A stretch of 64,000 nt of DNA from an uncultured Syntrophaceae bacterium. Its GTDB lineage: Bacteria > Desulfobacterota > Syntrophia > Syntrophales > UBA2192. Below the pieces are notes generated by a model. It did no database searches and was not told the DNA's origin. It saw only the letters and a program-made list of their open reading frames with translations. The position numbers and the translations under genes were made by a program. The stretch is from NCBI GenBank assembly GCA_964628025.1, contig CAZVLL010000005.1:68729-132728 (forward strand), in the 5' to 3' direction. This document shows positions 1 to 64,000 of the stretch, one piece after another. How positions within the stretch are numbered: the first letter of the stretch is position 1; every line of letters begins with the position of its first letter.

Positions 1-515
1 GTTTCGGCTGCCGGAACCAGATCATCACCCTCTTTCACGTAGTGGACATCGTTAATGGTGAACCGTCCTCCTTCGAAAAAAGCGGGAATGCAGAGCTTCA
101 CCGCATCCTGCCAGCCGAATTCGGAGGTCAGCGTCTCGATCTCGGCTTTGAAGTGGCCGCGCAGGGTGGAGTCGCTGCGGCTGATGATCATGAACCGTCG
201 CCCCGACGCAGTGGCCGCCTCGACGATGTTGCGGGCAACCTGACGATTGAGTGCGATCGCGTCGCGGGCAGGCAGGCTTCTCGAGTTGGTCAGGATGAAA
301 AAGGCGGGGCTGCGCTCGAACTCCGCCTGCAGCGCTTCCACGGGCCATGCCGTGAGGATGGGGATGTCGTGAACCGTCTGGCAGCCCGTCGGATCGTCGT
401 CCATCACGATGAGCGTTGAGTTTGCTCTGGCGAAGGCCTTGCGGATCACGGGAAGGAGGCTCTCACGCCGGGGAGGTGGAAGCCTATCAATCGTTTCGCG
501 GCAGGAAAGTCGCAT
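1..515 (-). CDS. four-carbon acid sugar kinase family protein (DUF1537-type), N-terminal part; the C-terminus lies left of the window
   Basis: Absent from the ORF track because it runs off the edge. My minus-strand translation from ATG 515..513 reads MRLSCRETIDRLPPPRRESLLPVIRKAFARANSTLIVMDDDPTGCQTVHDIPILTAWPVEALQAEFERSPAFFILTNSRSLPARDAIALNRQVARNIVEAATASGRRFMIISRSDSTLRGHF... The DDDPTGxQTVH and ILTNSR stretches match my recollection of the DUF1537 N-terminal domain. The start lies 3 nt after the stop of the upstream cyclase gene. Confidence 0.55.
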   Translation of the reverse strand, partial: MRLSCRETIDRLPPPRRESLLPVIRKAFARANSTLIVMDDDPTGCQTVHDIPILTAWPVEALQAEFERSPAFFILTNSRSLPARDAIALNRQVARNIVEAATASGRRFMIISRSDSTLRGHFKAEIETLTSEFGWQDAVKLCIPAFFEGGRFTINDVHYVKEGDDLVPAAE

Positions 516-518
516 TTT

Positions 519-1154
519 CTACTCGTCTTCTATCGCAATGACCCGTGCCGGCGCTCCGTCGCCCCATTCGATCTTGAGAGGCAGGGCGATGATCTTCACC
601 TTCGGCCTTCGAATCTCTTCCAGGTTGCAGAGTCCTTCCACGAGGATGATGTCCCCGCCCAAGAGAATCCGATGAACGGCCTGCAGCTCGTGCCGGTCCG
701 TCAGAATGGCAACCGAGGGCGGCTCGACGCCGATGAGCTTCACCTTGTTCTCGACGCACCACATCGCCAGCTCCCGGCCGATCCAGGGCAGCGCGGTCCG
801 ATAGTTATCAGCATCGACGAAGCGGTGCCAGCCGGTCCGGAAGAGAAGGCCATCGCCCGCAGAATACCGGTCCCTGACGTCCTTCAGATGATCAATCCCG
901 AGCATCATGCTGTCCGTGACGGCCGGCGCATCGACCACCCAGGCATCGGCGATGAAGCGCTCGGGCGGTATCCTGTCGATGGTCTGGTTGTTCACTCCGA
1001 AGTGAAGCGGTGCATCCATGTGCGTCCCCGCATGGGAATAGAGGTGGAGCATCCGGGCGTTCCACCCGTCTTTTTCGAGCACCTTGAAGGTTTCGAAGGT
1101 GACGCCGCGCATGCCGTCTTTCAAGGTCACCGTCAGGTCGATGATTCGGGGCAT
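519..1154 (-). CDS. cyclase family protein (arylformamidase/kynurenine formamidase-like fold)
   Basis: 211-aa ORF with HAGTHMDAPLHF (HxGTHxDxPxH), the hallmark of the putative-cyclase family. GAGGAA RBS before ATG 1154. Confidence 0.8.
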   Translation of the reverse strand: MPRIIDLTVTLKDGMRGVTFETFKVLEKDGWNARMLHLYSHAGTHMDAPLHFGVNNQTIDRIPPERFIADAWVVDAPAVTDSMMLGIDHLKDVRDRYSAGDGLLFRTGWHRFVDADNYRTALPWIGRELAMWCVENKVKLIGVEPPSVAILTDRHELQAVHRILLGGDIILVEGLCNLEEIRRPKVKIIALPLKIEWGDGAPARVIAIEDE

Positions 1155-1162
1155 GGTTTCCT

Positions 1163-2218
1163 CTACGCGAGTTCGATATAATCGGCCACCTGGTGCGCGA
1201 TCTCGCCGGTTGTCGCCCGGCCGCCCAGGTCAACGGGCAACAGGCCCTCTGCCGTTGCCCTGTCCATGGCCTTCATGATCTGCCGCGCCGCTTCGACCTC
1301 GCCCAAGTGATCAAGCATCAGCGCCCCCGACCAGATCGTCCCATAGGGATTTGCGATTCCCCTGCCGGCGATGTCTGGCGCCGAGCCGTGGATGGGCTCG
1401 AACATCGAAGGGTATTCCCGCTCGGGGTTAATGTTGCCGCTTCCGGCGAGCCCCAGGCTTCCCATGAGCGCGCCGCCCAAGTCGCTCAGAATGTCACCGA
1501 AGAGATTCGTCGTCAGCACCACATCGAAGATCTCGGGGCGCAGCACGAAGCTTGCCGCCGCGTTGTCGATGTACATCTGGTGATGCTCGACGTCAGGGTA
1601 CTCGGCTGCCACTTCCCGGATGACGCGATCCCAATAGGTCAGGCTGTAGATGAGCGTGTTGGACTTCGTGATGTAGTGAACCCGCTTCCTGCGCGTTCTT
1701 GCCAGCTGGAAGGAGTAACGGGCGATCCGCTCGATGCCCCTGCGGGTGAAAATGCTCGTGTCGATGGCCAGTCCGCCGGCCTCGTCGGGTTGGATCTGTT
1801 TCCCCGCCTGAACGAACTCTCCTTCCACATTCTCCCGGATCACGACAAAGTCGATGGGCGTATCCGATCGCAGGGGCCGCGTAACACCGGGCCACGTTCT
1901 CACGGGCCGGTAGTTCACGTACTGCTGAAACCCGGTCCGTACCTTGAACGTGTAATCCTTCGCCGGAAGGGTGTCATCCACATCGGGCAGGCCCACGGCC
2001 CCGAAGTAGACGGCATCGAATTTGCGCAGGACGTCAAGCCCGTCTGCAGGCATGAAATATCCGTGCTTCTTGTAGCAACCGGCACCCCAGTCGAAGTGCG
2101 TCGCCTCGATGGAGAATCCCAATTTGCCCGCTGCCCTGTCCAGCACCTCCAGCCCTGCCGGAATGACCTCGGGCCCGATCCCGTCACCGGGCACGACAGC
2201 TATCCTGTACGATTTCAT
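1163..2218 (-). CDS. tartrate dehydrogenase/decarboxylase-like enzyme (isocitrate/isopropylmalate dehydrogenase family)
   Basis: The ORF track gives 1163..2353. I trimmed it to ATG 2218 (MKSYRIAVVPGDGIGPEV...), which is preceded by a GGGAGATGAGG RBS and lies 7 nt after the ferredoxin stop. IAVxPGDGIGPEV and GSAPDIAG are family motifs. Confidence 0.8.
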   Translation of the reverse strand: MKSYRIAVVPGDGIGPEVIPAGLEVLDRAAGKLGFSIEATHFDWGAGCYKKHGYFMPADGLDVLRKFDAVYFGAVGLPDVDDTLPAKDYTFKVRTGFQQYVNYRPVRTWPGVTRPLRSDTPIDFVVIRENVEGEFVQAGKQIQPDEAGGLAIDTSIFTRRGIERIARYSFQLARTRRKRVHYITKSNTLIYSLTYWDRVIREVAAEYPDVEHHQMYIDNAAASFVLRPEIFDVVLTTNLFGDILSDLGGALMGSLGLAGSGNINPEREYPSMFEPIHGSAPDIAGRGIANPYGTIWSGALMLDHLGEVEAARQIMKAMDRATAEGLLPVDLGGRATTGEIAHQVADYIELA

Positions 2219-2225
2219 GATTTCC

Positions 2226-2672
2226 TCATCTCCCTTCCCCCTTTGCTGACTGCGCGCCTCGCGGAAACATGGAAATGGCATTGACGGGACAGTCCCGCGA
2301 GCAGAGGGCGCAGCCGATGCATCGTTTCTCCTCTTTGAGATAGGGGTAAACACGCGGCTCCGCTCCGGCGGAGGGCTTGCCGAGATCGAGGCAGTTCACG
2401 GGACAGGTGTCGACGCAGATCCGGCAGGGTGTGCAGATGGCAAGGTCGTAGACGGGCTTGAGCCATTCGGAATATTTCATTTTCCTGCAGACAGCGCCGG
2501 AGGTATCGTTCACGGCCTCGACGGGGCAGACCCTGCCGCAGGTGCCACAGTCGATGCAGAATCGGGGATTGATGATGTGAAGCGCTTTTTTTTCGCCGGC
2601 GATTGCCTCTGTCGGGCACATCTTCAGGCAGGCTCCGCAGCCGTTGCAGGAATCAGTGATGGTGTGTGGCAT
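2226..2672 (-). CDS. polyferredoxin with four CxxCxxCxxxCP [4Fe-4S] motifs
   Basis: 148 aa containing CNGCGACLKMCP, CIDCGTCGRVCP, CTPCRICVDTCP and CIGCALCSRDCP. GGGAGAGGA RBS. Sits directly downstream of the AOR gene. Confidence 0.85.
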   Translation of the reverse strand: MPHTITDSCNGCGACLKMCPTEAIAGEKKALHIINPRFCIDCGTCGRVCPVEAVNDTSGAVCRKMKYSEWLKPVYDLAICTPCRICVDTCPVNCLDLGKPSAGAEPRVYPYLKEEKRCIGCALCSRDCPVNAISMFPRGAQSAKGEGR

Positions 2673-2691
2673 ATTATCCTCTCCCTACTCG

Positions 2692-4617
2692 TCACTGCAC
2701 GGGCGGCATTCCCGTCTTCGAATCCCAACCGAACTGCCGCCAGTAGTCGCTGGCCATCCGATCGATATCCACGGACCTTCCCCTGTTGGCCCCTTCCACC
2801 TGTGGTGGGATGCCCGCAACGCGGTCACCGATGAAGCTCGCGCGGGGGTCGATGCCGTGCTTGATATTGAAGGCTTGCTTGAGAGTCTGGATGCGCGCAC
2901 CGATGACCATGTACTCCTCGGGCGTCCGGTTCCAGCCCGTTGCGGCATTGAGCCACTCGAACGTCGGGATCCTCGTGGAGCCCAGAAAGAGTCCGAACAT
3001 GCAAAGCCCGGCCCCGTTGGCAAGACTCATGAACTTGCTGCAGGCGGCGGTGGTCGCGGCCTTCTCCTCGTCGGCTACGTACTTGCGGCCTTTGAAATAG
3101 AAAAGCGGCGGCTTGGGCAGACCCTTCACCTTTTTCCAGAGCTGAAACATCTCGTAGTACATCTGGGCGCCCATCGTGTGGCGTCCCGGCGTGGGTTCCA
3201 CGGAATAGTGGACGGCATAGCCCGGATCGTTCCGTCCGTCGTGCTGTGGCAGTTCCTGGCCGCCTGCCTGCATGGCATACTGGATGGAACCTTTGCCGAT
3301 CCGCGCGGCTGCCTTGCGGCTCCCGTCGGCAAGGATATCGCCGATTCCCTCACGGCGGATCATCTTTTCAACAAGCGCAATCATGGCCGCCGAGCTTCCC
3401 CAGGTCAAGTCGAGTCCGTCCGTGTCGGCCTTCGTCAGGAGGCCCTTCTCCCAGCATTCCATGGCAAAGGAGATCGTGCCGCCCGCGGAGATCGTGTCCA
3501 TCCCTGCCCGGTTCAAAAGCTCGTTCATGTGAAAGATACTGTCGAGATCGCCGTTCAAGCACTGGGCGCCCAGCGACAGGATCGATTCGTACTCGGGCTT
3601 GTGAACTTCCGGCGCTCCAGGCTTCGGGACGCAGATTCCGCCGCAGCCCAGCGGACAGGCGTAGCAGTGGTATTTTGCTTTCTCAACGGCCTTGATGTGA
3701 TCCGGGTTGACGGAGGTGGATTTCCCCATGCCCCAGTCTACAGAGCTCCCCTTCCAGTTTTTGACGGGGGCATCGCCCATCTCGACGGACATCTGGTTCA
3801 TGCTGCTCGTGCCCCATTTCTTGAGGAAGATCTTGTAGAGCATTCCGTCGAGGGCCATCTGGGTGGGAAGGATGCGCATCAGCGCGCCGAGGCAGGCCAT
3901 GGCCTTGCCCGAGAGGAAAGGCGGTTGGAGTTGGACCCATTTGTTGCAGGTCTGGCTCAGGCGCTTCATGGTTTCCGCATCGTGAACGGGAACTCGCAAC
4001 TTGCCGTCGAGGACGACGGCCTTGAGGCGTTTGGAGCCCATGACCGCACCAAGCCCCGAGCGGGCGGCCATACGGCCGCGGTCGTTGAAAACCCCGGAGA
4101 TGAGCGAGAGTTTTTCGCCCGCCGGACCGATGACAGCCACGCGCGCGCCTGCACCGTGCACACCGATGAGCGCCTCTTCGGCATCGGTGGTATCCATCCC
4201 CCAGAGATGGGCGGCGTCGCGAAGCTCGGACTTTCCGTTTTTTAAATAGAGATAGACGGGCCGGTCGCTCTGGCCGTTGAAGAAAATTCCATCATAGCCG
4301 TTTCGCTTGATGGCGGGCGCGAGGTTCCCGCCGCAGTTGGCATCGCCCCAGGTGCCCGTGAGAGGGGATTTTCCGACAACACTCCAGCGCCCTGTGAAAT
4401 AGCTGGGCGTCCCCGTCAGAAGGCCGGAGACAAACCCCAGGATGTTGTCCGGCCCCAGGGGATCGGCCCCGGCGGGAATGCGCTCGTGGAGAAGCCAGGC
4501 GGCAAGACCCGTTCCGGAGAGGTACTGTTCGTAAATCTCACCGGGTATGGCTTCTTCGCGAATTTCCCCCGTCGTGAGATCCACATTCAGGATCTTTCCC
4601 ATATAGGCATACGCCAT
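2692..4617 (-). CDS. aor: aldehyde:ferredoxin oxidoreductase (tungsten/molybdopterin AOR family)
   Basis: 641 aa. The N-terminus GKILNVDLTTGEI..., its length, and the Cys-containing middle region (YHCYACPLGCGG) are typical of the AOR family. AAGGTGAAGAG RBS before ATG 4617. Confidence 0.9.
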   Translation of the reverse strand: MAYAYMGKILNVDLTTGEIREEAIPGEIYEQYLSGTGLAAWLLHERIPAGADPLGPDNILGFVSGLLTGTPSYFTGRWSVVGKSPLTGTWGDANCGGNLAPAIKRNGYDGIFFNGQSDRPVYLYLKNGKSELRDAAHLWGMDTTDAEEALIGVHGAGARVAVIGPAGEKLSLISGVFNDRGRMAARSGLGAVMGSKRLKAVVLDGKLRVPVHDAETMKRLSQTCNKWVQLQPPFLSGKAMACLGALMRILPTQMALDGMLYKIFLKKWGTSSMNQMSVEMGDAPVKNWKGSSVDWGMGKSTSVNPDHIKAVEKAKYHCYACPLGCGGICVPKPGAPEVHKPEYESILSLGAQCLNGDLDSIFHMNELLNRAGMDTISAGGTISFAMECWEKGLLTKADTDGLDLTWGSSAAMIALVEKMIRREGIGDILADGSRKAAARIGKGSIQYAMQAGGQELPQHDGRNDPGYAVHYSVEPTPGRHTMGAQMYYEMFQLWKKVKGLPKPPLFYFKGRKYVADEEKAATTAACSKFMSLANGAGLCMFGLFLGSTRIPTFEWLNAATGWNRTPEEYMVIGARIQTLKQAFNIKHGIDPRASFIGDRVAGIPPQVEGANRGRSVDIDRMASDYWRQFGWDSKTGMPPVQ

Positions 4618-4715
4618 CTCTTCACCTTATTCCCCTTCGCATCACATCCTCACCGTTGTAACCTCTCTATTTCTTTTCATCCTGGATGCACTATCCGTCA
4701 CAAAGTAATTCTTTC

Positions 4716-5552
4716 TCAAACGGTCGGGGCATCCATCGGCCGGTAATCCTCCTCGAGGATGGCGATCGCATCCGCGCCGGCCTTGGACAGGATGCCCGTT
4801 TTTTCCGCACCGAAATAATAAAGATCTTCCGTGGACATGGGTCTGTGGCTACGCCGAAGCCACTCGACCATGGCGGGCTCCTCATCGTTTTGGAAAAACC
4901 ACTGGAAAAGGTTCCGCCTGCCTTTCGCCCGCGCATAGCGTTGCTCGTAGCGGTCTCGCATTGTTTCCAGATTGAGCCGGGCATAGGAGACCTTCTGGCT
5001 TGTTTTGGGACTGGTGCGAGGTTCCGTCGAGACTTCGTCAAACAGCAGAAAACGGGAGTAGAACGAGGCATGGTGAGCCATGACGGAGGCGATAATGTCG
5101 GTGCTGCCGTTCAGATGGATGCCTGTCAGGCGGGTCAGCCGGTAGAAATGCATGGCCAGCTCAGGGGGCAATCCCGCGGGTTCCTCCGTCACCACGAGCG
5201 AAGAGATTTCGCTGAGCTTGCGCCCGGCTCTCCGGAGATCGGCCAGAGGATCGGGGAAAATGCGGTCGGTGGGAAGCCCGAGCCGCGAGTCGGGGATCAC
5301 CGTCACCGATCCGACAAGCCGCTCTCCCTTTTCCGCAAGGAAGATCAGGGTGCCGGGATGCAGATGATGGATCGTGCACCACAGGCCGCTGTCGCGCCCG
5401 AAACGCAAATCGTACCCTTCGCGGATGTAGCCATCATAGACAAGCCGGAAAGCCTTTTCGCGGAGATCCCTGTTGTTGGCGATGAGGATGCACCACTCCC
5501 TGTCGGGACCGAAGCGATATTCGAAATCTTTGCCCAACTGAGTTTCCGTCAT
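4716..5552 (-). CDS. GNAT-fold acyltransferase resembling N-acyl amino acid synthases (FeeM / exosortase-associated type); function uncertain
   Basis: 278-aa ORF with coding-like composition. The N-terminal pattern REKAFRLVYDGYIREGY..., the later LVGSVTVIPDS...LP, and EISSLVV recall the FeeM/LuxI-like acyltransferase fold. This assignment is from memory only. Confidence 0.5.
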   Translation of the reverse strand: MTETQLGKDFEYRFGPDREWCILIANNRDLREKAFRLVYDGYIREGYDLRFGRDSGLWCTIHHLHPGTLIFLAEKGERLVGSVTVIPDSRLGLPTDRIFPDPLADLRRAGRKLSEISSLVVTEEPAGLPPELAMHFYRLTRLTGIHLNGSTDIIASVMAHHASFYSRFLLFDEVSTEPRTSPKTSQKVSYARLNLETMRDRYEQRYARAKGRRNLFQWFFQNDEEPAMVEWLRRSHRPMSTEDLYYFGAEKTGILSKAGADAIAILEEDYRPMDAPTV

Positions 5553-5806
5553 CTCCCGGTGAATCGCTCCGTCATCGGTAAAATAACTCCGCCCTCATGC
5601 CGGTCTGGTCCCGCATTCATCAAAGGGATCCATCCCCGGCAGGGTCATCACCCTTCGACAGGCTCAGGATGACGTGAAGCTAGGGTATGAGAAAGGGTCC
5701 CCCGTGTCAATAGGAGGCTGGGGATATCAAGAGAGTATCAAAGAATAAATATTTCGTGTACGATAGGACACTGTTTTCGTGAACATTCCTTCGAAAGGAG
5801 ACCGGC

Positions 5807-6472
5807 ATGGAACTGGAAGCCACCATCAGGGAAAGACGAAGCATCCGCAAATTCAAACCCGATCCGATCCCGCGAACGGTCCTCGAGGACCTTCTGGAAA
5901 CGGCCCGATGGGCGCCATCCTGGGGAAACACCCAGCCCTGGGAAGTCACCGTGATCACGGGAGAGCCTCTGGAGGCGTTCCGGAAGGCAAACGTGGCGAG
6001 CATGGAGGCAGGTGAGGCGCTTCGCAACGACGTCCCCATGCCCGAGAGCTGGCCGGAGGCGCTGAAGTCGAGGTACATGGACGTCGGAAAATCGTTGGTC
6101 ACATCGCTGGGACTGGAGCGGGAGGACAAGGAAGGCCGCCGCCAACACCAGCTGAAAATGGGCGCCCTTTTCGGGGCGCCGTGCCTTGTTGTCATCGCCG
6201 TGCCGAGGGATGTCCTGGTCGAATATGCCATGCTGGACGTGGGATTGCTCCTGCAGACGTTTGCGCTGGCCGCCCATGACCGGGGGCTGGGAACCTGCAT
6301 CATGGCCAACTCCGTCCACTACGCGGATCACCTTCGCAGGCACGGGGCCATCCCGGAAGACCGGCGGATCATCATGGGGGCGGCCGTCGGGTACCCGGAC
6401 CTCGAAACGCCCCTGAACCGCTTCGAGCGACACAGGGCCGGCACGGCTGAATTCGTAACATGGGTGGGATGA
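5807..6472 (+). CDS. nitroreductase family protein
   Basis: 221 aa. RRSIRKFKPDPIP...LLE.ARWAPSWGNTQPW is the classic nitroreductase N-terminus. AAGGAG RBS. Confidence 0.85.
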   Translation: MELEATIRERRSIRKFKPDPIPRTVLEDLLETARWAPSWGNTQPWEVTVITGEPLEAFRKANVASMEAGEALRNDVPMPESWPEALKSRYMDVGKSLVTSLGLEREDKEGRRQHQLKMGALFGAPCLVVIAVPRDVLVEYAMLDVGLLLQTFALAAHDRGLGTCIMANSVHYADHLRRHGAIPEDRRIIMGAAVGYPDLETPLNRFERHRAGTAEFVTWVG

Positions 6473-7344
6473 GAAGCGGCTACCTCTTCGCCGCCCTGGC
6501 GGCCCTTTTCTGGGCCTCGTCCGGCACGGCGGCCAAATTCCTTTTCAACAGCGGCATCACCGCTTTTGAGCTGGTGCAGTTGCGCACGACCCTTGCGACG
6601 TGCATGGTGTTTTTCTGGCTCCTGCTTCACGACCGCTCGCGGCTGGTCATCGATCGGCGCGATCTGCCTTACTTCGTCATCCTCGGCGTGGGCCTCGCGG
6701 CGGTCCAGTTCACCTACCTCTTCGCCATCAGCAAGGTCCAGGTCGCGGCGGCTATTCTGATCCAGTATCAGGCGCCCATCTTTGTGGCCCTCTACACGCT
6801 GTTTTTCCTGGGGGCCCGGTTACCGCCCGTCGTTTTTGCCGCCATGGCCGGATCGCTTTTCGGGTGCTACCTCGTTGTGGGCGGTTACAGCCTGGATCTG
6901 CTGGACATGAACCGGATTGGGGTGCTCTCGGCCCTCGCCTCGGCCGTCACCTTTGCCTGGTACACCGTGCGGTGCGAGTACGGGATGAAACGCTATGCCC
7001 CATGGACGGTGGTCTTCTACGGACTTTTTTTTGCCGCTGTGACCTGGAATATCTTTCACCCGCCTCTGTCGGCATTTTTCCGCCCTTCGGGCCTCACGCA
7101 ATGGGGGTGGGTCTTTTTCATCGCTTTGTTCGGCACGGTGTTCGCGTTTATCTGCTATACCGAAGGCATCAACCGGATCGGGGCGACGCGGGCCAGCATC
7201 ACGGCCACCCTGGAACCGATCACCGCAGGGTTCATCGCCTGGATCCTGCTGGGGGAGACGATGGAAGTGTGGCAGATCCTGGGCGCCGCCCTGGTCATCG
7301 CTTCCATCATCCTGATGCAGGTAAGCAGAAAGCCTGGGGGATAA
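6460..7344 (+). CDS. EamA/DMT-superfamily transporter
   Basis: 294 aa, about 10 hydrophobic helices, two EamA-like halves. The start is ATG 6460, or ATG 6469 overlapping the upstream stop as ATGA. Confidence 0.85.
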   Translation: MGGMRSGYLFAALAALFWASSGTAAKFLFNSGITAFELVQLRTTLATCMVFFWLLLHDRSRLVIDRRDLPYFVILGVGLAAVQFTYLFAISKVQVAAAILIQYQAPIFVALYTLFFLGARLPPVVFAAMAGSLFGCYLVVGGYSLDLLDMNRIGVLSALASAVTFAWYTVRCEYGMKRYAPWTVVFYGLFFAAVTWNIFHPPLSAFFRPSGLTQWGWVFFIALFGTVFAFICYTEGINRIGATRASITATLEPITAGFIAWILLGETMEVWQILGAALVIASIILMQVSRKPGG

Positions 7345-7436
7345 TTGTGACGGCTGCAAATCCTTGATGAGCGTAGACGGTTGATATATACTTTCAGAGG
7401 CGGTATTTCCGCTCACAATGAGGAAAGGAGACGGCC

Positions 7437-8060
7437 ATGCCGAAGATCGATTGGAAGAAGCGGACCATCCAGGCTGCCCTGCTGCTTGCCGTTCTGATCG
7501 GCTGCGTCGGGATGCCTGCGTCGATGCAGCCCCTCCCCCCGGCCTCCGCCCTGTCCGAGGCCCGAGCAGCCGACAGGGACGACGAAGGGGCCCGCAAGGC
7601 CTTTCTCGCCGCCGTGGAGGTCCTCTATCACCCGCGCTGCATGAACTGCCATCCCTCGGGGGATGCGCCCCTGCAGAAAGACGACGGAAACATCCACGCA
7701 TTCAACGTAAAGCGCGGTCCCGAGGGCAAGGGAGCCGGAGCCATGAACTGCGCGCTATGCCACCGGGAGACGAACCAGTCCGGTGGTGCCCCCGGAGTGC
7801 CCAACTGGCACATGCCGCCGGAGAGCATGCCCATGGTCTTCCAGGGCCGCACGCCAGGGGAACTCTGTCGTCAGCTGAAGGACCCGAAGCTCAATGGCGG
7901 AAGGACCGGCGAACAGATCGTTGAACACATCTCCAAAGACCCTCTTGTCGGGTGGGCATGGAACCCCGGCGAGGGGCGGACGATCCCGAAAATGAGCCGG
8001 ACGGAATTTTCGGCGAAGATGAATGAGTGGGCGAAAAAAGGGGCCGCCTGCCCGGAATAA
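7437..8060 (+). CDS. putative dihaem c-type cytochrome lipoprotein
   Basis: 207 aa. Signal peptide with a lipobox-like LIGC, and two CXXCH motifs (CMNCH, CALCH). AAAGGAG RBS. Confidence 0.65.
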   Translation: MPKIDWKKRTIQAALLLAVLIGCVGMPASMQPLPPASALSEARAADRDDEGARKAFLAAVEVLYHPRCMNCHPSGDAPLQKDDGNIHAFNVKRGPEGKGAGAMNCALCHRETNQSGGAPGVPNWHMPPESMPMVFQGRTPGELCRQLKDPKLNGGRTGEQIVEHISKDPLVGWAWNPGEGRTIPKMSRTEFSAKMNEWAKKGAACPE

Positions 8061-8075
8061 TAACTGAGGTTCCGA

Positions 8076-8113
8076 TAAAAAAGCAGGCGGCTTGTGTGCC
8101 GCCTGCTTTTTTA
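8076..8113. terminator. bidirectional intrinsic terminator between convergent genes
   Basis: A-run, then AGCAGGCGGC/GCCGCCTGCT stem with a TTGTGT loop, then T-run. Confidence 0.65.
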
Positions 8114-8126
8114 TTCCCTTGTTTTT

Positions 8127-9236
8127 CTACGAGATTACTTTTCTGAGTGCGTCGAGGAAGCGCTCCACGTTCTCCTTCCTTGCCGTGTGGCCCATGAGAC
8201 CGATGCGCCAGATCTTCCCGGCCAGGGGCCCGAGCCCGCCACCGATCTCGATCTTGTACTCACTGCGCAGACAGCGCCGGGCGGCCAGTTCGTCGAGGCC
8301 CTCCGGACAATAGGCCGTGTTCAGCATGGGAAGTCTCCAGGTCTTCTCGACGACCATCTTGAGACCCATCTCCTCGAGTCCTTTGACCAGGAGCTCATGG
8401 GTGTCGCGGTGCCTTTTGAAAACCCTCTCCGGCCCTTCTTCCAGGATGAGCAGCAGCGCCTGATACAGAGCGTAGATCATGTTCACAGGGGCCGTGTGAT
8501 GGTAGACGCGGTTCTGACCCCAGTAATTCGCGATGAGCGAGATGTCGAGGTACCAGTTGGGGACTTTCGTCTTTCGGCCGTTGAGCCTCGCCATGGCCTT
8601 CTCGGAGAAGGAAAGCGGGGCAAGGCCCGGGGGACAGGACAGGCACTTCTGGGTCCCGCTGTAGAGGGCGTCGATCCCCCAGTCGTCCATGCGGACCTCG
8701 ATGCCGCCCAGACTGGTTACGGTATCCACAAGATAGATTGCATCGGAGCCCTTCAGGAGTGCTCCGATCTCTTCTACCGGGTTGCGCACGCCCGTCGAGG
8801 TCTCGGCGTGGACTACCGCCACGATCCGGTAGGATTTCTCTTTCAATTTTTTCGCCACGTCCTCGACGACAACCGGGGTGCCCCAGACAAACTCGAGGAC
8901 ATCCACTTCGGCCCCGAGGCGGCTTGCCACTTCGCGCATCCTCACGCCGAAGACACCGTTGATCAGGATGAGCACCCTGTCGCCGGGCTCGACGAGATTC
9001 ACGAAGCAGGCCTCCATGCCGGCCGATCCGGTTCCGGAGAGGGGAACGGTCAGGTTGTTCTTCGTGTTTAGGAGCGTGCGGAGGTGCTCCTTGAGTTCAT
9101 CCATGATCTTCAAAAAGAAGGGGTCAAGATGACCCAGCGTCTTCTTGCCGATTGCCTCATAGACCTGCGGGGGTACACAGGAAGGCCCCGGCCCCATGAG
9201 CAGGATGTCTTCGATCCCCTCGAGCATATTCTTCAT
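8127..9236 (-). CDS. class V aminotransferase (alanine-glyoxylate / serine-pyruvate aminotransferase type)
   Basis: 369 aa. LLMGPGPS N-terminus and SGTQKCL (PLP-lysine region). AAGGAG RBS. Confidence 0.85.
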   Translation of the reverse strand: MKNMLEGIEDILLMGPGPSCVPPQVYEAIGKKTLGHLDPFFLKIMDELKEHLRTLLNTKNNLTVPLSGTGSAGMEACFVNLVEPGDRVLILINGVFGVRMREVASRLGAEVDVLEFVWGTPVVVEDVAKKLKEKSYRIVAVVHAETSTGVRNPVEEIGALLKGSDAIYLVDTVTSLGGIEVRMDDWGIDALYSGTQKCLSCPPGLAPLSFSEKAMARLNGRKTKVPNWYLDISLIANYWGQNRVYHHTAPVNMIYALYQALLLILEEGPERVFKRHRDTHELLVKGLEEMGLKMVVEKTWRLPMLNTAYCPEGLDELAARRCLRSEYKIEIGGGLGPLAGKIWRIGLMGHTARKENVERFLDALRKVIS

Positions 9237-9327
9237 CGGATCAACTCCTTTGCGATGGTCCCATCGCCGTATTGTGGCCCGTCCGGCGCACTATGACACA
9301 TCCTGCACGGATCTTCAACCGCCAGCG

Positions 9328-10041
9328 CTAGTCCTTCGGGACGAGAACGATTTCGATTCGGCGGTTCTTCGCTCGCCCCTCGGGGGTCTCATTCTCCGAA
9401 ACGGGGCGGTATTCCCCGTAGGCGGCAGCGGACAACAGGTTGGGGTCGACGCCGAGCCGCTGTAGATACCGGGCCACGTTGATGGCGCGGGCCGCCGACA
9501 GTTCCCAGTTCGACGGGAATGCCCGGGCAAGCGCACCGCCGATCTTGACGTTGTCTGTGTGCCCCTCTACGAGCACTGCCTTGTCCTCCACCTCGCTGAT
9601 GACTTCCGCGACTTTCTGCAGGACCTGCCGTCCTTCAGGTTTGATGTCGGCCTTTCCCGAATCAAAGAGAATGGCATCGACCATGTTCACGGTGAGCTTC
9701 CCCTGGAGTTCCGTGATCGTCACCTGTCCTTCGGCGATTTCGGACTTCATTTTCTCGATCATGGCCGAATAGGTCTTGCTCGTTTCCTCTTTCGCCGTTT
9801 CGACCTGGACGATTTGCTTTTTCTGGTCTTCCAATTTTCCGGCCAGATCGCCTTTTTCCCTCTTCAATTTCTCGATCTCGGTCGCCTGCTCGGCGCTTTT
9901 CTGCTCACAGGCAGCGAGGCTCTTTCCAAGGCTTTCAGACTCATCCACCTTCTTCAAATACGTGCTCTCCGTCACCATGCAGCCCGATACAACAAGAATG
10001 AACAGCAGGACAACGGTCAGAAACCACATCTTTTTGTACAT
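9328..10041 (-). CDS. OmpA/MotB-domain lipoprotein with a coiled-coil linker
   Basis: The track ORF is 9328..10122. I trimmed it to ATG 10041 (MYKKMWFLTVVLLFILVVSGC, lipobox), which has a GGAGGGGAGG RBS. The C-terminus GHTDN...SNWELSAARA...NRRIEI is the OmpA-like domain. Confidence 0.8.
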   Translation of the reverse strand: MYKKMWFLTVVLLFILVVSGCMVTESTYLKKVDESESLGKSLAACEQKSAEQATEIEKLKREKGDLAGKLEDQKKQIVQVETAKEETSKTYSAMIEKMKSEIAEGQVTITELQGKLTVNMVDAILFDSGKADIKPEGRQVLQKVAEVISEVEDKAVLVEGHTDNVKIGGALARAFPSNWELSAARAINVARYLQRLGVDPNLLSAAAYGEYRPVSENETPEGRAKNRRIEIVLVPKD

Positions 10042-10298
10042 GAATCTGCCCTCCCCTCCAAGAGCATGAACGCTCCGGAACCATGATCGCCGGTGAACCG
10101 GTCGGATGCCTGTGTCCGGCACCCCTTTGATATGGAAAAGGCCTTGGACCTGTCAAGTCCTCATTTTGGGACCCCTGTCACAAAGGACTTGATTTCTCTT
10201 TTCATCTGGTATAAAAGTTCAGGTTCAAAAATTTCATATCCAGGCACTCCTTGCCCGGACTCCGTGCCCGGGCTTTAGAGCCGAAAGGAGGTCAAGAC

Positions 10299-10724
10299 TT
10301 GAAGCGTTACGAAACGTTGTTCATCGTCCAGTCCGAGCTGACCAGCGAGGACATCACCGCCATCATCGACCGCTACAGCAAGCTCATCACAGACATGAAG
10401 GGGACCATCCTGAAGGTCGAGCGCTGGGGGAAGCGTAAGCTCGCCTACCTCATCCGAAAGCAGGCCCGGGGATTTTATATCCTCATCGACTTCGCCGGCA
10501 AGCGCGAGATTGTTGCCGAACTGGAGAGGATTCTCAAGTTCGACGACAAGGTCCTGAAGTACATGTCCGTGAGGCTGACCGACAGCATCACGGCGGAAGA
10601 GATCGAAAAAGAACTGGCCGGGCTGCAGAAAGCCGAAGCCCCCGCAGCGGAAATCATCCCGGCGGAAATCAAGACAACGATCACGACGACCACCGCGACG
10701 TCGGAACCCACGACGGAGGGATAG
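10299..10724 (+). CDS. rpsF: 30S ribosomal protein S6
   Basis: The track ORF starts at TTG 10251. I prefer TTG 10299 ((M)KRYETLFIV...), which lies 7 nt after AAAGGAGG. The S6 N-terminus is recognisable, and there is an acidic/Thr-rich C-terminal tail. Confidence 0.85.
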
Positions 10725-10728
10725 CGAC

Positions 10729-11064
10729 ATGAGAACACCTTCAGACAGCTCTTCAGGAAGCCGGCCGCGAACGGGTGGTCCGGGCGGCAGAGATTCGAGA
10801 GGCCCGGCGGGTTCCGGATACTCAAGGCCAAAGTCAGACCGGAAAGTATACCACCGCAGAAAGGTCTGCCGGTTCTGCACCGACTCAAACATGAAGCTCT
10901 CCTACAAAGACATGGACACGCTTCGTTATTTTGTGACGGAACGAGGAAAGATCATCCCCCGGCGTATCACCGGAAACTGCGCCCTCCACCAGAGGGCACT
11001 GACGGTCGAGATCAAGAGAGCCCGGAACATCGCCCTGTTGCCTTATATGGTAACGGAGAGCTGA
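10729..11064 (+). CDS. rpsR: 30S ribosomal protein S18 with an N-terminal extension of about 40 aa rich in Gly/Arg/Ser
   Basis: RRKVCRFC...YKD...[15 protein letters not shown]...HQR.L...IKRAR..ALLPY is the S18 core. ACGGAGGGA RBS before ATG 10729. Confidence 0.9.
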
Positions 11065-11134
11065 GAACAAGGCTCCTTTCGGACATGCCGCAGCGGGCCC
11101 CGACGGGAACCGGCAGGTTGAGGATGGCGTTCAC

Positions 11135-12100
11135 TTGGATGCAGGCGGAAACTTCAATTTCAAGGAATTCGTCCTGGGCACAGGAATCACGACTACGTTC
11201 TTTCTCCTCGTGGTCCTGAGTCCCATTGTCGGTTTTGTCTTCAGCCTGATTGCACCGTTGCCCCTGGCCTTCTTTTACTGGAAAATGGGGAGGATTCCCG
11301 GGATCGCCATATTCCTCTCGTCCTTCGGTCTCCTCGTGGCCGTATTCCGGATCGGAGGATTTCAGGAAAGTCTTACTTTTTTCCTGTTGCTCGGGTCGGC
11401 AGGGGTCATCATCCCCGAAGTCCTGAACAGGCGCTACGGAATCGAGAAAACGGTGGGCCTGTCCGTTGCCGGTGTCGTTGCTGTCGTATTTGCCGTCCTG
11501 GCCTACTACAGCCAGGTACTCGATCGGTCCATTGCAGACATCGTCCGGGCGTACGTAAGCGACAGCATCCAGTACAGCATCGCTCTTTACGAGGAAATCG
11601 GGATTCCCCAGGATCAGGTCGATCTCCTGAAAGAAGGATCGGGCGCGGTTGCATCGTGGATCGTCGATCACGGCGTGGCTCTTTTTCTTACGTGCATGAT
11701 CTTTTTCGTCTGGCTCAACGTGCTCGGCCTGCGCATGCTTTTCCAGGGGCGGGACCCCCGATTTCCCGATTTCGGTGATCTTGCCTACTGGAAAATGCCG
11801 GATTGGATCGTTTGGCTTGTCATCGCGTCGGGAATTCTGTTGGTTGTTCCCGAAGAGCTCGTGAGAGTCATCGGACTCAATGCCCTGATTGTCCTGTTGT
11901 TTCTTTATCTGCTTCAGGGGCTTTCGATCGTCCAGTTTTTTTTCAGGACAAAGAACATCCCGAGAACCCTCCGGGCCCTGTTCTACGCGTTGATTATCCT
12001 GTACCAGTACCTGCTGGTTTTGATCTCGGCCATCGGCCTGTTCGATATATGGGTTGACTTCAGGAAGATAAACAGCCCCGTGAAGGACCCTGCGGCCTGA
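11135..12100 (+). CDS. polytopic membrane protein, DUF2232/YybS-like
   Basis: 321 aa with many TM helices. TTG start 11135 after GAGGATGG. Its position between rpsR and rplI matches the YybS-type context as I recall it. Confidence 0.55.
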   Translation: MDAGGNFNFKEFVLGTGITTTFFLLVVLSPIVGFVFSLIAPLPLAFFYWKMGRIPGIAIFLSSFGLLVAVFRIGGFQESLTFFLLLGSAGVIIPEVLNRRYGIEKTVGLSVAGVVAVVFAVLAYYSQVLDRSIADIVRAYVSDSIQYSIALYEEIGIPQDQVDLLKEGSGAVASWIVDHGVALFLTCMIFFVWLNVLGLRMLFQGRDPRFPDFGDLAYWKMPDWIVWLVIASGILLVVPEELVRVIGLNALIVLLFLYLLQGLSIVQFFFRTKNIPRTLRALFYALIILYQYLLVLISAIGLFDIWVDFRKINSPVKDPAA

Positions 12101-12177
12101 GAAACGCACACTGTCCATAACAGGCAAGCTTCCCTGAAGGCCTGTGCGAACCATATTTTTCAAAAGGAGGCGCATCG

Positions 12178-12627
12178 ATGAAAGTCATTTTGAAGGAAGA
12201 TTTTGAATCCCTGGGAAAGCGAGGGGATACAATAAAGGTCGCCGACGGGTATGCCCGAAACTACCTGATCCCGAAGGGACTCGCACTGGAATCCACCAGC
12301 ATATCCGTCCGGGCTGTCGAGCACGAAAAGAAGCTGATTGCCAAGCGGACCGAAAAGGAAAAAAAGAACGCCGAGGCCATGCTGGCAAGCTTTGCCGGGG
12401 TATCCGTGACCATCGCCCGCAAGACAGCGGACCAGGAGAAGCTTTTTGGCTCCGTCACGACCAAGGATGTCGAGAAGGCCCTTGCGGACCAGGGACACAA
12501 GGTGGACAAGAAACAGATCGTCCTGGACGAACCGATCAAACAGCTCGGGGAGTTTCCCGTCAAGATCAAGCTCTACCCGGGAATCAACGCCAATGTGACG
12601 GTGAAGGTCGTGGAGGAGCAGGGTTAA
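12178..12627 (+). CDS. rplI: 50S ribosomal protein L9
   Basis: MKVILKEDFESLGKRGDTIKVADGYARNYLIPKGLA is the canonical L9 N-terminus. AAGGAGG RBS. Confidence 0.92.
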   Translation: MKVILKEDFESLGKRGDTIKVADGYARNYLIPKGLALESTSISVRAVEHEKKLIAKRTEKEKKNAEAMLASFAGVSVTIARKTADQEKLFGSVTTKDVEKALADQGHKVDKKQIVLDEPIKQLGEFPVKIKLYPGINANVTVKVVEEQG

Positions 12628-12672
12628 CGGATCCAGGCGAAAGGTCAAAGAGGACGCGGAACCTGTGCCCTT

Positions 12673-14031
12673 ATGAAAGAGGTTGATCTCTCATTACTCA
12701 AAGTGCCGCCCCAGAATCTGGAGGCCGAGCAGTCCGTCCTCGGCGGCATCCTTCTCGAAAATGCCGCCCTGAACCCGGTGCTGGAAATCATGGTGGGCTC
12801 CGATTTCTACAGTGACGCCCACCGGAAGATCTTCACCGCCGTCCTGGAACTTTCCGAACGGAACCAGCCCGTCGATATCATCACGCTGAGCAATCACCTC
12901 AGGGATAAGAAACAGCTTGATGCCGTGGGGGGAGCCGTCTATCTCTCCACGCTGGTGGACAATGTCCCTTCGGCGGCGAATATCGGCCACTACGCCCGGA
13001 TCGTCAAAGAGAAGTCCGTTCTCCGGCATCTCATCGCGACGGCCACGGATATCCTGAACCGGACCTACGGCGCCGGGGCCGATGTGGACAGTGTCCTTGA
13101 CGCGGCCGAGCACTCCATCTTCGAGATCTCCCAGAACAAGATTCGGCCCTCCTTCTACCCGCTTAAGGAAATCATCAAGGACAGCTTCCGGACCATCGAG
13201 AGGCTTTACGAGAAAAAGGAACTCATCACGGGCGTGCCCACGGGATTTTCGAAGCTCGACGAAATGACCTCCGGCCTTCAGAAGTCCGACCTCGTTATCA
13301 TCGCCGGCCGGCCCAGCATGGGAAAAACGGCCTTCGCCCTGAACATCGCTCAATTCTGCTCCGTCGAGGAAGGAGTACCTGTAGCCGTCTTCTCCCTGGA
13401 AATGGCCAAAGAGCAGCTTGCCATGCGCATGCTCTCGTCGGAAGCCCGGGTGGATTCTCAGAAGATCCGCAAGGGATTCCTGGGCGAGTCGGACTGGCCG
13501 AAACTCACCACGGCAGCCGGGAGACTCTCCGACGCCTGTATCTTCATCGATGACACGCCCTCCATCTCCGTCCTCGAGATGAAGGCCAAATCCAGGCGGC
13601 TGAAGAAAGAACACGGCTTGGGGCTGATCATCCTCGACTATCTCCAGCTCATGAAGGGAAGCGACTACGCCGACACGCGGGAGCAGGAGATCTCGGAGAT
13701 CAGCCGGTCGCTCAAGGCACTGGCAAAGGAACTCAGCGTGCCCGTCGTCGCCCTCTCGCAGCTCAACCGCAAGGTGGAGGACCGCACGAGCCGCCGGCCG
13801 CAGATGGCGGATCTGCGCGAGTCGGGAGCCATCGAGCAGGATGCCGACGTGATCCTTTTCCTCTATCGGGACGAAGTTTACAACAAATCCGAAGACAATC
13901 CCGAAAAAGGATTCGCCGAGGTCATCATCGGCAAGCAGCGAAACGGTCCCGTAGGAACCGTGAGGCTCGTATTCCAGGAGAAATTCACCCGCTTCGAGAA
14001 CCCGGCATTCGGCCCCGGCGAAGACTTCTAG
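12673..14031 (+). CDS. dnaB: replicative DNA helicase DnaB
   Basis: 452 aa. PPQNLEAEQSVLGGILL N-terminus, Walker A GRPSMGKTAF, and LSQLNR/ESGAIEQDAD motifs. Confidence 0.95.
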   Translation: MKEVDLSLLKVPPQNLEAEQSVLGGILLENAALNPVLEIMVGSDFYSDAHRKIFTAVLELSERNQPVDIITLSNHLRDKKQLDAVGGAVYLSTLVDNVPSAANIGHYARIVKEKSVLRHLIATATDILNRTYGAGADVDSVLDAAEHSIFEISQNKIRPSFYPLKEIIKDSFRTIERLYEKKELITGVPTGFSKLDEMTSGLQKSDLVIIAGRPSMGKTAFALNIAQFCSVEEGVPVAVFSLEMAKEQLAMRMLSSEARVDSQKIRKGFLGESDWPKLTTAAGRLSDACIFIDDTPSISVLEMKAKSRRLKKEHGLGLIILDYLQLMKGSDYADTREQEISEISRSLKALAKELSVPVVALSQLNRKVEDRTSRRPQMADLRESGAIEQDADVILFLYRDEVYNKSEDNPEKGFAEVIIGKQRNGPVGTVRLVFQEKFTRFENPAFGPGEDF

Positions 14032-14050
14032 TCAGGCAATCGGCACAAAA

Positions 14051-14089
14051 AAGCCCCCAACCGAGACCGGCCGGGGGCTTGTATTTTTA
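14051..14089. terminator. bidirectional intrinsic terminator (dnaB / rpoH convergent)
   Basis: A-run, AAGCCCCC...GGGGGCTT stem, T-run. Confidence 0.6.
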
Positions 14090-14124
14090 TTGTCGTGTCT
14101 GTTCCCTATACCCTCATACCCTCG

Positions 14125-14994
14125 TTACGCCCGTGCCGTCTCCGGTTCCCATCCCCCGATGCTCCCGATGGTCTGACGCACCTTCCGAAGGGCCTCCTTC
14201 TCGACCTGCCGGGCCCGTTCGCGGGTGATCTTGAAACGGTCGCCAATCTCCTGGAGCGTCTTTGGATCTTCGGACATGACGCGATGCTTTATGATGTAGG
14301 CCTCTCGATCGTTGAGCTTCGAAAGGGCACCTGCGATGTTTCGCTTCACCAAGGCCGTCTCTTCGTGGCGGATGAAGGAATCTTCCTGGTTCTCGCCCTT
14401 GTCGGCCAGGCAGTTCATGTGAGAAAGCTCTCCGTCCTCATCGATAAAGGCGTCGAGGGATAGATCGCGGCTGTTGAGCCGCACGTCCATCTCCTCGATC
14501 TCCGTCTCCTTCACATTGAGAGATTCGGCGATTTCCCCGAATTCTGGGTTCCTCGCGGCCATGTTCTGGAGATTCTTCTTGGCCTGGTTGAGCTTGAAGA
14601 AGAGCTTCCGCTGGGCCTGGGTCGTTCCGATCTTCACGAGGCTCCACGTCTTGATGAGAAAGTTCTGCATATACGCCCGGATCCACCACACGGCATAGGA
14701 GATGAGCCGATAGCCCTTGTAAGGGTCGAACTTCTTCACCGCGTGCATGAGTCCCACATTGCCTTCCTGGATCAGATCGAGGAGCTTCGCACCGTAATTG
14801 CGGTACTCGTGCGCGATCTTGACGACAAACCGCAAATTTGAGGTGACAAGCTTCTCGGCCGCTTCCATGTCGTCGTACTTCTTGTAGCGGACGGCGAGCT
14901 TGAACTCCTCCTCCGGCGTCAGAATGGCAATCTGGTTTATCTGCGACATATACTGGTCTAACGCGCTGGTTGCAGCCGGTAGATTCCTGTTCAT
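14125..14994 (-). CDS. rpoH: RNA polymerase sigma-32 (heat-shock sigma factor)
   Basis: 289 aa. Sigma70 regions 2-4 plus the RpoH box QAQRKLFFKL. GGAGGA RBS. Confidence 0.9.
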   Translation of the reverse strand: MNRNLPAATSALDQYMSQINQIAILTPEEEFKLAVRYKKYDDMEAAEKLVTSNLRFVVKIAHEYRNYGAKLLDLIQEGNVGLMHAVKKFDPYKGYRLISYAVWWIRAYMQNFLIKTWSLVKIGTTQAQRKLFFKLNQAKKNLQNMAARNPEFGEIAESLNVKETEIEEMDVRLNSRDLSLDAFIDEDGELSHMNCLADKGENQEDSFIRHEETALVKRNIAGALSKLNDREAYIIKHRVMSEDPKTLQEIGDRFKITRERARQVEKEALRKVRQTIGSIGGWEPETARA

Positions 14995-15037
14995 GAAGTA
15001 TCCTCCGTTGTTCTGCCAATCAATTTAAGCTTAAAGA

Positions 15038-15065
15038 AATATAGGTATAATACCCTTCTTGTCAA
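15038..15065 (-). promoter_or_regulatory. candidate sigma70-type promoter for rpoH (TTGACA-N16-TATATT)
   Basis: Minus-strand reading gives -35 at 15065..15060 and -10 at 15043..15038. Sequence match only. Confidence 0.35.
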
Positions 15066-15138
15066 GACTTCTTTGCAAGAACTATACAGAGAAACGGGGG
15101 ACTCGAAAAGAGATAACCTCTTGATCGGAGACCCTTTC

Positions 15139-15167
15139 TTGACATCCCCCCGGCAGGTCATTATGTT
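15139..15167 (+). promoter_or_regulatory. candidate promoter for clpB (TTGACA-N17-TATGTT)
   Basis: -35 at 15139..15144 and -10 at 15162..15167, about 100 nt upstream of ATG. I could not tell whether it is sigma70- or sigma32-type. Confidence 0.35.
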
Positions 15168-15268
15168 ACGAACTGAAAAGAAAATACCAGCCCTGCAGGG
15201 GGTCATCAGGCAGGGTCTGAACGTTCGCACAAACCATTGATATTTCAAGACTTCTATAGAGAGGAACG

Positions 15269-17860
15269 ATGAGATTCGACAAGCTCACCCTGAAAGTCCA
15301 GGAGGCCCTCCAGGAGGCTCAGTCCCTGGCCGGCCAGCTCGGCCACCAGGCCGTCGATGTGGAACATTTGATCACGGCCCTGATCCGTCAGCCCGAAGGA
15401 ATTGTATCGGCTGCCCTGAAGAAGCTCGGGGCCGATAACCGGGTGATTCAGCGGGAGATCGAAAAGGCGCTCGCCAGTCTCCCGAAAATATCGGGGAGCG
15501 GGACACAGGCTTACATGGCCCCGCGGCTCAAGAACGTGCTCGACAACTCCTTCGATGAGGCAAAGAGGCTCAAGGATGAGTTCGTCAGTGCCGAGCATGT
15601 CCTCATTGCCATGACAGAAGATAAAGACGGCCCGACCGGGAAGATTCTAAGGAACTCCGGCGTGACGAAGGACGGTATCTACCGGGTTCTCGTAGATATC
15701 CGGGGAAGCCAGCGGGTCACAGACCAAAACCCCGAAGGAAAATACCAGGCTCTTGAAAAATACGCAAGAGATTTCAATGCATTAGCAAGAAAAGGCTCTT
15801 TTGACCCCGTAATCGGCCGGGACGAAGAAATCCGCCGGATCATGCAGGTTCTCTCGCGGCGCACGAAAAACAACCCTTGCTTGATCGGCGAGCCCGGCGT
15901 AGGCAAGACAGCCATCGTCGAAGGACTGGCCCAGCGGATCGTCAACGGCGACGTGCCGGAGACACTCAAGGACAAGCGGGTCGTCGCCCTGGACATGGGA
16001 GCGCTCGTAGCGGGTTCCAAGTTCCGCGGCGAATTCGAGGACCGCCTGAAGGCAGTCCTTAAAGAAGTGAGCGACGCCGAAGGGGAGATCATTCTTTTCA
16101 TTGACGAGATCCACACCGTTGTGGGTGCCGGAGCTGCCGAAGGGGCCATCGACGCATCAAACATGCTCAAACCGGCACTCGCGAGGGGCGAGCTCCGATG
16201 CATCGGCGCCACGACACTCAATGAGTACCGCAAGAACATCGAGAAGGATCCCGCACTGGAACGGCGATTCCAACCCGTCCTGATCAAGGAACCTTCTGTA
16301 GAGGACACGATTGCCATACTCCGAGGGCTCAAGGAGCGCTACGAGGTACACCACGGAGTACGGATCAAGGACTCGGCCATCGTGGCGGCGGCAACGCTGT
16401 CGGATCGCTACATCAGCGACCGGTTCCTTCCGGACAAGGCTGTCGATTTGATCGATGAGGCGGCATCGCACCTGCGGATCGAACTCGACAGTCTCCCCGC
16501 CGAAATCGACACCCTCGAGCGAAGGATCATGCAGCTCGAGATCGAGCGCCAGTCCCTGAAGAATGAGACCGAACCCAATGCCGTGGAGCACAGGCAGAAG
16601 CTCGAGGAAGAACTAGGAAAGCTCACGGCCGACCGGGATGAGAAAAAGAAGCACTGGTCTGGCGAGCGCGAGGTAATCAAGCGGATCCAGTCCGTCAGGG
16701 GGCGGATCGAGGAACTCAAAAACGAAGAGCTTAACGCCCAGCGGGCAGGCGACCTGGCCAGGGCAGCCGAGATCCGCTACGGGCGTCTCGTGGAGCTCAA
16801 CAAGGAAGTGGAAAAAGAGCAGTCGGCCCTGGCCGGCATTCAGAACGGCGACAAGATGCTCAAGGAGGAGGTCGAGGCCGAAGACGTGGCGGAAGTGGTA
16901 GCCAGCTGGACGGGCATCCCCGTCTCCCGCATGATGGAGACGGAAGTGGCAAAACTCATCCATATGGAGGAACGTCTGCAACGGAGGGTCATCGGCCAGG
17001 AGGAGGCCATCCACGCCGTCTCCAATGCACTTCGCCGTGCCCGCTCGGGCTTGCAGGACCCCAACCGGCCCATCGGATCCTTCATCTTCATGGGACCTAC
17101 AGGCGTGGGAAAGACGGAACTTGCCCGGGCACTTGCCGAGTTCATGTTCGACGACGAGCAGAACATGATCCGCATCGATATGTCGGAGTACATGGAAAAG
17201 CATTCTGTGGCCCGGCTCATCGGGGCGCCCCCGGGGTACGTGGGCTACGAGGAAGGCGGGTTTCTGACGGAATCCGTGCGGCGCAGGCCTTATTCGGTCA
17301 TCCTCTTCGACGAAATCGAAAAGGCGCATCCCGATGTCTTCAACATCCTGCTGCAGATTCTCGACGACGGCAGGCTCACCGACGGCCACGGCCGGACGGT
17401 GGACTTCAAGAACGCGATCGTCATCATGACCTCGAACATCGGCAGCCAGTATACCGTCGATGCCACGATGAGCGAGACCGAGCGGAGACTCAAAGTCAAC
17501 GAAGTCCTGAGGACCACCTTCAAGCCCGAGTTTCTCAACCGCATCGATGACATCATCATCTTCCGGACACTCACGATCACCGACATCAGCAAGGTGATCG
17601 ACATCCAGATCGCCCGGTTGCAAAAGATGCTCGGCGAGCGGAAGGTCTCCGTCGAATTGACCGACAAGGCCAAGAAGCACATCGCCAAGGCGGGCTACAG
17701 CGCCCTTTACGGAGCGCGGCCGCTCAAGCGGGCCTTGCAGAAGATCATCCAGGACAGCCTGGCCATGAAGATCCTCGACGGTTCCATCGCTGCAGGGGAT
17801 CATGTCCTCGTCGACGTGAAGAACGACGGCGAGGTTGTCATGGAGAAAAAGACGGCGTAA
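15269..17860 (+). CDS. clpB: ATP-dependent chaperone ClpB
   Basis: 863 aa. Two AAA+ modules ([21 protein letters not shown]), a long coiled-coil middle domain and a Clp N-domain. Confidence 0.95.
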
Positions 17861-17880
17861 ACGGAATGCGGGAAGCGCCC

Positions 17881-17909
17881 TTGTGCACTCGCCGGCTTTC
17901 CGGTATAAT
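17881..17909 (+). promoter_or_regulatory. candidate promoter for htpX (TTGTGC-N17-TATAAT)
   Basis: Sequence match only. Confidence 0.3.
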
Positions 17910-17947
17910 TTTCGTCCGAATTCTTGTTATGCATGGAGGAAAATAGC

Positions 17948-18802
17948 ATGAACTCCCTGAAGACAGCCGTACTGCTCGGGGCACTGACGGGACTCCTGAT
18001 CCTGATCGGCGGTTACATCGGCGGCAAGAGCGGCATGATCATCGCCTTCATCTTCGCCATGGGAATGAACTTCTTCAGCTACTGGTTTTCCGACAAGATC
18101 GTGCTTCGCATGTACCAGGCCCAGGAGGTCACGCCGCAACAGGCACCCGATCTTCACCGCATGGTCCAAGACCTGGCCATGAAGGCAGGGCTGCCGATGC
18201 CGCGAGTGTACATTATCCCCGGTGACACACCCAATGCCTTCGCCACAGGACGGGACGAGAAGCACGCTGTCGTTGCCGTCACCGAGGGAATCATGCGGAT
18301 CCTGAACCGCGAAGAGCTTGAAGGCGTCATCGGACATGAACTTTCCCACATCAAGAACCACGACATCCTCATCGGATCGATCGCGGCCACGATCGCCGGC
18401 GCCATTTCGATGCTCGCCAATATGGCCCAGTGGGCGGCAATCTTTGGCGGCAGCCGCGGCGACGAAGAAGAGGAGGGAAGCGGCGGGTTCATCGGGATGA
18501 TCTTCATGGCGATCCTTGCTCCCATCGCGGCCATGCTGATCCAGATGGCCATCTCCCGCTCGCGGGAATACATGGCTGACGACGGCGGCGCCAAAGTCTC
18601 CGGCAAACCATGGGCCCTGGCAGGCGCCCTCGAGAAGCTGCAGGCGGCAAGCCAGGCCATCCCCATGAACGCCAACCCGTCTACGGCCCACATGTTCATC
18701 GTGAACCCCCTCACAGGACGGGCGTTCATGAACCTCTTCAGCACCCACCCGCCCATCGAAGAGCGGGTAGCCAGGCTCCGCAGCATGAAGCCGCGCATGT
18801 AG
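17948..18802 (+). CDS. htpX: zinc metalloprotease HtpX (M48 family)
   Basis: The track ORF starts at 17924. I use ATG 17948 ([11 protein letters not shown]...) after GGAGGA. HELSH zinc motif and TM helices are present. Confidence 0.9.
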
Positions 18803-18810
18803 CAAAACGC

Positions 18811-18944
18811 CGGACCAAGGATCGAGGATAAAGGAAAAAGGATAATCCTCGGATCTCTAACTCGCACTGCCAGGACCGAGGTTCAAGGCCGGAGGATCTG
18901 GGTTTTTTTCTGTACCTCGGTCCTCGTTCCTCGGACCTCGAACC
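18811..18944. repeat. CGAGG/CCTCG palindromic intergenic repeat, copy 1
   Basis: The purine arm carries GGACCGAGG (18873..18881), followed by a T-rich spacer and a pyrimidine arm CCTCGGTCCTCGTTCCTCGGACCTCGAACC. GGACCGAGG pairs with CCTCGGTCC (18915..18923). Homologous to the copy at 44077..44157. Confidence 0.7.
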
Positions 18945-18963
18945 TTACCAGAGGGAGAAAACA

Positions 18964-19371
18964 ATGGAAGACGAGAAGGGCTTTGTAATCAAAGACCGCC
19001 GCCGCTTCGACGACACAGGCGACATCCGGCCGGAGACACCCGGGGAAGAACCGAACCCGGAAGTGAAGACCGCCGAACCCCGGGAAAACGAACCGAAGCA
19101 GGAAGCGCCGACGGAGTCTTCATTTCCCGACATCAACTTCGCCACCTTTGTCTTCTCTCTCGGCACCTCGGCCATGTTCCACTTCGGTGACTTCCCCGAC
19201 CCGGTAACCCGGAAAACCGAGCGGAACCTTGAGGCGGCCAAGCAGACCATCGATATCCTCGGCATCCTGAGAGAAAAAACCAAGGGCAACCTCAACGATG
19301 AGGAGGACAAACTTCTCGAATCGCTTCTCTATGAGTTGAGGATGCGCTACGTCAGGGAGTCGGCGAAGTGA
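18964..19371 (+). CDS. DUF1844 domain-containing protein
   Basis: 135 aa. An acidic N-terminus, then INFATFVFSLGTSAMFHFG...AKQTIDILGILREKTKGNL..EE..LL...LYELRM, as I recall for DUF1844. Confidence 0.7.
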   Translation: MEDEKGFVIKDRRRFDDTGDIRPETPGEEPNPEVKTAEPRENEPKQEAPTESSFPDINFATFVFSLGTSAMFHFGDFPDPVTRKTERNLEAAKQTIDILGILREKTKGNLNDEEDKLLESLLYELRMRYVRESAK

Positions 19372-20204
19372 TCACCGTTCCCTCACCGGCCAAGATCAAC
19401 CTCATCCTCAAGGTATTGCGCCGGAGAGAGGACGGCTACCACGACATCGCATCGCTGATGCAGACGATAAGTCTGGCCGATGAGATGGAATTCTCCCCGA
19501 GAAAAACAGGCATCGCTCTAGCCTGCCCGGGATCGGATCTGCCCATAGACGACGGCAACCTCGTGGTTCGGGCAACCCGGACCCTTTTTGCCGAGGCGGG
19601 TTTCACGGGCGGGGTCGAGATGACTCTGAGAAAACGGATCCCGACGGCGGCAGGCCTGGGCGGCGGAAGCTCCAACGCCGCTACGACGCTCCGGGTCCTC
19701 AACGAGCTCTTCCGATTTGGTTTCGACCGCGCAAGGCTCATTCAAATCGGCGCGACGCTCGGTGCCGACATCCCCTTCTTCCTGTACGGCAGCCGGGCCT
19801 GGGCCTTCGGAATCGGCGAGAACCTGGAGCCGGCCGAGACCCCTTCGGGAATGTACTTCGTCCTTGTCAACCCGGGATTCGAGGTCCCCACGAAATGGGT
19901 TTACCAGAGCCTCAATTTGCCGTTGACAAACGCACCTGTACAGTATAGTATTCCTAGCTTTTCAGGGGTACGGGACCTTGCCGCGATCCTGTCCAATGAC
20001 TTGGAAACGGTCACCGTGGCGCACTATCCCGTGCTCGGAGAGCTGAAGGGGTTCCTTCTGCGGCAGGGTGCTCTCGGAGCGCTCATGTCGGGAAGCGGAC
20101 CCACGGTCTTCGGACTCTTTGAAAACGAGCAGGACGCAATCAAGGCTGAAGGCGCACTGAGGACATCATACCCGTACGCGGTGTTCAGGGCTCAAACGAT
20201 CTGA
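19368..20204 (+). CDS. ispE: 4-diphosphocytidyl-2-C-methyl-D-erythritol kinase
   Basis: 278 aa. PAKINL..L.V..RR.DGYH and the GHMP-kinase motif [14 protein letters not shown]. The GTG start overlaps the upstream stop (GTGA). Confidence 0.9.
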
Positions 20205-20256
20205 TCCCGAGACCATCGGATGCCTTCCCCCGCCCATCAAGGCGATCAGTCGAAGA

Positions 20257-20331
20257 TGGGGCGTCGGCAAGCGGTAAGCCACGGGACTTTGGCTCCCGCA
20301 TTCGGAGGTTCGAATCCTCCCGCCCCAGCCA
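20257..20331 (+). tRNA. tRNA-Gln (anticodon UUG), CCA encoded
   Basis: Hand-folded cloverleaf. Acceptor TGGGGCG/CGCCCCA. Anticodon stem CGGGA/TCCCG with loop CTTTGGC (UUG at 20289..20291). T-arm GGAGG-TTCGAATC-CCTCC. Closely resembles E. coli tRNA-Gln. The ispE-tRNA(Gln)-prs-rplY-pth context is conserved. Confidence 0.9.
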
Positions 20332-20374
20332 ATATTTCTTAAATCCTACAGGACCCGGATCGAGGGTGACGAAC

Positions 20375-21319
20375 ATGCTCGAAAGAATGCGAATCTTTTC
20401 GGGGAACTCGAACAAGAAACTGGCGGAAGATATCTGCGCCAAGCTCGGCATTTCCCTCGGCAAGGCAAACGTGGCCACCTTCAGCGACGGCGAGACGAGG
20501 GTGGAGATCAACGAGAACGTCCGAGGTATGGACGTCTTCATCATCCAGTCCACCTGCCCTCCGGTGAACGACAACGTCATGGAGCTCCTGATCCTGATCG
20601 ACGCCATGAAGCGAGCCTCGGCGGATCGGATCACGGCCGTAATCCCCTACTACGGTTACGCCAGACAGGACCGAAAGGTCGCTCCCCGGGCCCCTATTTC
20701 GGCAAAGCTCGTAGCCGATCTCATCACAACGGCTGGGGCGAGCCGGGTGCTTTCTGTGGATCTCCATGCGGGCCAGATTCAGGGATTTTTCAACATTCCC
20801 GTCGACAATCTCTTCGCGACACCGATTCTCCTCAAATACATCCAGAAAAATTTTGACAACAATCTTGTCCTCGTTTCCCCCGACACGGGCGGCGTCGAGA
20901 GAGCCCGGGCCTTTGCCAAACGCCTGGATGCGACGCTGGCAATCATCGACAAGCGCCGCGAGGGACCCAACGAGTCCCAGGTCATGAACATCATCGGCAA
21001 CGTGAAAGGCAAGCGGGTCATCATCCTCGATGACATGATCGATACGGCGGGAACCATGGTCCAGGCCGCAGCAGCCCTGGAAGCGGAAGGAGCCACCGAG
21101 GTTTTTGCATGCTGCTCTCATGCCGTGCTCTCGGGACCCGCCATCGACCGGATCGACAGCTCCAACCTCAAGGAGATCATCGTAACCGATACGATCCCGC
21201 TTCACGAGCGGGCAAAGGCCTGCAAGAAGACAATCACCGTCCTTCCCGTATCGGGCTTTCTCAGCGAAGCCGTCAGACGTATTTATTACAACGACTCGGT
21301 GAGTTCGTTATTCATTTAG
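20375..21319 (+). CDS. prs: ribose-phosphate pyrophosphokinase
   Basis: The track starts at GTG 20366. ATG 20375 lies 6 nt after [19 protein letters not shown] and the PRPP-binding loop [13 protein letters not shown] are present. Confidence 0.9.
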
Positions 21320-21342
21320 GTCAAAGGGTATTGGAGGTTTTG

Positions 21343-22005
21343 ATGGAAGCGTTAGAGTTAAAAGCACAGATTCGCAAGGAATCGGGTAAGGGGCCTGCAA
21401 GGAGACTGAGGGCCGAGGGGCTCGTTCCTGCCGTTCTATACGGGTCAGGGGCAGAGTCGGTCATGCTGTATGTCAAGGCAGAGGACCTGATTAAGATCAT
21501 CAGGGCGGAAAAGGGTGAGGCGGGATTCATCAAACTCGTGATCGACGACGCCGGGAAGAAATCCGAGAGCCTCTCCATGCTCAAGGAGCTCCAGACGAAT
21601 ACGGTGATGAAGAAGATCATCCATGCCGATTTCTACGAGATCCGGATGGATCGCAAACTGACCATGGACGTGCCGATCCACCTGGTGGGTGCCTCCATCG
21701 GCGTGGAGAAAGGCGGCGAGCAAAAGCAGTTCAAGAGGGACGTCAAGGTATCCGCCCTGCCGGGCCGGATGCCCAGGCACATCGACGTCGATGTGACGGA
21801 CCTCGCGATCGGCTCTACGTTCCGCGTGGGTGATGTCACCCTGGGCGACGGTATTGAGATGCTCGATGCCGGCAACATCACCATCGTCACCGTGAGTGCC
21901 AAGAAAGGCGGCCTGGGCGAGGAAGCGGCACCTGCCGCAGCAGAAGAAGGGTCCAAGGAACCTGAACTGGTGGGCAAAAAGGGCGGAAAGGAAGAAGAAG
22001 AGTAA
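21343..22005 (+). CDS. rplY: 50S ribosomal protein L25 / general stress protein Ctc
   Basis: The track ORF 21109..22005 overlaps prs. I trimmed it to ATG 21343 (MEALELKAQIRKESGKGPARRLRAEGLVPAVLYG) after GGAGG. Confidence 0.9.
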   Translation: MEALELKAQIRKESGKGPARRLRAEGLVPAVLYGSGAESVMLYVKAEDLIKIIRAEKGEAGFIKLVIDDAGKKSESLSMLKELQTNTVMKKIIHADFYEIRMDRKLTMDVPIHLVGASIGVEKGGEQKQFKRDVKVSALPGRMPRHIDVDVTDLAIGSTFRVGDVTLGDGIEMLDAGNITIVTVSAKKGGLGEEAAPAAAEEGSKEPELVGKKGGKEEEE

Positions 22006-22033
22006 CCCCTGCCGCTTTCCTTTGGAAACCACA

Positions 22034-22066
22034 AACCCCATCCTTTGCGAAGCGATGGGGTTTTTC
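22034..22066 (+). terminator. intrinsic terminator after rplY
   Basis: AACCCCATC/GATGGGGTT stem followed by T5. Confidence 0.6.
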
Positions 22067-22073
22067 ACATGCA

Positions 22074-22175
22074 GAAGGAACGAGGTGCGAGACGCGAGGA
22101 ACGAGGACTGAAGGAAAGAGAGATTTCACCTCTTCTGATCAGTCTCGAACCTCGCTCTTCGGTCCTCGATCCTTC
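22074..22175. repeat. CGAGG/CCTCG palindromic intergenic repeat, copy 2 (diverged)
   Basis: Left arm GAAGGAACGAGGTGCGAGACGCGAGGAACGAGGAC and right arm GTCTCGAACCTCGCTCTTCGGTCCTCGATCCTTC. The outer 12 nt pair with one mismatch. Confidence 0.6.
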
Positions 22176-22193
22176 TTCTGAGTCGGAACGACG

Positions 22194-22799
22194 ATGAAAA
22201 TTATCGCCGGCCTGGGAAATCCGGGAGATCAGTATCGTCTCACACGCCACAACATGGGCTTTCTTGTCCTGGATGCCCTGGCCGATGAGTCCGGCATTGT
22301 CGTCCAGAAGAAGAAATTCGAAGCGCTGATCGGCGACGGCCGGATCGGCAACAGTCGCGTGCTTTTCGTGAAACCCCAGACCTTCATGAACCTAAGCGGG
22401 ATGCCATTGAGGCAAGTGATTGATTTTTATCATAAAACAGCCGGTGATCTCCTCGTCGTCCACGATGACCTGGACCTGCCCTTCGGGACCATACGCATCA
22501 AAGTCGGTGGCGGTGACGGCGGCCACAAAGGAATCCGCTCTGCCATGGATCATCTCGGGGACGGAAGCTTCACGCGCCTGAGGCTGGGAATCGGCAAGCC
22601 GTCCTTCAAAGACGACACGGAGCACTATGTCCTTCAGCCTTTCCCGAAGGCGGACCTGGAAGCACTGGCGGATGTCATTCACAGGGCCTGCGGGGCCGTT
22701 CTCGAGATTCTCGTCTCCGGTGCCCGCCCGGCCATGAACCGCTTCAACATCCGCGAGCGCAAGACGGCCCACGACCCGGAAAACAACTCTTCAGAATAA
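22194..22799 (+). CDS. pth: peptidyl-tRNA hydrolase
   Basis: MKIIAGLGNPG..Y..TRHN.GF is the canonical Pth N-terminus. Confidence 0.92.
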   Translation: MKIIAGLGNPGDQYRLTRHNMGFLVLDALADESGIVVQKKKFEALIGDGRIGNSRVLFVKPQTFMNLSGMPLRQVIDFYHKTAGDLLVVHDDLDLPFGTIRIKVGGGDGGHKGIRSAMDHLGDGSFTRLRLGIGKPSFKDDTEHYVLQPFPKADLEALADVIHRACGAVLEILVSGARPAMNRFNIRERKTAHDPENNSSE

Positions 22800-23012
22800 C
22801 AGCGTTTTTTCTTTTTTCATCCCTCCGTTTCCGCATCGTCGCAACCGCCCCGTTTCCCGGGCAGCGGTCGGATGCTTTTTGATTCCCGTCCTTCTCATCC
22901 CGGTCCAATAAAATCTTTGACAAAAGAGCCAATATTTGCTATGTCACGGCGGCTTTAATGGTTGGTCTCATTTCGGTACTTTTTGAAACTTTATTATGGA
23001 GGAGATGGAGAG

Positions 23013-25424
23013 ATGATTAGCGAGAGAGTCAAACGTGTCCTAAGCGCCGTATCCCTGGCGCTTATCGTTCTGCTCTTTGCGACGCCCCTGTTCGCAAGCG
23101 AGGCAGATTTGGTCATTCCCCCCCTGTCGGCCGCTCAAAACCAGCTGCTCATGATCGGCTTCGTGATCTGTTTTCTGGGAATGGGTTACGGCTACTTCAT
23201 GTATGCCAAGGTAAAGAAGATTCCGGCCCACAAGAGCATGCTGGACGTGGCGGAAATCATTTTCCAGACCTGCAGCACCTACCTGATCCAGCAGGGCAAA
23301 TTACTTTTCATCCTGTTCGTCTTTATCGGCTCCTGCATTTTCTACTATTTCGGCTTCCTGCAGCACATGGGAATGAAAGACGTCTTCCTGATCCTGGCCT
23401 GGACCGTCGTCGGCATCCTCGGGTCCTACGGCGTGGCCTGGTTCGGCATCCGCATGAACACCCTGGCCAATGCCCGCATGGCCTTTGCCTCCCTTGAAGG
23501 CAAGCCCATGAAGCTGCTCGACATCCCGCTGACGGCCGGCATGAGCATCGGCGTGCTGCTGGTCTGCGTCGAGCTCATTATGATGCTCATCATCCTGGTA
23601 TTCATGCCCCGCGAAGTGGCGGGTGCTGCCTTCATCGGCTTCGCGATCGGCGAGTCGCTGGGCGCCTCCGCCCTGCGTATCTGCGGCGGTATCTTCACCA
23701 AGATCGCCGACATCGGCTCCGACCTCATGAAGATCGTCTTCACCATCAAGGAAGACGATCCCCGCAACCCCGGCGTCATCGCCGACTGCACCGGTGACAA
23801 CGCCGGCGACAGCGTCGGCCCCACGGCGGACGGCTTCGAGACTTACGGCGTGACGGGCGTGGCCCTGATCAGCTTCATCGTGCTGGCCTGCCTGCCCCAG
23901 TACCAGGCCGAGCTTCTCGTCTGGATCTTCGTCATGAGAGTCCTCATGATCGTCACCTCCATCGGCTCCTACTTCGTCAACAAGATGATCACGGAGTCCC
24001 TCTGGGGCGGAAAGGAAAAGGTCAACTTCGAGGCCGCCCTGACGTCCCTGGTCTGGATCACCTCGATTGTTTCCATCGTCGTGACCTTCATCATCAGCAA
24101 ATGGCAGCTCGGCCACTACCCCAATGAGCTGTGGTTCAAGCTCTCCGTGATCATCAGCTGCGGAACCCTCGCGGCAGCCCTGATCCCCGAGCTGGTCAAG
24201 GTATTCACGAGTTCCCATTCAAGGCACGTGGCCGAGGTCGTCACGGCCTCCCGTGAAGGCGGCCCCTCGCTGAACATCCTTTCCGGTCTCGTGGCCGGCA
24301 ACTTCGCCGCCTTCTGGATCGGCATGGCCATCACGGCCTTGATGTTCGTTGCTTACTATACGAGCACCTTCGGACTTTCCAACTTCATGGAATACTCTTC
24401 CGTGTTTGCCTTCGGCCTCGTGGCCTTCGGTATGCTCGGCATGGGGCCCGTGACCATCGCCGTCGACAGCTACGGCCCCGTGACGGACAACGCGCAGTCG
24501 ATCTATGAGCTGTCGCTCATCGAGACCATCCCCAACGTGGAAAAGGAAATCGAGAAGGAATTCGGCTTCAAGCCCCGCTTCGACGTCGCCAAGCACTACC
24601 TCGAAGAGAACGACAGCTGCGGCAACACCTTCAAAGCGACCGCCAAGCCCGTGCTCATCGGCACGGCCGTCGTCGGCGCCACCACGATGATCTTCTCGCT
24701 CATCCTGCTTCTCAGGAAGGCCCTGGGAATTCAGCCCGAGATGCTCCTCAACCTGCTCAACCCTTACACGCTGCTGGGCCTGCTCTGCGGCGGCGCCGTC
24801 ATCTACTGGTTCACCGGTGCTTCCATGCAGGCCGTCGTGACCGGCTCCTACCGAGCCGTTCAGTACATCAAGGAGAATATCAAGCTCGACGATGCGGCCA
24901 GCCTAAGCGCCTCAACGGAGAACTCCAAGGAGGTCGTGAAGATCTGTACGGTGTATGCCCAGAAGGGCATGTTCAACATCTTCATCGCCATCTTCCTGTT
25001 CGCCCTGGCCTTCGCGTTCCTGTCCGCACCCGTGAAGGGGCCGGAATCGACGTCCTTCTTCATCAGCTACCTGATCTCAATTGCCGTCTTCGGTCTCTAC
25101 CAGGCCCTTTTCATGGCCAATGGTGGCGGTTGCTGGGACAATGCGAAGAAGGTCATCGAAGTCGACCTGAAAGAGAAGGGAACGCCCCTGCACGCTGCCG
25201 CCGTCATCGGCGACACCGTCGGCGACCCCTACAAGGACACCTCCTCGGTGGCCCTGAACCCGATCATCAAGTTCACCACCCTGTTCGGCATCCTAGCCAT
25301 GGAAATCGCCATCGCGCCGGATATGAGGGAATCCGCCATTGTCGTCGGGGCGATCTTCCTGGCCATCGCCCTGGTGTTCGTCTATCGCTCCTTCTACTCC
25401 ATGAGAATCCCCTTGGAGAAGTAA
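23013..25424 (+). CDS. hppA: membrane-bound proton/sodium-translocating pyrophosphatase, probably the K+-independent type
   Basis: The track starts at 22962. I use ATG 23013 after GGAGGAG. GDNAGD, AAVIGDTVGDPYKDT and about 16 TM helices are present. GNTFKATAK has Lys where K+-dependent enzymes have Ala (GNTTAA versus GNTTKA rule, from memory). Confidence 0.9.
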   Translation: MISERVKRVLSAVSLALIVLLFATPLFASEADLVIPPLSAAQNQLLMIGFVICFLGMGYGYFMYAKVKKIPAHKSMLDVAEIIFQTCSTYLIQQGKLLFILFVFIGSCIFYYFGFLQHMGMKDVFLILAWTVVGILGSYGVAWFGIRMNTLANARMAFASLEGKPMKLLDIPLTAGMSIGVLLVCVELIMMLIILVFMPREVAGAAFIGFAIGESLGASALRICGGIFTKIADIGSDLMKIVFTIKEDDPRNPGVIADCTGDNAGDSVGPTADGFETYGVTGVALISFIVLACLPQYQAELLVWIFVMRVLMIVTSIGSYFVNKMITESLWGGKEKVNFEAALTSLVWITSIVSIVVTFIISKWQLGHYPNELWFKLSVIISCGTLAAALIPELVKVFTSSHSRHVAEVVTASREGGPSLNILSGLVAGNFAAFWIGMAITALMFVAYYTSTFGLSNFMEYSSVFAFGLVAFGMLGMGPVTIAVDSYGPVTDNAQSIYELSLIETIPNVEKEIEKEFGFKPRFDVAKHYLEENDSCGNTFKATAKPVLIGTAVVGATTMIFSLILLLRKALGIQPEMLLNLLNPYTLLGLLCGGAVIYWFTGASMQAVVTGSYRAVQYIKENIKLDDAASLSASTENSKEVVKICTVYAQKGMFNIFIAIFLFALAFAFLSAPVKGPESTSFFISYLISIAVFGLYQALFMANGGGCWDNAKKVIEVDLKEKGTPLHAAAVIGDTVGDPYKDTSSVALNPIIKFTTLFGILAMEIAIAPDMRESAIVVGAIFLAIALVFVYRSFYSMRIPLEK

Positions 25425-25445
25425 GGAAACGACTTGCCTGACAAA

Positions 25446-25477
25446 GGGGCCGGCAGCGATGCCGGCCCCTTTTTTTG
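25446..25477 (+). terminator. intrinsic terminator after hppA
   Basis: GGGGCCGGC/GCCGGCCCC stem, 6-nt loop, T7. Confidence 0.75.
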
Positions 25478-25581
25478 TGTCTCGGGACGGAACAAACCCC
25501 TTGACAGGGTGGCGCAAACCCAATACCTTCAGGTTACCCCAATCCACGTAAACCCCCGAAACACGCTCCAGGACTTCTTTC

Positions 25582-26676
25582 ATGGGCTTCAACTGCGGTG
25601 TCATCGGCCTTCCCAACGTAGGAAAATCGACCATCTTCAATGCGCTGACCTGTGCCGGTGCCGAGGTGGCCAACTACCCCTTCTGCACCATCGATCCTAA
25701 CGCGGGGATCGTCTACGTGCCGGACCACCGGCTCGAGAAAATCGCATCTGTCGTCAAGCCCCCCAAGGTCACCTATACGACCATGGAATTCATCGACATC
25801 GCCGGGCTCGTAAGAGGGGCCAGCAAGGGCGAAGGGCTTGGCAATCAGTTTCTCGGTCATATCCGTCAGGTGGACGCCATCCTCCACATTGTCCGATGCT
25901 TTGACAATCCGGATATCGCACACATCTACGGCCCCATCGATCCGGTCCGGGATATCGAGATCATCAACATGGAGCTCATCCTGGCGGACCTCGAGACCCT
26001 GGCAAAGCGCATTGCCAAGACGGAAAAGATCATCAGAACGGGCGATAAAACGACCCGGAAGGCCCTGGAGGTCTACCAGCGGTTCGCGGATGCCCTGGGC
26101 CGGGGAATCCCGATGAGAAACATTCCCATACACGAAGACGACCGGGAGATCCTCGATGAGGCGCAACTGCTGACGTCCAAGAAGGTCCTCTATGTGGCCA
26201 ACGTCAGCGAAAAAGTTCTCAAGGAGGACGGTCCCTACATCTCGAAGGTCAGGGACATGGCCGCAAAAGAAGGCTCCGGCGTCGTGGTCATTTGCGGCGA
26301 TCTGGAGATGGAGATCGCCAAGCTCGACAAGGAGGAGCGAAGGGATTTCCTGGCAGACCTCGGGCTGGAGGAGTCGGGACTTCAGCAACTCATCCGCGAG
26401 GGTTACACCCTGCTCGATCTCATCACGTTCTATACGACCGTGGGCCCGGAGCTTCGGGCCTGGACGATTCGAAAGGGAACGAAAGCGCCCCGGGCAGCGG
26501 GGAAAATTCACACCGACATGGAAAAGGGTTTTATCCGGGCCGAAGTCCTTCACTATGAGGATTTCCTTCGCGTTGGGGGTATCGCGCAGGCCAGGGAAAA
26601 GGGTCTTCTGCATTTCCAGGGAAAAGAGTACGATATCCTTGACGGAGACATTGTCTATTTCCGGTTCAACGTTTGA
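25582..26676 (+). CDS. ychF: redox-regulated ATPase YchF
   Basis: 364 aa. GIIGLPNVGKSTIFNALT-type G1 motif and a TGS-like C-terminus. Confidence 0.95.
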   Translation: MGFNCGVIGLPNVGKSTIFNALTCAGAEVANYPFCTIDPNAGIVYVPDHRLEKIASVVKPPKVTYTTMEFIDIAGLVRGASKGEGLGNQFLGHIRQVDAILHIVRCFDNPDIAHIYGPIDPVRDIEIINMELILADLETLAKRIAKTEKIIRTGDKTTRKALEVYQRFADALGRGIPMRNIPIHEDDREILDEAQLLTSKKVLYVANVSEKVLKEDGPYISKVRDMAAKEGSGVVVICGDLEMEIAKLDKEERRDFLADLGLEESGLQQLIREGYTLLDLITFYTTVGPELRAWTIRKGTKAPRAAGKIHTDMEKGFIRAEVLHYEDFLRVGGIAQAREKGLLHFQGKEYDILDGDIVYFRFNV

Positions 26677-26855
26677 AACGTTTGAACGGGAGCTTGCCCT
26701 GCAACCCTCGCCGTGAAGGCGAGACACCTTAATACTTCCTTCTCGTAAACAGGAATATTTTTTATTGACAAGCCCCCTGTGATATAGTAAAAACCGACCC
26801 TGCTGAGAACAACTGCCCCGCAAGGGGAAAAAGTCAAAAGGAGGTGAAAGAACTA

Positions 26856-27077
26856 ATGAAGAAGGCATTCGCACTGGTACTCGCCCTTTTACTCGCCGTG
26901 TCATTTTCCTTTGTAGGCTGCGCCAAGCAAGAGGAGAAGAAGCCCGCGCCTGCACCTGCTCCGGCACCTGCTCCGGCACCTGCTCCGGCACCCGAGAAGG
27001 CTCCTGAGAAGGCAGCGGCTCCCGCACCGGCCCCGGCACCTGCTCCTGCTCCGGCTCCGGCCCCTGTGAAGAAGTAG
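26856..27077 (+). CDS. small lipoprotein with (Pro-Ala)n repeats
   Basis: The track starts at GTG 26844; ATG 26856 follows AAGGAGG. The signal peptide has lipobox FVGC, followed by two (PA)n blocks encoded by 12-bp tandem units. Confidence 0.6.
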   Translation: MKKAFALVLALLLAVSFSFVGCAKQEEKKPAPAPAPAPAPAPAPAPEKAPEKAAAPAPAPAPAPAPAPAPVKK

Positions 27078-27100
27078 TCACATACAGGAACAAGGCTATC

Positions 27101-27139
27101 AAAAAAACCGGGCATTCCTCGTGAATGCCCGGTTTTTTA
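27101..27139 (+). terminator. intrinsic terminator
   Basis: A7, ACCGGGCATTC/GAATGCCCGGT stem, T6. Confidence 0.75.
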
Positions 27140-27149
27140 TGCTAAGACT

Positions 27150-27272
27150 GATGAAAAAGGGCCATCTGCGGCGCTGCCCTCGTCCTTCGTCGTTCAATGT
27201 ACGTTCTAGTACACCTCACTCCTCAGGACGTCGGGCGCCTTGCATCTGACCCTTTTTGATCAGCCTGAAAGG
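27150..27272 (+). repeat. 123-nt MITE-like structured repeat, copy A
   Basis: Aligns with 28209..28331 at about 97 of 124 columns by my hand alignment. Central hairpin TGTAC-N6-GTACA (27198..27213). The termini are imperfect inverted repeats (AAAAAGGGNCANNTGC). Confidence 0.75.
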
Positions 27273-27305
27273 CAAATATCCCCTCTGCGAATCTGGAGAC
27301 GCTCG

Positions 27306-28202
27306 ATGTCGGTATTTAGATCAAAACAAATTCCTCACTTCGTGACAGCGGTCTGCATCGTTATGCTGTTCGCCGGATGTGCGCACAAAGAGATTCCCCC
27401 TCCTCAAATGAAGCAACCTGCCAAGGTTGCTGTTGTTCTGGGTGCGGGAGCCTCTCGGGGATTTACGCTCATCGGGGCGCTCAAAATTCTGGAAGCAAAC
27501 CATGTCCCGATCCACATGATCGTCGGGACGAGTGCCGGCAGCCTTGTAGGAAGTCTTTATGCTTACGGCTTCAACGCCTTCCAGCTTCAGAGTCTCGCTC
27601 TTTCCCTTGAGAAAGGAGACGTCATGGATCTGACCGTGCCGGACAACGGATTCATCAAGGGCGAGAAGCTGGAATCCTACGTCAACCACATGGTCAACAA
27701 CACGCCCATCCAAAAAATGCGAACCCCTTTTTACGTGGTGACGACGGACATTCAGACGGGGGAAGAAGTTGTCTTCGCCTCGGGCAACACGGGCATGGCG
27801 GTACGGGCCAGCTGCTCCATCCCGGGGATTTTCCGGCCCGTGAAAATTGGAGAGAAAACCTACGTAGACGGAGGGCTGGTCAGTCCTGTGGCTGTTGACT
27901 ATGCCCGAAAGGCGGGCGCTGACCTCGTCATCGCTGTGGACATTTCAACAGGAACCGGCGGCACTGCGCCCCAGACAACAATGGAGACCATCATGCAGTC
28001 CGTCATCATTATGTACTCCAAGGTCTCTCAGAGCCAGCTTGCCCGGGCCGACATCGTCATCAGGCCGAACGTCAGTCACATCGGTGCGACAGACTTCCAC
28101 AAGCGTCACGAAGCCATCATGGAAGGGGAAAAGGCGGCGCTGGAGGCGATGCCGGCCATTAGAGCGGCGATGGACAGGTTGAAGGCAGACGGAAGGCTCT
28201 GA
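27306..28202 (+). CDS. patatin-like phospholipase, lipoprotein
   Basis: The track starts at 27240 inside repeat A. I use ATG 27306 (MSVFRSKQIPHFVTAVCIVMLFAGC, lipobox), which has GGAG 8 nt upstream. GAGASRG oxyanion loop, GTSAG nucleophile elbow, and DGG Asp motif. Confidence 0.85.
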   Translation: MSVFRSKQIPHFVTAVCIVMLFAGCAHKEIPPPQMKQPAKVAVVLGAGASRGFTLIGALKILEANHVPIHMIVGTSAGSLVGSLYAYGFNAFQLQSLALSLEKGDVMDLTVPDNGFIKGEKLESYVNHMVNNTPIQKMRTPFYVVTTDIQTGEEVVFASGNTGMAVRASCSIPGIFRPVKIGEKTYVDGGLVSPVAVDYARKAGADLVIAVDISTGTGGTAPQTTMETIMQSVIIMYSKVSQSQLARADIVIRPNVSHIGATDFHKRHEAIMEGEKAALEAMPAIRAAMDRLKADGRL

Positions 28203-28208
28203 GAGGCT

Positions 28209-28331
28209 TGTGAAAAAAGACCATCTGCGGCGTTTCCTTCAACCCTCGTCGCTCAACGTACGCTCATAGTACGCCTCGTTCCTCGGGCTTTCAGGAGCCT
28301 TGCATCTGTCCCTTTTTGACCAGCCTACAGG
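28209..28331 (+). repeat. 123-nt MITE-like structured repeat, copy B (same orientation as A)
   Basis: See copy A. Central hairpin CGTAC-N7-GTACG (28257..28273). Its closing pair is C:G where copy A has T:A. Confidence 0.75.
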
Positions 28332-28410
28332 TTAAGACCATCTTCTATGATTATCTTTTTTTCGATCGGGGTGACAGCTTTGAAACGCAAGGGTAAGGAC
28401 GCGCTTTAGG

Positions 28411-28671
28411 CAAAAAAAATTGGTGGATGACGGACGGCTCATCCACCAATTTTATATTAAAAGAGAGGTTATTCCCCAACCCCCTCCCTTTTCTGTAGGG
28501 GGTCGGCGGATGGAAAGGAGGGAACCAAAAACCATCCGCCGATTCGCAAACCTAAAGCACGATCAGATGCTTGGCGACTATTTATGAGACCTTTAGAGAG
28601 GATCTACCTTTCCTATTCGATAAATTCATTATCTCTCTTTATGTTAAAGGTCAGTCTTCCAAAGGTCTCGT
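28411..28671 (-). ncRNA. candidate sigma54-dependent sRNA 1 (about 260 nt)
   Basis: Bounded by the sigma54 promoter (28697..28682, predicted start about 28671) and an intrinsic terminator (12-bp stem 28450..28419 plus U7-8). Contains the conserved hairpin 28542..28503. There is no credible ORF, and the next gene downstream is on the opposite strand. Confidence 0.45.
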
Positions 28672-28681
28672 ATTTGTATTT

Positions 28682-28697
28682 AGCAATAACAATGCCA
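28682..28697 (-). promoter_or_regulatory. sigma54 (-24/-12) promoter, TGGCATTGTTATTGCT
   Basis: The minus strand reads TGGCAT-N5-TTGCT, with GG and GC separated by 10 nt. It sits inside a 24-nt box (28680..28703) that matches 39462..39485 at 23/24 positions. Confidence 0.6.
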
Positions 28698-28760
28698 CAA
28701 AATAATAATAAATAATTACGAACTATTACAGTATTAGCCGGTGCTGACCCGTAAAGGGTT

Positions 28761-28777
28761 CGTGCGAAGTTAGCACA
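28761..28777. promoter_or_regulatory. candidate enhancer (UAS) site CGTGC-N7-GCACA
   Basis: CGTGCGAAGTTAGCACA, 64 bp upstream of the -24 element. Confidence 0.45.
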
Positions 28778-28846
28778 GATTGAAGGTCGATGTCGTGGCA
28801 AGTCCTTAAATGGTGCAGTCTATGGCTGTTCTCTATTCGCACATCA

Positions 28847-28863
28847 TGTGCTATAAAAGCACA
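28847..28863. promoter_or_regulatory. candidate enhancer (UAS) site TGTGC-N7-GCACA
   Basis: TGTGCTATAAAAGCACA, a perfect palindrome in its arms, about 150 bp upstream of the -24 element. An extra GCACA half-site lies at 28839..28843. Confidence 0.5.
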
Positions 28864-28869
28864 TGGCCT

Positions 28870-31020
28870 CTAAGTGACCGGATCTCCTCCCATTCCAACC
28901 TTCTTTAATTCTCGTATCAACGCGTACCTTGATATATTCAACAACTGGGCCGCTTTTGTCTTGTTGCCCCTGCTGAGCTCCAGAGCTCTTGCAAGGATGC
29001 GCTCCTTGATCTTCCCCGTAAGTTTCTCAATGGCAAGCTTGTAATCGATCCTCTCTGTTGCCGATGCGAGGGAGAGCAGTTCATCGACATGGACGACCGG
29101 ATCCTGTGCGGCCGACGATTTGATCTCTGCCGGAATGTTTTCCGGTGTGATGTAACGACCCACCCCGCGAAGGATCATGATCCGTTCAATGATGTTTTTG
29201 AGTTCGCGAACGTTTCCCGGCCAGGAGTATCGACGGAGAATCTCCTCGGCTTCCTTGGCAACACCCTTGACCTTCTTGTTAAATTTTCTGTTGAATTCTT
29301 CCACGTAGTGGCGCGCGAGCAGTACCAGGTCGTCGCCCCGCTCCCTCAGAGGCGGGAGAATAACCGGCACCACGCTGATACGGTAGAAAAGATCCTCACG
29401 GAAGGACCCTTCCGACACCAGCCTCGACAGATCCCGATTGGTGGCAAAGATGAAGCGCACATCGACAGGAATGGTCTCGTTGCCGCCGAGGCGACGGATA
29501 TATCCGTCCTCCAGCATCCGGAGAAACTTGGCCTGAAGGGGAAGACTCATGTCGCCGATCTCGTCAAGGAACAGTGTTCCCGCGCTTGCATATTCGAGAA
29601 GACCAATCTTCCGCTTCCTCGCATCGGTAAAGGCACCGGCCTCGTATCCAAAAAGTTCGCTCTCCAGAAGGGTGCCGGGAATGGCGGCGCAGTTCACATC
29701 GACAAAACGCTTCTGACTCCTGAGGCTCTGCCGGTGGATGGCCCTGGAGACCAGCTCCTTGCCCGTTCCGCTCTCGCCCTGGATGAGGATATTCGTATCG
29801 TGCTTGGCCACTTCCTCGATGACATGGAAAATGCCCATCATCTTTTTGGACTTGCCCAGGATGTTGTGAAAGCCGAGCAGAATGTCTTCCCGCTCCTTAA
29901 GCTTCTCCACCTCCGTCTTCAGCGACTTGGCCTCGATGGAAAGCATCGACTGCATGATGGCGCTGTCGTAGGACGTGGCGGCGTTGTTGACAAGGATGTC
30001 AAGGACATTGATCTGGTCCTGGGAATAGTTCCCCGCCCTCATTCCCAGCAGGAGAACTCCTTTAAATCGATCCTTCACCTTCAGGGGAATCGCAACCTCG
30101 GAGGGATAACCCTCATAGAGGGGCACGGCGCTGCCTGTCTCCGAATCCGGTTCCTGGACGGTGATGGTATCGTGGTCGAGGGCACTGCGGATGATCGTTT
30201 TGTCGATACGGGTGCTGTACTCATTCTTTTCGTCGATGAACCCCCGCTCCCCGTCATTGATGAAAACCCGATTCTTCTCGATGTCGAGAAAGTAGATGAG
30301 AGCCTTTTCGGCCTTCCCGATCCGCAGAGCACTGCGGATCAGGATCTCGTGGATTCGCTCGATCGAGTAGGTGGAATTCAGGTCCGAGACGGCTTCCTGC
30401 AGGATGAGCAATTGATCGATCTTTTCACGATTGATCTCGAAGAGGCGCGTGATGTGTGTGATGATGCTCACCTGGTTGGCAAAGGTAAGCAGGATATCGA
30501 TTTCGTCGAGGGAGAACCGCGTTTTCTCCTTGGTCCAGACGGCGATGATGCCGATGACATCGTCCTCGATCCTCAGGGGTGCATAAAAGGTGGATCCGCG
30601 CTTGTAGAAGGCGGATATTTTCCGGTCTGTCTCCGTTGTCCGGGGGTCCTTCTCGGAGTCCTCGAGGGCAATGTACTTTCCCGTCTTGGCCACCCGCGTT
30701 TCGAAGCTGTCATGTTTCTTGAGGTTCAGGTGCACCGAAAAAGCTCTCCGGGCCTCCTCGTCACTGTAGTTCTTCACGACCCGCGTGATCAGGTTTTCCC
30801 GGCTTTCGTCGAGCAACAGGATAATCCCCCGGTCAAACCCCATGGAACCGACAACTTCATCAAGGATCTTGCCGAGGATGTCTTCGACACTGGAGGGGGC
30901 CGTGAGAAATGTGCTGATCTGGAATATCCCCTTGATCAGCTTGTCTTTGTCGATGCTGTAGGCCGACGATGTCCTGATGGGGGGGGGGATCGTTCCGCCC
31001 TGCTCGATGATTCGCGCCAT
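28870..31020 (-). CDS. sigma54-dependent transcriptional activator (GAF-GAF-AAA+-Fis HTH)
   Basis: The track ORF is 28870..31116. I trimmed it to ATG 31020 (MARIIEQGG...) after AAAGGTGGA. Walker A GESGTGKE; sigma54-contact loop ESELFGYEAGAFTDA (GAFTGA variant); C-terminal HTH GNKTKAAQLLNISRYALIRELKK; two GAF-like N-terminal domains. Confidence 0.9.
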   Translation of the reverse strand: MARIIEQGGTIPPPIRTSSAYSIDKDKLIKGIFQISTFLTAPSSVEDILGKILDEVVGSMGFDRGIILLLDESRENLITRVVKNYSDEEARRAFSVHLNLKKHDSFETRVAKTGKYIALEDSEKDPRTTETDRKISAFYKRGSTFYAPLRIEDDVIGIIAVWTKEKTRFSLDEIDILLTFANQVSIITHITRLFEINREKIDQLLILQEAVSDLNSTYSIERIHEILIRSALRIGKAEKALIYFLDIEKNRVFINDGERGFIDEKNEYSTRIDKTIIRSALDHDTITVQEPDSETGSAVPLYEGYPSEVAIPLKVKDRFKGVLLLGMRAGNYSQDQINVLDILVNNAATSYDSAIMQSMLSIEAKSLKTEVEKLKEREDILLGFHNILGKSKKMMGIFHVIEEVAKHDTNILIQGESGTGKELVSRAIHRQSLRSQKRFVDVNCAAIPGTLLESELFGYEAGAFTDARKRKIGLLEYASAGTLFLDEIGDMSLPLQAKFLRMLEDGYIRRLGGNETIPVDVRFIFATNRDLSRLVSEGSFREDLFYRISVVPVILPPLRERGDDLVLLARHYVEEFNRKFNKKVKGVAKEAEEILRRYSWPGNVRELKNIIERIMILRGVGRYITPENIPAEIKSSAAQDPVVHVDELLSLASATERIDYKLAIEKLTGKIKERILARALELSRGNKTKAAQLLNISRYALIRELKKVGMGGDPVT

Positions 31021-31060
31021 GAATCCACCTTTTTGTGCGTGACGGTTTTCAGTAACGCGA

Positions 31061-31089
31061 TTTATAGCAGTATGCTTGTTATTTTTCAA
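31061..31089 (-). promoter_or_regulatory. candidate sigma70-type promoter of the activator gene (TTGAAA-N17-TATAAA)
   Basis: Minus strand: -35 at 31089..31084 and -10 at 31066..31061. Confidence 0.4.
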
Positions 31090-31096
31090 CATGTTC

Positions 31097-31113
31097 CGTG
31101 CGAATCGTGCACA
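31097..31113. promoter_or_regulatory. candidate autoregulatory site CGTGC-N7-GCACA
   Basis: CGTGCGAATCGTGCACA, 8 bp upstream of the -35 of the activator promoter. Confidence 0.4.
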
Positions 31114-31242
31114 CACAGAAAAAGTTCAGGGTATAGTGAAGGGTAGAGATACAAGCGTGTAGCGTGGAACAGGCAGCGTCAAAAAGGGATTCGAAATGCC
31201 GCATGCAGGACGCGATACGGCCTTGTGCGGCTTTCGGCTGTT

Positions 31243-33273
31243 TCAGGCTTTGTCGTAGCGGAGGAATTGCATGGTGAAGATCGCCCGACCCTGGGTGGCA
31301 GAGCGCAGGTCTGTGGAATATCCGAAAAGCTTCCGGAGAGGCACATTCGCTTTGATCTCGGTGACGGGTCCCTTCGGCGTTACGGACTCGACTTCCCCCT
31401 TTCGGGCGTTGATGTCGCCGATCACCTCTCCCATGAAGTCCCGCGGTGTGAGAATATCAACCCGCATGATCGGCTCCAGGAGGACCGGACCAGCCTTGGA
31501 GCAGCCGTCCCTGAAAGCCGTGGCCGCGGAAATTTTGTACCCGACGGGAGAGGACTCTCCTTCCCTGAAGGATCCCCCCGTAATGCGGACCTTCACGTCC
31601 TGCACGGGGTAACCCGCCATGACACCGCTGAGAACCGCCTCTCCGAGGGACTCTTCGATGACAGAATGGAATTCCTCCGGGATGGTCTCGGGCATAAGCT
31701 CGTTTTTCATCTCGATACCGGTGCCTCTCGGGAGAGGCTCCAGAACGAGTTTCACGTGGCCGAAGTGCTTCTTCTCTCCGAGCTCGCGCTCGAAGCGCCC
31801 TTCCGTCTCGACGGCCTTCTGTATCGTCTCCCGGTAAACGACGCGGGGCTTGCCAACGTTCACATGAACGTTGTACTCCCGCAGCAGCCTGTCCACGACG
31901 ACTTCGAGATGGAGCTCCCCCATCCCCGAAATAAGGGTCTGAGCCGTTTCCTCGTCGTACTTCACTTTCAGCGTGGGGTCTTCGTCGGTGATCTTTTCGA
32001 GCACACCGGGCAGCTTTTCCTGGTCTCCGGGGGTCTTCGCCTCGATGGCCTGACTGATGACGGGATTATAGAATTCGATGGATTCCAGGATGATGGGTTT
32101 CGATTCGACGCAGAGGGTATCCCCGGTGGTGCTGTCTTTGAGCCCTGCGATGGCAATGATGTCTCCCGCTCCGGCCACGTCGATGCGCTCACGCTTGTTG
32201 GCGTGCATCTTCAGAAGCCGTGCAACCTTTTCCTTCCGGCCCTTTGTAGCGTTGTAGACCTCGTCACCGGCCTTGAGCAGACCGGAATAGATGCGGGCAT
32301 AGGTGATCTTGCGGCCTTCCATCATGGATACCTTGAAGGCAAGCGCCGTAAAGGGCTCTCTGTCGCTTGCCTCGCGTCTCTCTTCGGCCTTGGTCACGGG
32401 GTTGATCCCCTTCACGGGCGGGACCTCCTCCGGCGACGGAAGGAAATCGACGACGGCATCCAGGATAGGCTGGATTCCCTTGTTCCGCAAAGCCGCCCCA
32501 CACAGGACCGGGACAAGCTTGAGGGATACCGTTGCCTTTCGGATGGCCCGGATCAACTCGATATCGGAAATGGGAATCTCGCCCAGATACTTATCCGCAA
32601 TTTCGTCGTCGACCTCTGCAAGCGTCTCCAGCAGCTTTTCGTGCCCGGACTCCGCCTCGGCACGGAAGTCATCCGGGATGTCGGACACATCATACGCCGC
32701 TCCCAGAGTGCTCTCCTGCCAGGTAAGCAAGCGCATGCGGATCAGATCAACGATACCCCGAAAATGTTCCGCCTCTCCGAGAGGCATCTGAACAGGCAAC
32801 GGAGCGGACAGGAAGCGCTCCTTCATCATCGCGATGGCTCCAAAATAGTCGGCTCCGATACGGTCCATCTTGTTGATGAAGGCGATTTTGGGAACCCCGT
32901 ATTTGTCGGCCTGGTGCCAGACTGTCTCGGACTGGGGCTCGACCCCTTCCACGGCCGAGAACACGACGACGGCCCCATCGAGGACCCGGAGGCTCCGTTC
33001 CACTTCGATGGTGAAGTCCACGTGCCCCGGTGTATCGATGATGTGGACTTCGTGGTTTCTCCAGTCACAGGTGGTTACGGCGGAGGTGATGGTGATGCCT
33101 CGTTCCTGCTCCTGGGGCATCCAGTCCATGACGGCTTCACCGTCGTGCACTTCACCCATTTTATAAGACTTGCCCGTGTAGAAGAGAATCCGCTCCGTCA
33201 CGGTCGTTTTTCCCGCATCGATGTGGGCAACGACCCCGATGTTGCGGATTCTGGAAAGCTTCACTCTTGCCAT
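31243..33273 (-). CDS. elongation factor G paralog (stand-alone, outside the str operon)
   Basis: About 676 aa. G1 [17 protein letters not shown] and NKMD motifs, then EF-G domains II-V. ATG 33273 is preferred over TTG 33279. Confidence 0.9.
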
Positions 33274-33360
33274 GGGCAAACCCAGTCCTGTCCGGCCGGA
33301 GGCATGATCAAGGCGACTGCAGAACGGATCATCTCTGCCGACCCGTTTCGGAGTTCCGCC

Positions 33361-33978
33361 CTACCCGCCGGCCGCCGTCTGCTTCACGAGTTCCTTGTTT
33401 GGGGAAATGGATTCCCGGAGATCGACGTGTCCCTTGATCGTCGTGGTGTCCCTGCCGCCGACCTGAATCCGGATTCTCTTGATCTCCGGCAGGTTCTGGG
33501 CGAGCGTGTTCGCAAGGGAATAAACGGTGGCCACTTCACTGGCGGTACCACCGGGATGCTGCTCGATGAAGGGGTTGTCGAAGTTCAGAGTTGCGGTGCC
33601 TTCGGCGATGCGAATCCCCAGCAGCCTGACTCCTGCGGGAATCGTCCGGATTTGCCCCATCTTCGGCCCCTCAATGAGGGCCCGTACGATCTCTTCGGCC
33701 TGGGCGGTCGCGTTCTTGCCTTTCGGGACAAATCGCTTCTCCGGAACCAGAAATCGTTCGTTGGCATCGGAAAAGTAAAGCACCACTTCCTTTTTTTCCC
33801 GTTTTGCCGCCGCCTGCTCGGCATCGGGCGGGAAGATCGAATCCGAGAGGGCCCAGAACAGAAAAGCCAGGAATCCGCCACCGATGACAACGGCGGCAAG
33901 GATGTAAAACAGCCTGAAGGTTTTCTTCTTCTTTCGCGTCTTGAATTCTTCGGTTCGTCGTTGTCGCTTGCTTGCCAT
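33361..33978 (-). CDS. GerMN domain-containing membrane-anchored protein
   Basis: A basic N-terminus and one TM helix, followed by a GerMN-like pattern (VVLYFSD...LVP..R.V.......AEEIVRALIEGP...IPAG..LLGI.I..GTATLNF). ATG 33978 is preferred over GTG 33984. Confidence 0.7.
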   Translation of the reverse strand: MASKRQRRTEEFKTRKKKKTFRLFYILAAVVIGGGFLAFLFWALSDSIFPPDAEQAAAKREKKEVVLYFSDANERFLVPEKRFVPKGKNATAQAEEIVRALIEGPKMGQIRTIPAGVRLLGIRIAEGTATLNFDNPFIEQHPGGTASEVATVYSLANTLAQNLPEIKRIRIQVGGRDTTTIKGHVDLRESISPNKELVKQTAAGG

Positions 33979-34012
33979 AATCACTCGGTTCCGCCAGCCC
34001 GCAGTTCACCGG

Positions 34013-34780
34013 CTACAGCCTCATCAGTTTCTCCCTGGATTTCACCGCCCAGTCCGATTCGGGGGCCAACTGTATGACCTTTTTGAACGACTCGGCGGCC
34101 TCCTTGCGCTTGCCCAACTGCACCTGGGTCATCCCGAGCCAGTAATGCCCCTCGATGAGATTGGATGCCCGTCCAATGGACCTGGCCAGATTTTTTTCTG
34201 CCTCGAGGTACAAACCTTCCTCGTATTCGATGACTCCCAGGTTCAACTCCAGGACGGGCAGCAGGTTGGTGTTCGGCTCCTTCCGGATGGCTTCGCTGAA
34301 GCTTGCGGAGGCACCCTTCAGATCCCCTTTCGCCTTGTAGGCCCTCCCCATGTTGTACAGGGGCACCGACGGCGTTTCGTAGAGAGGGTTGGCCAGCGCC
34401 CGGTTGAAGCATAGAATGGCTTCCTCATAACGTCCCCGGTTCAGGTAGACGGTCCCGAGATAATTCTGTGCCTCGGAATAATCGGGCTTGAGTGCGATGG
34501 CCTTCTGGAACTCCTTGATGGCGTCATCCACAAAACCTTTTCGCTCATAGGCAATCCCGAGAAAGTAGTGTACGGCGGGATCATTAGGGGTCAGCTTCTC
34601 GGCCTCGAGGAGTTCCTTCAATGCCGGGGTAAACTGGCCGGCCTGGATCTGCGCCTTCCCGATACTGATATGTCCGCTGGCCTTTTCCCGGAGTTCCGCA
34701 TCCGAGGCACAGCCGGCAAGGATCGTTACCAGGACAACCATTCCCGCAAATCCCATCATCCATGAACGGGTTCTTTTCAT
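34013..34780 (-). CDS. tetratricopeptide-repeat lipoprotein
   Basis: I trimmed it to ATG 34780 (MKRTRSWMMGFAGMVVLVTILAGC) after GGGAG. Several TPR units are present. Confidence 0.75.
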   Translation of the reverse strand: MKRTRSWMMGFAGMVVLVTILAGCASDAELREKASGHISIGKAQIQAGQFTPALKELLEAEKLTPNDPAVHYFLGIAYERKGFVDDAIKEFQKAIALKPDYSEAQNYLGTVYLNRGRYEEAILCFNRALANPLYETPSVPLYNMGRAYKAKGDLKGASASFSEAIRKEPNTNLLPVLELNLGVIEYEEGLYLEAEKNLARSIGRASNLIEGHYWLGMTQVQLGKRKEAAESFKKVIQLAPESDWAVKSREKLMRL

Positions 34781-34794
34781 GTTTCTCCCTCGTT

Positions 34795-35370
34795 CTATTT
34801 CCGGTTTCCGTTGACCCACCAGTCGCTCTTATCCTGAAACCACCACTGTGTCCAGTCCGTTTGGAGAATCGTGTCGGCCACCTTCCGCCCCTCATCCGTG
34901 CAGAGCCGGCGGACGGCATAGTCCAGCCACTCCTGGCTGTACTGATTTCCCAGGTCCCCGTATTCCTTGAGCTGCAGGATGAGAGCAAGCTGATCGGCAT
35001 CGTGAGCCAGCAGGGCTTCCCTCGTTTTCTTCTCGTTGAATTCCTGAATGACGGTTTTGATCTCGGCACCGAAGGGAAGACGCTCCGTCAGCTCCCGGAC
35101 TGCTTTTTCCTCGTCAACGGTGACGTACTTCTTGTACATGTAGTTCTGGTCGCCCGTCCTCGCCTCGGGAAGATCATGCACGAGGCACATCCGGAGAACC
35201 TTCAGCTCATCGGCGGCGGGATCGAGCTTGCAGAGGGAATAGCCGATGAAAAGGGTCCTCAGGATATGTTCTGCGACGGATTCCTTGCCGGAGCCGAGAA
35301 ACCGAAACCCCGTACGCGGGGTTTTGTTCAGCATGCCCACTTCAAAAAGAAAGTTTGCGATTTCCTCCAT
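34795..35370 (-). CDS. HD-domain phosphohydrolase (YfbR-like 5'-nucleotidase type)
   Basis: 191 aa. RTGF...ESVAEH and VHDL.E..TGD motifs. Confidence 0.8.
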   Translation of the reverse strand: MEEIANFLFEVGMLNKTPRTGFRFLGSGKESVAEHILRTLFIGYSLCKLDPAADELKVLRMCLVHDLPEARTGDQNYMYKKYVTVDEEKAVRELTERLPFGAEIKTVIQEFNEKKTREALLAHDADQLALILQLKEYGDLGNQYSQEWLDYAVRRLCTDEGRKVADTILQTDWTQWWFQDKSDWWVNGNRK

Positions 35371-35371
35371 T

Positions 35372-35581
35372 TTATCCCTTCTTTAAGGTTTTGACCCGGT
35401 TCGCCATGGTATCGGAGAGTTTCCGGATCTCAAGCTGCAGCGGGGCGATGCCTTCCGGCTTCATGGCATAGAGCCTGTCTAGACGCTCTTTCCAGTGTTC
35501 GATCACGGCGATCTCGTGCTCTCTGAGTTTATGCTCGAATTTCTTCTGCACTTCTTTTACAAACTCGGCGTCTCTGGACAT
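35372..35581 (-). CDS. small hypothetical protein (69 aa)
   Basis: I trimmed it to ATG 35581 (MSRDAEFVKEVQKKFEHKL...) after AAAGGGGTG. Its stop abuts the HD gene start. No family was recognised. Confidence 0.35.
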   Translation of the reverse strand: MSRDAEFVKEVQKKFEHKLREHEIAVIEHWKERLDRLYAMKPEGIAPLQLEIRKLSDTMANRVKTLKKG

Positions 35582-35827
35582 GACACACCCCTTTGCTCGT
35601 CCGACAGGCCCGCCGTCCGTCATGGAGGCCGACGGATAATCTTGCGCATTATAACAGCAACCCCTCATCTTGCAATAGAGAATCTCGGGCCCATTGCCCG
35701 GAAAAGCACAATTTGATTGACAACACAGGACGTTTTATGCAAGCTTCGCCGAATTGGGGTTCCGCCCTCGTAGGCCTCGCTCGAGCGTAGATTTTCGTAC
35801 CGCCAAACAAGGAGAACATCCCCGTAC

Positions 35828-36523
35828 GTGGACCTGCTGGGACACATCACCTTCAGCTGGGAATTCGTTGCCGCCTTCCTGAGTATCGTCCTCATCGATC
35901 TCATCCTCGCGGGCGACAATGCCGTGGTCATCGCCATGGCAGTGCGCTCCCTGCCGCGCAAACAGCGTCAGAAAGGAATCCTGTTGGGCGCCGGCGCTGC
36001 GGTACTCCTGCGGGTGATCCTTACCTTCTTTGCGGCCCAACTCCTGCAGATGTCCTATGTGAAGTTCTTCGGAGGACTCTTCATCCTCTGGATCGCGGTG
36101 AAGCTTTTTGTCGAGGGCGCTCCCGGCGAGGAAACACAGCGGGAGGCGACATCCTTCTGGCAGGCCATGTGGGTCATCGTCGTGGCGGACATCACCATGT
36201 CCGTAGACAACGTCCTGGCCGTAGCTGCCGCATCGAAAGGCAACCTTCTTCTTCTCATCTTCGGTCTCGGGCTCAGCATCCCCTTCGTCGTCTTCACCAG
36301 CAGCCTGCTGTCCATGCTCATGGACAAGTATCCCATTATCATCTACATCGGGGCCGGGATCCTGGGCAAGGTCGGAGCAGAGATGATCTTTACAGACCCC
36401 GTCATCGTGGAGAATTTCCACCCGACGGTGGCATTCCAGTACGCGATGGAAGCCCTTTTCGTGGTTGGCGTCATTGGGGTGGGAAAGTTATGGGTCCGCT
36501 GGAAGATGTCCACGAAGAAGTGA
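35828..36523 (+). CDS. TerC/YjbE-family integral membrane protein
   Basis: 231 aa. IDLILAGDNAVVIAMA and a second DNVLAVAAA motif. GTG start. Confidence 0.85.
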   Translation: MDLLGHITFSWEFVAAFLSIVLIDLILAGDNAVVIAMAVRSLPRKQRQKGILLGAGAAVLLRVILTFFAAQLLQMSYVKFFGGLFILWIAVKLFVEGAPGEETQREATSFWQAMWVIVVADITMSVDNVLAVAAASKGNLLLLIFGLGLSIPFVVFTSSLLSMLMDKYPIIIYIGAGILGKVGAEMIFTDPVIVENFHPTVAFQYAMEALFVVGVIGVGKLWVRWKMSTKK

Positions 36524-36588
36524 CATTGCGCCGCAGTGCGGCGCCATCAGCAGGAACGCACACGGGGCCGGAGTGCCGGCCAGTATGG

Positions 36589-37398
36589 ATGGCCATGGCA
36601 ATTCTGACCATTTCAAGGGAATTCAGGAGCGGCGGACAGGAAATCGGAACGGCCGTGGCCGAACGCCTCGGATACGATTACGTGGGCAAAGAGCGGATCA
36701 TTGCGGACCTCAAGAAACAGGGAAAGCGCTGGATTGAACTGCTCAACGAGGTAGATGAGGATCGCCCGACCCTCTGGGACATGTTCGACTGGGAATACCA
36801 GGGTCTCATGGCGTTGATGGAATCCTACATCTACGACCGCGCCATGGATGACCGTGCTGTTCTCGTCGGCCGCGGTGCAAATTTTCTTCTCGAGGGAATC
36901 TCCCATGGGTTGCGTGTACGTCTTACGGCCCCCATCGAGCAGCGAATCGATCGGGTCATGCGCAAGGACAACCTGGACCGCAAAAATGCCCTGCTGCTCA
37001 TCAAGAAAATGGACGGCGACCGGACTTCCTTCATCCGTGCGAATTTCCACCGCGACTGGTACGACCTCACGGCCTATGACATGATCTTCAACACAGCTGT
37101 CCAATCCTATGAGGAAATCTCGGACATCGTCTGCAACGCACTCAAGGAAAAGGCAGGGAAGCTCACCCTGGAGGGATGGGAACTGTTGCGCGGGCGCATG
37201 CTTGCGGCTCGCATCAAGGCTCATATCGCCATGAATCCCAGGATCAGGATTCCGACGCTCAAGGTTTTTTTCGACGGCAAGGCCATCATTCTCCAGGGAG
37301 TGGTCCGCCGGATAAAGGACCTGCAGCCTGTCGGCGAAATCGTAACGGTCTCGGCACAGGGAATGCCGGTCAGGAACGAATTCCGCTACGGGATATAG
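36589..37398 (+). CDS. cytidylate kinase-like family protein
   Basis: The track ORF 36169..37398 overlaps terC. I trimmed it to ATG 36589/36595 (MAMAILTISREFRSGGQEIG..VAERLGYDY), the typical N-terminus of the Cytidylate_kin2-like family. Confidence 0.7.
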   Translation: MAMAILTISREFRSGGQEIGTAVAERLGYDYVGKERIIADLKKQGKRWIELLNEVDEDRPTLWDMFDWEYQGLMALMESYIYDRAMDDRAVLVGRGANFLLEGISHGLRVRLTAPIEQRIDRVMRKDNLDRKNALLLIKKMDGDRTSFIRANFHRDWYDLTAYDMIFNTAVQSYEEISDIVCNALKEKAGKLTLEGWELLRGRMLAARIKAHIAMNPRIRIPTLKVFFDGKAIILQGVVRRIKDLQPVGEIVTVSAQGMPVRNEFRYGI

Positions 37399-37433
37399 CA
37401 CCGAGGGCCGGGGGTCAGGGGGGAAAAACGAAT

Positions 37434-37468
37434 GAAAAAAAGGCGCCGCAATTGCGGCGCCTTTTTGT
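37434..37468. terminator. bidirectional intrinsic terminator (convergent genes)
   Basis: A-run, perfect palindrome GGCGCCGCAATTGCGGCGCC, T-run. Confidence 0.75.
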
Positions 37469-37483
37469 TTCAGATTGTCCGTC

Positions 37484-38896
37484 TTACTTCATGGGCGCTA
37501 TATACGGAATGGTCAGTGCAAAGTACCAGCACAGGAAAAAGACAAGCGGGATGTGAATGAGCATCTGCAAAACAGAATAGCCGACGAGATCCCTTGCCTT
37601 CATGTGCAGAATCCCCAGGAGCGGAAGCATCCAGAAGGGGTTGAGCAGGTTCGGAAGCGCCTCTGCGGCGTTGTAGATCTGGACGACCCATCCGAGGTTC
37701 ACCCCGTGCTGCACGGCCGCCGTGAGGACGTAGGGAGCCTCGATGACCCACTTGCTTCCGCCGGAAGGGATGAAGACCCCGAGGACGGCAGAGTAAAGGG
37801 CCACCAGCAGCGAGTAGGTCTCTTTCGTCGTGATGGCAACAAAGAGATCCGCCAGCCACTTGTTGATCCCCGTGCCAACGATCATGCCGAAGATCACGGC
37901 GTAGAAGGGAAATTGGATGAGCACGCCACCCGTGGCCGGCACGGATTGCGCCACGGCCTTGAGGAACCGCTTGGGCCGCCAGTGCAGCAGCATGCCCACG
38001 GTGATGAAGATCAGGTTGTAGTTGTTGAGATCCAGCGCCGCGATGGGCCCCCGGGGTTCCTTCTGGAAGAAATCGAAGAGATACCAGGCAAGAATACCGC
38101 CCACAAGAACGATTAGGGCAGGGCTGTACTCGAGCCACTCGCCGGGCTTCTGCCGGGGCTCAAGGCTCGTGTCGATGGGATCAAATTTCAAGCCGTAGTC
38201 CTCGACCGTTTTTGCCCGCTCGGGCTTGGGAGCTGAGAAGTAAGCGATGACGACGGAAACAACGATCAGGGCAACGGCGGTCCAGAATGTCGGCCAGATA
38301 AAGAGGGTCTGAGTCAGGGGGATGAGTCCGCTGATTTCATAGAGCTTGGGCGGAATCGATCCCTTGGTGGCCATCATGAGGGCGGCTGAGGATGAAAGGC
38401 CCAGCGCCCAGACGGCGCCCAGCCCCAGGTAGGCGGCCGCACCGGCTGCGCGGAAATCCATGCCCTTGATAGTGCGCGACATCTCGCGGACGAGAAGTCC
38501 GCTGAAGATGAGGCTCAAGCCCCACGAGATGAGCGAAGTAATCATGGAGAAAAAAGCAATCCATGCGATCGCCGCCCTGGGATTCGTGGTGATGCCGGCC
38601 ACCTTCCTGATGACCCAGTAAACGGCCGGGGTGGTTGCCACGACATAGCCACCGATGATGATCAATGCCATTTGCATCGTGAAGGGAATGAGAATCCAGA
38701 AGGACTTTCCTCCCTCCCAGACCAGCTTCTGGGGGCTTTCCCCGATGAGAAGACCGAATACAAAGACAAAGACGATGCCGATCAAAGCAAATACCCAGGC
38801 ATCGGGAAACCACTTTTCGCTCCAAGCGGCCAGCCAGAGGCCGAAACGCTCTAGGGCATTTTCCCCCTGCTCAGCTTTTTTGATGTTCTCTGCCAT
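37484..38896 (-). CDS. atoE: short-chain fatty acid transporter (AtoE family)
   Basis: 470 aa, polytopic. The N-terminus ...LERFGLWLAAWSEKWFPDAWVFALI... and overall pattern match my recollection of the AtoE/TIGR00366 family. AAAGGAGGGG RBS. Confidence 0.8.
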   Translation of the reverse strand: MAENIKKAEQGENALERFGLWLAAWSEKWFPDAWVFALIGIVFVFVFGLLIGESPQKLVWEGGKSFWILIPFTMQMALIIIGGYVVATTPAVYWVIRKVAGITTNPRAAIAWIAFFSMITSLISWGLSLIFSGLLVREMSRTIKGMDFRAAGAAAYLGLGAVWALGLSSSAALMMATKGSIPPKLYEISGLIPLTQTLFIWPTFWTAVALIVVSVVIAYFSAPKPERAKTVEDYGLKFDPIDTSLEPRQKPGEWLEYSPALIVLVGGILAWYLFDFFQKEPRGPIAALDLNNYNLIFITVGMLLHWRPKRFLKAVAQSVPATGGVLIQFPFYAVIFGMIVGTGINKWLADLFVAITTKETYSLLVALYSAVLGVFIPSGGSKWVIEAPYVLTAAVQHGVNLGWVVQIYNAAEALPNLLNPFWMLPLLGILHMKARDLVGYSVLQMLIHIPLVFFLCWYFALTIPYIAPMK

Positions 38897-39155
38897 GCTT
38901 TTCTACCCCTCCTTTCGTTAGAATCGTTCATGCATCCCGACACGGAAGCGCAGCTGCATACGATCGCCTTGCAAATCGAATCGACACGGGCACAGCGCCG
39001 CCCCCACCTGATTAATTGTGTTGATCAACTCTCCGGGCACCTTATCGTTCCGCAGGGTATGAGGACAAAGAGAAATAATTCTTCGCCCGACAAGAAATCT
39101 GATAATTATAAACGGACTTGATACGGCCCCTATCCGCGATCACCCCCTTCCCCGG

Positions 39156-39199
39156 AAAAAAACAAAAAAAACCCCGTTCACAGGACCGTAAACGGGGTT
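39156..39199 (-). terminator. intrinsic terminator ending the sigma54 transcript, about 270 bp upstream of the atoE start
   Basis: AACCCCGTT/AACGGGGTT 9-bp stem, followed on the minus strand by U6-G-U7. Confidence 0.7.
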
Positions 39200-39453
39200 A
39201 TGTATCTTGTCCATCTCATGGTTGCAACACCACGGCAGGTGACTTCTGTTTTTATTTTCTTCTCATTCCAGCATGCCTATAACAGATTGATGATGTTTAT
39301 TCAATAGGATTGACAATTTTCCCTTTTGAAAGGGCATCGGTGGATGGAAAGGAGGGACCAAAACCATCCACCGATTAACCGCTTTCGAAAGGGGCGCCGG
39401 GAAACTTGGGGGTCTGCCAGGGTCTTTCTAATTTCCGTGAGCGCCACTAGTGC
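39163..39453 (-). ncRNA. candidate sigma54-dependent sRNA 2, or a terminator-containing leader of atoE (about 290 nt)
   Basis: Sigma54 promoter at 39479..39464 with predicted start about 39453, conserved hairpin at 39375..39336, terminator at 39199..39156. No credible ORF. Confidence 0.45.
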
Positions 39454-39463
39454 TCTCAAAGTT

Positions 39464-39479
39464 AGCAATAACGATGCCA
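39464..39479 (-). promoter_or_regulatory. sigma54 (-24/-12) promoter, TGGCATCGTTATTGCT
   Basis: The minus strand reads TGGCAT-N5-TTGCT. Paralogous to 28682..28697. Confidence 0.6.
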
Positions 39480-39615
39480 CAAAATCAGACCTCGACGAAA
39501 AAGTGATGGGCGTGAAGAAACAAATTTAATTGTTTAATTCAGAGCACTTGGAAAAATATTCATTGTGCCGGATCGGGGGAACAAAACGCTACGCTCGGAA
39601 CCGGATCCGGCAAAT

Positions 39616-39632
39616 TGTGCGATAAAAGCACA
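39616..39632. promoter_or_regulatory. candidate enhancer (UAS) site TGTGC-N7-GCACA
   Basis: TGTGCGATAAAAGCACA, about 137 bp upstream of the -24 element. It differs from 28847..28863 at one spacer base. Extra half-sites are GCAC at 39544..39547 and TGTGC at 39564..39568. Confidence 0.5.
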
Positions 39633-39793
39633 AATAGCGTTCAAATACCGCGAGCATACAGTGGACGGGGGCTTCACGGCTGTGCGAATATCGAACCTTT
39701 AGTGCTCCGCACGCACATTCAGGCCGTCCTTTCCCTCTTGACTCCGATCCTCAACAGAAATTCTCGCTTTTCGCGAGATAACATGTTTTCACC

Positions 39794-39822
39794 TTGACAG
39801 AACGGCGGCATTTGTGTATAGG
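39794..39822 (+). promoter_or_regulatory. candidate sigma70-type promoter for the acyl-CoA dehydrogenase gene (TTGACA-N17-TATAGG)
   Basis: Sequence match only. It would give a leader of about 200 nt. Confidence 0.35.
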
Positions 39823-40033
39823 TTGCGCGATTTGTTGGATTGCTCAAATGACCTCCGTGGCGCGCTTGAGAGTCCCTTCCCCACCGTTCTTTCGTCTTTC
39901 GCCACGCCTGAGACAGACAGAGAGAGGATCACCCCGGGCGAGTTGCATCATGAGGCTCACGCTATGCGCTAGCACAGGAAACATCCGTAATTCGCGCTTT
40001 GGGGCCAAATTTTAGAAAGGGAGGTAGTTGGTT

Positions 40034-41224
40034 ATGGCGTTGAATTTCAATTTCACAGATGAACAGAAGATGCTCGAGGACAGCGTTTATAAGTGGGCGC
40101 TTGCCTGGCTCGAGCCCCAGATGGAGCATGCTTACGAACTGGACGTGATGCCTGAGGGTCTTTTCAAGCAGACAGGCGACCTGGGCATCAACGGTATCGT
40201 GTTCGAGGAGAAGTACGGCGGAACCGCCATGGGCTACATAGAAACCCTGCTGGCCTATGAGACGATCGCCCGCGTGAGCAATGCCCTGTCCATGACCGTC
40301 GGCGCAAGCCAGACGTTGTGCTTCGACAACTTCCGCCGCAATGCGACGGAAGCGCAGAAACTGGAGATCCTCCCCAAGTCCTGCACCGGCGAGTTCATTG
40401 GCTGCCTCGGCATCACCGAGCCCAACGCCGGCTCCGATGCCATGAGCATGGCGACCAAGGCCGTCAAGAAGGGCGACAAGTGGATCATCAACGGCAGCAA
40501 GATCTTCATCACCAACGGTCCGCTCGCCGACTTCATGGTGTTCTACGCCAAGACGGACCCCGAGAAGGGCCCCCACGGCATCTCCACCTTCATGTGCTAC
40601 CCCAAGAAACAGAAGGGCTGGTCCTGCGAGAAGATCAAGAAGTGGGGCATGAGAACCTCTCCCACGGGTCTCGTGACCTTTGAAGACATGGAGGTTCCCG
40701 AAGAGTACCTCATCGGCGGCCTGAACAAGGGCGTCGCCGTTCTGACCTCCGGCCTCTGCACCGAGCGCATCACGTTGTCCGGCTGCACCCTCGGATCAAT
40801 GAGAAGCTGCCTCGAGCTCTCCCTGAAGTACTCCCAGGAGAGAGTCCAGTTCGGCAAGCCGATTGCCTCCTTCCAGTCGATCCAGGAAAAGCTCGCCAAC
40901 ATGTACTGCGGCTACAAGGCCTCCCGCTGGATGGCTTACAGCGCCGCCGCCTACTGCGACACGCTGTCGAACAAGTCCGGCGGCAAGGGTACGGACCTCG
41001 ACCGTATGGCCGCGGCCTCCCTGCTGTATTGCGGCGAGATGGGAACCAAGATCGGTCTGGATGCGGTCCAGATCCACGGCGGTTACGGCTACTGCACCGA
41101 GTACGGTGTGACCCGGCACTTCCTGGATCAGAAGCTGTGGGAAATCGGCGCCGGCACCTCCGAAATCCGCCGCATGATCATCGCCCGCGAGCTGATGAGA
41201 GACAACTTCAAGAGCGGCCTGTAA
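40034..41224 (+). CDS. acyl-CoA dehydrogenase
   Basis: The track starts at TTG 40028; ATG 40034 follows AAAGGGAGG. ACAD pattern: GCLGITEPNAGSD, WIINGSKIFITNG, and the C-terminal QIHGGYGY...WEIGAGTSEI. Confidence 0.9.
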   Translation: MALNFNFTDEQKMLEDSVYKWALAWLEPQMEHAYELDVMPEGLFKQTGDLGINGIVFEEKYGGTAMGYIETLLAYETIARVSNALSMTVGASQTLCFDNFRRNATEAQKLEILPKSCTGEFIGCLGITEPNAGSDAMSMATKAVKKGDKWIINGSKIFITNGPLADFMVFYAKTDPEKGPHGISTFMCYPKKQKGWSCEKIKKWGMRTSPTGLVTFEDMEVPEEYLIGGLNKGVAVLTSGLCTERITLSGCTLGSMRSCLELSLKYSQERVQFGKPIASFQSIQEKLANMYCGYKASRWMAYSAAAYCDTLSNKSGGKGTDLDRMAAASLLYCGEMGTKIGLDAVQIHGGYGYCTEYGVTRHFLDQKLWEIGAGTSEIRRMIIARELMRDNFKSGL

Positions 41225-41251
41225 TCGTTCAGTGCCGAGCGCAATTCACGG

Positions 41252-41289
41252 GAGCCGTGGTTCGTAAAGAGCCACGGCTCTTTTCTTTT
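41252..41289 (+). terminator. intrinsic terminator after the acyl-CoA dehydrogenase gene
   Basis: GAGCCGTGG/CCACGGCTC stem followed by TTTTCTTTT. Confidence 0.65.
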
Positions 41290-41366
41290 GCCGATCGACG
41301 TTTGACATTCCCCGGCCCCTTTGGTAAGGTACGGCCCGATGCTGCTGCCGGCGGGAGGTTTCTCTC

Positions 41367-43007
41367 ATGGTTCCACGGACGTTGCGCCTCACGGTCATGA
41401 CTGCGACCCTGGTGGGGCTTGCCTTTCTCGCGATCCCGCCCCTTTCGCTTTCTCAAGAGGATACGGCGCATCTCGTCTTGCGGAAAAAAGCAGCGGCCAC
41501 GGAAAGCCCCTCTATCTATGTTGTGCAGAAAGGGGACAATCTTTCGACCATCATCCGGCGAAAAATGGGGAAGCCTGCGGAGTTCACCTCGGTATACCGG
41601 CTTGTAAAAAAACTCAACCCTCAGATTCGTGATGTCAATGTCATCTACCCGGGTCAAAAAATCGTTTTGCCCCAACTTTCTGCAGCGCCCGATTCTCCTC
41701 ATTACACAGTAAACAAAGGAGACACCCTTTCCGCAATTCTCCGCAATCGCCTCGGCATTGCCCCTGGCGATATCGCAAGATGGGTCGGGATCGTGAAACA
41801 GCTCAACCCGGGACTCGGAGACCCGAACAAAATTTATCCCGGCCAGACCTTGATTCTGACGGACAAGAAGTTCGCCGATTCTCTTCCCGTCGATCAGGGT
41901 GTAGAGTCGGCCCCGGCGGGTGTGGCACCAATCGACGCAGGAATCTTCCGACCCTCCGAGCGCGATTTCGACATCATCTCGGCCGTGGTTAAGCAAGCCG
42001 GCGGGACACTGATTCGGAAAGGGAAATATTTTATCCCGCTCAGTGAGAACGAGCACCTGGCCGTTGACTGCACCGATATCCCCATGGTGGAGCTCTTTGA
42101 CGGCAGCCGGATCTTCTTGGATTACGGGCACCGGGTTCCTGATGAGACGACGATGCTCATGCGGTCACGATGGAAAAACGTCACCGTGATCACCCAGGGG
42201 GGGGACGCGGGAGTCTTTTCCGCTCTGACAGCCATTTTCAACGCATCGAGGGACTTCACGTTCCGTCGGCACGACGGATATCTGGACATGGAAGCGACGC
42301 CGGCACTGAAACTCCGGGTGGACTGGATCCTTGCCCGAAAGGGAGCAGAAGGACAGGAACGGTATCTTCTGGGAATCTGTCACACGGCCGGCCCATCCCA
42401 GACTCTTCCGGAACCCATCGCCCGGTTCGCCGAAAAGAAAGGTTATCCCGTGATCGAAATCGACGAAAAGAGCGGAGACGTAAGGGAGAGACAGGCCCTT
42501 CCCTCCGCTTCCGATATCCCGACTCTCGAACCAGGCGGCAATCGGACTTTTGTCGGATCGCTTCTTGACGCACTGGGCTATCCCTACACGACCGATCAGC
42601 GGATCCCCGTGGTCGATGCCACAAGCCAGGGAACCCCGCTCGTGATACGGACCGATTACTCCGTGAAAATCGGCACCCGGACGGTGCTCATTCACTTCGG
42701 AGATCTGCCGGCCTCGTTTCAGGCCACGCTACAGGAACAAGGGATGGGCCTCGTCCAGATAGCAGGCGACGAGGAGAAAAAAGTGATTCTCGAAAAAGTT
42801 CTCAAGGGGATCGATATCCCTTATCTGCAAGAATACAGCGAATTCAAACCGCCCGAGGACGGCAACCCGTCTCGATGGATCCTGACGCTCGGCGCGATGC
42901 GGCTCACATCGGAAAAAGGAGCGATCTACCTTGTTCCTGCCGACGCGGACCGGGATCTCTGTGCGTTTATCCACGAACACTGGAACCGCCGGATCATCCG
43001 CTACTGA
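41367..43007 (+). CDS. secreted protein with two LysM domains and a C-terminal region of about 350 aa that I could not assign
   Basis: Signal peptide. Two LysM-like units (YVVQKGDNLSTII...IYPGQKIVLP and YTVNKGDTLSAIL...IYPGQTLIL). GGGAGG RBS. Confidence 0.75.
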   Translation: MVPRTLRLTVMTATLVGLAFLAIPPLSLSQEDTAHLVLRKKAAATESPSIYVVQKGDNLSTIIRRKMGKPAEFTSVYRLVKKLNPQIRDVNVIYPGQKIVLPQLSAAPDSPHYTVNKGDTLSAILRNRLGIAPGDIARWVGIVKQLNPGLGDPNKIYPGQTLILTDKKFADSLPVDQGVESAPAGVAPIDAGIFRPSERDFDIISAVVKQAGGTLIRKGKYFIPLSENEHLAVDCTDIPMVELFDGSRIFLDYGHRVPDETTMLMRSRWKNVTVITQGGDAGVFSALTAIFNASRDFTFRRHDGYLDMEATPALKLRVDWILARKGAEGQERYLLGICHTAGPSQTLPEPIARFAEKKGYPVIEIDEKSGDVRERQALPSASDIPTLEPGGNRTFVGSLLDALGYPYTTDQRIPVVDATSQGTPLVIRTDYSVKIGTRTVLIHFGDLPASFQATLQEQGMGLVQIAGDEEKKVILEKVLKGIDIPYLQEYSEFKPPEDGNPSRWILTLGAMRLTSEKGAIYLVPADADRDLCAFIHEHWNRRIIRY

Positions 43008-43075
43008 CCTCTGCCGGAAAGACCGAAGTAAAAAGGCACAACGATCGGAGAAAAACGCTCATCATCCCGTCGCGC

Positions 43076-44068
43076 ATGGAATCAAAAAAAGCCGTCAAGG
43101 CCCTTTCTCTTTTTTCAGGTGGACTCGACAGCATCGTTTCGGTCAAGCTGATCCAGGAACAGGGCATCGAAGTTCTGGGACTCACCTTCCGCACACCGTT
43201 CTTCGGAGACGAGAAACCGAAGGCGGCAGCCTCCATGATCAGCCTCCCCCTCCTCGTCCTCGATATCACCGACGAGCACCTTGTCATCGTGAAAGCCCCG
43301 CGGTACGGCTACGGCAAGAACATGAACCCCTGCATCGATTGCCATGCCCTGATGCTCAGGATCGCAGGGGAAAAAATGGAGGAGATGGAATATGATTTCC
43401 TCTTCACCGGTGAGGTCCTGGGGCAAAGGCCCATGTCGCAGAGCCGCCAGATGCTTCACGTCGTGGCGAAGAACTCAGGCTTCGCAGACCGTATTCTCCG
43501 TCCGCTGTCAGCCAGGCTCCTGCCCGAAACCCTTCCGGAGAAGGAAGGCAAGGTGGACAGGGCGCGGCTCCTCGACATCTCGGGCCGGGGCCGGAAAAGG
43601 CAGATGGAAATGGCTGCGAGGTACGGAATCACAGAATATTCCAACCCGGCAGGGGGGTGCCTGCTCACGGACCCCATGTTTTCCAAGCGTCTCAAGGATC
43701 TCTTCGTCAGCCGCTCCGATTTCACGATTCGGGATCTCGAACTCCTGAAAGTGGGAAGGCACATTCGACTCCAGGAAGGATACAAGGTCATCGTCGGGAG
43801 AAACAAAAAAGACAACCAGTCGCTGGAGCCCCTCGTCGAAGACGGGGATGCCGTTTTCCAGATGAGGGACTTCCCGGGCCCGCTCTGCATGTTGCCCGGA
43901 GGCGGTCCGGAGGAAATGGAGCGGGAGGCAGCGGCCATCTGCGCCGCCTACGGAGATGCCCCGAAAGACGCAGGCGAAGTGACCGTGAAGTGCCGGCAGG
44001 GTGGCAACACGCGGTTGATCGTGACGAAACCGGCAAACAGGGAAGACCTGCAGACAAAGATGATCTGA
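43076..44068 (+). CDS. PP-loop ATP pyrophosphatase family protein (ThiI/MnmA-like tRNA thiolase fold)
   Basis: The track ORF 42875..44068 overlaps the LysM gene. I trimmed it to ATG 43076 (MESKKAVKALSLFSGGLDS, an SGGxDS PP-loop). A CIDCH motif is present. Confidence 0.7.
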   Translation: MESKKAVKALSLFSGGLDSIVSVKLIQEQGIEVLGLTFRTPFFGDEKPKAAASMISLPLLVLDITDEHLVIVKAPRYGYGKNMNPCIDCHALMLRIAGEKMEEMEYDFLFTGEVLGQRPMSQSRQMLHVVAKNSGFADRILRPLSARLLPETLPEKEGKVDRARLLDISGRGRKRQMEMAARYGITEYSNPAGGCLLTDPMFSKRLKDLFVSRSDFTIRDLELLKVGRHIRLQEGYKVIVGRNKKDNQSLEPLVEDGDAVFQMRDFPGPLCMLPGGGPEEMEREAAAICAAYGDAPKDAGEVTVKCRQGGNTRLIVTKPANREDLQTKMI

Positions 44069-44076
44069 CGGGAGCG

Positions 44077-44157
44077 CAGGACCGAGGATCGAGGCGTAAG
44101 GTTCGAGGTTTTTCTTGTGCCTCGGTCCTCGTCCCTCGTCCCTCGAATTTTTTTATG
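44077..44157. repeat. CGAGG/CCTCG palindromic intergenic repeat, copy 3 (doubles as a terminator)
   Basis: CAGGACCGAGGATCGAGGCGTAAGGTTCGAGG-TTTTTCTTGTG-CCTCGGTCCTCGTCCCTCGTCCCTCGAA-T7. GGACCGAGG (44079..44087) pairs with CCTCGGTCC (44120..44128). Confidence 0.7.
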
Positions 44158-45682
44158 GCTGATGCGTCGGCCGCAGCAGGTCCTCTACGGTTTTCACGGG
44201 GTTGAAGGTCTCGACGGGCACCTCGACAAAAACGGTGTGCCAGAAGGCCATGGCCCCGTTCCACAGGCCGGGAAGCTCGAGAGCCTTGATCTCGCCGCCC
44301 TCGTGTGACTTCGTCGACACGAAGACCTGCTCGCCATCGACAAACCGTTCGAGGTCGAATTTCCTGCCTCGGAAATCCCGGACGCCACAGACGAGATCAA
44401 CAGGGTTGAAGTGGGTCGACGAAGCCCAGACGACCGCCTGGTTTCCCTTCGCCTTGTCCACCTGGGTTTCCTCGACAATCTGCAGGGAGAATCCCCCGTT
44501 CTGCCCGACCACCCAGAAAGGCCCGCCCCCCGGCTCCCCCTCGTTCTTCACCATCCCGCAGACGCGAAGAGGCCGGTCCAGCTGCTTCATCAGGATCTGT
44601 CTTCTCGCTTCGCGCTGTGCTTCCTCAAATCCGGGCGGCAACGTGCAGAGGAGCTGTTCCCTGGCAAAACGGCAAGCCCCGGCGAGCAGTTCTTCCTCAA
44701 CGGCCGGATCCGACAACGCCTGCACGTAGCGGAAAAGCTCTCCCTGCAGCCTGACCAGGTACCCACCGAGAACCTTCTTGTAGAGGACGGTTGCGTCCAT
44801 GAGGCGATCCGGGACGATGTTGTCGATGTTCTTGAGGAAGACAAGGTCCCCGTCGATACCGTCCAGGTTGTAGAGCAGGGCGCCGTGGCCGCCGGGCCTG
44901 AAGAGAAGCCTCCCGTCCCGGGCACGGAAGGGACGGTCTTCAAGGTCCACGGCGATCGTATCCGTCGCTGCACTCTGAACGGAAAATCCTGTGTCGTAGT
45001 GCACACCGAAGCGTTGCTCGTAGAAACCGGCCACCCTATTCAGAAGCTCTTTCACCGGCACCAGATGCTCCTCGGAAACGGTGAAATGGATCCGGCACAG
45101 ACCGGCCCCGTCCCGCACGTAAAGGGCGGCCTCCACAAGATGTTCCTCCAGGGCCGTCCGCGCCGTGTCTCCATACCGATGGAACTTCAGCAGGGCCTTG
45201 GGCTTGCATGCATAGCTGAGTCCTTTTTCATTAAGAATGAAGTCGAGAATTTCCAAGCTTCTGCCGGAGGCTACAAGCTCCCCGAGATCCAGGCCGGATC
45301 CGGACAGGGCGGTACGCAGGTCCGCAACGAAGGCATAACGGGACAGACTCCTCGTGAAGGTCTCGAAATCCTCGCGGTGCTTGAAGCCGCCCTCGTAGAA
45401 GACACTCTGCCAATTCCTGAACATGCGGGTGGCGGCACCGGACGCAGGGACGAACTTCAGGAAGCGGCCGGCGAGGGCTGCCTCATCGTGGAAAGCAACG
45501 AGCGTTCTCTGCTCTTCGGTGCTGATCCTCACGATCCCGTCACCCACCGTCGCCGGCCGGTCAAGGGTCACGGCGGTTGCGCCCCGCCGGAACACAGCGA
45601 GCTGCTGCAGGATTTTGTCTTCGGCGATCCCTCTCCTGCGGAGGTCCAGGATATCCGATGCGCTCAGCATGTTCTCAGTCAT
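44153..45682 (-). CDS. DUF4301-like protein (fold possibly related to nucleotide-sugar pyrophosphorylases)
   Basis: The track starts at TTG 45724; I prefer ATG 45682 (GGAG-rich upstream). LKFVPASGAATRMF and the length of about 510 aa fit my recollection of DUF4301. Function unknown. Confidence 0.55.
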   Translation of the reverse strand: MTENMLSASDILDLRRRGIAEDKILQQLAVFRRGATAVTLDRPATVGDGIVRISTEEQRTLVAFHDEAALAGRFLKFVPASGAATRMFRNWQSVFYEGGFKHREDFETFTRSLSRYAFVADLRTALSGSGLDLGELVASGRSLEILDFILNEKGLSYACKPKALLKFHRYGDTARTALEEHLVEAALYVRDGAGLCRIHFTVSEEHLVPVKELLNRVAGFYEQRFGVHYDTGFSVQSAATDTIAVDLEDRPFRARDGRLLFRPGGHGALLYNLDGIDGDLVFLKNIDNIVPDRLMDATVLYKKVLGGYLVRLQGELFRYVQALSDPAVEEELLAGACRFAREQLLCTLPPGFEEAQREARRQILMKQLDRPLRVCGMVKNEGEPGGGPFWVVGQNGGFSLQIVEETQVDKAKGNQAVVWASSTHFNPVDLVCGVRDFRGRKFDLERFVDGEQVFVSTKSHEGGEIKALELPGLWNGAMAFWHTVFVEVPVETFNPVKTVEDLLRPTHQP

Positions 45683-46847
45683 CTCCGTTCCCTCTCCTGT
45701 TTGAACCGGGCTTCTTTGCGACAAGTTCGATGACCGTCACTTCCGGCGGCGCCAGAAAGCGAACGGGCGGACCCCATGTTCCCGATCCTCGGCTTACATA
45801 GAGGTGGGAGCGGCCCAGGTCATGAAGCCCGCTTTCCATGGGAAAGTACATCGTAACAAGGTAGTTGAAAGGAAAGATCTGTCCCCGATGGGTGTGACCG
45901 GACAGCTGCAGATCAAAGAGTCCGAGGGTGCCCTTCTCGACGGTCGGCCGATGCTTGAGAAACAGAATGAAACGGTCCCGGGGAAGCGATGCAAGAAGCT
46001 CCGCATCCCCGTTATCCTGTCCCCTCAAAGCGAAACCTCGACCCGCCGGGTCGTCCACCCCTGCGACCGTCAGGATCCCGCTGATGTCACGCGCTTCACC
46101 CCGGAGAACGTGAAAACCGGCATCCCTCGTGAAGGCAAGGGCCTTGTCGAGGCCGGCGATGAATTCGTGGTTGCCCGTTACGGCAAATTTCCCGTAAGGG
46201 GGTTGAACGGCCCGAAACGAGGCGGTGAGAAACGCGAGGTGGTCCAGTTGTCCGTCCACCAGGTCTCCCGTCGAGACCAGCAGATCCGGGGCTTCTCTTT
46301 GCACGATATCCAGCATGCTCTCAAGCCTTTTCTCCCGGATGATGAGGCCGAGGTGAACGTCGGAAATCTGGCAGATGCGGAACCGCTCGATGCCGGCCGG
46401 AAGCCTGTCTGTCTCCAGGACGACCCGTTCCGTCCGGATATGGAGGGCTTCGAAATACCCGAAGGCCGTAGCCGCCAGCGAAAGAACAAGGGGCACGAAA
46501 AAAGCAACCTTCGCCCCGGGCAGGAATGCCGAGAGATCGCTTTTCGTCAGCAGGGCTGCCGCATTCCCCAGGAACCGCCAGAAATCGAAAAACAGTGCAG
46601 CGACCATGAAGAGAAAGAGGAACCCGAGCCAGAGGTACGCACCCCAGGAAAGAGCTTTGGCTGTTTCCTCGTACCCTTGTTTCTCCAGGATTCGGATACA
46701 GAGGGGGGCCAGCATCATGAGCAACATGAACAGCCCGAGGAGAATCCCGGCCAGGCTGCCCATATGCACGGCAGCCCTGGCTTTGAGGAAGGCATACCCG
46801 TGCATCAGGCCGTAAATCAGAAAGAAACTGAGCAGAAACAGCGTCAT
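45675..46847 (-). CDS. membrane-anchored metallophosphoesterase
   Basis: I trimmed it to ATG 46847 (MTLFLLSFFLIYGL...). Four N-terminal TM helices, then the calcineurin-like motifs ISDVHLG, GDLVDG, GNHE and GHTH. Confidence 0.8.
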   Translation of the reverse strand: MTLFLLSFFLIYGLMHGYAFLKARAAVHMGSLAGILLGLFMLLMMLAPLCIRILEKQGYEETAKALSWGAYLWLGFLFLFMVAALFFDFWRFLGNAAALLTKSDLSAFLPGAKVAFFVPLVLSLAATAFGYFEALHIRTERVVLETDRLPAGIERFRICQISDVHLGLIIREKRLESMLDIVQREAPDLLVSTGDLVDGQLDHLAFLTASFRAVQPPYGKFAVTGNHEFIAGLDKALAFTRDAGFHVLRGEARDISGILTVAGVDDPAGRGFALRGQDNGDAELLASLPRDRFILFLKHRPTVEKGTLGLFDLQLSGHTHRGQIFPFNYLVTMYFPMESGLHDLGRSHLYVSRGSGTWGPPVRFLAPPEVTVIELVAKKPGSNRRGNGDD

Positions 46848-46975
46848 GGCATCCCGTAGCGATCCGGCAGATAGCGAGCGACACGGCCAGAAGGATCCTG
46901 ATACGCGCGCACCAGGATCATAACGTAATGAGGGTTGTCGCGTTTTGCAAATGGAAAATGCTGCCGGGTAAACGG

Positions 46976-47950
46976 TCAGTCGAAAAAGGTCCCCGGCGCA
47001 TAAAACCGCAAGGGATGTTCCGGGTCGAGACTCAGGGACGGGTCGACAGCCGGCAGGCTCCACGAGGGCGGGGGGTTCGGCCCCGGTCTGAAAACGGGCT
47101 CGATCGCCAGGCAGAATTCAGCGCTGCGGTCAACGGCCTCCCGGAAGAGATCAACGATCCGGTGAGCACGCAACTCGCCCGTCGAGGGATGCCGGCAGGG
47201 AATCTCCCCCTCGATCCTCCAGCATTGACTCATCTGTTTCGGCGAATAGACGAGGGCGAGAACTTCCCTGACACTCGACGGAACAACAGGAAAAACGACC
47301 GGGGCCATGGAACCGAAAAGGCGGCTTCTGCAAAGGAACTGCAGGAAGGAGAACAGTCGAAACGAGGACTGGAGTCCTTCGGCAAAGCGTTCCGTATCCT
47401 CATCGCCAAGCCAGGCTTTTTCGAGGTGCTCATGAAGGCGCTGGAGGGGCATCTCGGCATTCCGGATGTACGCCGCCAGCGAATAGCCTCGTATCTGGCT
47501 GTACCCGCCCACCAGACACATATCGATGAGCGCTTCCAGCATCCGGTGTTGCTGTCTGGCAACGGTTCTGCGCCGAAAGTCCGGGTCATGGTAGGGTCCG
47601 GTGAGATAAAAAATCAGGGGGTGCATCAGCGCATCGGCAAAGAGGTGGGTGATCAGTCCCACGAGAAAGGCCGTCAGTTGCGTTCTCTCCTTCTCCGGTT
47701 GCGCCAGCAGGTGACGGAGAAAGGTCTCGACCAGCTCCCGGGCATCGTCAACGGTGCCATGAAGCCTTATGGGAAGCGAGCCGAACCGTGAATCAACGTC
47801 TGCTTTCAAATAATAATAAGGTACATCGTGGATGATCGCGCCGAGGTGAAGCAAATTCGTGTTGTCGCGGAGAGGTGCCTCAAAACAGGTCCCTTCCAGT
47901 TTCTTCGACACAGCCTCGGAAACAAGCCAATGAGTGATCTCTTTCGGCAT
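46976..47950 (-). CDS. zinc-dependent phospholipase C-like family protein (uncertain)
   Basis: The track ORF is 46976..48073; I tentatively start at ATG 47950 (MPKEITHWLV...). The patterns LGAIIHDVPYY and THLFADALMHP resemble the His/Asp metal ligands of that family. The start is uncertain. Confidence 0.5.
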   Translation of the reverse strand: MPKEITHWLVSEAVSKKLEGTCFEAPLRDNTNLLHLGAIIHDVPYYYLKADVDSRFGSLPIRLHGTVDDARELVETFLRHLLAQPEKERTQLTAFLVGLITHLFADALMHPLIFYLTGPYHDPDFRRRTVARQQHRMLEALIDMCLVGGYSQIRGYSLAAYIRNAEMPLQRLHEHLEKAWLGDEDTERFAEGLQSSFRLFSFLQFLCRSRLFGSMAPVVFPVVPSSVREVLALVYSPKQMSQCWRIEGEIPCRHPSTGELRAHRIVDLFREAVDRSAEFCLAIEPVFRPGPNPPPSWSLPAVDPSLSLDPEHPLRFYAPGTFFD

Positions 47951-48165
47951 TTTTGGTGATGGATCCTCTCCGATGGAGTATCCGATCCGGACCGGAAAGG
48001 GCATCCATTCGCCCCTGATAGAGAAGACAGGCTGAATCGGGATCCGACCCGTCGAGAGATTAGCGTTTGACAAAAAGGAGCGGCCCTATCTAACCGTTGC
48101 TTCCGCTGAATGTCAACCTGCTTTTCCCTTTCATGGCAGGTGCAGACAGGCCTTTTCGAGGCCGG

Positions 48166-49191
48166 CTATGGGTGGGGATAGAGAATGACCTTGATCGCCT
48201 CCCCCGCCGCGGCAACAAGTCCAAACCCGAGACCGGCCTCGGCAAGACTCAGGCGATGGGTAATCATGTTGCCGACAGGAACGCGACCGGAGCGGATCAG
48301 TTCGATCGCAATGACGGCATCGCAGGGGGCGTTGCCATAGGAAGGGAGCACCCGGATCTCGTTGCGCCAGAAATCGTTGACCGGTAAGGGCAGCTCGACG
48401 CCGGGGTCCGTCGGCGCAAAGCACAGAACGGTGCCGGCCCGGTCCACCGATTGCAGCGCCTGCCGGTATGCGGAAAGCGCACCCGCGCAGACAACGACCA
48501 GGTCGGCCGGCCTTCCCCCGTTCAGGGTTTTGAACCGGGCAGGAATATCGTCCGAGGCATGCATCGCCGCATCGGCGCCGAGAGTCATCGCCGCCTTGAG
48601 GCGTTGTTCACTGATGTCGGTTGTCACAATCCGTCCTGCACCGAGGGCCTTCGCCAGCAGGAGATGCAACAGCCCGGAGATGCCGCTGCCGACAATGAGA
48701 ACACTGTGACCGGGAAGCAGCCCTGCGAGCCTCTGGCCGCGTAAGACGCAGGCCAGCGGTTCGACAAATGCCCCCTGTTCGAAGCTCATGTCTTCCGGAA
48801 GAATGAAGACACCGCGATCGACGTTCAGTGCGGGAATGCGCAGGTACTCGCTGAACCCTCCCGGATCGTAATTGGTCGTGTGCAGGGTTTCGCAAGCCGT
48901 GTGGCTGCCTTTCAGACAGTAATGGCAGGTGTTGCAGGGAATGTGATGGGAAACGAAGACACGGTCTCCGACCTCGAAGCGATCCACGCCGAAACCCTTC
49001 TCGACGATGATCCCGGCGATCTCATGCCCGAGGACGATCGGCGCCTTCTTGATCCGGTACCACTCCATGACGTCGCTGCCGCAGATGCCGCTGGCCATCA
49101 CCTTGATGAGCAACTCGCCCGGACCGATCTCCGGCACGGGCCTCTCCTCGATACGAACGTCACGGTTGTTGTAGTAAACAGCTACTTTCAT
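48166..49191 (-). CDS. zinc-binding medium-chain alcohol/polyol dehydrogenase
   Basis: I trimmed it to ATG 49191 (MKVAVYYNNRDVRIEE...). GICGSDV, GHE and the structural-zinc Cys cluster CNTCHYCLKG are present, with Rossmann GSGISG. Confidence 0.85.
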   Translation of the reverse strand: MKVAVYYNNRDVRIEERPVPEIGPGELLIKVMASGICGSDVMEWYRIKKAPIVLGHEIAGIIVEKGFGVDRFEVGDRVFVSHHIPCNTCHYCLKGSHTACETLHTTNYDPGGFSEYLRIPALNVDRGVFILPEDMSFEQGAFVEPLACVLRGQRLAGLLPGHSVLIVGSGISGLLHLLLAKALGAGRIVTTDISEQRLKAAMTLGADAAMHASDDIPARFKTLNGGRPADLVVVCAGALSAYRQALQSVDRAGTVLCFAPTDPGVELPLPVNDFWRNEIRVLPSYGNAPCDAVIAIELIRSGRVPVGNMITHRLSLAEAGLGFGLVAAAGEAIKVILYPHP

Positions 49192-49266
49192 GGTCTGCCG
49201 GGTCTGTCTCCTCTCTCCTATCGTCCGGTCACGCCGCTGCAAGGCAGTCCAAGGTGACAGGTTACC

Positions 49267-50079
49267 TCATCCCTTCTTTTTGCGGGGCTTGTTATTTTCT
49301 GCGACAACCGCGCGGTACAGCTCGTGTGCCTGTCGTACCGATGCCTTTTCATGGATGATGGCCCTCAGCGCCCGGATCATGGGCACTGGATGAGGACTTT
49401 GCCAGATATTGCGACCCAGGTTGACGCCGACGGCACCCCGTTTCATGCCGTCATGGACAAAGGCCATGACCTCAAGTTCGGTTTCACATTTGGGGCCGCC
49501 GGCCATGACGACGGGGACCGGGCATCCTTCGACCACCTTGTCAAAATTCTTACACCAGTAGGTTTTGACAACACGGGCTCCCAGCTCCGCGGCAATCCGG
49601 CAACTCAGGCCCAGGTAGCGGGCCTCCCGCTGTTCGAGCTCCTTGCCCACGGCGGTGACGGCCATGACGGGAATTCCGAAATCCTCGCATTCGTTGACAA
49701 GGTCGGCCAGGTTCATCAGCGATTCGTGCTCATAGTCGCTGCCGACGAAAATCGATACGCCCACGGCCGTCGCATTCAGCCGCAGGATTTCTTCAACGGA
49801 GGTGGTGATGGCTTCGTTGGCGAGGTCCCGGCCGATGACGCTCGTGCCTCCCGACACCCGGAGGATGACCGGTTTGCTCCCCACGGGATCGACACAATTT
49901 CTCAGGACGCCTCGCGTGACGAACAGGGCTTCACAATAGGAAAGCAGCGGCGCAATCGTATCTCCCGGTTTTTCAAGGCATGTCGTGGGTCCCTGAAAAT
50001 ACCCATGATCGATCGGCAGAAACAGGCAGCGACCGTTCCGGAAAAGCTGCGACATCCGATTCTTCATTCCCCAGTCCAT
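49267..50079 (-). CDS. class I aldolase of the DhnA/LsrF family
   Basis: 270 aa. LFLPIDHG near the N-terminus and VVKTYW... (Schiff-base Lys region), as in DhnA-type fructose-bisphosphate aldolase/LsrF proteins. Confidence 0.75.
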   Translation of the reverse strand: MDWGMKNRMSQLFRNGRCLFLPIDHGYFQGPTTCLEKPGDTIAPLLSYCEALFVTRGVLRNCVDPVGSKPVILRVSGGTSVIGRDLANEAITTSVEEILRLNATAVGVSIFVGSDYEHESLMNLADLVNECEDFGIPVMAVTAVGKELEQREARYLGLSCRIAAELGARVVKTYWCKNFDKVVEGCPVPVVMAGGPKCETELEVMAFVHDGMKRGAVGVNLGRNIWQSPHPVPMIRALRAIIHEKASVRQAHELYRAVVAENNKPRKKKG

Positions 50080-50110
50080 CTGACGATCCTCCTTACTTTT
50101 TCATTCCTTC

Positions 50111-51103
50111 TCAACTGCCCGCCAAAAGCTCGGCCAGACCTGCAAAAGTCGCCGTCCCTGCTTCCCATGAATAGGAAATGACATGGATTCCGAGTTTCAG
50201 AAGCCCTTCCTCCCGGTCGTTCTCCAGTTCGCCCGGAACGACAAGAATGCGTCGGGTGTCCTGCGGCAGATTCAGGTTCTTCAGCAGAATCCTCGCCACT
50301 CCCTGTTCCAGGACGGGTGTGGCTACCCCTGAGAGGACCTCAAACACCGCGGAAATACGGCCGGTCGGGCCGCACGCGAAGAGATTTCCTCCGGGATCCC
50401 CCTTTGCCCGGTATCCCAGTTCTTTCAGTCGGTGAGACAGATCCAGCACGGCAAGATCGCGATCAGTTTCCGAGGCATAGTCCCTCTTCTCGGGAACATA
50501 CCGGCCGCCGATACGCTCCTCATAAAAACAATCGTCGTCAAAAAAAATCCTTGCCTGCTGATCGTCATCAGCCCCTCGACCCTTGATCGCTTCAATCTTC
50601 CGGATAAATTGCGCGAGATGCCTCACGAACAGAGAAGAGTGGAGGGCACCGACAACCACAACGGCACTGCGGGCATCCCCGTCTTCGACCTCGCTCCATA
50701 CACCCCGATAATGGGCTTCGAAAAGGGATTTGCCGATTCCCTTTCTTCCCCCGATCTTCCCGCGATGGACAAGGAATACCTTCCCCGCATCGTCCTGCGC
50801 AAAGGCTCCTCCGAGCTTCCGGTCCCGGTTGAGTATCGGGATATTGATTTCGATGGTGCTGGAAACAGCGCCGCCGTCCGAGGGTTTACCAAGTCCGAAG
50901 GCATTCCAGAAGCGATCCCCGGCTAGCGCCTTGCTGTGAAACCAGATGCCGGGATCGTCGGCCCAGAAGACATTCGCCCGCACGCTCTCGCCGGGGTGAC
51001 CGATTCTCACGGAGATCCGGCCGGTCACACAGGGCTTCAGCGAGCGGATGAAGTGCCGCTGGCAACGTCGAATTGCCGATTCATCGTCCAGGATTTTGAG
51101 CAC
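50111..51103 (-). CDS. hypothetical cytoplasmic protein, 330 aa, no family recognised
   Basis: Long ORF with coding-like composition. GTG start 51103 with AGGGGG 7 nt upstream, overlapping the upstream gene by 23 nt. Contains HRGKIGGRKGIGKSLF and a C-terminal beta-alpha pattern. Confidence 0.6.
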   Translation of the reverse strand: MLKILDDESAIRRCQRHFIRSLKPCVTGRISVRIGHPGESVRANVFWADDPGIWFHSKALAGDRFWNAFGLGKPSDGGAVSSTIEINIPILNRDRKLGGAFAQDDAGKVFLVHRGKIGGRKGIGKSLFEAHYRGVWSEVEDGDARSAVVVVGALHSSLFVRHLAQFIRKIEAIKGRGADDDQQARIFFDDDCFYEERIGGRYVPEKRDYASETDRDLAVLDLSHRLKELGYRAKGDPGGNLFACGPTGRISAVFEVLSGVATPVLEQGVARILLKNLNLPQDTRRILVVPGELENDREEGLLKLGIHVISYSWEAGTATFAGLAELLAGS

Positions 51104-51758
51104 CCGGGAGCCCCCTGATCCTGCCTGGAGCCGACCGCTGCTCTAGTTGAATGTTCATGTCGGCACCAATCTGTCCATAGTAACTGTTCCACTTCCGGAA
51201 CTGGCCATCCAGGTCCGTGTATGCTATTGCCATGGGGGCCGAACCCGGCTTTTCCTCCTTCAGTTCACGACCGATCGTTTCCGTTCGATCGTGGAGATAC
51301 ATCTGTATTGCCATGATTTCCTTCAGCTGCCTTTCCCACCAGGATTGCTGCCCGTTGTTGAGCCCCATGGCAAACTGATCATGTTTTTCCGTGAGAAGTT
51401 GAATCCCCCGATTCAAATCCTCGTGCTGATTCTGGACTTCTTTCCAGTTCACTTCGGTTGAGAGCAGCAGCTTGCGGATATCCCTCGCATGCTGTGAAAG
51501 GGTTGCCGACAGTTGAAAGCACCCTGTAAGCTGCTCCTGCTGTGCTTCGTCGCCCTGAAGCCATGCATTGCGCTGGGACGGTCTCTCGCCCTGTTGCTCC
51601 TGCTGCTGCCCCTTCATGCCGGGAGCCGTGGGGCCCACCGGTTTTGCCTGTTGCTTGTCCCGTGACGGCGTGCCGACCTGAGCCTCGGCCGGAAGGGCCG
51701 AAAGAAAACACAGAAGCACAAGCCCCGCGGCCAGGATCGTCGCTGCCTTTTTTATCAT
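51081..51758 (-). CDS. secreted Gln-rich hypothetical protein
   Basis: I trimmed it to ATG 51758 (MIKKAATILAAGLVLLCFLSALPAEA, signal peptide). A Q-rich low-complexity stretch is followed by a helical region. Confidence 0.55.
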   Translation of the reverse strand: MIKKAATILAAGLVLLCFLSALPAEAQVGTPSRDKQQAKPVGPTAPGMKGQQQEQQGERPSQRNAWLQGDEAQQEQLTGCFQLSATLSQHARDIRKLLLSTEVNWKEVQNQHEDLNRGIQLLTEKHDQFAMGLNNGQQSWWERQLKEIMAIQMYLHDRTETIGRELKEEKPGSAPMAIAYTDLDGQFRKWNSYYGQIGADMNIQLEQRSAPGRIRGLPGAQNPGR

Positions 51759-51798
51759 GATGTCCGTGATCCTCCTCAATGTTCCGCCTCTTTACCGC

Positions 51799-52713
51799 TT
51801 ACGATTCCCCGTACGCCACCGGAACCCTGACCATTCGTCTTGACGAAGCAGACGGCTGCAGTTTCTTGAATCCGTCTTCGATCAGGGTCCGGGCTTCGCG
51901 GAACCTGGCGCCGGAGCTCTTCGAGCCCAGCACGACGGCCATGAGTCGCGTGCCGTCCCTTCTTGCGGTGACGACAAGATGGTATCCTGAACCTGCAACA
52001 TGACCCGTTTTCAGGCCGTCGACATATCGATTCGTCTCGAGCAGGTGGTTGGTGTTGTTCCGAATCCTCCGGCCGTACTGAAAGGTTGGCATGGAATGGA
52101 TTTCAAGGGACTGAGGGAACCGGTTGATGTAGGCGCAGGAGAGACTCAGGACATCGGCCGCCGTCGTCACCTGATCCCCTTCCCGCAGTCCGCTCGGATT
52201 TCGGAAGCGGCTATTTGTCATGCCCAGCTCCAGGGCTTTTACATTCATTCGTCGGACGAACTCGCCCACATCACCGCCGATGTATTCCGCCGCCGCGACG
52301 GAGGCGTCGTTGGCCGATACGATTGCCATTCCCTTCATCAGATCCCCCAAGGCAATTTCCGATCCGGGTCGGATCCGCATCCGGGAGCCGTTTACCTGAC
52401 TGACGCTCGAGCTGACACGAACGACATCCGATGCCTGGACGCGGCCTTCATCCAAGGCTTCGTAAATGAGATACAGGGTCAGGATTTTCGTCAGGGATGC
52501 CGGCGCAATGGGTTCGTTGGGATTCTTGGAGAACAGAATCTCGCCTGTCCTCATATCCATGACCAGAGCGGATTTTGCCGAGAGAACCACTCCGGCTTTC
52601 TGTTTCGGCTTTGCTTTCGTTTTGCGCTTCGCGGCCAACGAGTCGTCAGGCAGGAGGAAGTGGATCGCCAGAACCGCCGCAAGCAACAGAAGGCTTTTTT
52701 TGAGAGGCACCAT
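51799..52713 (-). CDS. D-alanyl-D-alanine carboxypeptidase (S11 penicillin-binding protein)
   Basis: Signal peptide, SLTK (SxxK), SAND (SxN-like) and later KTG-type motifs. Confidence 0.85.
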   Translation of the reverse strand: MVPLKKSLLLLAAVLAIHFLLPDDSLAAKRKTKAKPKQKAGVVLSAKSALVMDMRTGEILFSKNPNEPIAPASLTKILTLYLIYEALDEGRVQASDVVRVSSSVSQVNGSRMRIRPGSEIALGDLMKGMAIVSANDASVAAAEYIGGDVGEFVRRMNVKALELGMTNSRFRNPSGLREGDQVTTAADVLSLSCAYINRFPQSLEIHSMPTFQYGRRIRNNTNHLLETNRYVDGLKTGHVAGSGYHLVVTARRDGTRLMAVVLGSKSSGARFREARTLIEDGFKKLQPSASSRRMVRVPVAYGES

Positions 52714-52824
52714 GTGTATGGGTAATTATTTCTCCAATCGGTTTTCAACCTGCTCCGGGCTGCAGAATCAAAGCGAGTTGACTTTCACCGGAACGATAAT
52801 GGAAAAGGGAAGGTCCCGTCAAGC

Positions 52825-53709
52825 TCATTTCGCGTCCTGCCGGCTGCTGAGTTGCTTCAGGGCAAGCATGAGCGCCTGGGTACCGGATGTCCCGTGACCC
52901 TGAGCCTTCACGGCCACATAGAGCTGGCACACAAGGGCAAGCCCTGGCATGGCGAGCCCCATCGCCGCGGCCTCCCGGAGCGCAATGCCCATATCCTTGA
53001 TGAAGTGATCGACGTAGAATCCGGGCCTGTAGTCTCCCTGGACAATACGCGGACCCAGGGTGTTGATGCACCAGGAACTGGCGGCGCCCTTTCCGACGAT
53101 GTCGATGACGGCCTGTTCGTCGAGCCCGGCTTTTGCGGCATAGACAAGGGCTTCACAGACACCGATCATCGTTCCTGCGATCAGGATCTGGTTGCACATC
53201 TTCGTATGCTGGCCCGATCCCGGTCCGCCCATGAAGGCAATGGTTTTCCCCAGATGCTGAAGAAGAGGGAGGAGCTCTTCATAGATCTTCCGGTCTCCGC
53301 CGATCATGATGGCGAGCGTTGCATTTCTTGCCCCCACATCGCCGCCCGAAACAGGGGCGTCGAGGCTGGAAATGCCTTTCTTCGAGGCGGCCTGTGCAAT
53401 GCGTTTTGCCAACCCCGGCTCGCTGGTCGTCATGTCCACGACAATTCGACACTTGGGATCTCCCGCCAGAACGCCCTGCGGCCCCAGATAGGTCTCCTCC
53501 ACATCGGAGGGCATGGCCACCATGGAAAAGACAATCTCCGTCTCGGCCGCCACGGCGGAAGGCGAGGGACACCAGCGCCCTCCTCGGTCGAGGAGCGGCC
53601 CGGCTTTGTCGCGGCTTCTATTGAACAGGAACAGCTCATGCCCCGCGAACTGCAGATGACCCGCCATGGACAGCCCCATGATTCCCGTACCGATCCATCC
53701 GATCTTCAT
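52825..53709 (-). CDS. NAD(P)-dependent 3-hydroxyisobutyrate / 2-hydroxy-3-oxopropionate reductase family dehydrogenase
   Basis: I trimmed it to ATG 53709 (MKIGWIGTGIMG...) after GAGGTG. The GxGxMG Rossmann motif and the family pattern DAPVSGG are present. Confidence 0.85.
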   Translation of the reverse strand: MKIGWIGTGIMGLSMAGHLQFAGHELFLFNRSRDKAGPLLDRGGRWCPSPSAVAAETEIVFSMVAMPSDVEETYLGPQGVLAGDPKCRIVVDMTTSEPGLAKRIAQAASKKGISSLDAPVSGGDVGARNATLAIMIGGDRKIYEELLPLLQHLGKTIAFMGGPGSGQHTKMCNQILIAGTMIGVCEALVYAAKAGLDEQAVIDIVGKGAASSWCINTLGPRIVQGDYRPGFYVDHFIKDMGIALREAAAMGLAMPGLALVCQLYVAVKAQGHGTSGTQALMLALKQLSSRQDAK

Positions 53710-53918
53710 AGACACACCTCGCTGAACGTTTTGCCGAAAGGTCGACACCGTTTCCGAATGACGTCCGCCGTCCGAAAAACCATATCCTGGAAACGGTCTG
53801 CCCCACTTTAGGGGAATGAGGACCGGGCTGTCAAGTTCGTCCTTCCCATGCAAACCGTTTTATAGTAAGGATGGGGCCGTTGAAAGCCCGTCGATCCCCT
53901 GCGTCACAGGAGGAATCC

Positions 53919-54278
53919 ATGCCTCGCTTCATCCTGGCCGTCGTTTTTTCCTTTTTTGCATTGGCATCCTCTCCGGGCGGTGGCTTCCGTCCCGCCCTCG
54001 CCGAGGATACGATCTTCCGCTGCGGGGGAGAGAGCGTTTCCATCGGGGATTCAGGATATGCCGTACGGAAAATCTGCGGAAAACCATCGCGCAGCGAATC
54101 GGCGGGGAAAACGAGCAAGGACAAAAAGCAAAAGGAACCGAAAGGAACAACCACGAAATCCTCCTCGGGAAAAGTGCAGAAGTGGTATTACGATCGGGGT
54201 TATGGCGATTACGTCTACGTCCTCACCTTTGAAAAGGATGTCCTGAAAAAGATTGAAAAGTCGAGCCGGGGACGGTAA
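53919..54278 (+). CDS. DUF2845-like small secreted protein
   Basis: I trimmed it to ATG 53919 (MPRFILAVVF...) after GGAGG. Signal peptide, a Cys pair, and the ...KWYYDRGYGDYVYVLTFEKDVLKKIE tail. Confidence 0.55.
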   Translation: MPRFILAVVFSFFALASSPGGGFRPALAEDTIFRCGGESVSIGDSGYAVRKICGKPSRSESAGKTSKDKKQKEPKGTTTKSSSGKVQKWYYDRGYGDYVYVLTFEKDVLKKIEKSSRGR

Positions 54279-54364
54279 CGCAGAGGATAGGATGTCGCGG
54301 GCAGCATGGAGCGTGCGGGAAGCAGGCGGAATCGGGAATCGGCGTTGAACGGGAAGGAACAGCG

Positions 54365-56113
54365 ATGCTGCATGCCGTCGACTGGGTCATCATCGGTTCG
54401 TACTTCGTGCTGAGTGCCGCCATCGGTCTCACCTACGCCCGCCGCGCCGGTTCCAGCGTTCAGGAATTCTTTCTCTCGGGCCGGAATCTCCCCTGGTGGC
54501 TGGCGGGCACGTCCATGGTCGCCACGACGTTTGCAGCCGACACGCCCCTGGCCGTTACGGAACTCGTCGCGAAGAACGGCATCGCCGGCAACTGGATCTG
54601 GTGGAATTTCGTTCTCGGCGGTGTGCTCACCGTATTCTTCTTCGCCCGGCTGTGGCGGCGCGCGGGCATCCTCACTGACGTGGAGTTCGTCGAGTTCCGC
54701 TACTCCGGCAAGCCCGCCGCCTTCCTGCGCGGATTCAGGGCCCTCTACCTGGGTCTTTTCATCAACACGGTCATTATCGGATGGGTAAACCTGGCCATGG
54801 CCTCCGTTCTCGAGGGGATGTTCGGCATCCCCCAAGGCCAGGTCATGCTCTACGTCGCCCTGGCTTTGGGAATCACGGCCCTCTATTCGGCTCTCTCGGG
54901 TCTCTGGGGCGTGGCCGTCACCGATGCCTTCCAGTTCGTCCTGGCCATGACCGGGACGATCATTCTCGCCGTCGTGGTACTCGGTCTTCCCCAGATCGGA
55001 GGGTTATCGGGGCTTCTGGATAAAGTGCCGTCCTGGTCGCTTTCTCTGATTCCCGAGATCTCGGGCAGTGCCGCCGGGAGCCCGGCGGGCACGCTCACCC
55101 TGAGCGCCGCCGCGTTCTTTGCGTTTGTCGGCATCCAGTGGTGGGCCTGCTGGTACCCCGGTGCAGAACCGGGCGGTGGCGGTTATGTGGCTCAGCGGAT
55201 GATGTCATCCAAAGACGAGCGTCACTCCCTTTTCGCAACCCTCTGGTTCACCGTGGCCCATTACTGTGTGAGACCCTGGCCCTGGATCCTCGTGGGACTG
55301 GCAACCCTCGTTCTCTACCCCGATCTGGGACCGGATGAAAAACGCCTCGGGTACGTCTATGCCATGCGGGATTACCTTCCCCCAGGCATCAAGGGAATGC
55401 TCGTCGCCGCCTTCTTCGCCGCCTACATGTCTACCATTTCCACGCAGCTCAACTGGGGCACCTCTTACCTCATCAACGATTTCTACCGGCGCTTCATACG
55501 GCCCGGGGCGTCGGAGAGAAACCTCGTTGCCGTCTCGCGGGCCGGTACGCTGGTCATGATGGCCCTCTCGCTCTGGGTCACGTCGATCCTGGAAACGATT
55601 TCCGGCGCCTGGGCATTCATCATCGAGGCCGGCGCAGGGCTGGGACTCGTGCTGATCCTGCGCTGGTTCTGGTGGCGGATCAATGCGTGGAGCGAGATTG
55701 CCGCCATGGTGACGCCCCTGGTCGTCTGCGGCTGCCTGCATGTTGCCACGGAGATCCGTTTCCCCGAGACCCTCTATTACATCGTGTCGGTTACTACCGC
55801 GACCTGGCTTGCCGTCACTTTTCTGACGAAACCCACCGACGCGCAGACCCTCGAGCGCTTCTACAGGCAAGTGCATCCGGGAGGCGCAGGCTGGACGGTC
55901 GTGGCGAGGTTGCTGCCCGAGGTGAAAGGAGACAGCGGCTACGGGCGGCTCCTGCGGGACTGGATCTTCGGGACGATTCTCGTTTATGCTCTATTGTTTG
56001 GAATCGGATATCTCCTTTTGCTGAAGACGGGACAGGGGATCGCCTGCTTCGCCCTGGCGGGAATGGCGGCCTGGGTGATCCGGTGCGATTTGAAGGAAGG
56101 GGCGAAGGGATGA
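54365..56113 (+). CDS. sodium:solute symporter (SSS) family transporter
   Basis: 582 aa, about 13-14 TM helices. The N-terminus EFFLSGRNLPWWLAGTSMVATTFAADTPL is typical of SSS proteins. Confidence 0.85.
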   Translation: MLHAVDWVIIGSYFVLSAAIGLTYARRAGSSVQEFFLSGRNLPWWLAGTSMVATTFAADTPLAVTELVAKNGIAGNWIWWNFVLGGVLTVFFFARLWRRAGILTDVEFVEFRYSGKPAAFLRGFRALYLGLFINTVIIGWVNLAMASVLEGMFGIPQGQVMLYVALALGITALYSALSGLWGVAVTDAFQFVLAMTGTIILAVVVLGLPQIGGLSGLLDKVPSWSLSLIPEISGSAAGSPAGTLTLSAAAFFAFVGIQWWACWYPGAEPGGGGYVAQRMMSSKDERHSLFATLWFTVAHYCVRPWPWILVGLATLVLYPDLGPDEKRLGYVYAMRDYLPPGIKGMLVAAFFAAYMSTISTQLNWGTSYLINDFYRRFIRPGASERNLVAVSRAGTLVMMALSLWVTSILETISGAWAFIIEAGAGLGLVLILRWFWWRINAWSEIAAMVTPLVVCGCLHVATEIRFPETLYYIVSVTTATWLAVTFLTKPTDAQTLERFYRQVHPGGAGWTVVARLLPEVKGDSGYGRLLRDWIFGTILVYALLFGIGYLLLLKTGQGIACFALAGMAAWVIRCDLKEGAKG

Positions 56114-56139
56114 GGGTCGAGGCGAAAAGGAGCCAATCA

Positions 56140-56823
56140 ATGACGAAGAGAGTATTGTCGTTTGGGACCCATCCCGACGACATTGAAATCGGTTGCGGCG
56201 GGACCGAGGCGGACCTTGCGAAGAAAGGATGCGAGATCACCCACGTGATCCTCACCTCAGGCGAGGCGGGGAGCGACAGGATTACCCCCCGGGATCTCGG
56301 CAGGATTCGGGAACAGGAAGCTGTCGAGTCCGCGAAACGGATCGGGATCGACAGGGTGGAATTCCTGAGATATCCCGACGGTCTCATGGGATTCACAAGG
56401 GAGATGAAAATCGATATCATCCGCATCATCCGGAAGCTGCGGCCGCACATCCTGTTCGTCCACGAGAGAAATGAGTTATCTCTGGGCCACCGGGTGGCGA
56501 GCGCTCTGGTCCTCGAAGCCATGCAGGCCGGATCAGGCCCCTGGTTCCAGGAGGCCGGTGGTGATCCCTGGTCACCCGAGGTCGTCCTAGGTTACGAAGT
56601 CTGGCATCCCCTCGGACATTTCGAGCTTGCCGTCGATATCTCCGCGACCCTGGAGACAAAACTCGAGGCCCTGGCCTGCCACCGTTCGCAGACGACCCAT
56701 GTACGCTACGACGAGGCCGTCCGGGGTCTTGCCCGCTGGCGCGGCGTCATGAGCTTGTCGGGTGGCGACGCCGAGGTGTTTGAAATCATCCGGGCATCGC
56801 AGAGCAGTCTTCTCCCATTCTGA
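56140..56823 (+). CDS. PIG-L/LmbE-family deacetylase
   Basis: I trimmed it to ATG 56140 (MTKRVLSFGTHPDDIEIGCGGT) after AAAAGGAG. The HPDD and later HxxH-type motifs are present. Confidence 0.8.
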   Translation: MTKRVLSFGTHPDDIEIGCGGTEADLAKKGCEITHVILTSGEAGSDRITPRDLGRIREQEAVESAKRIGIDRVEFLRYPDGLMGFTREMKIDIIRIIRKLRPHILFVHERNELSLGHRVASALVLEAMQAGSGPWFQEAGGDPWSPEVVLGYEVWHPLGHFELAVDISATLETKLEALACHRSQTTHVRYDEAVRGLARWRGVMSLSGGDAEVFEIIRASQSSLLPF

Positions 56824-56847
56824 ACAGCGACAAGGCGAAGCATACCT

Positions 56848-58047
56848 ATGAGCGAAGAGAGAAACGGAAGGCACCCGGTAACGGCAAACTGCGGGGTGGA
56901 AGGTCTGGCACGATTCAAGTCATTCCATCACATTCCGGAGTTCCGGATCGGAGGAACCTACAGCTTCGATGACCCGTCGTCCTGGGAATGCGGCGGTCCC
57001 GACGGCGTGACCCTGGAATCGCTCGGCGAAGGCTCCCTGCGCACGGCCTGCATCGCCGTCGGCACGCCCCATCGGGACGCAGACGGGCACATCGACAACG
57101 CCGTTCTTTTCAGCCCCTTTTACTCCGGCGATGCAACCCTGATGTATTTCTACTGGTACCGCGGTCAGGGAGGAAACGACTTCTGCGGCGGCCCGGTCGT
57201 GGGCCCCGGCGGACTGATCGACACGGATCGTTACTACGTCATTTTCCTCGACGCCCTCGGCCTCTGGGGTGCCGGCAAGCCGAGTGACGGTCTCGGCCTG
57301 CGGTTCCCGCAATACACCCTCATGGACTGCGTCCAGGCCAACTACCGGATGCTGCGGGACCACCTGAAGGTAAGCCGGGTGAGGCTCGCCACGGGAACCT
57401 CCATGGGTGCGATCCAGAGCTATCTCTGGGCCCTCATGCACCCGGGCTTTGTCGAGGCCATCATGCCCATGGGCGGTATCACGGAAACGGACGCCAACCT
57501 GCAGTGGCTCTTCCGCCTCATGTCGGCGGCCATCGAAAGCGATCCCGCATGGCGCGAGACCGGAGGCAATTACTACCACCTCCCGAAGGAAAAGCATCCG
57601 TGCCGGGGCGTCATGTTCGGTTGGTCGATCCTGTTCCACTCGGCCATGAGCTACGACTACCGGATCGAGATGGGCTGGGACGAGGTCCAGAAAGAGGTTT
57701 TCGCCTGGGAATTCCAGGGAAAGGAGGGAGCCCTCCTCATTCCTTACGGCCGAAATTACGATGCCGTCGACCTGCTGTACCGGAATCACGCGGGAAGGAC
57801 CCTGAACGTGACGCCGGACCTTCACCGCATCCGGGCAAGGACCCTCATCCTTCATGTGGCCAACGACCACTGGGTCCGGCTTAGCATGGCCCGGAAGGTC
57901 CACGAACGCATTCCCGGATCCGAGCTTTGCTCCTTCGAACACCCGCTGGGACACTATGCCCTCTTCCGGGCGCCGAATGAATTCCGCGACAGGATTGCAT
58001 TGTTCCTCGAAGATTCTTCCCCGAAGGCAACAGGAGGAAAACCGTGA
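56848..58047 (+). CDS. alpha/beta hydrolase (homoserine O-acetyltransferase-like fold)
   Basis: 399 aa. Nucleophile elbow GTSMGA and a C-terminal His region. The RBS is weak. Confidence 0.65.
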   Translation: MSEERNGRHPVTANCGVEGLARFKSFHHIPEFRIGGTYSFDDPSSWECGGPDGVTLESLGEGSLRTACIAVGTPHRDADGHIDNAVLFSPFYSGDATLMYFYWYRGQGGNDFCGGPVVGPGGLIDTDRYYVIFLDALGLWGAGKPSDGLGLRFPQYTLMDCVQANYRMLRDHLKVSRVRLATGTSMGAIQSYLWALMHPGFVEAIMPMGGITETDANLQWLFRLMSAAIESDPAWRETGGNYYHLPKEKHPCRGVMFGWSILFHSAMSYDYRIEMGWDEVQKEVFAWEFQGKEGALLIPYGRNYDAVDLLYRNHAGRTLNVTPDLHRIRARTLILHVANDHWVRLSMARKVHERIPGSELCSFEHPLGHYALFRAPNEFRDRIALFLEDSSPKATGGKP

Positions 58048-59375
58048 ACCGCGATACCATCATCGTCTTCAACGCAGCGCTCGACGCCGTGAATCCCTAC
58101 GACGCCGTGGCGAAGCACATCGAGCGGGTCCGCACGGTCTGCCGCGAGGAAGGACTGCGGAATATTTATGTCGTCGGCTTCGGCAAGGCGGCCCACGCAA
58201 TGACGCTCGCCCTGACCGACGCGCTATCGGACCGGATCGTCCGGGGAGTGGTTATCACCAAGTACGGCCATGCATCCGGCAGGCGCCTTCCGGAAACGAT
58301 CGAAGTCCATGAAGCGGGGCATCCCGTGCCCGACGAACAGGGAGTCGCCGGAACCCTCCGCGTGATGGACATGCTTCAGGAGGCCGACAGCCACTCGCTC
58401 GTCGTGTGCCTCATTTCGGGGGGAGGATCGGCGCTTCTGGTCGCGCCTTACGAAGGAATTTCACTGGACGAGAAACAGCAGATGACCCGGGTCCTGCTGC
58501 AGGCCGGCGCCGATATTGTCGATCTCAACACCGTCCGCAAGCATCTCTCGCGCGTCAAGGCGGGACGGCTCGCCGAAGCCGCTCATCCCGCGAGAGTCCT
58601 GTCCCTCATTCTCTCCGATGTCATCGGCGACCGGCTCGACTCCATTGCCTCAGGGCCTACCTCGCCGGACCAAACAACCTACGCCGATGCCCTCGATGTG
58701 GTGACCCGCTACGATGCAGCCGGAAATATTCCGCAGAAGATCACGCAATTACTCAGGGACGGAGCAGCGGGACGGATCGCCGATACCCCCAAGAAGGGCA
58801 GCCCGATCTTCGATCGAGTGGAAAACACCATCATCGGGAGCAACCGGATCGCCACGGAAGCCGCCAGGAAAAAGGCGATGGAGCTGGGATATGAAACGGT
58901 CGTGCTCACGTCGGGGCTTCAAGGCGAGGCCCGCGACGTAGCCCGGTGGTTTTATCGTCAGGCCCTGGAGTCCCGATCCTGCCTCGCTTCCGGGCGGAGC
59001 ACGGTCTGTCTCATCGCCGGGGGGGAAACGACGGTGACCGTTCGCGGAAAGGGTCTTGGCGGGCGGAACACGGAAATGGCCCTGGCCTTCGCTCTGGCCA
59101 TCGAGGGGACCTCGGACATCACCTTTCTCTCGGCGGGAACCGACGGGACCGACGGCCCGACCGACGCGGCGGGCGCCGTCGTCGACGGCCGGACGATCGG
59201 GAAGGCAAGGGAACTCGGTCTTGATCCGCAGGCATATCTCGACGAAAATGACTCCTACCATTTCTTCGAAAAAGCGGGCGGTCTGTTCACCACGGGGCCG
59301 ACGGGAACGAACGTGATGGATCTGCAGATCCTCCTTCTGGGCCCGATTCCGCTTTCACAACGCTCGGCCATGTAA
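58044..59375 (+). CDS. glycerate 2-kinase / hydroxypyruvate reductase-like protein (DUF4147 + MOFRL)
   Basis: 443 aa. GFGKAAHAM, GHPVPDE, LISGGGSALL, N.VRKHLS..K.GRLA and LSDVIGD motifs. The GTG start overlaps the upstream stop. Confidence 0.8.
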   Translation: MNRDTIIVFNAALDAVNPYDAVAKHIERVRTVCREEGLRNIYVVGFGKAAHAMTLALTDALSDRIVRGVVITKYGHASGRRLPETIEVHEAGHPVPDEQGVAGTLRVMDMLQEADSHSLVVCLISGGGSALLVAPYEGISLDEKQQMTRVLLQAGADIVDLNTVRKHLSRVKAGRLAEAAHPARVLSLILSDVIGDRLDSIASGPTSPDQTTYADALDVVTRYDAAGNIPQKITQLLRDGAAGRIADTPKKGSPIFDRVENTIIGSNRIATEAARKKAMELGYETVVLTSGLQGEARDVARWFYRQALESRSCLASGRSTVCLIAGGETTVTVRGKGLGGRNTEMALAFALAIEGTSDITFLSAGTDGTDGPTDAAGAVVDGRTIGKARELGLDPQAYLDENDSYHFFEKAGGLFTTGPTGTNVMDLQILLLGPIPLSQRSAM

Positions 59376-59398
59376 CAGAGACGGGAAACGGATCCCCG

Positions 59399-60535
59399 AT
59401 GGAAACCCAGCCCCTATACCCGGAACTCACCGGCCCTGCGCCTCCGACAGAAGGCATCAAATACGCCGGATCCAAATTACGGCTTCTTCCTCATATCCTC
59501 CAGATCGTAAAGAAGGTCGATGCGAAGACGATCCTCGATGGTTTTTCAGGAACCACCCGGGTTTCTCAAGCCCTTGCCCGGAGCGGATATCGGGTCCTGT
59601 GCAACGATATCGCGGCCTGGTCCGAAATTTTTGGAATCTGCTATCTGCTCAACAAGCGGAAAAAAGATATCTATGCCGATCTGATCGGACACTTGAATGC
59701 AGTAAAGCCCCGGGACGGATGGTTCACGGACCATTATGGAGGCAACGCGAACGGGGGTTGCTCCATCCAGGAGGATGGTCTGAAAAAACCATGGCAACGT
59801 CACAACACGAGAAAACTGGATGCGATTCGGGAAGAAATCGACGTTCTCCATCTGTCCAACGTTGAAAAAGCCGTCGCACTCACCAGCCTGATCCTGGCCA
59901 TGGATCGCGTAGACAACAGTATGGGCCATTTTGCATCCTACCTGCATACATGGTCGCCCCGATCGTACCACGAGATGCAGCTCACCGTGCCTCATGTATT
60001 CGATCACGCCGCGGAGCATCAGGTGTTTCGGCGCGATATTTTTGAGCTGTTGCCCGATGCCCCGGTGGATCTGGCTTACTTTGATCCGCCCTACGGTTCA
60101 AACAACAAGAAAATGCCGCCCTCGCGTGTCCGATACGCGTCCTATTATCATCTCTGGACCACGATCTGCCTCTATGACCGGCCCAACATTATCGGAAAAG
60201 CCAAACGACGCGAGGATGCATCGGACCGTACGGCCTGTTCCGTATTCGAAGACTTTCGAAGAAACGAGCGGGAACAATTCATTGCCGTGGAGGCCATTGC
60301 GCGCCTGTTGGAGAACACCCGGGCACGGTGGATTGTTCTTTCCTACAGCTCGGGGGGCAGAGCCACGGCCGAGGAATTGAATCTCGTGCTAAAGAAACAC
60401 GGAACACCGCGAGCGGTGATGGAGATAGACTACAGAAAAAATGTCATGGCCGGAATGAAGTGGACCCACGAGTGGATCCGGGATTCGGAACAACCCCACC
60501 GCGAATTCCTGTTTCTCCTCGATAAGAACGGATAA
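59399..60535 (+). CDS. DNA adenine methyltransferase (D12/Dam class), solitary
   Basis: 378 aa. YAGSK near the N-terminus, DGFSGTT (FxGxG AdoMet loop) and FDPPY (catalytic DPPY). No restriction-enzyme-like neighbour. Confidence 0.8.
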   Translation: METQPLYPELTGPAPPTEGIKYAGSKLRLLPHILQIVKKVDAKTILDGFSGTTRVSQALARSGYRVLCNDIAAWSEIFGICYLLNKRKKDIYADLIGHLNAVKPRDGWFTDHYGGNANGGCSIQEDGLKKPWQRHNTRKLDAIREEIDVLHLSNVEKAVALTSLILAMDRVDNSMGHFASYLHTWSPRSYHEMQLTVPHVFDHAAEHQVFRRDIFELLPDAPVDLAYFDPPYGSNNKKMPPSRVRYASYYHLWTTICLYDRPNIIGKAKRREDASDRTACSVFEDFRRNEREQFIAVEAIARLLENTRARWIVLSYSSGGRATAEELNLVLKKHGTPRAVMEIDYRKNVMAGMKWTHEWIRDSEQPHREFLFLLDKNG

Positions 60536-60634
60536 GATGTCCCCCTCAACCCTTGGGGCACGGTCTCTCCACGGAGGAGAAGGCGTCCCCATTCCCTCCC
60601 GGTAAGCGAAGAACGCAACGGGTCCAGTTTTTCC

Positions 60635-60663
60635 TTGACAAAGGCGCCCAAAAACGATTTAGT
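60635..60663 (+). promoter_or_regulatory. candidate promoter of the GntR gene (TTGACA-N17-TTTAGT)
   Basis: Sequence match only. Confidence 0.35.
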
Positions 60664-60668
60664 GCATT

Positions 60669-60685
60669 TTGTATACAATATACAA
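60669..60685. promoter_or_regulatory. candidate GntR operator: perfect palindrome TTGTATACAA followed by a repeated TATACAA
   Basis: TTGTATACAA (60669..60678) fits the GntR/FadR-type GT-N-AC core and lies at the predicted transcription start of the regulator gene. Confidence 0.4.
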
Positions 60686-60716
60686 TATCCCGCCATCGGC
60701 CCTGCGGAGACGGACC

Positions 60717-61394
60717 ATGAAAAAGCTTGGAACGCGTCATGAAAATCTGGACCTCAAGGTGTACCGTGAGCTCAAGTCGATGATCGTCGACCGCAAGCTG
60801 AAGCCCGGCGACAAGATCCTCCAGGAAAAAATCTCCCGGGAGTTCGGCGTGAGCCGCACCCCTCTCATGTGCGCCCTCAAGAAGCTCGAGCAGGAAAAGC
60901 TCGTTCAGGCCGTTCCGCGAAGAGGATTCTACGTTCGCCGGTTTACAAAGGAGGAGGTCCTCGAGGCGTTCGAGCTTCGCGAGATCCTGGAGGGGCTGGC
61001 GGCCCGGCGTGCGGCGTCCGCAATCACCCCGACTCAGGCGGAAAAACTTCGTACGTTCTTCCATGATGTCGATGTTTCCGACAGCGCGCACGGCATCCGG
61101 CGCTATGCCGAAGAAGACCGGCGCTTCCACCTCTGCCTCCTCGAACTGGGCGGTTTCGACCTCCTGAACGACATCCTGGAAAACTACAACATCATCACCG
61201 TGAGCTACCGCATCGACCTCATGGAGGGCCTCGTAAGGCACCCCCGGGAAACTCTTCCCGAGCACAGCGCTCTCATCGAGGCCATCACGTCCGGAAAACC
61301 GGACCAGGCTGAAAAACTCGCCCGCCAGCACTTTGCCCGCTCCCGGCAGCGTCTCCTGCGGGAAATGAAGCAGGAAAAGCGCATCCGGGCATAA
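60717..61394 (+). CDS. GntR-family transcriptional regulator (FCD/FadR-type C-terminal domain)
   Basis: I trimmed it to ATG 60717 (MKKLGTRHENLDLKVYRELK...). wHTH ...EKISREFGVSRTPLMCALKKLEQEKLV..VPRRGFYV, and an FCD-like helical C-terminus. Confidence 0.85.
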   Translation: MKKLGTRHENLDLKVYRELKSMIVDRKLKPGDKILQEKISREFGVSRTPLMCALKKLEQEKLVQAVPRRGFYVRRFTKEEVLEAFELREILEGLAARRAASAITPTQAEKLRTFFHDVDVSDSAHGIRRYAEEDRRFHLCLLELGGFDLLNDILENYNIITVSYRIDLMEGLVRHPRETLPEHSALIEAITSGKPDQAEKLARQHFARSRQRLLREMKQEKRIRA

Positions 61395-61451
61395 CGCAGG
61401 GATGGTGAAATATCAAGGGCGCATCGCCCTTAAAGCACCCGACCCACCGGC

Positions 61452-62333
61452 GTGGAAACCTGGAGACAGATCTTGGACACGGCGACGCAAAAAAGACGCA
61501 GGCACACCGTTGACGAACGGGCGACCCTCCTCACGGAGAAAGCGAAAGAAGTCCGCTCCCGCATCATCGACATGATCTACAAGGCCAAGTCGGGACATCC
61601 CGGAGGAGCCCTTTCGGCGGCCGATATCGTGACGGCCCTTTACTTCGACATCCTCCGTGTGGACCCTTCCCGTCCGCGATGGCCGGACAGGGACCGGTTC
61701 CTGCTGTCGAAGGGTCATGCTTGCCCGGTCCTCTATGCCTGCCTTGCCATGCGGGGTTACTTCGGACTCGATCATCTAGGCACGCTGCGACAGTTCGAAA
61801 GCATCCTTCAGGGGCATCCCATACGGAAAACACCGGGAATCGACATGACGACGGGCTCGCTCGGCCACGGGTTGAGCATAGGCCTCGGGATGGCTCTCGA
61901 TGGAAAACTGCGCGGAAAAGACTACGATGTCTACGTGCTCCTCGGCGACGGCGAGGTCAATGAAGGCCTCGTCTGGGAGGCCGCCATGGCAGCCGCGAAA
62001 TACAGAACAGACAACCTCATCGCCTTCGTCGATCGAAACCGCCTCCAAATGGACGGCTGCTGCGACGACATCATGCCCATGGGAAACATCGCATCGAAAT
62101 TCCGGGCCTTCGGCTGGAATACCTACGAGATGGACGGCCATGACATGGTACAAATCCTCCGCACAATCGAGAAGGCCCGCAGGGTTCGGGGCAAACCCGT
62201 CTGCATTGTCGCCAACACGGTGAAAGGCAAAGGTGTGAGCTACATGGAGGACCGATTTGAATGGCACGGCAAGTGCCCCGACGCAGATCAGCGTGCCTCT
62301 GCCATGCGGGAGATCTGGGGGGAGGACTCATGA
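61452..62333 (+). CDS. transketolase, N-terminal (TPP-binding) subunit
   Basis: SGHPGGALSAADI, LSKGH and GDGE.NEG motifs. GTG start; the exact start is uncertain. Confidence 0.88.
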   Translation: METWRQILDTATQKRRRHTVDERATLLTEKAKEVRSRIIDMIYKAKSGHPGGALSAADIVTALYFDILRVDPSRPRWPDRDRFLLSKGHACPVLYACLAMRGYFGLDHLGTLRQFESILQGHPIRKTPGIDMTTGSLGHGLSIGLGMALDGKLRGKDYDVYVLLGDGEVNEGLVWEAAMAAAKYRTDNLIAFVDRNRLQMDGCCDDIMPMGNIASKFRAFGWNTYEMDGHDMVQILRTIEKARRVRGKPVCIVANTVKGKGVSYMEDRFEWHGKCPDADQRASAMREIWGEDS

Positions 62334-63286
62334 GACCCCATACCCTGACACCGGCCACCGTGCCAACCCGACGGGCATTCTCCGAACGGATGGCAGAGTA
62401 CGGCGCCATCGACGGAGACTTCGTCGTCTTTGAGGCCGACATCGGCTACTCCACGTTTTCCCATCTGTTCGGCGACCAATACCCCGGGCGCTATTTCAAC
62501 ATGGGCATCGCCGAAGGAAACATGGTGAGCAGCGCCGCAGGCATGGCCGCCGACGGCCGCACCGCTGTGGTCTCGAGCTACGGCGTCTTTCTCACCATGC
62601 GGGCGCTGGAGTCGGTCCGGACCTTTGTCTGCTACCCCGACCTTAACGTGAAGTTTCTCTCCTCCCACGGCGGATTCACTCCGGCCATCGACGGGGTCAC
62701 CCACCAGGCCACAGAGGACATCGCAAATATGACGACTTTGCCCAATATGAAGGTCCTTGTACCGGCCGACACCCTGGCATCCAAGAAGCTTTTTGATGTG
62801 GCCATGCAGACGCCCGGGCCCGTCTTCGTGCGGCTCATGCGGGATCCGATTCTCGACCTCTATGAACCCGGTGATGCCTTCCAGATGGGGGGAAGTCACG
62901 TGGTGATCGAGGGAGCCGACGTGACCATCGCGGCATACGGAGACATTGTTTTCACGGCCATTGAGGCGGCAAAACTCCTGGCCGGAGAGGGCATCCGGGC
63001 CGAGGTCATCGACATGTACTCTCTGAAACCCTTCGACAAGGAAACTCTGCTCAAGTCCCTGGACAAAACGGGTGCCCTCATCGTCGCCGAGAACCATCAG
63101 AAGCGCAACGGTCTCGGCTACGAGCTTTCCAACTTCTGCCTCAAAAACAAGGTCGTGCCCTTCGACAACCTGGGCCTGGAGGACACCTTCGCCGAGAGCG
63201 GCAGCTACGAAAAGCTTCTCGAAAAATACGGGGTTTCGAAAACCCACATTGCCGAGGCGGCCAAACGCCTTCTCCGGAGGATCTGA
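62330..63286 (+). CDS. transketolase, C-terminal (pyrimidine-binding) subunit
   Basis: I trimmed it to ATG 62330 (ATGA overlap with the upstream stop, GGAGGA RBS). FNMGIAEGNMVS and the C-terminal transketolase domain are present. Confidence 0.88.
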   Translation: MRPHTLTPATVPTRRAFSERMAEYGAIDGDFVVFEADIGYSTFSHLFGDQYPGRYFNMGIAEGNMVSSAAGMAADGRTAVVSSYGVFLTMRALESVRTFVCYPDLNVKFLSSHGGFTPAIDGVTHQATEDIANMTTLPNMKVLVPADTLASKKLFDVAMQTPGPVFVRLMRDPILDLYEPGDAFQMGGSHVVIEGADVTIAAYGDIVFTAIEAAKLLAGEGIRAEVIDMYSLKPFDKETLLKSLDKTGALIVAENHQKRNGLGYELSNFCLKNKVVPFDNLGLEDTFAESGSYEKLLEKYGVSKTHIAEAAKRLLRRI

Positions 63287-63288
63287 CC

Positions 63289-64000
63289 ATGGTCAAGATG
63301 GCAATCATTACGGGCTTTCTCGGGCAGACGAAAGACCGCTTCCACCTCTACAATGAACCGAAGAACCTCGAAGAGAAATTCGCTCTCATGACGAAGATCA
63401 AGGGCTACGACGGTGTCGAGGTCGTCTACCCCTACGAGGTGAGCGACGCAGCCATCACGCGAGGCCTTCTGAAAAAGTACGGGCTGAACGTCGCGGCGGT
63501 GAACGTGAATGTCAAGGCGGAGCCGGAATTTCTCAACGGCGGGCTCACGTCGAATCGCAAGGCGGTCCGGGAGAAGGCAACCCGTTTCATCAAGGAGGCA
63601 AAAGACTTCGCCGCCGCCATCGGCGCCGACAAGGTGACCTGCTGCCCTCTGGGTGACGGGTTCGAGTTCTCCTTCCAGTGCGATTACCGGAAGATGTGGT
63701 CTCGACTCGTGGACGCTTTCGGTGAGGCGGGCGCCTACCGGGAGGAGATTCCCCTGTTCATCGAATACAAGCCGAGCGAGACGCGGGGAAAATGCTTCAT
63801 CGACTCGGCGGCCAAGACGCTCTGCCTTCTCAACGACGTCGGGTTGAAAAACATGGGGGTCACCATCGACTTCGGTCATGCGATTTACGGCGGGGAACAT
63901 CCGGCCGAGGCAGTGGCGCTCGTCGCGGGAAGCCCCTGGCACCTCTACATCCACGTCAACGACAACGACGGCAAGTGGGACTGGGATTATTTCTGCGGCA
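63289..64000 (+). CDS. sugar phosphate isomerase/epimerase (xylose isomerase-like TIM barrel), 5' part; continues past the window
   Basis: Not in the ORF track because it has an open end. My translation reads MVKMAIITGFLGQTKDRFHLYNEPKNLEEKFALMTKIKGYDGVEVVYPYE...IEYKPSETRGKCFIDSAAKTL...DFGHAIYGGE...HVNDNDGKWDWD. GGAGG lies 8 nt before the ATG. Confidence 0.7.
   Translation, partial: MVKMAIITGFLGQTKDRFHLYNEPKNLEEKFALMTKIKGYDGVEVVYPYEVSDAAITRGLLKKYGLNVAAVNVNVKAEPEFLNGGLTSNRKAVREKATRFIKEAKDFAAAIGADKVTCCPLGDGFEFSFQCDYRKMWSRLVDAFGEAGAYREEIPLFIEYKPSETRGKCFIDSAAKTLCLLNDVGLKNMGVTIDFGHAIYGGEHPAEAVALVAGSPWHLYIHVNDNDGKWDWDYFCG

Follow-up and report, generated by a model that had tools for sequence, protein, structure and literature searches.

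Two hairpins on the minus strand of a 64,000-nucleotide stretch of DNA from an uncultured Syntrophaceae bacterium (the window) are best explained as parts of two paralogous genes of a new, lineage-specific family of base-pairing small RNAs (sRNAs), which would carry an anti-Shine-Dalgarno (anti-SD) loop and depend on sigma-54 and an enhancer-binding protein (EBP). We estimate the probability of this explanation at about 60%. According to the mechanism we propose, each gene would be transcribed from its own sigma-54 promoter, and a GAF-domain EBP encoded upstream of copy 1 would activate both promoters through GTGC-N7-GCAC enhancer sites. The RNA would begin with a structured 5' leader and continue with a very stable hairpin (HP1) exposing UCCCUCCUUU, another hairpin and an A/U-rich stretch before ending in an intrinsic terminator. 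The loop of HP1 would pair in trans with the purine-rich Shine-Dalgarno (SD) regions (AAAGGAGGGA) of particular mRNAs, and this pairing would most likely block 30S binding and shut off translation of the target mRNA.

The two hairpins are located as follows:

28503..28542, minus strand: copy-1 HP1, whose 11-bp stem carries the anti-SD loop UUUUUGGUUCCCUCCUUU
39336..39375, minus strand: copy-2 HP1, whose 12-bp stem carries the loop UUUUGGUCCCUCCUUU

Re-reading the sequence returned both hairpins with the coordinates and letters that the earlier note had given. On the window strand, copy 1 is composed of the arms TCGGCGGATGG (28503-28513) and CCATCCGCCGA (28532-28542) enclosing the loop AAAGGAGGGAACCAAAAA (28514-28531), and copy 2 of the arms ATCGGTGGATGG (39336-39347) and CCATCCACCGAT (39364-39375) enclosing AAAGGAGGGACCAAAA. 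In both copies the arms form a perfect inverted repeat. The paired stem difference described previously, C28507:G28538 versus T39341:A39370, is real, and two additional A residues are indeed all that distinguishes one loop from the other. The window contains the 16-mer GGATGGAAAGGAGGGA at exactly two places. Using a covariance model of the hairpin on the whole window with filters off, we obtained two strong minus-strand matches of 66.7 and 64.3 bits, together with their plus-strand echoes at 24.4 and 20.7 bits; the next distinct site is the terminator of copy 1, at 20.7 bits. No third copy of the hairpin was found in the 64-kb window by this search, and the model identifies one anti-SD hairpin in each of the two RNAs. 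Folding of copy 1 and copy 2 gave z = -5.25 and -4.23, respectively, and left the loop open in both.

Homologues were collected by pattern, with the loop and three closing pairs fixed in the genome scan and the stem fixed in the stem-anchored metagenome scan. Among 51 distinct homologous hairpins, no unpaired cell is observed in the nine inner stem pairs of HP1, and three pairs covary (UA41/CG8/UG2, GC44/AU4/GU3 and GC22/AU21/GU8). Paired cells account for 93% of this set, compared with 31-58% in slid controls. Compensatory changes are also present in 18 of the 26 pairs of the three-hairpin consensus. Since these homologues are not independent of each other, shuffle controls do not amount to probabilities. 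These data support the idea, put forward in the earlier note, that HP1 is under selection as an RNA structure: its inner pairs are never broken and three of its pairs change in a compensatory manner. Against this variation in the stem, the loop stays constant. In the stem-anchored metagenome scan, CCCTCCTTT is found in 81 of 123 loops and the CCUCC core is kept in 22 more; variants such as ACCCUCCUCU occur among the homologues.

The pattern of substitutions also indicates which strand is the RNA. One-sided intermediates in the stems of HP1, the three-hairpin consensus and the 5' stem are all G·U in the minus-strand sense. Because every stem intermediate is a G·U pair on the minus strand, the minus strand corresponds to the RNA. 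Read in the plus-strand sense, the 18 wobble cells of the nine inner pairs become A·C mismatches, as do 7 further ones in pair 4-44. Minus-strand transcription had been claimed before, and the G·U intermediates, the sigma-54 promoters and the T-runs of the terminators all agree with it.

The hairpin of copy 1 is part of a unit with the following elements:

28762-28776 and 28848-28862: GTGC-N7-GCAC palindromes, candidate enhancer (UAS) sites, 86 bp apart and upstream of the copy-1 promoter
28682..28697, minus strand: sigma-54 -24/-12 promoter TGGCATTGTTATTGCT of copy 1, with 0 mismatches
near 28671, minus strand: predicted transcription start of copy 1, from the promoter position
28586..28669, minus strand: 5'-terminal stem-loop of copy 1, with the outer stem GAGACCUUUGG / CUAAAGGUCUC in the minimum-free-energy fold
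28464..28502, minus strand: CCCCC tract of copy 1 with the region of its second hairpin (HP2); the A/U-rich linker UUUUAAUAUAAAA comes next
28412..28453, minus strand: intrinsic terminator HP3 of copy 1 from a terminator scan, with the stem UUGGUGGAUGA... followed by U8

The unit of copy 2 is built in a comparable order:

39617-39631 and 39702-39716: GTGC-N7-GCAC palindromes, 85 bp apart and upstream of the copy-2 promoter
39464..39479, minus strand: sigma-54 type promoter TGGCATCGTTATTGCT of copy 2, by motif match
near 39453, minus strand: predicted transcription start of copy 2, from the promoter position
39378..39450, minus strand: structured leader of copy 2, with the stem GGCGC..GGAAAU / GUUUCC..GGCGCC in the fold
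39321..39334, minus strand: small hairpin CCCUUUCAAAAGGG directly 3' of HP1 in the fold of copy 2, conserved in copy-2-type loci
39164..39199, minus strand: intrinsic terminator of copy 2, AACCCCGUUUACGG...GAACGGGGUU followed by a U-run

Judging the ends from these sequence signals, copy 1 would extend from about 28671 to 28412 (roughly 260 nt) and copy 2 from about 39453 to 39164 (roughly 290 nt). A perfect TGGCAT-N5-TTGCT lies upstream of each hairpin, and the window has no other TGGCAY-N5-TTGCW site. Both copies thus carry the -24/-12 promoter (GG-N10-GC, TGGCAC-N5-TTGC) by which sigma-54-dependent sRNA genes are recognized. Of 63 related sites, 52 have a strict sigma-54 promoter upstream and in the same orientation; at each of three control positions the count is 0 of 63. 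HP1 is placed 77-450 nt downstream of the promoter, within a unit that ends in a terminator. In both copies the intrinsic terminator points the same way as the minus-strand promoter, ends in a U-tail and comes after an A/U-rich single-stranded stretch, an architecture of the Hfq type.

Two further features connect the units to a regulator:

28870..31020, minus strand: sigma-54 enhancer-binding protein (EBP) gene, 716 aa from the ATG at 31020, with GAF, AAA+ and HTH_8 domains
31098..31112: GTGC-N7-GCAC palindrome, with the start codon of the EBP gene about 75 nt downstream

The EBP gene is the immediate upstream neighbour of copy 1, and its product matches Sigma54_activat (1.1e-67), GAF_2, AAA_lid_14 and HTH_8 in Pfam. 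A look-up of the exact EBP sequence returned no record, and orthologues, which range from 716 to 725 aa, were used instead. The protein scores below every NCBIfam equivalog cut-off; by that test it is not NifA, AtoC, NorR or PrpR, and these assignments were rejected. GTGC-N7-GCAC palindromes occur six times in the window, compared with 0.85 expected, and five of the six are at the RNA genes and the EBP promoter. They are found 65-240 nt upstream of both RNA promoters, with a spacing of 85-86 bp at both RNA genes. In related loci the same palindromes lie 60-100, 140-180 and 220-280 nt upstream of the promoter. Furthermore, at least 55 Syntrophales sites are preceded, on their own strand, by an EBP orthologue (51-100% identity). 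Based on adjacency and the shared palindromes, and on these only, we presume that the EBP adjoining copy 1 is the activator of both RNA genes. The palindrome at 31098..31112 may be an autoregulatory site of the EBP gene.

Structure outside HP1 is conserved as well. In 14 homologues the 5' stem of copy 1 comprises 12 pairs, 6 of them compensatory, and all intermediates are G·U. The copy-2 leader, kept in about 13 copy-2-type loci, presents a conserved C-rich loop AGACCCUGGCAGACCCC. A small hairpin had been reported 3' of each HP1 in the RNA sense (28480-28502 and 39321-39334), and both appear in the minimum-free-energy folds. HP2 is present with covariation in the RNAalifold consensus; the fold of copy 1 gives an alternative HP2 pairing, CCCCCU/GGGAGGGGG. 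The linker UUUAUAUA is conserved before HP3. The stem of the copy-1 terminator (TTGGTGGATGA/TCATCCACCAA) is a near-copy of the HP1 stem, as the earlier note had recognized, and the HP1 model scores 20.7 bits there; HP3 of copy 1 duplicates HP1 in degenerate form. A second anti-SD loop, CCCUCCUUU, is found in the terminator hairpin of 18 related loci, confirming the earlier suggestion that the RNA grew by internal duplication. Second or third anti-SD hairpins are present in 21 loci, and the number of loop copies ranges from one to three per RNA.

The full hairpin is found in 73 of 80 genome matches. All but one of these 73 come from Syntrophales, Syntrophaceae or 'Deltaproteobacteria'-type MAGs (72 matches), the exception being a locus labelled Solibacteraceae (L052); the single Rhodospirillaceae match among the 80 is without the stem. 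A genome contains up to three RNA genes. In most relatives the module forms the 3' UTR (copy-1 type) or the 5' UTR (copy-2 type) of a small ORF. The copy-1-type ORF contains an FF motif and the copy-2-type ORF is hydrophobic; neither kind matched a Pfam family. An Rfam 15 scan of the window at gathering thresholds found only a tRNA, and E-value scans of both loci identified no family, the matches being at chance level and far below gathering scores. Those to atoC-RNA, PyrR and L10-leader at 39160-39340 were dismissed as terminator-driven noise (at most 22 bits, versus gathering scores of 44-54). We found no literature on this RNA, and full-text searches with Syntrophus and small-RNA terms returned no paper; post-transcriptional regulation of Syntrophales appears to be undescribed.

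A candidate target is encoded just downstream of copy 2:

37484-38896, minus strand: SCFA transporter gene (Pfam SCFA_trans)
38906..38916, minus strand: ribosome-binding site (RBS) GAAAGGAGGGG in front of the SCFA transporter gene, perfectly complementary to the loop sequence CCCUCCUUUC over 10 nt

The RBS of this gene reads GAAAGGAGGG, and it is the only RBS of the window to contain AAAGGAGGG. The orthologue in a related locus (L022) keeps the complementary RBS. In a target scan restricted to 53 greedy genes and an exact k-mer search, the SCFA transporter ranks first by exact complement and third by duplex energy, two other window genes scoring as well by the latter measure. A brute-force RNAduplex scan of all possible ORF starts in the window was uninformative, because spurious GC-rich ORFs dominated. 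An anti-SD sequence complements many ribosome-binding sites; thus the SCFA transporter mRNA, the best candidate in the window, is a weak target call.

Several other explanations of the hairpins have to be considered. HP1 could be a cis-acting UTR element rather than part of a trans-acting sRNA, serving to stabilise the sigma-54 transcript or to control translation of an ORF on the same transcript. In the case of copy 2, it could be an attenuating leader of the SCFA transporter mRNA, the loop sequestering the SD of that gene intramolecularly after terminator read-through. The positions of HP1 lend this some weight: it begins 5-43 nt past the stop codon of the FF-motif ORF in about 40 related loci and precedes the small hydrophobic ORF in about 11 copy-2-type loci, and since it is the UTR of a small ORF in most relatives, there is room for a cis or mRNA-stability role. 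The 10-nt complementarity of the transporter RBS points the same way, and no sigma-70-like promoter was found in the window between copy 2 and the transporter gene; however, a strong intrinsic terminator separates the two. Copy 1 of the window and its nine closest relatives have no ORF, yet hairpin, promoter and terminator are kept, and copy 2 is without an ORF in the window and in one related locus (L085). The window's lineage has lost both small ORFs. Pairing of the loop with the small-ORF RBS on its own transcript was rejected, as the FF-motif ORFs lack an SD at their ribosome-binding sites, where the loop finds only 2-6 nt of complementary sequence. Finally, the side of the ORF on which HP1 lies differs between the paralogue types, 3' in one and 5' in the other, an arrangement easier to reconcile with an independent module than with a cis element tied to one position. 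On balance, we regard a cis-acting role as unlikely.

A decoy directed at a protein or at the ribosome, which would titrate a factor that recognises the 16S tail or compete globally for SD sequences, is in our judgement improbable. The HP1 loop copies nine bases of the 3' tail of 16S rRNA (CCUCCUUUC), and the invariance of the loop beside a variable stem, its repetition within RNAs and genomes and the strong, switch-like expression that a sigma-54 promoter would give are all consistent with such a function. But we know of no bacterial protein that binds the anti-SD loop motif, and global competition would require ribosome-like abundance. Loop variants such as ACCCUCCUCU keep their complementarity to the SD and lose identity with the 16S tail, suggesting pairing with GGAGG rather than mimicry. 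We are similarly sceptical of a two-part sigma-54 output, in which an FF-motif protein and a 3'-UTR RNA mimicking the 16S tail would together reprogramme translation initiation globally. The protein half would be small, disordered and SD-less, with two FF[LI]S[DE] motifs, and a metabolic signal received by the GAF-type EBP would move translation away from SD-led mRNAs and towards SD-independent ones; of the two halves, only the RNA would have been kept in the window's lineage, in two copies. Readings that do without a minus-strand RNA fare poorly. On the plus strand, the AAAGGAGGGA loop is a perfect extended SD and places GGA within a hairpin loop, as in a CsrA/RsmA-type hairpin or a sequestered ribosome-binding site. 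This is very improbable given the A·C mismatches described above, a covariance model score about 40 bits lower, the lack of a start codon at RBS distance in either copy, and the location of the promoter, terminator T-runs and EBP gene, all on the minus strand. That the palindrome is the DNA site of a dimeric DNA-binding protein is hardly credible: the arms are perfect inverted repeats in the window, but what is conserved is the asymmetric spacer of 16-19 nt rather than the arms, covariation of the arms passes through G·U states in which DNA symmetry is lost, the element lies inside the transcribed unit at the distances from the promoter given above, and the candidate protein sites, GTGC-N7-GCAC, are elsewhere. 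Both the plus-strand and the DNA-site readings were rejected by the G·U pattern together with promoter and terminator orientation.

Syntrophales (Syntrophus, Smithella and relatives) degrade fatty acids and aromatic acids in methanogenic communities. Taken as sRNA genes, the two paralogues are an undescribed but conventional kind of bacterial regulator. The locus would represent a well-delimited module of a sensor/activator gene, candidate DNA sites, a sigma-54 promoter and an sRNA with an obvious seed, and the plausible target would link this module to short-chain fatty acid uptake. The states observed across the family (ORF plus 3' UTR, 5' UTR and free-standing sRNA) would illustrate the birth of sRNAs from UTRs, and the family would exemplify sRNA growth by hairpin duplication.

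Several known systems share parts of this arrangement. CrcZ/CrcY, Qrr (LuxO) and GlmY (GlrR) are sRNA genes with sigma-54 promoters and upstream EBP sites, an arrangement that the Syntrophales RNA genes with their candidate enhancer sites would share; crcZ adjoins cbrB, and qrr1 adjoins luxO. None has an anti-SD hairpin loop or sequence similarity to the Syntrophales RNA: CrcZ sequesters Hfq/Crc through A-rich motifs, and Qrr and GlmY use other seeds or mechanisms. In Pseudomonas, CrcZ and CrcY are CbrB- and sigma-N-dependent, with upstream EBP sites (PMC6296734). RNAs of the CsrB/RsmY type are characterized by multiple GGA loops on the transcribed strand, whereas here GGA is in the loop on the plus strand only. 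The Pxr sRNA of Myxococcus and other myxobacteria is encoded directly downstream of nla19, a sigma-54-dependent regulator gene, has a sigma-54 promoter and three predicted stem-loops (SL1-SL3), and has paralogues in some genera (PMC5568312). The Syntrophales RNA resembles it in all four respects. In contrast, Pxr is about 108 nt long and lies between nla19 and a NADH dehydrogenase gene (PMC5568312), while the Syntrophales RNA has the GAF-type EBP gene on one side and a patatin or YchF gene on the other; nla19 is described as a response regulator, and the EBP has N-terminal GAF domains. GlnZ of Enterobacteriaceae is a base-pairing sRNA from the 3' UTR of the NtrC/sigma-54-dependent glnA mRNA (PMC9731577). 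Similar to it, apart from the seed, are those relatives whose small FF-motif ORF has HP1-HP3 as its 3' UTR. As the window's lineage has no ORF, its RNA would be a primary transcript, unlike GlnZ.

The closest parallel is the cuckoo family of Alphaproteobacteria (alpha-r14/NfeR1 of Sinorhizobium and CcsR/RSs0680 of Rhodobacter), in which adjacent hairpins with compensatory stem changes present ultraconserved C/U-rich anti-SD loops that pair with ribosome-binding sites, several paralogues being present per genome (PMC4615179, PMC10746234). The cuckoo motif CCUCCUCCC is repeated in two to four adjacent hairpins (PMC4615179). Modular hairpins, variable stems, a conserved anti-SD loop and paralogues are common to both groups. 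They differ in several ways: the Syntrophales RNA belongs to another phylum, no Rfam model matches it, and its promoter is of the sigma-54 type, whereas that of NfeR1 is sigma-70 (PMC10746234). The motif itself also differs, (U)CCCUCCUUU in one to three hairpins, one doubling as the terminator, in place of CCUCCUCCC, which was not seen in the 51 and 123 hairpins examined; their loops read UCCCUCCUUU, with the variants mentioned above. By analogy, the best reading is that the Syntrophales RNA works like the cuckoo sRNAs, in which case anti-SD hairpin sRNAs of this type would have arisen independently outside Alphaproteobacteria.

Two hairpins with an anti-Shine-Dalgarno (anti-SD) loop, here called HP1, define a pair of putative small-RNA genes on the minus strand of the window. 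Copy 1 lies beside the gene of a sigma-54 enhancer-binding protein (EBP).

Predicted features of the two RNA genes and the adjacent regulator (upstream and downstream in RNA sense)
28503-28542, minus strand: HP1 of copy 1, plus-strand sequence TCGGCGGATGG-[AAAGGAGGGAACCAAAAA]-CCATCCGCCGA
28697-28682, minus strand: perfect sigma-54-type promoter upstream of HP1 of copy 1, TGGCATTGTTATTGCT
28453-28412, minus strand: intrinsic terminator downstream of HP1 of copy 1
39336-39375, minus strand: HP1 of copy 2, plus-strand sequence ATCGGTGGATGG-[AAAGGAGGGACCAAAA]-CCATCCACCGAT
39479-39464, minus strand: perfect sigma-54-type promoter upstream of HP1 of copy 2, TGGCATCGTTATTGCT
39199-39164, minus strand: intrinsic terminator downstream of HP1 of copy 2
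28870-31020, minus strand: EBP gene, directly preceding copy 1 in the same orientation, with GAF, AAA+ and HTH_8 domains

The positions and sequences of both hairpins in the earlier note were reproduced exactly, and its single stem difference, a paired C:G versus T:A change, is true of both copies. They share the 16-mer GGATGGAAAGGAGGGA, which has no other occurrence in the window. A hairpin covariance model with filters off matches strongly at these two copies alone in the 64 kb, on the minus strand in each case (66.7 and 64.3 bits). Folding, which had been proposed as a check, showed that the inferred RNAs of ~260 nt (copy 1) and ~290 nt (copy 2) are much more stable than shuffled sequences (z = -5.25 and -4.23), with the loop CCCUCCUUU unpaired in both.

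Even with one mismatch permitted, TGGCAY-N5-TTGCW has only two matches in the window, and both are these promoters. Farther upstream of each are two GTGC-N7-GCAC palindromes, 85-86 bp apart. This palindrome occurs six times in the window versus 0.85 expected, and five of the six fall at the two RNA copies and before the EBP gene. Each hairpin is, by these predictions, part of a complete minus-strand transcription unit. The palindrome before the EBP gene, at 31098-31112, is ~75 nt upstream of the EBP start codon and suggests EBP autoregulation. The adjacency and the shared palindromes point to a mechanism in which the EBP would sense a ligand through its GAF domain and activate the promoters of both copies. 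The EBP scores under all NCBIfam equivalog cut-offs and is thus not recognisable as NifA, AtoC, NorR or PrpR.

Three orthologous loci (64-73% protein identity) were fetched via the EBP protein, the RNA playing no part in their selection. In each of the three, the EBP gene is followed by the palindromes, a sigma-54 promoter, a hairpin whose loop core is identical, and a terminator. A genome-collection scan with the loop and three closing pairs as the pattern returned at least 80 loci. Among the matches listed, the full hairpin is present in 73 of 80, and 72 of these 73 are from Syntrophales-type MAGs, the exception (L052) being labelled Solibacteraceae; the remaining seven listed loci come from other phyla, are without the arms, and are about as many as expected by chance. 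At 55 sites or more, those of the copy-1 type, the hairpin follows an EBP orthologue encoded on its own strand and faces convergent patatin or YchF genes, the arrangement seen in the window. Some 13 of the matches listed are of the copy-2 type, beside an acyl-CoA dehydrogenase orthologue. Both types occur on one contig in several genomes, and one genome has three copies, again among the matches listed. Of 63 related sites, 52 have a strict sigma-54 promoter no more than 500 nt upstream in the same orientation; in each of three control positions the count is 0 of 63. EBP orthologues number in the hundreds, with source labels Syntrophaceae or Syntrophales. Upstream of the EBP gene, window 31243-34819 (minus) contains EF-G-like, Germane-domain and TPR genes, with synteny as in the related loci L001-L005; more distant relatives have an insertion immediately preceding the EBP gene, with genes for a cNMP-binding protein and a K+ channel.

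Across 51 distinct homologous hairpins, the nine inner stem pairs contain no unpaired cells and three pairs covary (UA41/CG8/UG2, GC44/AU4/GU3 and GC22/AU21/GU8); 93% of cells are paired overall, versus 31-58% for slid 3' partners. The proposal of selection on stem structure is borne out by this pattern. Read in EBP sense, every one-sided intermediate is a G·U pair, which on the plus strand would be an A·C mismatch, indicating that the minus strand of the window is the functional RNA; the promoters and terminators agree with the minus-strand RNA proposed earlier. Judging from sequence analysis, we put at about 0.9 the probability that this is a structured RNA, transcribed from the minus strand under a sigma-54 promoter.

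Aligning 47 complete 3' modules gave a consensus of HP1 with its anti-SD loop, a CCCCC tract, a second hairpin (HP2), the linker UUUAUAUA and the terminator hairpin (HP3), with compensatory changes in 18 of 26 pairs. The 5' stem-loop of copy 1, GAGACCUUUGG/CUAAAGGUCUC, has 12 pairs, six of them compensatory. The proposal that the terminator arose as a duplicate of the hairpin also held: the HP1 model matches the copy-1 terminator at 20.7 bits, and a second loop, GUCCCUCCUUUU, supported by a GGCGGAUGG stem, is present in the terminator hairpin of 18 related loci. At three others, an additional anti-SD hairpin lies upstream of HP1.

As a check for bias, metagenomes were scanned with the stem as anchor and the loop left free at 12-22 nt. 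Among 123 matches, 81 loops contain CCCTCCTTT and 22 others a CCUCC core, mostly ACCCUCCUCU, with unchanged HP1-HP2-HP3 architecture; nine are C-run or C/U-rich variants and 11 are unrelated GC-rich palindromes. Conservation of the loop motif thus does not depend on the search pattern. On five metagenome contigs (L104, L135, L138, L140 and L142), the family stem bears the loop UUACCCCCCCAAGAAGUUG and a CCCUCC tract follows just 3' of it; no strict sigma-54 promoter was found within 500 nt, and these hairpins may form a divergent family branch. Two GC-rich metagenome contigs (L204:~5400-5560 and L177) have tandem hairpins, GGTGGGTGG-CGTTTCCCTCTCTCTCTCCG-CCACCCACC, with CU-dinucleotide loops upstream of ORFs, probably a different, unrelated element whose stem is alike by chance. 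The copy-2 leader hairpin (window 39395-39425, minus) has a conserved C-rich loop, AAGACCCUGRCAGACCCC, likewise present in L006, L010, L013, L026 and other related loci, that could be a second seed region.

The dedicated promoter, exposed and conserved C/U-rich loop, stable covarying stem, A/U-rich stretch and Rho-independent terminator together form the architecture of a base-pairing sRNA. We lean towards action in trans, in which the anti-SD loop would pair with ribosome-binding sites. The loop UCCCUCCUUU is complementary to AAAGGAGGGA, an extended Shine-Dalgarno sequence. Outside the antisense strands of the hairpins themselves, the window has AAAGGAGGG only twice. One occurrence is the ribosome-binding site of a short-chain fatty acid (SCFA) transporter gene (CGAAAGGAGGGGTAGAAAAGCATG), forming 10 contiguous Watson-Crick pairs with the loop. 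Among 53 window genes, this site comes first for exact complementarity and third for duplex energy, and the orthologue in the related locus L022 retains GAAAGGAGGGA despite a different spacer. The transporter mRNA is a candidate target, a lead rather than proof. Copy 2 is flanked by a divergent acyl-CoA dehydrogenase gene and, immediately downstream on the same strand, by the transporter gene, which it may instead regulate in cis via read-through. The other occurrence, GGGAAAGGAGGGAGCCCTCCTC at window 57714-57745 (+), lies within an alpha/beta-hydrolase ORF (56848-58047) and is self-complementary, forming an SD/anti-SD-like hairpin.

The sigma-54 transcript of most EBP-linked relatives opens with an ORF for a 63-93 aa Lys/Glu/Asp-rich protein with two FF[LI]S[DE] motifs, often ending in ...FFLSDYPWDD (like SDxFFLSDYPWDD), and HP1 starts 5-43 nt past its stop codon. 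This ORF lies between promoter and HP1 in L012, L024, L027, L047, L004, L008, L030, L040, L041, L045, L048, L049, L015 and about 25 more related loci; it is absent from window 28543-28681. The protein matched no Pfam family and resembles disordered proteins that carry short linear motifs; its ORF would share a transcript with the anti-SD module. Its ribosome-binding sites have no SD and at most 2-6 nt of complementarity to the loop, which argues against intramolecular SD sequestration for this ORF and fits a hairpin module that acts independently and is the constant component of the transcript. Many copy-2-type loci have a 40-48 aa hydrophobic ORF downstream of HP1 (for example MDKRIKRCLTNPAILVLALIYLSS...), as at L010:6442-6564 (+), with equivalents in L022, L055, L057, L059, L077, L026, L031, L013, L043 and L006. 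Most differences between loci fall at third codon positions, as would be expected of a coding sequence. Copy 2 of the window and L085 lack it; the lineage of the window has neither ORF.

Sequence analysis supports the interpretation in the earlier note to the extent that such evidence can, and the locus offers a clean, well delimited and experimentally tractable case in an ecologically important, little studied lineage. Rfam 15 has no family matching the sRNA copies, the sole Rfam or ARAGORN match in the window being a tRNA-Gln (anticodon TTG) at 20257-20331 (+), and we found no paper on Syntrophus sRNAs. Functionally closest is the alphaproteobacterial cuckoo/alpha-r14 group (NfeR1, CcsR), with 2-4 hairpins, variable stems and an invariant anti-SD loop, CCUCCUCCC (PMC4615179, PMC10746234); the Syntrophales RNA falls outside this group by motif, taxon and model match alike. 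These results, with the known parallels, make this a new RNA family built on an established principle. Architecturally closest is Pxr of myxobacteria, whose gene lies downstream of a sigma-54 regulator gene and has a sigma-54 promoter and three stem-loops (PMC5568312). CrcZ/CrcY, which are CbrB/sigma-N-dependent (PMC6296734), resemble the Syntrophales RNA in their sigma-54-linked architecture, and GlnZ, released from the 3' UTR of a sigma-54-dependent mRNA (PMC9731577), is a precedent for a 3'-UTR-derived sRNA from such a transcript.

Follow-up and report, generated by a model that had tools for sequence, protein, structure and literature searches.

A conserved palindrome in Syntrophales as the probable enhancer site of a GAF-GAF sigma54 activator and its candidate anti-Shine-Dalgarno RNAs

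The window analysed here, a 64,000-nucleotide stretch from an uncultured Syntrophaceae bacterium, encodes a sigma54 activator whose gene is surrounded by copies of a short palindrome, and raises the question of which protein reads this palindrome and what the neighbouring sigma54 promoters produce. Four copies of the motif YGTGC-N7-GCACA were listed in the initial annotation (28761-28777, 28847-28863, 31097-31113 and 39616-39632), and the exhaustive search proposed there, run over the whole window and both strands, returns these four at exactly the same coordinates and no others. Shuffling leads to an expectation of 0.17 copies for both strands of the 64 kb, close to the earlier estimate of about 0.1, and no shuffle matched the observed count. 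The information in the motif is carried by its GTGC/GCAC core, and the palindromic core GTGC-N7-GCAC has a fifth exact copy at 39702-39716 that the earlier list of four genuine sites had missed; five of the six core matches in the window lie inside the three regulatory regions. Two further copies with one mismatch can be read from the sequence (28828-28842 and 39682-39696), which brings the number of sites to three at each sigma54 promoter. The full element is a 17-bp palindrome, yGTGCg-nWWWn-cGCACr, and the window has seven copies of it: one at the activator's own promoter and a set of three ahead of each of the two sigma54 promoters. At the sigma54 promoters, which serve two transcripts termed RNA-1 and RNA-2, the upstream activator sites (UAS) are arranged as follows:

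28848..28862, no strand assigned: RNA-1 UAS site 1 (distal), GTGCTATAAAAGCAC, an exact palindrome whose position is conserved in orthologous loci
28828..28842, no strand assigned: RNA-1 UAS site 2, GTTCTCTATTCGCAC, with a single mismatch and a centre-to-centre distance of 20 bp to site 1
28762..28776, no strand assigned: RNA-1 UAS site 3 (proximal), GTGCGAAGTTAGCAC, separated by 66 bp from site 2 and by 73 bp from the -24 GG, measured from its centre
28682..28697, minus strand: RNA-1 sigma54 promoter, TGGCATTGTTATTGCT, -24 GG and -12 GC, conserved consensus
39702..39716, no strand assigned: RNA-2 UAS site 1 (distal), GTGCTCCGCACGCAC, a conserved island in orthologous loci
39682..39696, no strand assigned: RNA-2 UAS site 2, GTGCGAATATCGAAC, one mismatch, 20 bp centre to centre from site 1, also a conserved island
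39617..39631, no strand assigned: RNA-2 UAS site 3 (proximal), GTGCGATAAAAGCAC, separated from site 2 by 65 bp and from the -24 GG by 146 bp
39464..39479, minus strand: RNA-2 sigma54 promoter, TGGCATCGTTATTGCT, invariant in four orthologous loci except at one C/T position

Both promoters had been proposed before and are present on the minus strand (28697->28682 and 39479->39464), where they share the form TGGCATYGTTATTGCT with GG at -24 and GC at -12 in exact spacing, in agreement with the sigma54 consensus TGGCAC-N5-TTGCW. At both promoters the first interval between sites is 20 bp and the second 65-66 bp, and the proximal centres lie 73 bp (RNA-1) and 146 bp (RNA-2) from the -24 GG, within the range of about 70-250 bp upstream that is occupied by activator sites; the distances of 150, 64 and 137 bp from motif to -24 element that had been given earlier are correct. 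No clear IHF site was found on inspection by eye, and rpoN was not seen in the 64-kb window, the only part of the genome available.

The protein that is most closely associated with these sites is encoded between them:

28870..31020, minus strand: sigma54 activator of 716 amino acids with a GAF-GAF sensor, an AAA+ domain with a GAFTDA loop and an HTH_8 domain (Pfam and translation)

The two GAF domains and the GAFTDA loop recognised in the initial annotation are confirmed by Pfam, by the translation and by a structure model, in which the tandem GAF region has a pLDDT of 82.6. The AAA+ assignment is secured by PF00158 (E=1e-67) and AAA_lid_14 (E=1.5e-25), the nearest solved structures are those of ZraR, NtrC1 and NifA, and a C-terminal Fis-type HTH (HTH_8, residues 675-707) is predicted to bind DNA. 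GAFTDA is a variant of the GAFTGA sigma54-contact loop, is invariant in 75 homologues and is predicted to be active; according to a study of Desulfovibrio vulgaris activators, it is among the loop variants that keep activity (PMC4641369). The best NCBIfam model is NifA (TIGR01817), which gives 375.8 bits where its cut-off requires 528.85, and the activator scores below the cut-off of every named equivalog (AtoC, NtrC, NorR, PrpR, FhlA, LuxO, GlrR and others). Like NifA it is a GAF-containing one-component sigma54 activator with a palindromic site of the TGT...ACA type, but NifA has one GAF domain, nif gene targets and a TGT-N10-ACA site, whereas the protein described here has two GAF domains, predicted RNA targets and TGT-N11-ACA. 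The NifA equivalog is rejected on both the score and the spacing, and of the analogy with the NifA site that had been drawn earlier only the general type is retained.

The association between activator and palindrome was followed through a sample of Syntrophales DNA, 1.47 Mb drawn from both genomes and metagenomes, which contains 316 exact copies of the motif. The great majority (298 of 316) lie on the correct strand within 1.3 kb upstream of a loop with an anti-Shine-Dalgarno (anti-SD) sequence, while 15 are the site upstream of the activator, one precedes a sigma54-driven protein-coding gene and two are unexplained. About 58 orthologous loci combine the motif, a sigma54 promoter and the RNA hairpin. 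In about 50 such loci these invariably follow one another in this order, and the exact motif is found 4.6 times per kb over the 400 bp that follow the activator stop codon versus 0.006 per kb elsewhere, an enrichment of about 750-fold. Across 120 distinct promoter regions the consensus TGGCAY-N5-TTGCW is conserved, the partner site at 20 bp accounts for 109 spacings, and 107 regions have exactly three sites (with at most one mismatch) that are 20 and then 62-70 bp apart. How far the proximal site lies from the promoter varies across the family, in classes of about 73, 146-157 and 161-176 bp, so that no single looping geometry applies. Hairpin copies away from the activator gene, including the orthologues of RNA-2, keep both the motif and the sigma54 promoter. 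The recognition helix of the HTH (ISRY.LIRE.KK) is conserved in all motif-bearing lineages, and distant GAFTDA activators without the motif have GIH.TSLFRKLKS in its place. This co-occurrence, together with a recognition helix that tracks the presence of the motif, supports the earlier proposal of an enhancer for the adjacent activator, and on the evidence of sequence the neighbouring GAF-GAF protein very probably binds DNA at the 17-bp palindrome.

The two predicted transcripts are paralogous and have the following elements:

28408..28671, minus strand: RNA-1, about 264 nt, non-coding; 5' end placed from promoter geometry and 3' end from the terminator U-run
28503..28542, minus strand: RNA-1 anti-SD hairpin, UCGGCGGAUGG-UUUUUGGUUCCCUCCUUU-CCAUCCGCCGA, covarying stem and invariant loop
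28416..28453, minus strand: RNA-1 intrinsic terminator, 15-bp stem and U8
39162..39453, minus strand: RNA-2, the non-coding paralogue of RNA-1, about 292 nt long; both ends predicted
39337..39374, minus strand: RNA-2 anti-SD hairpin, UCGGUGGAUGG-UUUUGGUCCCUCCUUU-CCAUCCACCGA, with a compensatory change from C-G to U-A between RNA-1 and RNA-2
39170..39199, minus strand: RNA-2 intrinsic terminator, 13-bp stem and U8

Each has its own promoter and intrinsic terminator and no conserved ORF, as is typical of small RNAs; the sole short ATG ORF of RNA-1, of 15 codons, loses its start codon in one orthologous locus (L005). Both are predicted to fold more stably than expected (z-scores of -5.6 for RNA-1 and -4.5 for RNA-2), and the aligned part of RNA-2, from promoter through hairpin, is conserved in four orthologous loci (L092, L109, L148 and L149). 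The core of the RNAs is a hairpin of 10-11 bp that displays an invariant CCCUCCUUU loop, identical in sequence to the anti-SD core of 16S rRNA. Its stem covaries, with 98.5% pairing and compensatory changes in six of 11 pairs, and the loop CCCUCCUYU is invariant across 42 distinct hairpin sequences, which gives the RNAs a conserved, accessible seed. A search of Rfam 15 returned no match above the gathering score except for one tRNA, and the best permissive E-values of 0.23-0.45 were far below gathering scores. The idea of one activator with two RNA outputs, put forward in the initial annotation, finds support in the co-occurrence of motif, sigma54 promoter and hairpin across Syntrophales.

Motif enrichment, three-site geometry, promoter conservation, hairpin covariation and the co-variation of HTH and motif were all computed here, and from them we infer binding, hexamer assembly and transcription. 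It is proposed that three activator dimers bind the three sites and assemble into an active AAA+ hexamer, which would be switched on by a small molecule acting on the tandem GAF sensor. The hexamer would then reach sigma54-RNA polymerase by DNA looping, make contact through its GAFTDA loop and open the two TGGCATYGTTATTGCT promoters. Since the loop equals the anti-SD core of 16S rRNA, it is most likely that the resulting RNAs base-pair with ribosome-binding sites (RBS) of the AAAGGAGGG type and thereby lower the translation of their targets; this anti-SD reading draws on the identity of the loop and on one duplex predicted within the window. As a whole, the explanation in which the palindrome is the UAS of the activator and two sigma54 promoters drive non-coding RNAs with anti-SD loops is likely, with good confidence. 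The duplex in question involves the following site:

38897..38925, minus strand: RBS of a short-chain fatty acid transporter, GAAAGGAGGGG, a weak candidate target of the loop and the best predicted duplex

This duplex (-24.6 versus a median of -14 kcal/mol) ranks first among 52 crude genes in the window, and the start region of the transporter is the only one of the 52 to contain an exact AAAGGAGGG. The transporter RBS may thus be a target, tentatively, and is the sole one to stand out in the window, and because a loop that mimics the 16S tail will score well on any strong RBS, the ranking does not by itself establish target specificity.

The activator gene itself is preceded by a single site and a promoter of another type:

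31098..31112, no strand assigned: single site at the activator promoter, GTGCGAATCGTGCAC, centred at about -51 from the predicted start site
31061..31089, minus strand: sigma70-like promoter of the activator gene, TTGAAA-N17-(TGc)TATAAA, identified from sequence and conservation

The TTGAAA-N17-TATAAA promoter reported previously is present in the sequence and conserved in relatives, with its -35 at 31084-31089 and an extended -10 (TGcTATAAA; -10 at 31061-31066). It was not called by a generic sigma70 scanner because its -10 ends in A. The site does lie upstream of the -35, at a gap of 7 bp instead of the 8 bp given earlier. Site and promoter are kept as one block in seven close relatives (88-90% identity) while the remaining spacer has diverged, and the site is absent in more distant orthologues. 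Autoregulation, which had been suggested from the position of the site, is therefore probable in the window's own clade, where the footprint is conserved; the support does not extend to the distant orthologues, which lack the site. Such control through the single extra site near -51 would most likely be negative.

Several other explanations of the palindrome have to be weighed. Four short matches were seen by eye and short palindromes can recur, but chance recurrence or passive repetition without function has a negligible probability as an explanation of the copies, and is already refuted by the comparative data: to the expectation of 0.17 copies are added the enrichment of about 750-fold at a conserved position, the conserved islands inside diverged spacers and a geometry that is fixed in 107 of 120 regions. 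It is very unlikely that the motif is bound by a different factor, either another sigma54 activator or a repressor, and that the adjacent activator controls something else. Of this genome only the 64 kb of the window are visible, and Deltaproteobacteria often encode dozens of sigma54 activators, with 37 in D. vulgaris (PMC4641369); however, the motif stands directly 3' of the activator in essentially every orthologous locus (57-90% protein identity), related activators with a differing HTH belong to loci without the motif, and in the closest clade the motif is found on the activator's own promoter too. Only slightly more credit, and still little, is due to direct control of the divergent acyl-CoA dehydrogenase and the transporter in a fatty-acid-responsive circuit, as envisaged in the initial annotation. 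A TTGACA-N17-TATAGG element faces the dehydrogenase and has the site at 39702-39716 about 78 bp upstream of it, the adjacency of dehydrogenase and RNA-2 is conserved (93-97% protein identity), and a dehydrogenase homologue occurs near the cluster of EF-G and activator genes in other lineages. Sigma54 activators work on sigma54 promoters, however, and none was found facing the dehydrogenase at the RNA-2 locus, where this gene has its own conserved sigma70-like promoter. RNA-1 has the same three-site geometry and orientation and yet lacks a divergent gene, the transporter next to RNA-2 is not conserved, and the neighbours of paralogous RNA loci are unrelated genes, for example those for a cytochrome bd-like protein or an MFS transporter, so that neither direct control nor the fatty-acid theme is upheld.

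It is also improbable, though less so, that the transcripts are cis-acting leaders, attenuators or messengers and not trans regulators, with RNA-2 forming the 5' leader of the transporter and the hairpin acting as a terminator or attenuator or sequestering the transporter AAAGGAGGGG RBS in cis. RNA-2 and the transporter are co-oriented, the latter lies 270 bp downstream and its RBS is a perfect complement of the loop; the hairpin with its U-run itself serves as a terminator in many lineages; and other clades have a conserved small ORF or a UspA-like gene on the same sigma54 transcripts, placed after the promoter and ahead of the hairpins, from which it follows that a purely non-coding regulator is not universal for the family. 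Against this, RNA-1 is followed by convergent genes and so cannot be a leader, RNA-2 ends in a strong terminator (13-bp stem and U8), and paralogues occur in many unrelated contexts where the next gene is usually convergent. In L092, L109 and L149 the transporter is exchanged for an oppositely oriented gene while RNA, promoter and sites stay in place. A different mode of action for trans-acting RNAs is an equally doubtful prospect, namely that the hairpin mimics the 16S anti-SD and competes generally for strong Shine-Dalgarno sequences, which would make it an order-wide, signal-controlled throttle on translation initiation and not a regulator of a few mRNAs. The placement of the hairpin between the genes for EF-G and the ribosome-associated ATPase YchF is conserved; if general competition were true, the hairpin would be produced in several copies per genome on command of a metabolite-sensing GAF-GAF activator in slow-growing syntrophs, and one translation-control module would take in both this placement and the fusion with a small acidic ORF seen in some clades.

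The preferred reading, an activator that drives small RNAs from sigma54 promoters, describes a kind of circuit that is already known from LuxO-Qrr, Nla19-Pxr and GlrR-GlmY/GlmZ, and the Syntrophales example is new and uncharacterised. In Myxococcus xanthus and relatives, Pxr is encoded directly downstream of the gene for the sigma54 activator Nla19 (PxrR), is transcribed from a sigma54 promoter of its own that lies in a spacer of about 260 bp, folds into several stem-loops, and in some genomes has paralogues that each possess their own sigma54 promoter and enhancer sites (PMC5568312). RNA-1 is likewise located downstream of the activator gene with its own sigma54 promoter, is predicted to form several stem-loops, and has paralogues with their own sites. 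Nla19 is a two-component response regulator in contrast to the one-component GAF-GAF activator, and the RNAs described here differ from Pxr in their conserved anti-SD loop and in having dispersed instead of tandem paralogues; as they match no Rfam family, Pxr, if it is in Rfam, is not matched either. LuxO of Vibrio is a single sigma54 activator of several paralogous small RNAs that share a conserved seed; it autoregulates, and one Qrr gene adjoins its own. LuxO is a phosphorylated response regulator with TTGCA-N3-TGCAA sites, and the Qrr RNAs are about 100 nt long, Hfq-dependent and have a linear seed. By the published abstracts, Qrr1-5 depend on LuxO and sigma54. The likeness consists in one activator, paralogous RNAs with a common seed, an RNA gene adjoining that of the activator and autoregulation, whereas the seed in Syntrophales is an anti-SD sequence in a hairpin loop, the lineages are unrelated and no Rfam match is found. 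In Enterobacteria, GlrR (QseF) is a response regulator with TGTC-N10-GACA sites that controls two homologous sigma54 small RNAs, GlmY and GlmZ, each with three palindromic sites upstream; one of the two adjoins the activator operon, their sigma54 promoters in E. coli overlap sigma70 promoters, and they act through RapZ and the glmS mRNA. Two sigma54 RNAs with three sites each and one of them beside the activator are common to both systems, but GlmY and GlmZ have no anti-SD loop mechanism. Closer in lineage are the D. vulgaris regulators DVU0653, DVU0679 and DVU2359, the last of them one-component, for which the only predicted target is an ncRNA beside their own gene (PMC4641369). By this description they resemble the present case in belonging to a related deltaproteobacterial lineage, in an ncRNA next to the activator and in the GAFTDA variant, while activators and motifs differ and neither a three-site rule nor an anti-SD hairpin is reported in the passages of that study considered here.

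Syntrophales (Syntrophus, Smithella and relatives) are key degraders of fatty acids and aromatic compounds in methanogenic systems and are hard to grow, and to our knowledge almost nothing is known of their gene regulation. The elements described here amount to an order-wide wiring diagram consisting of a sensor protein, a DNA site with a strict three-site grammar, promoters and RNA outputs with a candidate seed whose anti-SD loop suggests a simple translational mechanism. The three-site rule (20, then 62-70 bp) provides unusually clean natural data on how DNA-bound dimers may nucleate the hexamer of a sigma54 activator, and the motif can serve as a search key for the remaining regulon in any Syntrophales genome. 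Two smaller features of the locus may be recorded here. RNA-1 UAS site 1 starts 8 bp past the stop codon of the activator gene. The AT-richness that had been noted for the activator gene and its downstream gap holds for the intergenic gaps (GC 0.43-0.47) and is marginal for the gene itself (0.53-0.57 versus 0.58-0.60 in the flanks).

The regulatory system described here is centred on a sigma54 activator gene (28870-31020, minus strand) whose product carries two GAF sensor domains, and on two paralogous predicted non-coding RNAs, RNA-1 and RNA-2. The initial annotation reported four copies of the motif YGTGC-N7-GCACA, at 28761, 28847, 31097 and 39616, and an exhaustive search of both strands of the window returned precisely those four, against 0.17 expected, a number reached in none of 100 dinucleotide-preserving shuffles. 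Both of the sigma54 promoters that it proposed are present on the minus strand, where a search pattern with an N7 spacer locates them, and the distances of 150, 64 and 137 bp between sites and -24 elements are correct. The information-bearing core of the motif is the palindrome GTGC-N7-GCAC, which has six exact matches in the 64 kb: five fall within three regulatory regions and one, at 7797, within an ORF, where it is regarded as a chance occurrence. One of the five had escaped the initial annotation, and since a one-mismatch copy can be added 20 bp from each distal site, each sigma54 promoter has three sites. The features of the two promoter regions are as follows.

Features of the RNA-1 and RNA-2 regions
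28828-28842: one-mismatch copy of the palindrome, RNA-1 promoter, its centre 20 bp from that of the distal site
28697 to 28682, minus strand: sigma54 promoter of RNA-1, TGGCATTGTTATTGCT, found by pattern search
28671 to 28408, minus strand: predicted RNA-1, about 264 nt
28453 to 28416, minus strand: RNA-1 terminator, 15 bp stem plus U8
39702-39716: exact GTGC-N7-GCAC copy absent from the initial annotation, distal site of the RNA-2 promoter
39682-39696: one-mismatch copy of the palindrome, RNA-2 promoter, its centre 20 bp from that of the distal site
39479 to 39464, minus strand: sigma54 promoter of RNA-2, TGGCATCGTTATTGCT, found by pattern search
39453 to 39162, minus strand: predicted RNA-2, about 292 nt
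39199 to 39170, minus strand: RNA-2 terminator, 13 bp stem plus U8

The window thus holds seven sites in total (three, three and one at the activator's own promoter), and their internal spacing is nearly identical at the two sigma54 promoters, with 20 and 66 bp for RNA-1 and 20 and 65 bp for RNA-2. The proximal site lies 73 bp (RNA-1) or 146 bp (RNA-2) from the GG of the -24 element, and inspection by eye of the DNA between sites and promoters gave no convincing match to an IHF site. The suggestion that the activator gene and its downstream gap are AT-rich holds for the two intergenic regions (GC 0.43-0.47), while the gene itself is only slightly below its flanks (0.53-0.57 versus 0.58-0.60). 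A third match to the sigma54 pattern, TGGCGATCCGGTTGCT (58839-58854, minus strand), has no motif nearby and lies among long ORFs, and is therefore probably due to chance (three matches seen, 1.17 expected).

A scan with the activator protein, restricted to one genome per species, yielded 78 comparison loci (L-numbers designate these and the loci of the hairpin scan below), about 60 of which encode full-length orthologues of 57-90% identity that are nearly all labelled Syntrophales, Syntrophaceae, Syntrophus or unclassified Deltaproteobacteria. In essentially all orthologous loci the activator stop codon is followed by one to three exact GTGC-N7-GCAC palindromes, a TGGCAY-N5-TTGCW promoter and a conserved hairpin, in that order. 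The exact motif, whose symmetrised logo reads yGTGCg-nWWWn-cGCACr, occurs 4.6 times per kb within 400 bp past the activator stop versus 0.006 times per kb in the other 481 kb. This phylogenetic footprinting strongly supports the proposal that the sites are enhancers of the adjacent activator and that a single activator has two RNA outputs.

As an independent test, metagenome contigs were scanned with the hairpin sequence alone and the upstream DNA of the resulting 120 loci was then inspected. Away from activator genes, too, hairpin copies are preceded by the motif and a sigma54 promoter; among them are clear RNA-2 orthologues adjoining the acyl-CoA dehydrogenase gene, such as L092, L109, L148 and L149. 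The pooled loci amount to 1.47 Mb with 316 exact motifs, of which 298 are located no more than 1.3 kb upstream of the hairpin loop on the correct strand, 15 represent the site upstream of the activator, one (L031) precedes a sigma54-driven protein-coding gene and two are unexplained. Exactly three sites, allowing one mismatch, are found in 107 of 120 distinct promoter regions; the first interval measures 20 bp in 109 cases and the second 62-70 bp, and regions seemingly devoid of the motif mostly contain three one-mismatch copies with the same spacing. Such a fixed grammar would fit three activator dimers nucleating one AAA+ hexamer. Four further hairpin copies apparently belong to other lineages or to chance: L089 and L099 have a TATAAT-type promoter in place of sigma54 and no motif, L096 lies directly after a gene with neither motif nor promoter, and L132 has no recognisable site or promoter near the hairpin. 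Outside regulatory regions the exact palindrome appears rarer than expected in all Syntrophales loci (1.41 Mb), with two or three copies versus about nine calculated from GTGC and GCAC tetramer frequencies; the apparent scarcity could reflect avoidance of spurious sites.

The domain organisation of the activator is as initially annotated, with two GAF domains and a GAFTDA sequence replacing GAFTGA, and further comprises an AAA+ domain for sigma54 interaction, with its lid, and an HTH_8 domain. All 75 homologues share GAFTDA, which a study of Desulfovibrio vulgaris (PMC4641369) names among the functional variants. The protein does not reach the curated cut-off of any named NCBIfam equivalog (NifA scores highest, with 375.8 versus a cut-off of 528.85), NCBIfam and PDB sequence searches recover only generic sigma54-activator similarity, and its database homologues bear generic names. 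In an AlphaFold model of residues 1-383 (pLDDT 82.6), long helices connect the two GAF domains, and the whole resembles the tandem GAF-A/B modules of PDE2/5/6 and CyaB2 at the fold level only (TM about 0.4, 12-18% identity), so that no ligand class can be inferred. The motif is absent from the loci of more distant GAFTDA activators (L064-L078, from Aminicenantes, WOR-3 and others), whose HTH recognition helix reads GIH.TSLFRKLKS as opposed to ISRY.LIRE.KK in the motif-bearing proteins, a pattern expected if the HTH of the activator reads the motif. A sigma54 promoter occurs 100-300 bp past the activator stop in L066, L068, L069 and L071-L076, which derive from Aminicenantes, WOR-3 and 'Eubacteriales' metagenome-assembled genomes.

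The single site at the activator's own promoter, centred at about -51 from the inferred start, had been read as a sign of autoregulation. This reading is supported for the window's clade, in which seven aligned relatives (88-90% identity) preserve the site, a GGAA spacer, TTGAAA, 17 bp and (TGn)TATAAA as one conserved block within a diverged spacer, and the block keeps its register despite about 85 nt of extra leader in those relatives; more distant orthologues lack the site. Support for autoregulation is confined to this clade, in which it is likely; by analogy with other sigma54 activators, repression would be the more likely sign.

Both sigma54 promoters face away from the sites, into stretches without a long ORF that end in strong intrinsic terminators, and the two RNAs fold much better than shuffled controls (z-scores of -5.6 for RNA-1 and -4.5 for RNA-2). 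They can be aligned mainly in one hairpin block, AAUCGG(C/U)GGAUGG-UUUU(U)GG(U)UCCCUCCUUU-CCAUCC(G/A)CCGA, with one compensatory pair between the copies. Neither RNA matched an Rfam family, whether at gathering score or at permissive E-values; one weak match, to 'atoC RNA' (E=0.41), spans the terminator region only and was dismissed. Among 42 distinct aligned hairpins the 11-pair stem is 98.5% paired, versus 28-57% in slid controls, with compensatory changes in six pairs (for example GGAUGG/CCAUCC versus GAGUGG/CCGCUC, and CG, UA and AU at the stem base). All of these hairpins have CCCUCCU(U/C)U in the loop. Because the loop thus carries CCUCCUUU, the anti-Shine-Dalgarno core of bacterial 16S rRNA, the simplest reading is that it pairs with AAAGGAGG(G) ribosome-binding sites. 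The hairpin and its U-run are themselves the terminator in many lineages, and several loci have two tandem hairpins. The RNA-1 terminator stem (28416-28453, minus strand; UUGGUGGAUG...CAUCCACCAA) repeats the stem sequence of the anti-Shine-Dalgarno hairpin with a different loop, which suggests that it arose by hairpin duplication. Two further short elements are conserved in the sigma54 transcripts, namely GAG(UU/AC)CUUU(AAA/GGA) just past the predicted start (28660-28671 in the window; also L026, L027, L038, L046 and L056) and CYUUYAGKUUU immediately ahead of the hairpin.

The content of the transcript varies between lineages. In one clade (L026, L027, L035, L038, L056, L059 and L065) one or two hairpins are preceded on the sigma54 transcript by the ORF of a conserved acidic peptide of about 70 aa (8430-8640 in L026), and a second clade (L083 and L143) likewise has such a peptide upstream of the hairpin. 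The peptide, M(D/K)DTTK...LSEEFFLSDLSGD, ending in ...LSEEFFLSDL... or ...(E)LSRFFLDNE..., matches no NCBIfam family, and its presence suggests that these transcripts are dual-function RNAs. L045 and L046 carry a UspA-like gene between promoter and hairpins, and in L031 (8363-8750) the motif and sigma54 promoter are followed by an ATP-grasp/succinyl-CoA-synthetase-beta-like gene; the regulon is thus not RNA-only in every lineage. RNA-1 and RNA-2 of the window contain neither an acidic-peptide nor a UspA-like ORF.

The initial annotation extended the circuit to fatty-acid metabolism. A short-chain fatty acid transporter gene (37484-38896) lies just downstream of RNA-2, and among 52 crudely called window genes its start region forms the best duplex with the loop (-24.6 versus a median of -14 kcal/mol) and is the sole one with an exact AAAGGAGGG. 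The transporter ribosome-binding site is a lead as a target of the RNA loop, and only that, as any strong Shine-Dalgarno sequence scores well; a third AAAGGAGGG copy at 57720 is within a coding region and unrelated. The fatty-acid extension is not supported, because the transporter adjoins RNA-2 in near-identical relatives (96%) only and is replaced by another gene elsewhere, because the acyl-CoA dehydrogenase gene, a conserved divergent neighbour, is equipped with a conserved TTGACA-N17-TATAxx promoter of its own and lacks a sigma54 promoter, and because other paralogous RNA loci have unrelated flanking genes. In the alignment of relatives the acyl-CoA dehydrogenase leader (39823-40035, plus strand, about 200 nt) is far better conserved, over alignment columns 1-145, than the remaining spacer and may represent either a structured leader or a target of regulation; the ribosome-binding site of this gene, AGAAAGGGAGG, is a partial complement of the RNA loop.

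An activator gene coupled to a sigma54-dependent small RNA is also the layout of LuxO-Qrr and GlrR-GlmY/Z. In the myxobacterial Nla19-Pxr system the activator gene likewise precedes the gene of a sigma54-dependent small RNA, with paralogues that each have their own sigma54 promoter (PMC5568312), and non-coding RNAs downstream of DVU0653 and DVU0679 are described for D. vulgaris (PMC4641369). The Syntrophales circuit would work like these systems yet belongs to none of them, as it differs in sensor type and DNA motif and has no RNA-family match. The system was not described in any of the literature retrieved on sigma54 or small RNAs in Syntrophus. Its interest is increased by the unusually rigid three-site enhancer grammar, by the order-wide conservation of the invariant hairpin and by its conserved placement between an EF-G gene on one side and ychF on the other. 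The conserved Syntrophales order, seen in the window (22962-33279) and in many loci such as L142, L164 and L188, places EF-G, activator and small RNA on one strand and, convergent with them on the opposite strand, patatin, YchF and H+-pyrophosphatase; patatin represents an insertion present in only some lineages, and the EF-G copy scores above the EF-G equivalog cut-off. A minus-strand ORF of 522 aa (25534-27102), seemingly a conserved gene after the hairpin, proved to be an antisense shadow of ychF, the real gene at 25582-26676 on the plus strand (TIGR00092, 461 bits). Although it is the longest ORF there and even gives tblastn identities of 25-59% in relatives, the shadow has no Pfam match. 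The sole Rfam match at gathering score in the window is a tRNA gene (20257-20328, plus strand).

Follow-up and report, generated by a model that had tools for sequence, protein, structure and literature searches.

Sigma-54-dependent small RNAs (sRNAs) whose genes adjoin the gene for their activator and sRNAs that present an anti-Shine-Dalgarno (anti-SD) loop are both kinds of regulator that are already known; what is new here is a family of what appear to be such RNAs in the Syntrophales. In Vibrio, the paralogous sRNAs Qrr1-5 are made with sigma-54 and the enhancer-binding protein LuxO, which is a response regulator. They share one invariant single-stranded region, and one copy adjoins the activator gene. 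The Qrr RNAs depend on Hfq, are about 100 nt long, and have a 32-nt seed that is not anti-SD. CcsR of Rhodobacter and RsaE/RoxS of the Firmicutes are anti-SD sRNAs, as are the alpha-proteobacterial RNAs described below.

In Pseudomonas and Azotobacter, CrcZ and CrcY are expressed from RpoN promoters with the activator CbrB, and one CbrB-dependent sRNA gene is directly downstream from the activator gene while a paralogue with the same activator sites is located elsewhere (PMC6292655). In the alpha-r14/NfeR1 hairpins, the stems diverge but the C-rich anti-SD loop (CCUCCUCCC in NfeR1) is ultraconserved. NfeR1-type loops can be repeated within one RNA and occlude the ribosome-binding sites (RBSs) of transporter and metabolic mRNAs (PMC10746234). 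In delta-proteobacteria, the atoC RNA motif (RF01733) is a candidate cis-regulator (PMC2864571, Table 1). We found no description of the RNA family reported here in Rfam 15 or in the searchable literature, and the literature that we searched describes no regulatory RNA for the Syntrophales.

We analyzed a 64,000-nt stretch of DNA (the window), in which a sequence-only reading had called positions 39156-39485 the second copy of a promoter-hairpin-terminator unit upstream of a short-chain fatty acid transporter gene, and either a discrete sRNA or a terminator-gated leader. Neither the window nor 17 related loci gave a match to any Rfam 15 family at its gathering score; the only matches had E values of about 1 and were on terminators. 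Comparison with related loci indicates that the interval is two separable modules and not one unit. The promoter and hairpins are, judging from their conservation, a genuine sRNA gene, and the apparent unit is a lineage-specific fusion of this gene with what appears to be the transporter's own leader module. We think it reasonably likely that the best explanation of the locus is the junction of an sRNA gene of a Syntrophales family, probably acting in trans, with a terminated transporter leader module.

The first module, the type B RNA gene (39479..~39321, minus strand), begins with a sigma-54 promoter. The -24/-12 promoter claimed at 39479..39464 is present on the minus strand (TGGCATCGTTATTGCT), the spacing of its -24 GG and -12 GC is correct (TGGCAC-N5-TTGCW), and standard spacing predicts a transcription start at about 39453. 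The pattern TGGCAYN5TTGCW had two matches in the 64 kb (39464-39479 and 28682-28697), compared to 0.08 expected from shuffled sequences. The 24-nt box at 39485..39462 (ATTTTGTGGCATCGTTATTGCTAA) and that at 28703..28680 have one mismatch, in agreement with the 23/24 match noted before. The sigma-54 box is kept in all 17 distinct type B sequences.

Downstream from the promoter are the hairpins P1 and P2. In the consensus fold of 13 type B RNAs, P1 (39394..39444, minus strand) is formed by GGCGC..GGAAAU and AUUUCC..GGCGC; pair 19-57 changes from AU to GC in three sequences. The 25-nt loop of P1 contains a C-rich sequence, AAGACCCUG(A/G)CAGACCCC (39426..39409), that is invariant across 13/13 type B RNAs. 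P2 (39336..39375, minus strand) is the anti-SD hairpin. It has a 12-bp stem and the loop UUUUGGUCCCUCCUUU at 39363..39348, and was found where the sequence-only reading had placed it (stem ATCGGTGGATGG/CCATCCACCGAT, loop TTTTGGTCCCTCCTTT). The loop was said to be the same as that of the copy at ~28.5 kb; the two are near-identical, but the loop of the other copy (TTTTTGGTTCCCTCCTTT) is 18 nt and has two extra U. The lower extension of P2 covaries in the consensus fold, which was made from 13 of the 17 distinct type B sequences, and the sigma-54 box of type B is about 95 nt before the P2-type hairpin. P2 is followed by a short hairpin, CCCUU-UCAA-AAGGG (39321..39334, minus strand), that in relatives is just before the start of a small ORF.

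The P2-type hairpin belongs to a family with an invariant loop. We scanned 185,579 species genomes for the loop plus two closing pairs and obtained 43 stretches, two of which (L019, which is coding, and L020, which is without a stem) were chance matches. The remaining 41 are from about 32 genomes, mostly labelled Syntrophales, Syntrophaceae or Syntrophus, and the rest are unclassified delta-proteobacterial genomes and one genome labelled Solibacteraceae with Syntrophales gene order. Across the roughly 60 copies in these genomes, the loop does not vary. In an alignment of 20 distinct hairpins, 98.8% of cells were paired, 9 of 13 pairs changed on both sides, and all 16-18 loop bases were invariant except for length differences of 1-5 nt. 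None of 500 shuffles reached this covariation and slid controls collapsed. The CCCUCC strand alone had G-U pairs, and this identifies it as the transcribed strand.

The hairpin covariance model gave the two copies in the window 63 bits (63.2 at P2) and 60 bits on the minus strand, compared to 29 and 27 bits on the plus strand, and a search for a third copy in the window with filters off found only these two. The claim of a second copy of a sigma-54-driven RNA module was borne out. A candidate third copy at 57718 (TCCCTCCTTTCC) is inside a coding region and has no hairpin. We rejected the possibility of a repeat element (REP/MITE) because the hairpin has a fixed orientation relative to the sigma-54 and enhancer sites before it, its loop does not vary, and its G-U pairs are strand-specific. 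We also rejected a coding reading of the hairpin as part of a 34-aa ORF (39263-39367). L012 is the only locus in which this ORF shares the frame of the small ORF, in L005 it is out of frame, type A is frame-shifted by the 2-nt difference in loop length, and the G-U pairs and covariation favor RNA structure.

The hairpin is found in different contexts. In type A, the sigma-54 box is about 150 nt before the hairpin, and there is a long 5' hairpin, a G/C hairpin and a terminator, but no ORF; the covariance model scores the terminator stem at 23 bits, as a degenerate copy of the module. Types C and D, in Syntrophus-like genomes, have a sigma-54 box, an acidic ORF of about 70 aa, and one to three CCCUCC hairpins in the 3' UTR, the last of which doubles as the terminator in type C. 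Type E has a different conserved upstream motif and no sigma-54 box. There is no transporter near the module in types A, C, D and E. Many genomes have several copies of the hairpin and some RNAs have two to three. The hairpin-RNA locus is consistently flanked by genes for a stand-alone EF-G paralogue and YchF.

The paralogous type A sRNA in the window (28413..28697, minus strand) is directly downstream from the gene for a likely activator. Its sigma-54 box is at 28697..28682, its anti-SD hairpin at 28543..28502, and its terminator at 28450..28419, all on the minus strand. The upstream gene (28870..31116, minus strand) encodes an enhancer-binding protein with GAF, sigma-54 AAA+ (Sigma54_activat) and HTH_8 domains identified by Pfam; its coding sequence probably begins near 31020 (MARIIEQ). 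In 9/9 loci, type A comes immediately 3' of the gene for the activator, and this position is conserved in eight relatives. Orthologues of the GAF-GAF-AAA+-HTH_8 activator (57-90% identity) adjoin hairpin RNAs of types A, C and D, and at 20 loci an orthologue is directly upstream of a hairpin RNA.

The type B copy in the window is 10.8 kb from the activator gene and type A and has the same upstream palindromes, GTGC-N7-GCAC. The proximal enhancer-like palindrome (TGTGCTTTTATCGCACA, 39617..39631) is about 152 nt, and the distal one (39702..39716) about 237 nt, 5' of the sigma-54 box. A palindrome at about -150 is also present in L002, L005, L012, L015, L029 and L039. There are six GTGC-N7-GCAC sequences in the window compared to 0.85 expected. 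Four of the six are upstream of the two sigma-54 boxes, two per box, and a fifth (31098..31112) is just upstream of the probable start of the activator. Across types A, B and C, 32 of 34 sigma-54 boxes have a palindrome no more than 400 nt upstream, at positions typical for each type, and these positions establish GTGC-N7-GCAC as a candidate enhancer site common to the three types. The adjacent activator protein would presumably bind this site. Because types A, C and D are directly after the activator gene and types A, B and C share the palindrome, one activator probably drives all of them. In the window, the GAF-domain enhancer-binding protein (28870-31116) probably activates the type B RNA as well as the type A paralogue at ~28.5 kb. 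An analogy to AtoC and the ato operon had been offered in favor of a sigma-54 promoter here. As an account of what drives the type B promoter this analogy did not hold up, as the enhancer sites are instead those common to the sRNA that adjoins the GAF-domain activator.

Most type B loci also contain a small ORF, and copies that lack it suggest that the RNA itself is under selection. Of 14 type B loci, 10 have after P2 an ORF of about 47 aa that is conserved at the amino acid level (M..YMDKRIKRCLSNPAILVLALVYLSS..K..WATQAL) and is followed by its own terminator. A protein-coding role may be primary in most relatives. The product is predicted to be a membrane peptide, and a Pfam search of the small ORFs in relatives gave no match. 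The ORF is missing in the window and in L044, and in the L027 group (L027, L063 and L124) there is an unrelated, non-conserved ORF in its place. These five ORF-less copies represent three independent losses, and they retain the promoter, enhancer palindromes, P1 and P2 at the family consensus, which argues for selection on the RNA itself. L044, with the promoter, P1, P2, its own terminator about 100 nt (+104) after the hairpin, and no ORF, appears to be the cleanest stand-alone sRNA.

The terminator in the window is part of the second module. Module 2 (39310..39156, minus strand) is a block that is conserved, including the terminator, in an alignment with L010, L018, L027, L045-48, L063 and L124. 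All 10 sequences that have it place it in front of a close orthologue of the AtoE-like transporter, and it was found nowhere else. The order within the module is a promoter-like box, an A-rich stretch, a 6-bp hairpin, and the terminator. The box at its start, CCTATTGAAT-N17-(TGT)TATAGG (39276..39310, minus strand), is conserved in 10 sequences. It is sigma-70-like (TTGAAT-N17-(TGT)TATAGG), with the -35 at 39304..39299 and an extended -10 at 39281..39276. Because it lacks the T at -7 that the promoter scanner requires, we refer to it only as a putative promoter. The 6-bp hairpin (CGUGGU/ACCAUG, 39217..39234, minus strand) is in the consensus fold of nine sequences and has little covariation. 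When we looked for an antiterminator structure in this fold, we found only the 6-bp hairpin and the terminator. Leader-peptide attenuation was considered and rejected: a 13-codon ORF ends in the terminator, and its frame is lost in L048 and L124.

The intrinsic terminator (39156..39199, minus strand) is AACCCCGUUUACGG-UCCU-GUGAACGGGGUU followed by U8GU7. The strong hairpin that had been described at 39199..39170 is present; it has 13 pairs, counting G-T, and its tail is T8-G-T7. The hairpin is 274 nt before the ATG at 38896, and about 270 nt of further conserved leader separates the terminator from the start of the transporter gene. No other terminator is located between the sigma-54 start and the transporter gene in the window. 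Because the module 2 terminator is the first one downstream from the sigma-54 start, the predicted RNA is about 295 nt.

The distance between the modules varies, and promoter, hairpin and terminator are not the single unit that had been proposed. Module 2, and the terminator with it, is separate and further downstream in other genomes, beginning 290 nt (L010) and 200 nt (L027) after P2. The window has lost the DNA between the modules, small ORF included, with a junction at ~39320..39311, just after the short hairpin. As judged from these alignments, a deletion that removed the ~47-aa ORF set the RNA directly against module 2 in this genome.

We compared the predicted pairing of the P2 loop with the transporter RBS and with other RBSs. 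The P2 loop is complementary to AAAGGAGGGA. The complementarity between the loop and the transporter SD that had been pointed out is real, and the SD, AAAGGAGGGGU, is at the place claimed, on the mRNA strand (38915..38905, minus strand; GAAAGGAGGGG at 38916..38906; also AAAGGAGGGG). The accompanying caveat, that any strong SD would pair with CCUCC, is also well taken, as the transporter SD is the strongest canonical SD in the window. The duplex between the loop and the transporter RBS (-17.3 kcal/mol) was the second best of 61 crude genes in the window. In the clade that has the unit, the RBS is GAAAGGAGGGAG, which could form 11 contiguous Watson-Crick pairs with the loop (-20 to -23 kcal/mol), compared to -16.9 kcal/mol for a generic 16S tail; this extra pairing is confounded with phylogeny, and L049 and L097 have GGAGGGA with no unit upstream. 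Most other transporter orthologues have the RBS GAAAGGAG(A/G), and in the 370 kb that we sampled AAGGAGGG seldom precedes a start codon. With the modeled duplexes, a specific target cannot be told apart from strong SDs at large. The acyl-CoA dehydrogenase (ACAD) RBS was rejected as a specific target, with about 8 pairs by hand count and no place among the top 25 duplexes, and a search of the 64 kb for targets of the C-rich P1 loop yielded only its own antisense sequence.

Based on the loop-RBS pairing and the precedent of NfeR1-type sRNAs, we believe that the most likely function is that of a trans-acting RNA that would occlude Shine-Dalgarno sites, and that the adjacent transporter mRNA is a plausible target of the P2 loop. 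In the mechanism that we propose, the GAF-domain activator would switch on the sigma-54 promoter via the two GTGC-N7-GCAC palindromes, and the transcript would end at the borrowed terminator to give the ~295-nt RNA or, as is possible in the lineage of the window, continue into the transporter gene. Acting in trans, the loop would base-pair with SD regions of the AAAGGAGGG(A) type and block initiation of translation, and the C-rich loop of P1 could be a second seed.

The genes on either side of the RNA indicate how general its relationship to the transporter might be. The flanking genes had been identified correctly, as an AtoE-like short-chain fatty acid transporter (SCFA_trans, 37484..38896, minus strand, Pfam 6e-89) and, on the other side of the type B interval, an acyl-CoA dehydrogenase. 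Type B is divergent from the acyl-CoA dehydrogenase gene (92-98% identical) in 11/11 loci for which this flank is available. Only the window, L010 and L027 have a co-oriented orthologue as the downstream SCFA_trans gene; in nine other type B genomes this gene is a convergent paralogue with 29% identity. We took 80 loci with orthologues of the transporter (70-96% identity) from metagenomes and found the type B unit upstream in six, all like L010 or L027. Upstream sequence of 800 nt or more was available at 63 of these loci, and four of the 63 have the unit. In other lineages, the acyl-CoA dehydrogenase gene is downstream from and convergent with the transporter gene, indicating that the link between the two genes is older than the position of the sRNA between them.

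These arrangements bear on whether the whole element is a cis-acting leader of the transporter gene, with transcription starting at ~39453, the terminator at 39199..39170 gating read-through, and the hairpin acting on the SD in cis. The promoter, terminator and gene are indeed co-oriented in the window, L010 and L027, there is no other terminator between promoter and gene in the window and L010, the transporter RBS and the loop could form 10-11 contiguous pairs, and a 400-nt leader is conserved among 10 sequences. We nonetheless regard a cis leader as unlikely, given that 9 of the 14 type B genomes combine a convergent next gene with a terminator that belongs to the RNA itself, and given the scarcity of the unit upstream of the transporter orthologues (4/63). 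In addition, the hairpin occurs in types A, C, D and E away from any transporter, module 2 has a conserved promoter-like block of its own downstream from the hairpin, and its consensus fold contains no alternative antiterminator. Of the two alternatives originally put forward, the discrete sRNA holds for the promoter plus hairpin, from the comparison of loci and L044 in particular, whereas the leader does not hold as a general role. The ORF suggests a different account of the window copy, as the decaying remnant of an mRNA for the ~47-aa membrane peptide with a leftover 5' UTR that has no function. The conserved ORF of 10 of the 14 type B loci is lost in the window, and the deletion junction is directly after the short hairpin. 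The consensus state of the promoter, both palindromes, P1 and P2 in 5/5 ORF-less copies after three independent losses, and the presence of the hairpin without any ORF in type A, make a functionless remnant very unlikely.

The extreme conservation of the loop raises other alternatives. The invariant loop resembles what we take to be the 3' tail of 16S rRNA (GAUCACCUCCUUUCU compared to GGUC-CCUCCUUUCC). If the loop mimics this tail, then the RNAs, made in response to the signal sensed by the GAF domains, might compete with the 30S subunit for strong SDs or titrate a factor that recognizes the tail, and thereby reprogram translation genome-wide in energy-starved syntrophs. The linkage to the stand-alone EF-G paralogue and YchF would then be functional and not incidental. 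We consider this to be a long shot. It is somewhat less far-fetched, though still improbable, that the RNA is a decoy that titrates a protein that reads C/U-rich loops or soaks up SD-containing RNAs globally. Invariance of the 16-18 loop bases across ~32 genomes while the stem drifts exceeds what is needed for SD pairing, and the loop could instead bind protein. Consistent with a decoy are the multiple copies per genome, the two to three copies in some RNAs, and the constant flanking by EF-G paralogue and YchF, as is the antagonism of the Hfq-Crc repressor by the sigma-54-dependent CrcZ/CrcY (PMC6292655). However, no candidate binding protein is encoded in the conserved neighborhood, the likeness is to a generic 16S tail, the rRNA of this organism being outside the window, and base pairing is how the known sRNAs with loops of the CCUCC type work (PMC10746234).

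A trans-acting sRNA of this family would be relevant beyond this locus. The Syntrophales (relatives of Syntrophus and Smithella) degrade fatty acids and aromatic compounds in methanogenic systems, and the family addresses a gap in regulatory RNAs in this key group. It provides a testable circuit of a sensor-activator, a DNA site, and at least two sRNA outputs that share a portable anti-SD hairpin and adjoin core genes for acyl-CoA metabolism and short-chain fatty acid transport. Syntrophus aciditrophicus is culturable, and a type C copy is present in the genome labelled as this species (L011), making the predictions testable. The locus also calls for caution, since what looks like a promoter-hairpin-terminator unit can have arisen by the recent fusion of two modules.

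The RNAs described here share some properties with each of the known systems. As in the case of RF01733, they are from a delta-proteobacterial taxon, and that motif takes its name from the sigma-54 activator gene atoC. The RF01733 consensus ends in a terminator hairpin with the loop uuuCCCUCCUa, and type C likewise ends in a CCCUCC-loop terminator. The RF01733 model gave 19.9 bits in the window (E = 1.4; gathering score, 50), aligning to the terminator of module 2 and not to the CCUCC hairpin, and it had no match on a type C locus and none at the gathering score in 17 loci. Unlike RF01733, the RNAs here do not lie 5' of the activator gene but either follow it or are unlinked to it. The resemblance to Qrr1-5 and LuxO is in organization: there are several paralogous RNAs with predicted dependence on sigma-54 and an activator, a shared invariant region, and one copy next to the activator gene. 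The Rfam search detected no similarity to Qrr.

The arrangement of the genes is like that of CrcZ and CrcY, with type A directly 3' of the activator gene and type B elsewhere with the same palindromes. The activator here contains GAF sensor domains, whereas CbrB is the response regulator of a two-component system. CrcZ and CrcY antagonize Hfq-Crc (PMC6292655), whereas the RNAs here present CCUCC loops, and their conserved single-stranded parts are C/U-rich. CrcZ and CrcY have no similarity in sequence or by covariance model to these RNAs, and the Crc-type RNA family was absent among the Rfam matches. The Rfam models of the alpha-proteobacterial anti-SD sRNA families also had no match here, and the hairpin differs from those sRNAs in that it is also found in the 5' or 3' UTR of small ORFs. 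NfeR1 has a loop of different sequence and length and is not made from a sigma-54 promoter. Nonetheless, like NfeR1, the Syntrophales RNAs combine diverging stems with an invariant anti-SD loop, and the loop is repeated within one RNA.

The activator-sRNA locus has a conserved setting. In most Syntrophales loci it is flanked by a stand-alone EF-G gene (window 31243..33279, minus strand; TIGR00484, 896 bits) and a YchF gene (25582..26676, plus strand), and the EF-G gene in the window is not beside ribosomal-protein genes. The gene for the activator, the sigma-54 enhancer-binding protein, probably starts at ~31020 (MARIIEQ), and a fifth copy of the enhancer-like palindrome GTGC-N7-GCAC lies ~80 nt upstream of this start, at 31098..31112. 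The position of this palindrome suggests that the activator may regulate its own gene.

The RNAs that carry the anti-SD hairpin differ in what else they contain. In Syntrophus-like genomes, RNAs of type C (L004, L011, L013, L021, L022, L030, L035, L042, and L043) and type D (L006, L009, and L038) begin at a predicted sigma-54 promoter 3' of the activator gene, followed by a small acidic ORF of ~70 aa that contains the motifs DFFLS and FFLPE and has no match in Pfam. One to three CCCUCC hairpins are in the 3' UTR, after this ORF, and in type C the final hairpin is also the terminator. A type C RNA and a Syntrophales activator (58% identity) were also present on a contig binned as Solibacteraceae (L023, CAYQAS010000205.1), which is probably mis-binned. 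In the type A RNA of the window, the terminator stem (UUGGUGGAUG..CAUCCACCAA, 28419..28450) is a copy of the anti-SD hairpin stem that has degenerated (23 bits with R1, the covariance model of the hairpin) and lost the CCUCC loop. This degenerate copy suggests an ancestral RNA in which two hairpins were present, as in type C.

In relatives, the type B RNAs contain a different conserved small ORF. This ORF is ~47 aa, has the pattern M..YMDKRIKRCLSNPAILVLALVYLSS..K..WATQAL, and is ~55-200 nt 3' of the hairpin in ten loci (L003, L005, L010, L012, L015, L018, L026, L028, L029, and L039). It has no match in Pfam, and judged by eye its product looks like a single-pass membrane peptide. The ORF has been lost in the window, where it is missing at 39320, and in L044, and an unrelated, non-conserved ORF takes its place in L027.

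Type E copies (L031, L032, L034, L036, and L037) have no sigma-54 box and share the upstream motif AAATCAGA-N8-CATTG, so the hairpin RNA module in these genomes appears to be under a different promoter or regulator. The hairpin RNA directly follows EF-G, with no activator gene in between, and in L037 two copies lie in tandem, separated by 330 nt.

The AtoE-like transporter gene is preceded by a conserved leader of ~400 nt (39310..38897) that matches no family in Rfam. Within it are a promoter-like box and module 2, a terminated segment of ~110 nt. Another ~270 nt of the leader is also conserved, has no conserved ORF, and contains GGGGAAGG(G/A)GGUGAU, which by eye looks complementary to nearly the whole 16S tail. 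The leader may function as an attenuator or as a separate sRNA. Antisense to it is a 63-aa ORF (38930..39121, plus strand), called as a gene by JGI on the matching contig (L001) and probably spurious.

In other lineages (L061, L069, L074-L078, L086, and L099), an orthologue of the acyl-CoA dehydrogenase (82-88% identity) is immediately downstream of the transporter orthologue and convergent with it, indicating that the two genes are linked in differing arrangements.
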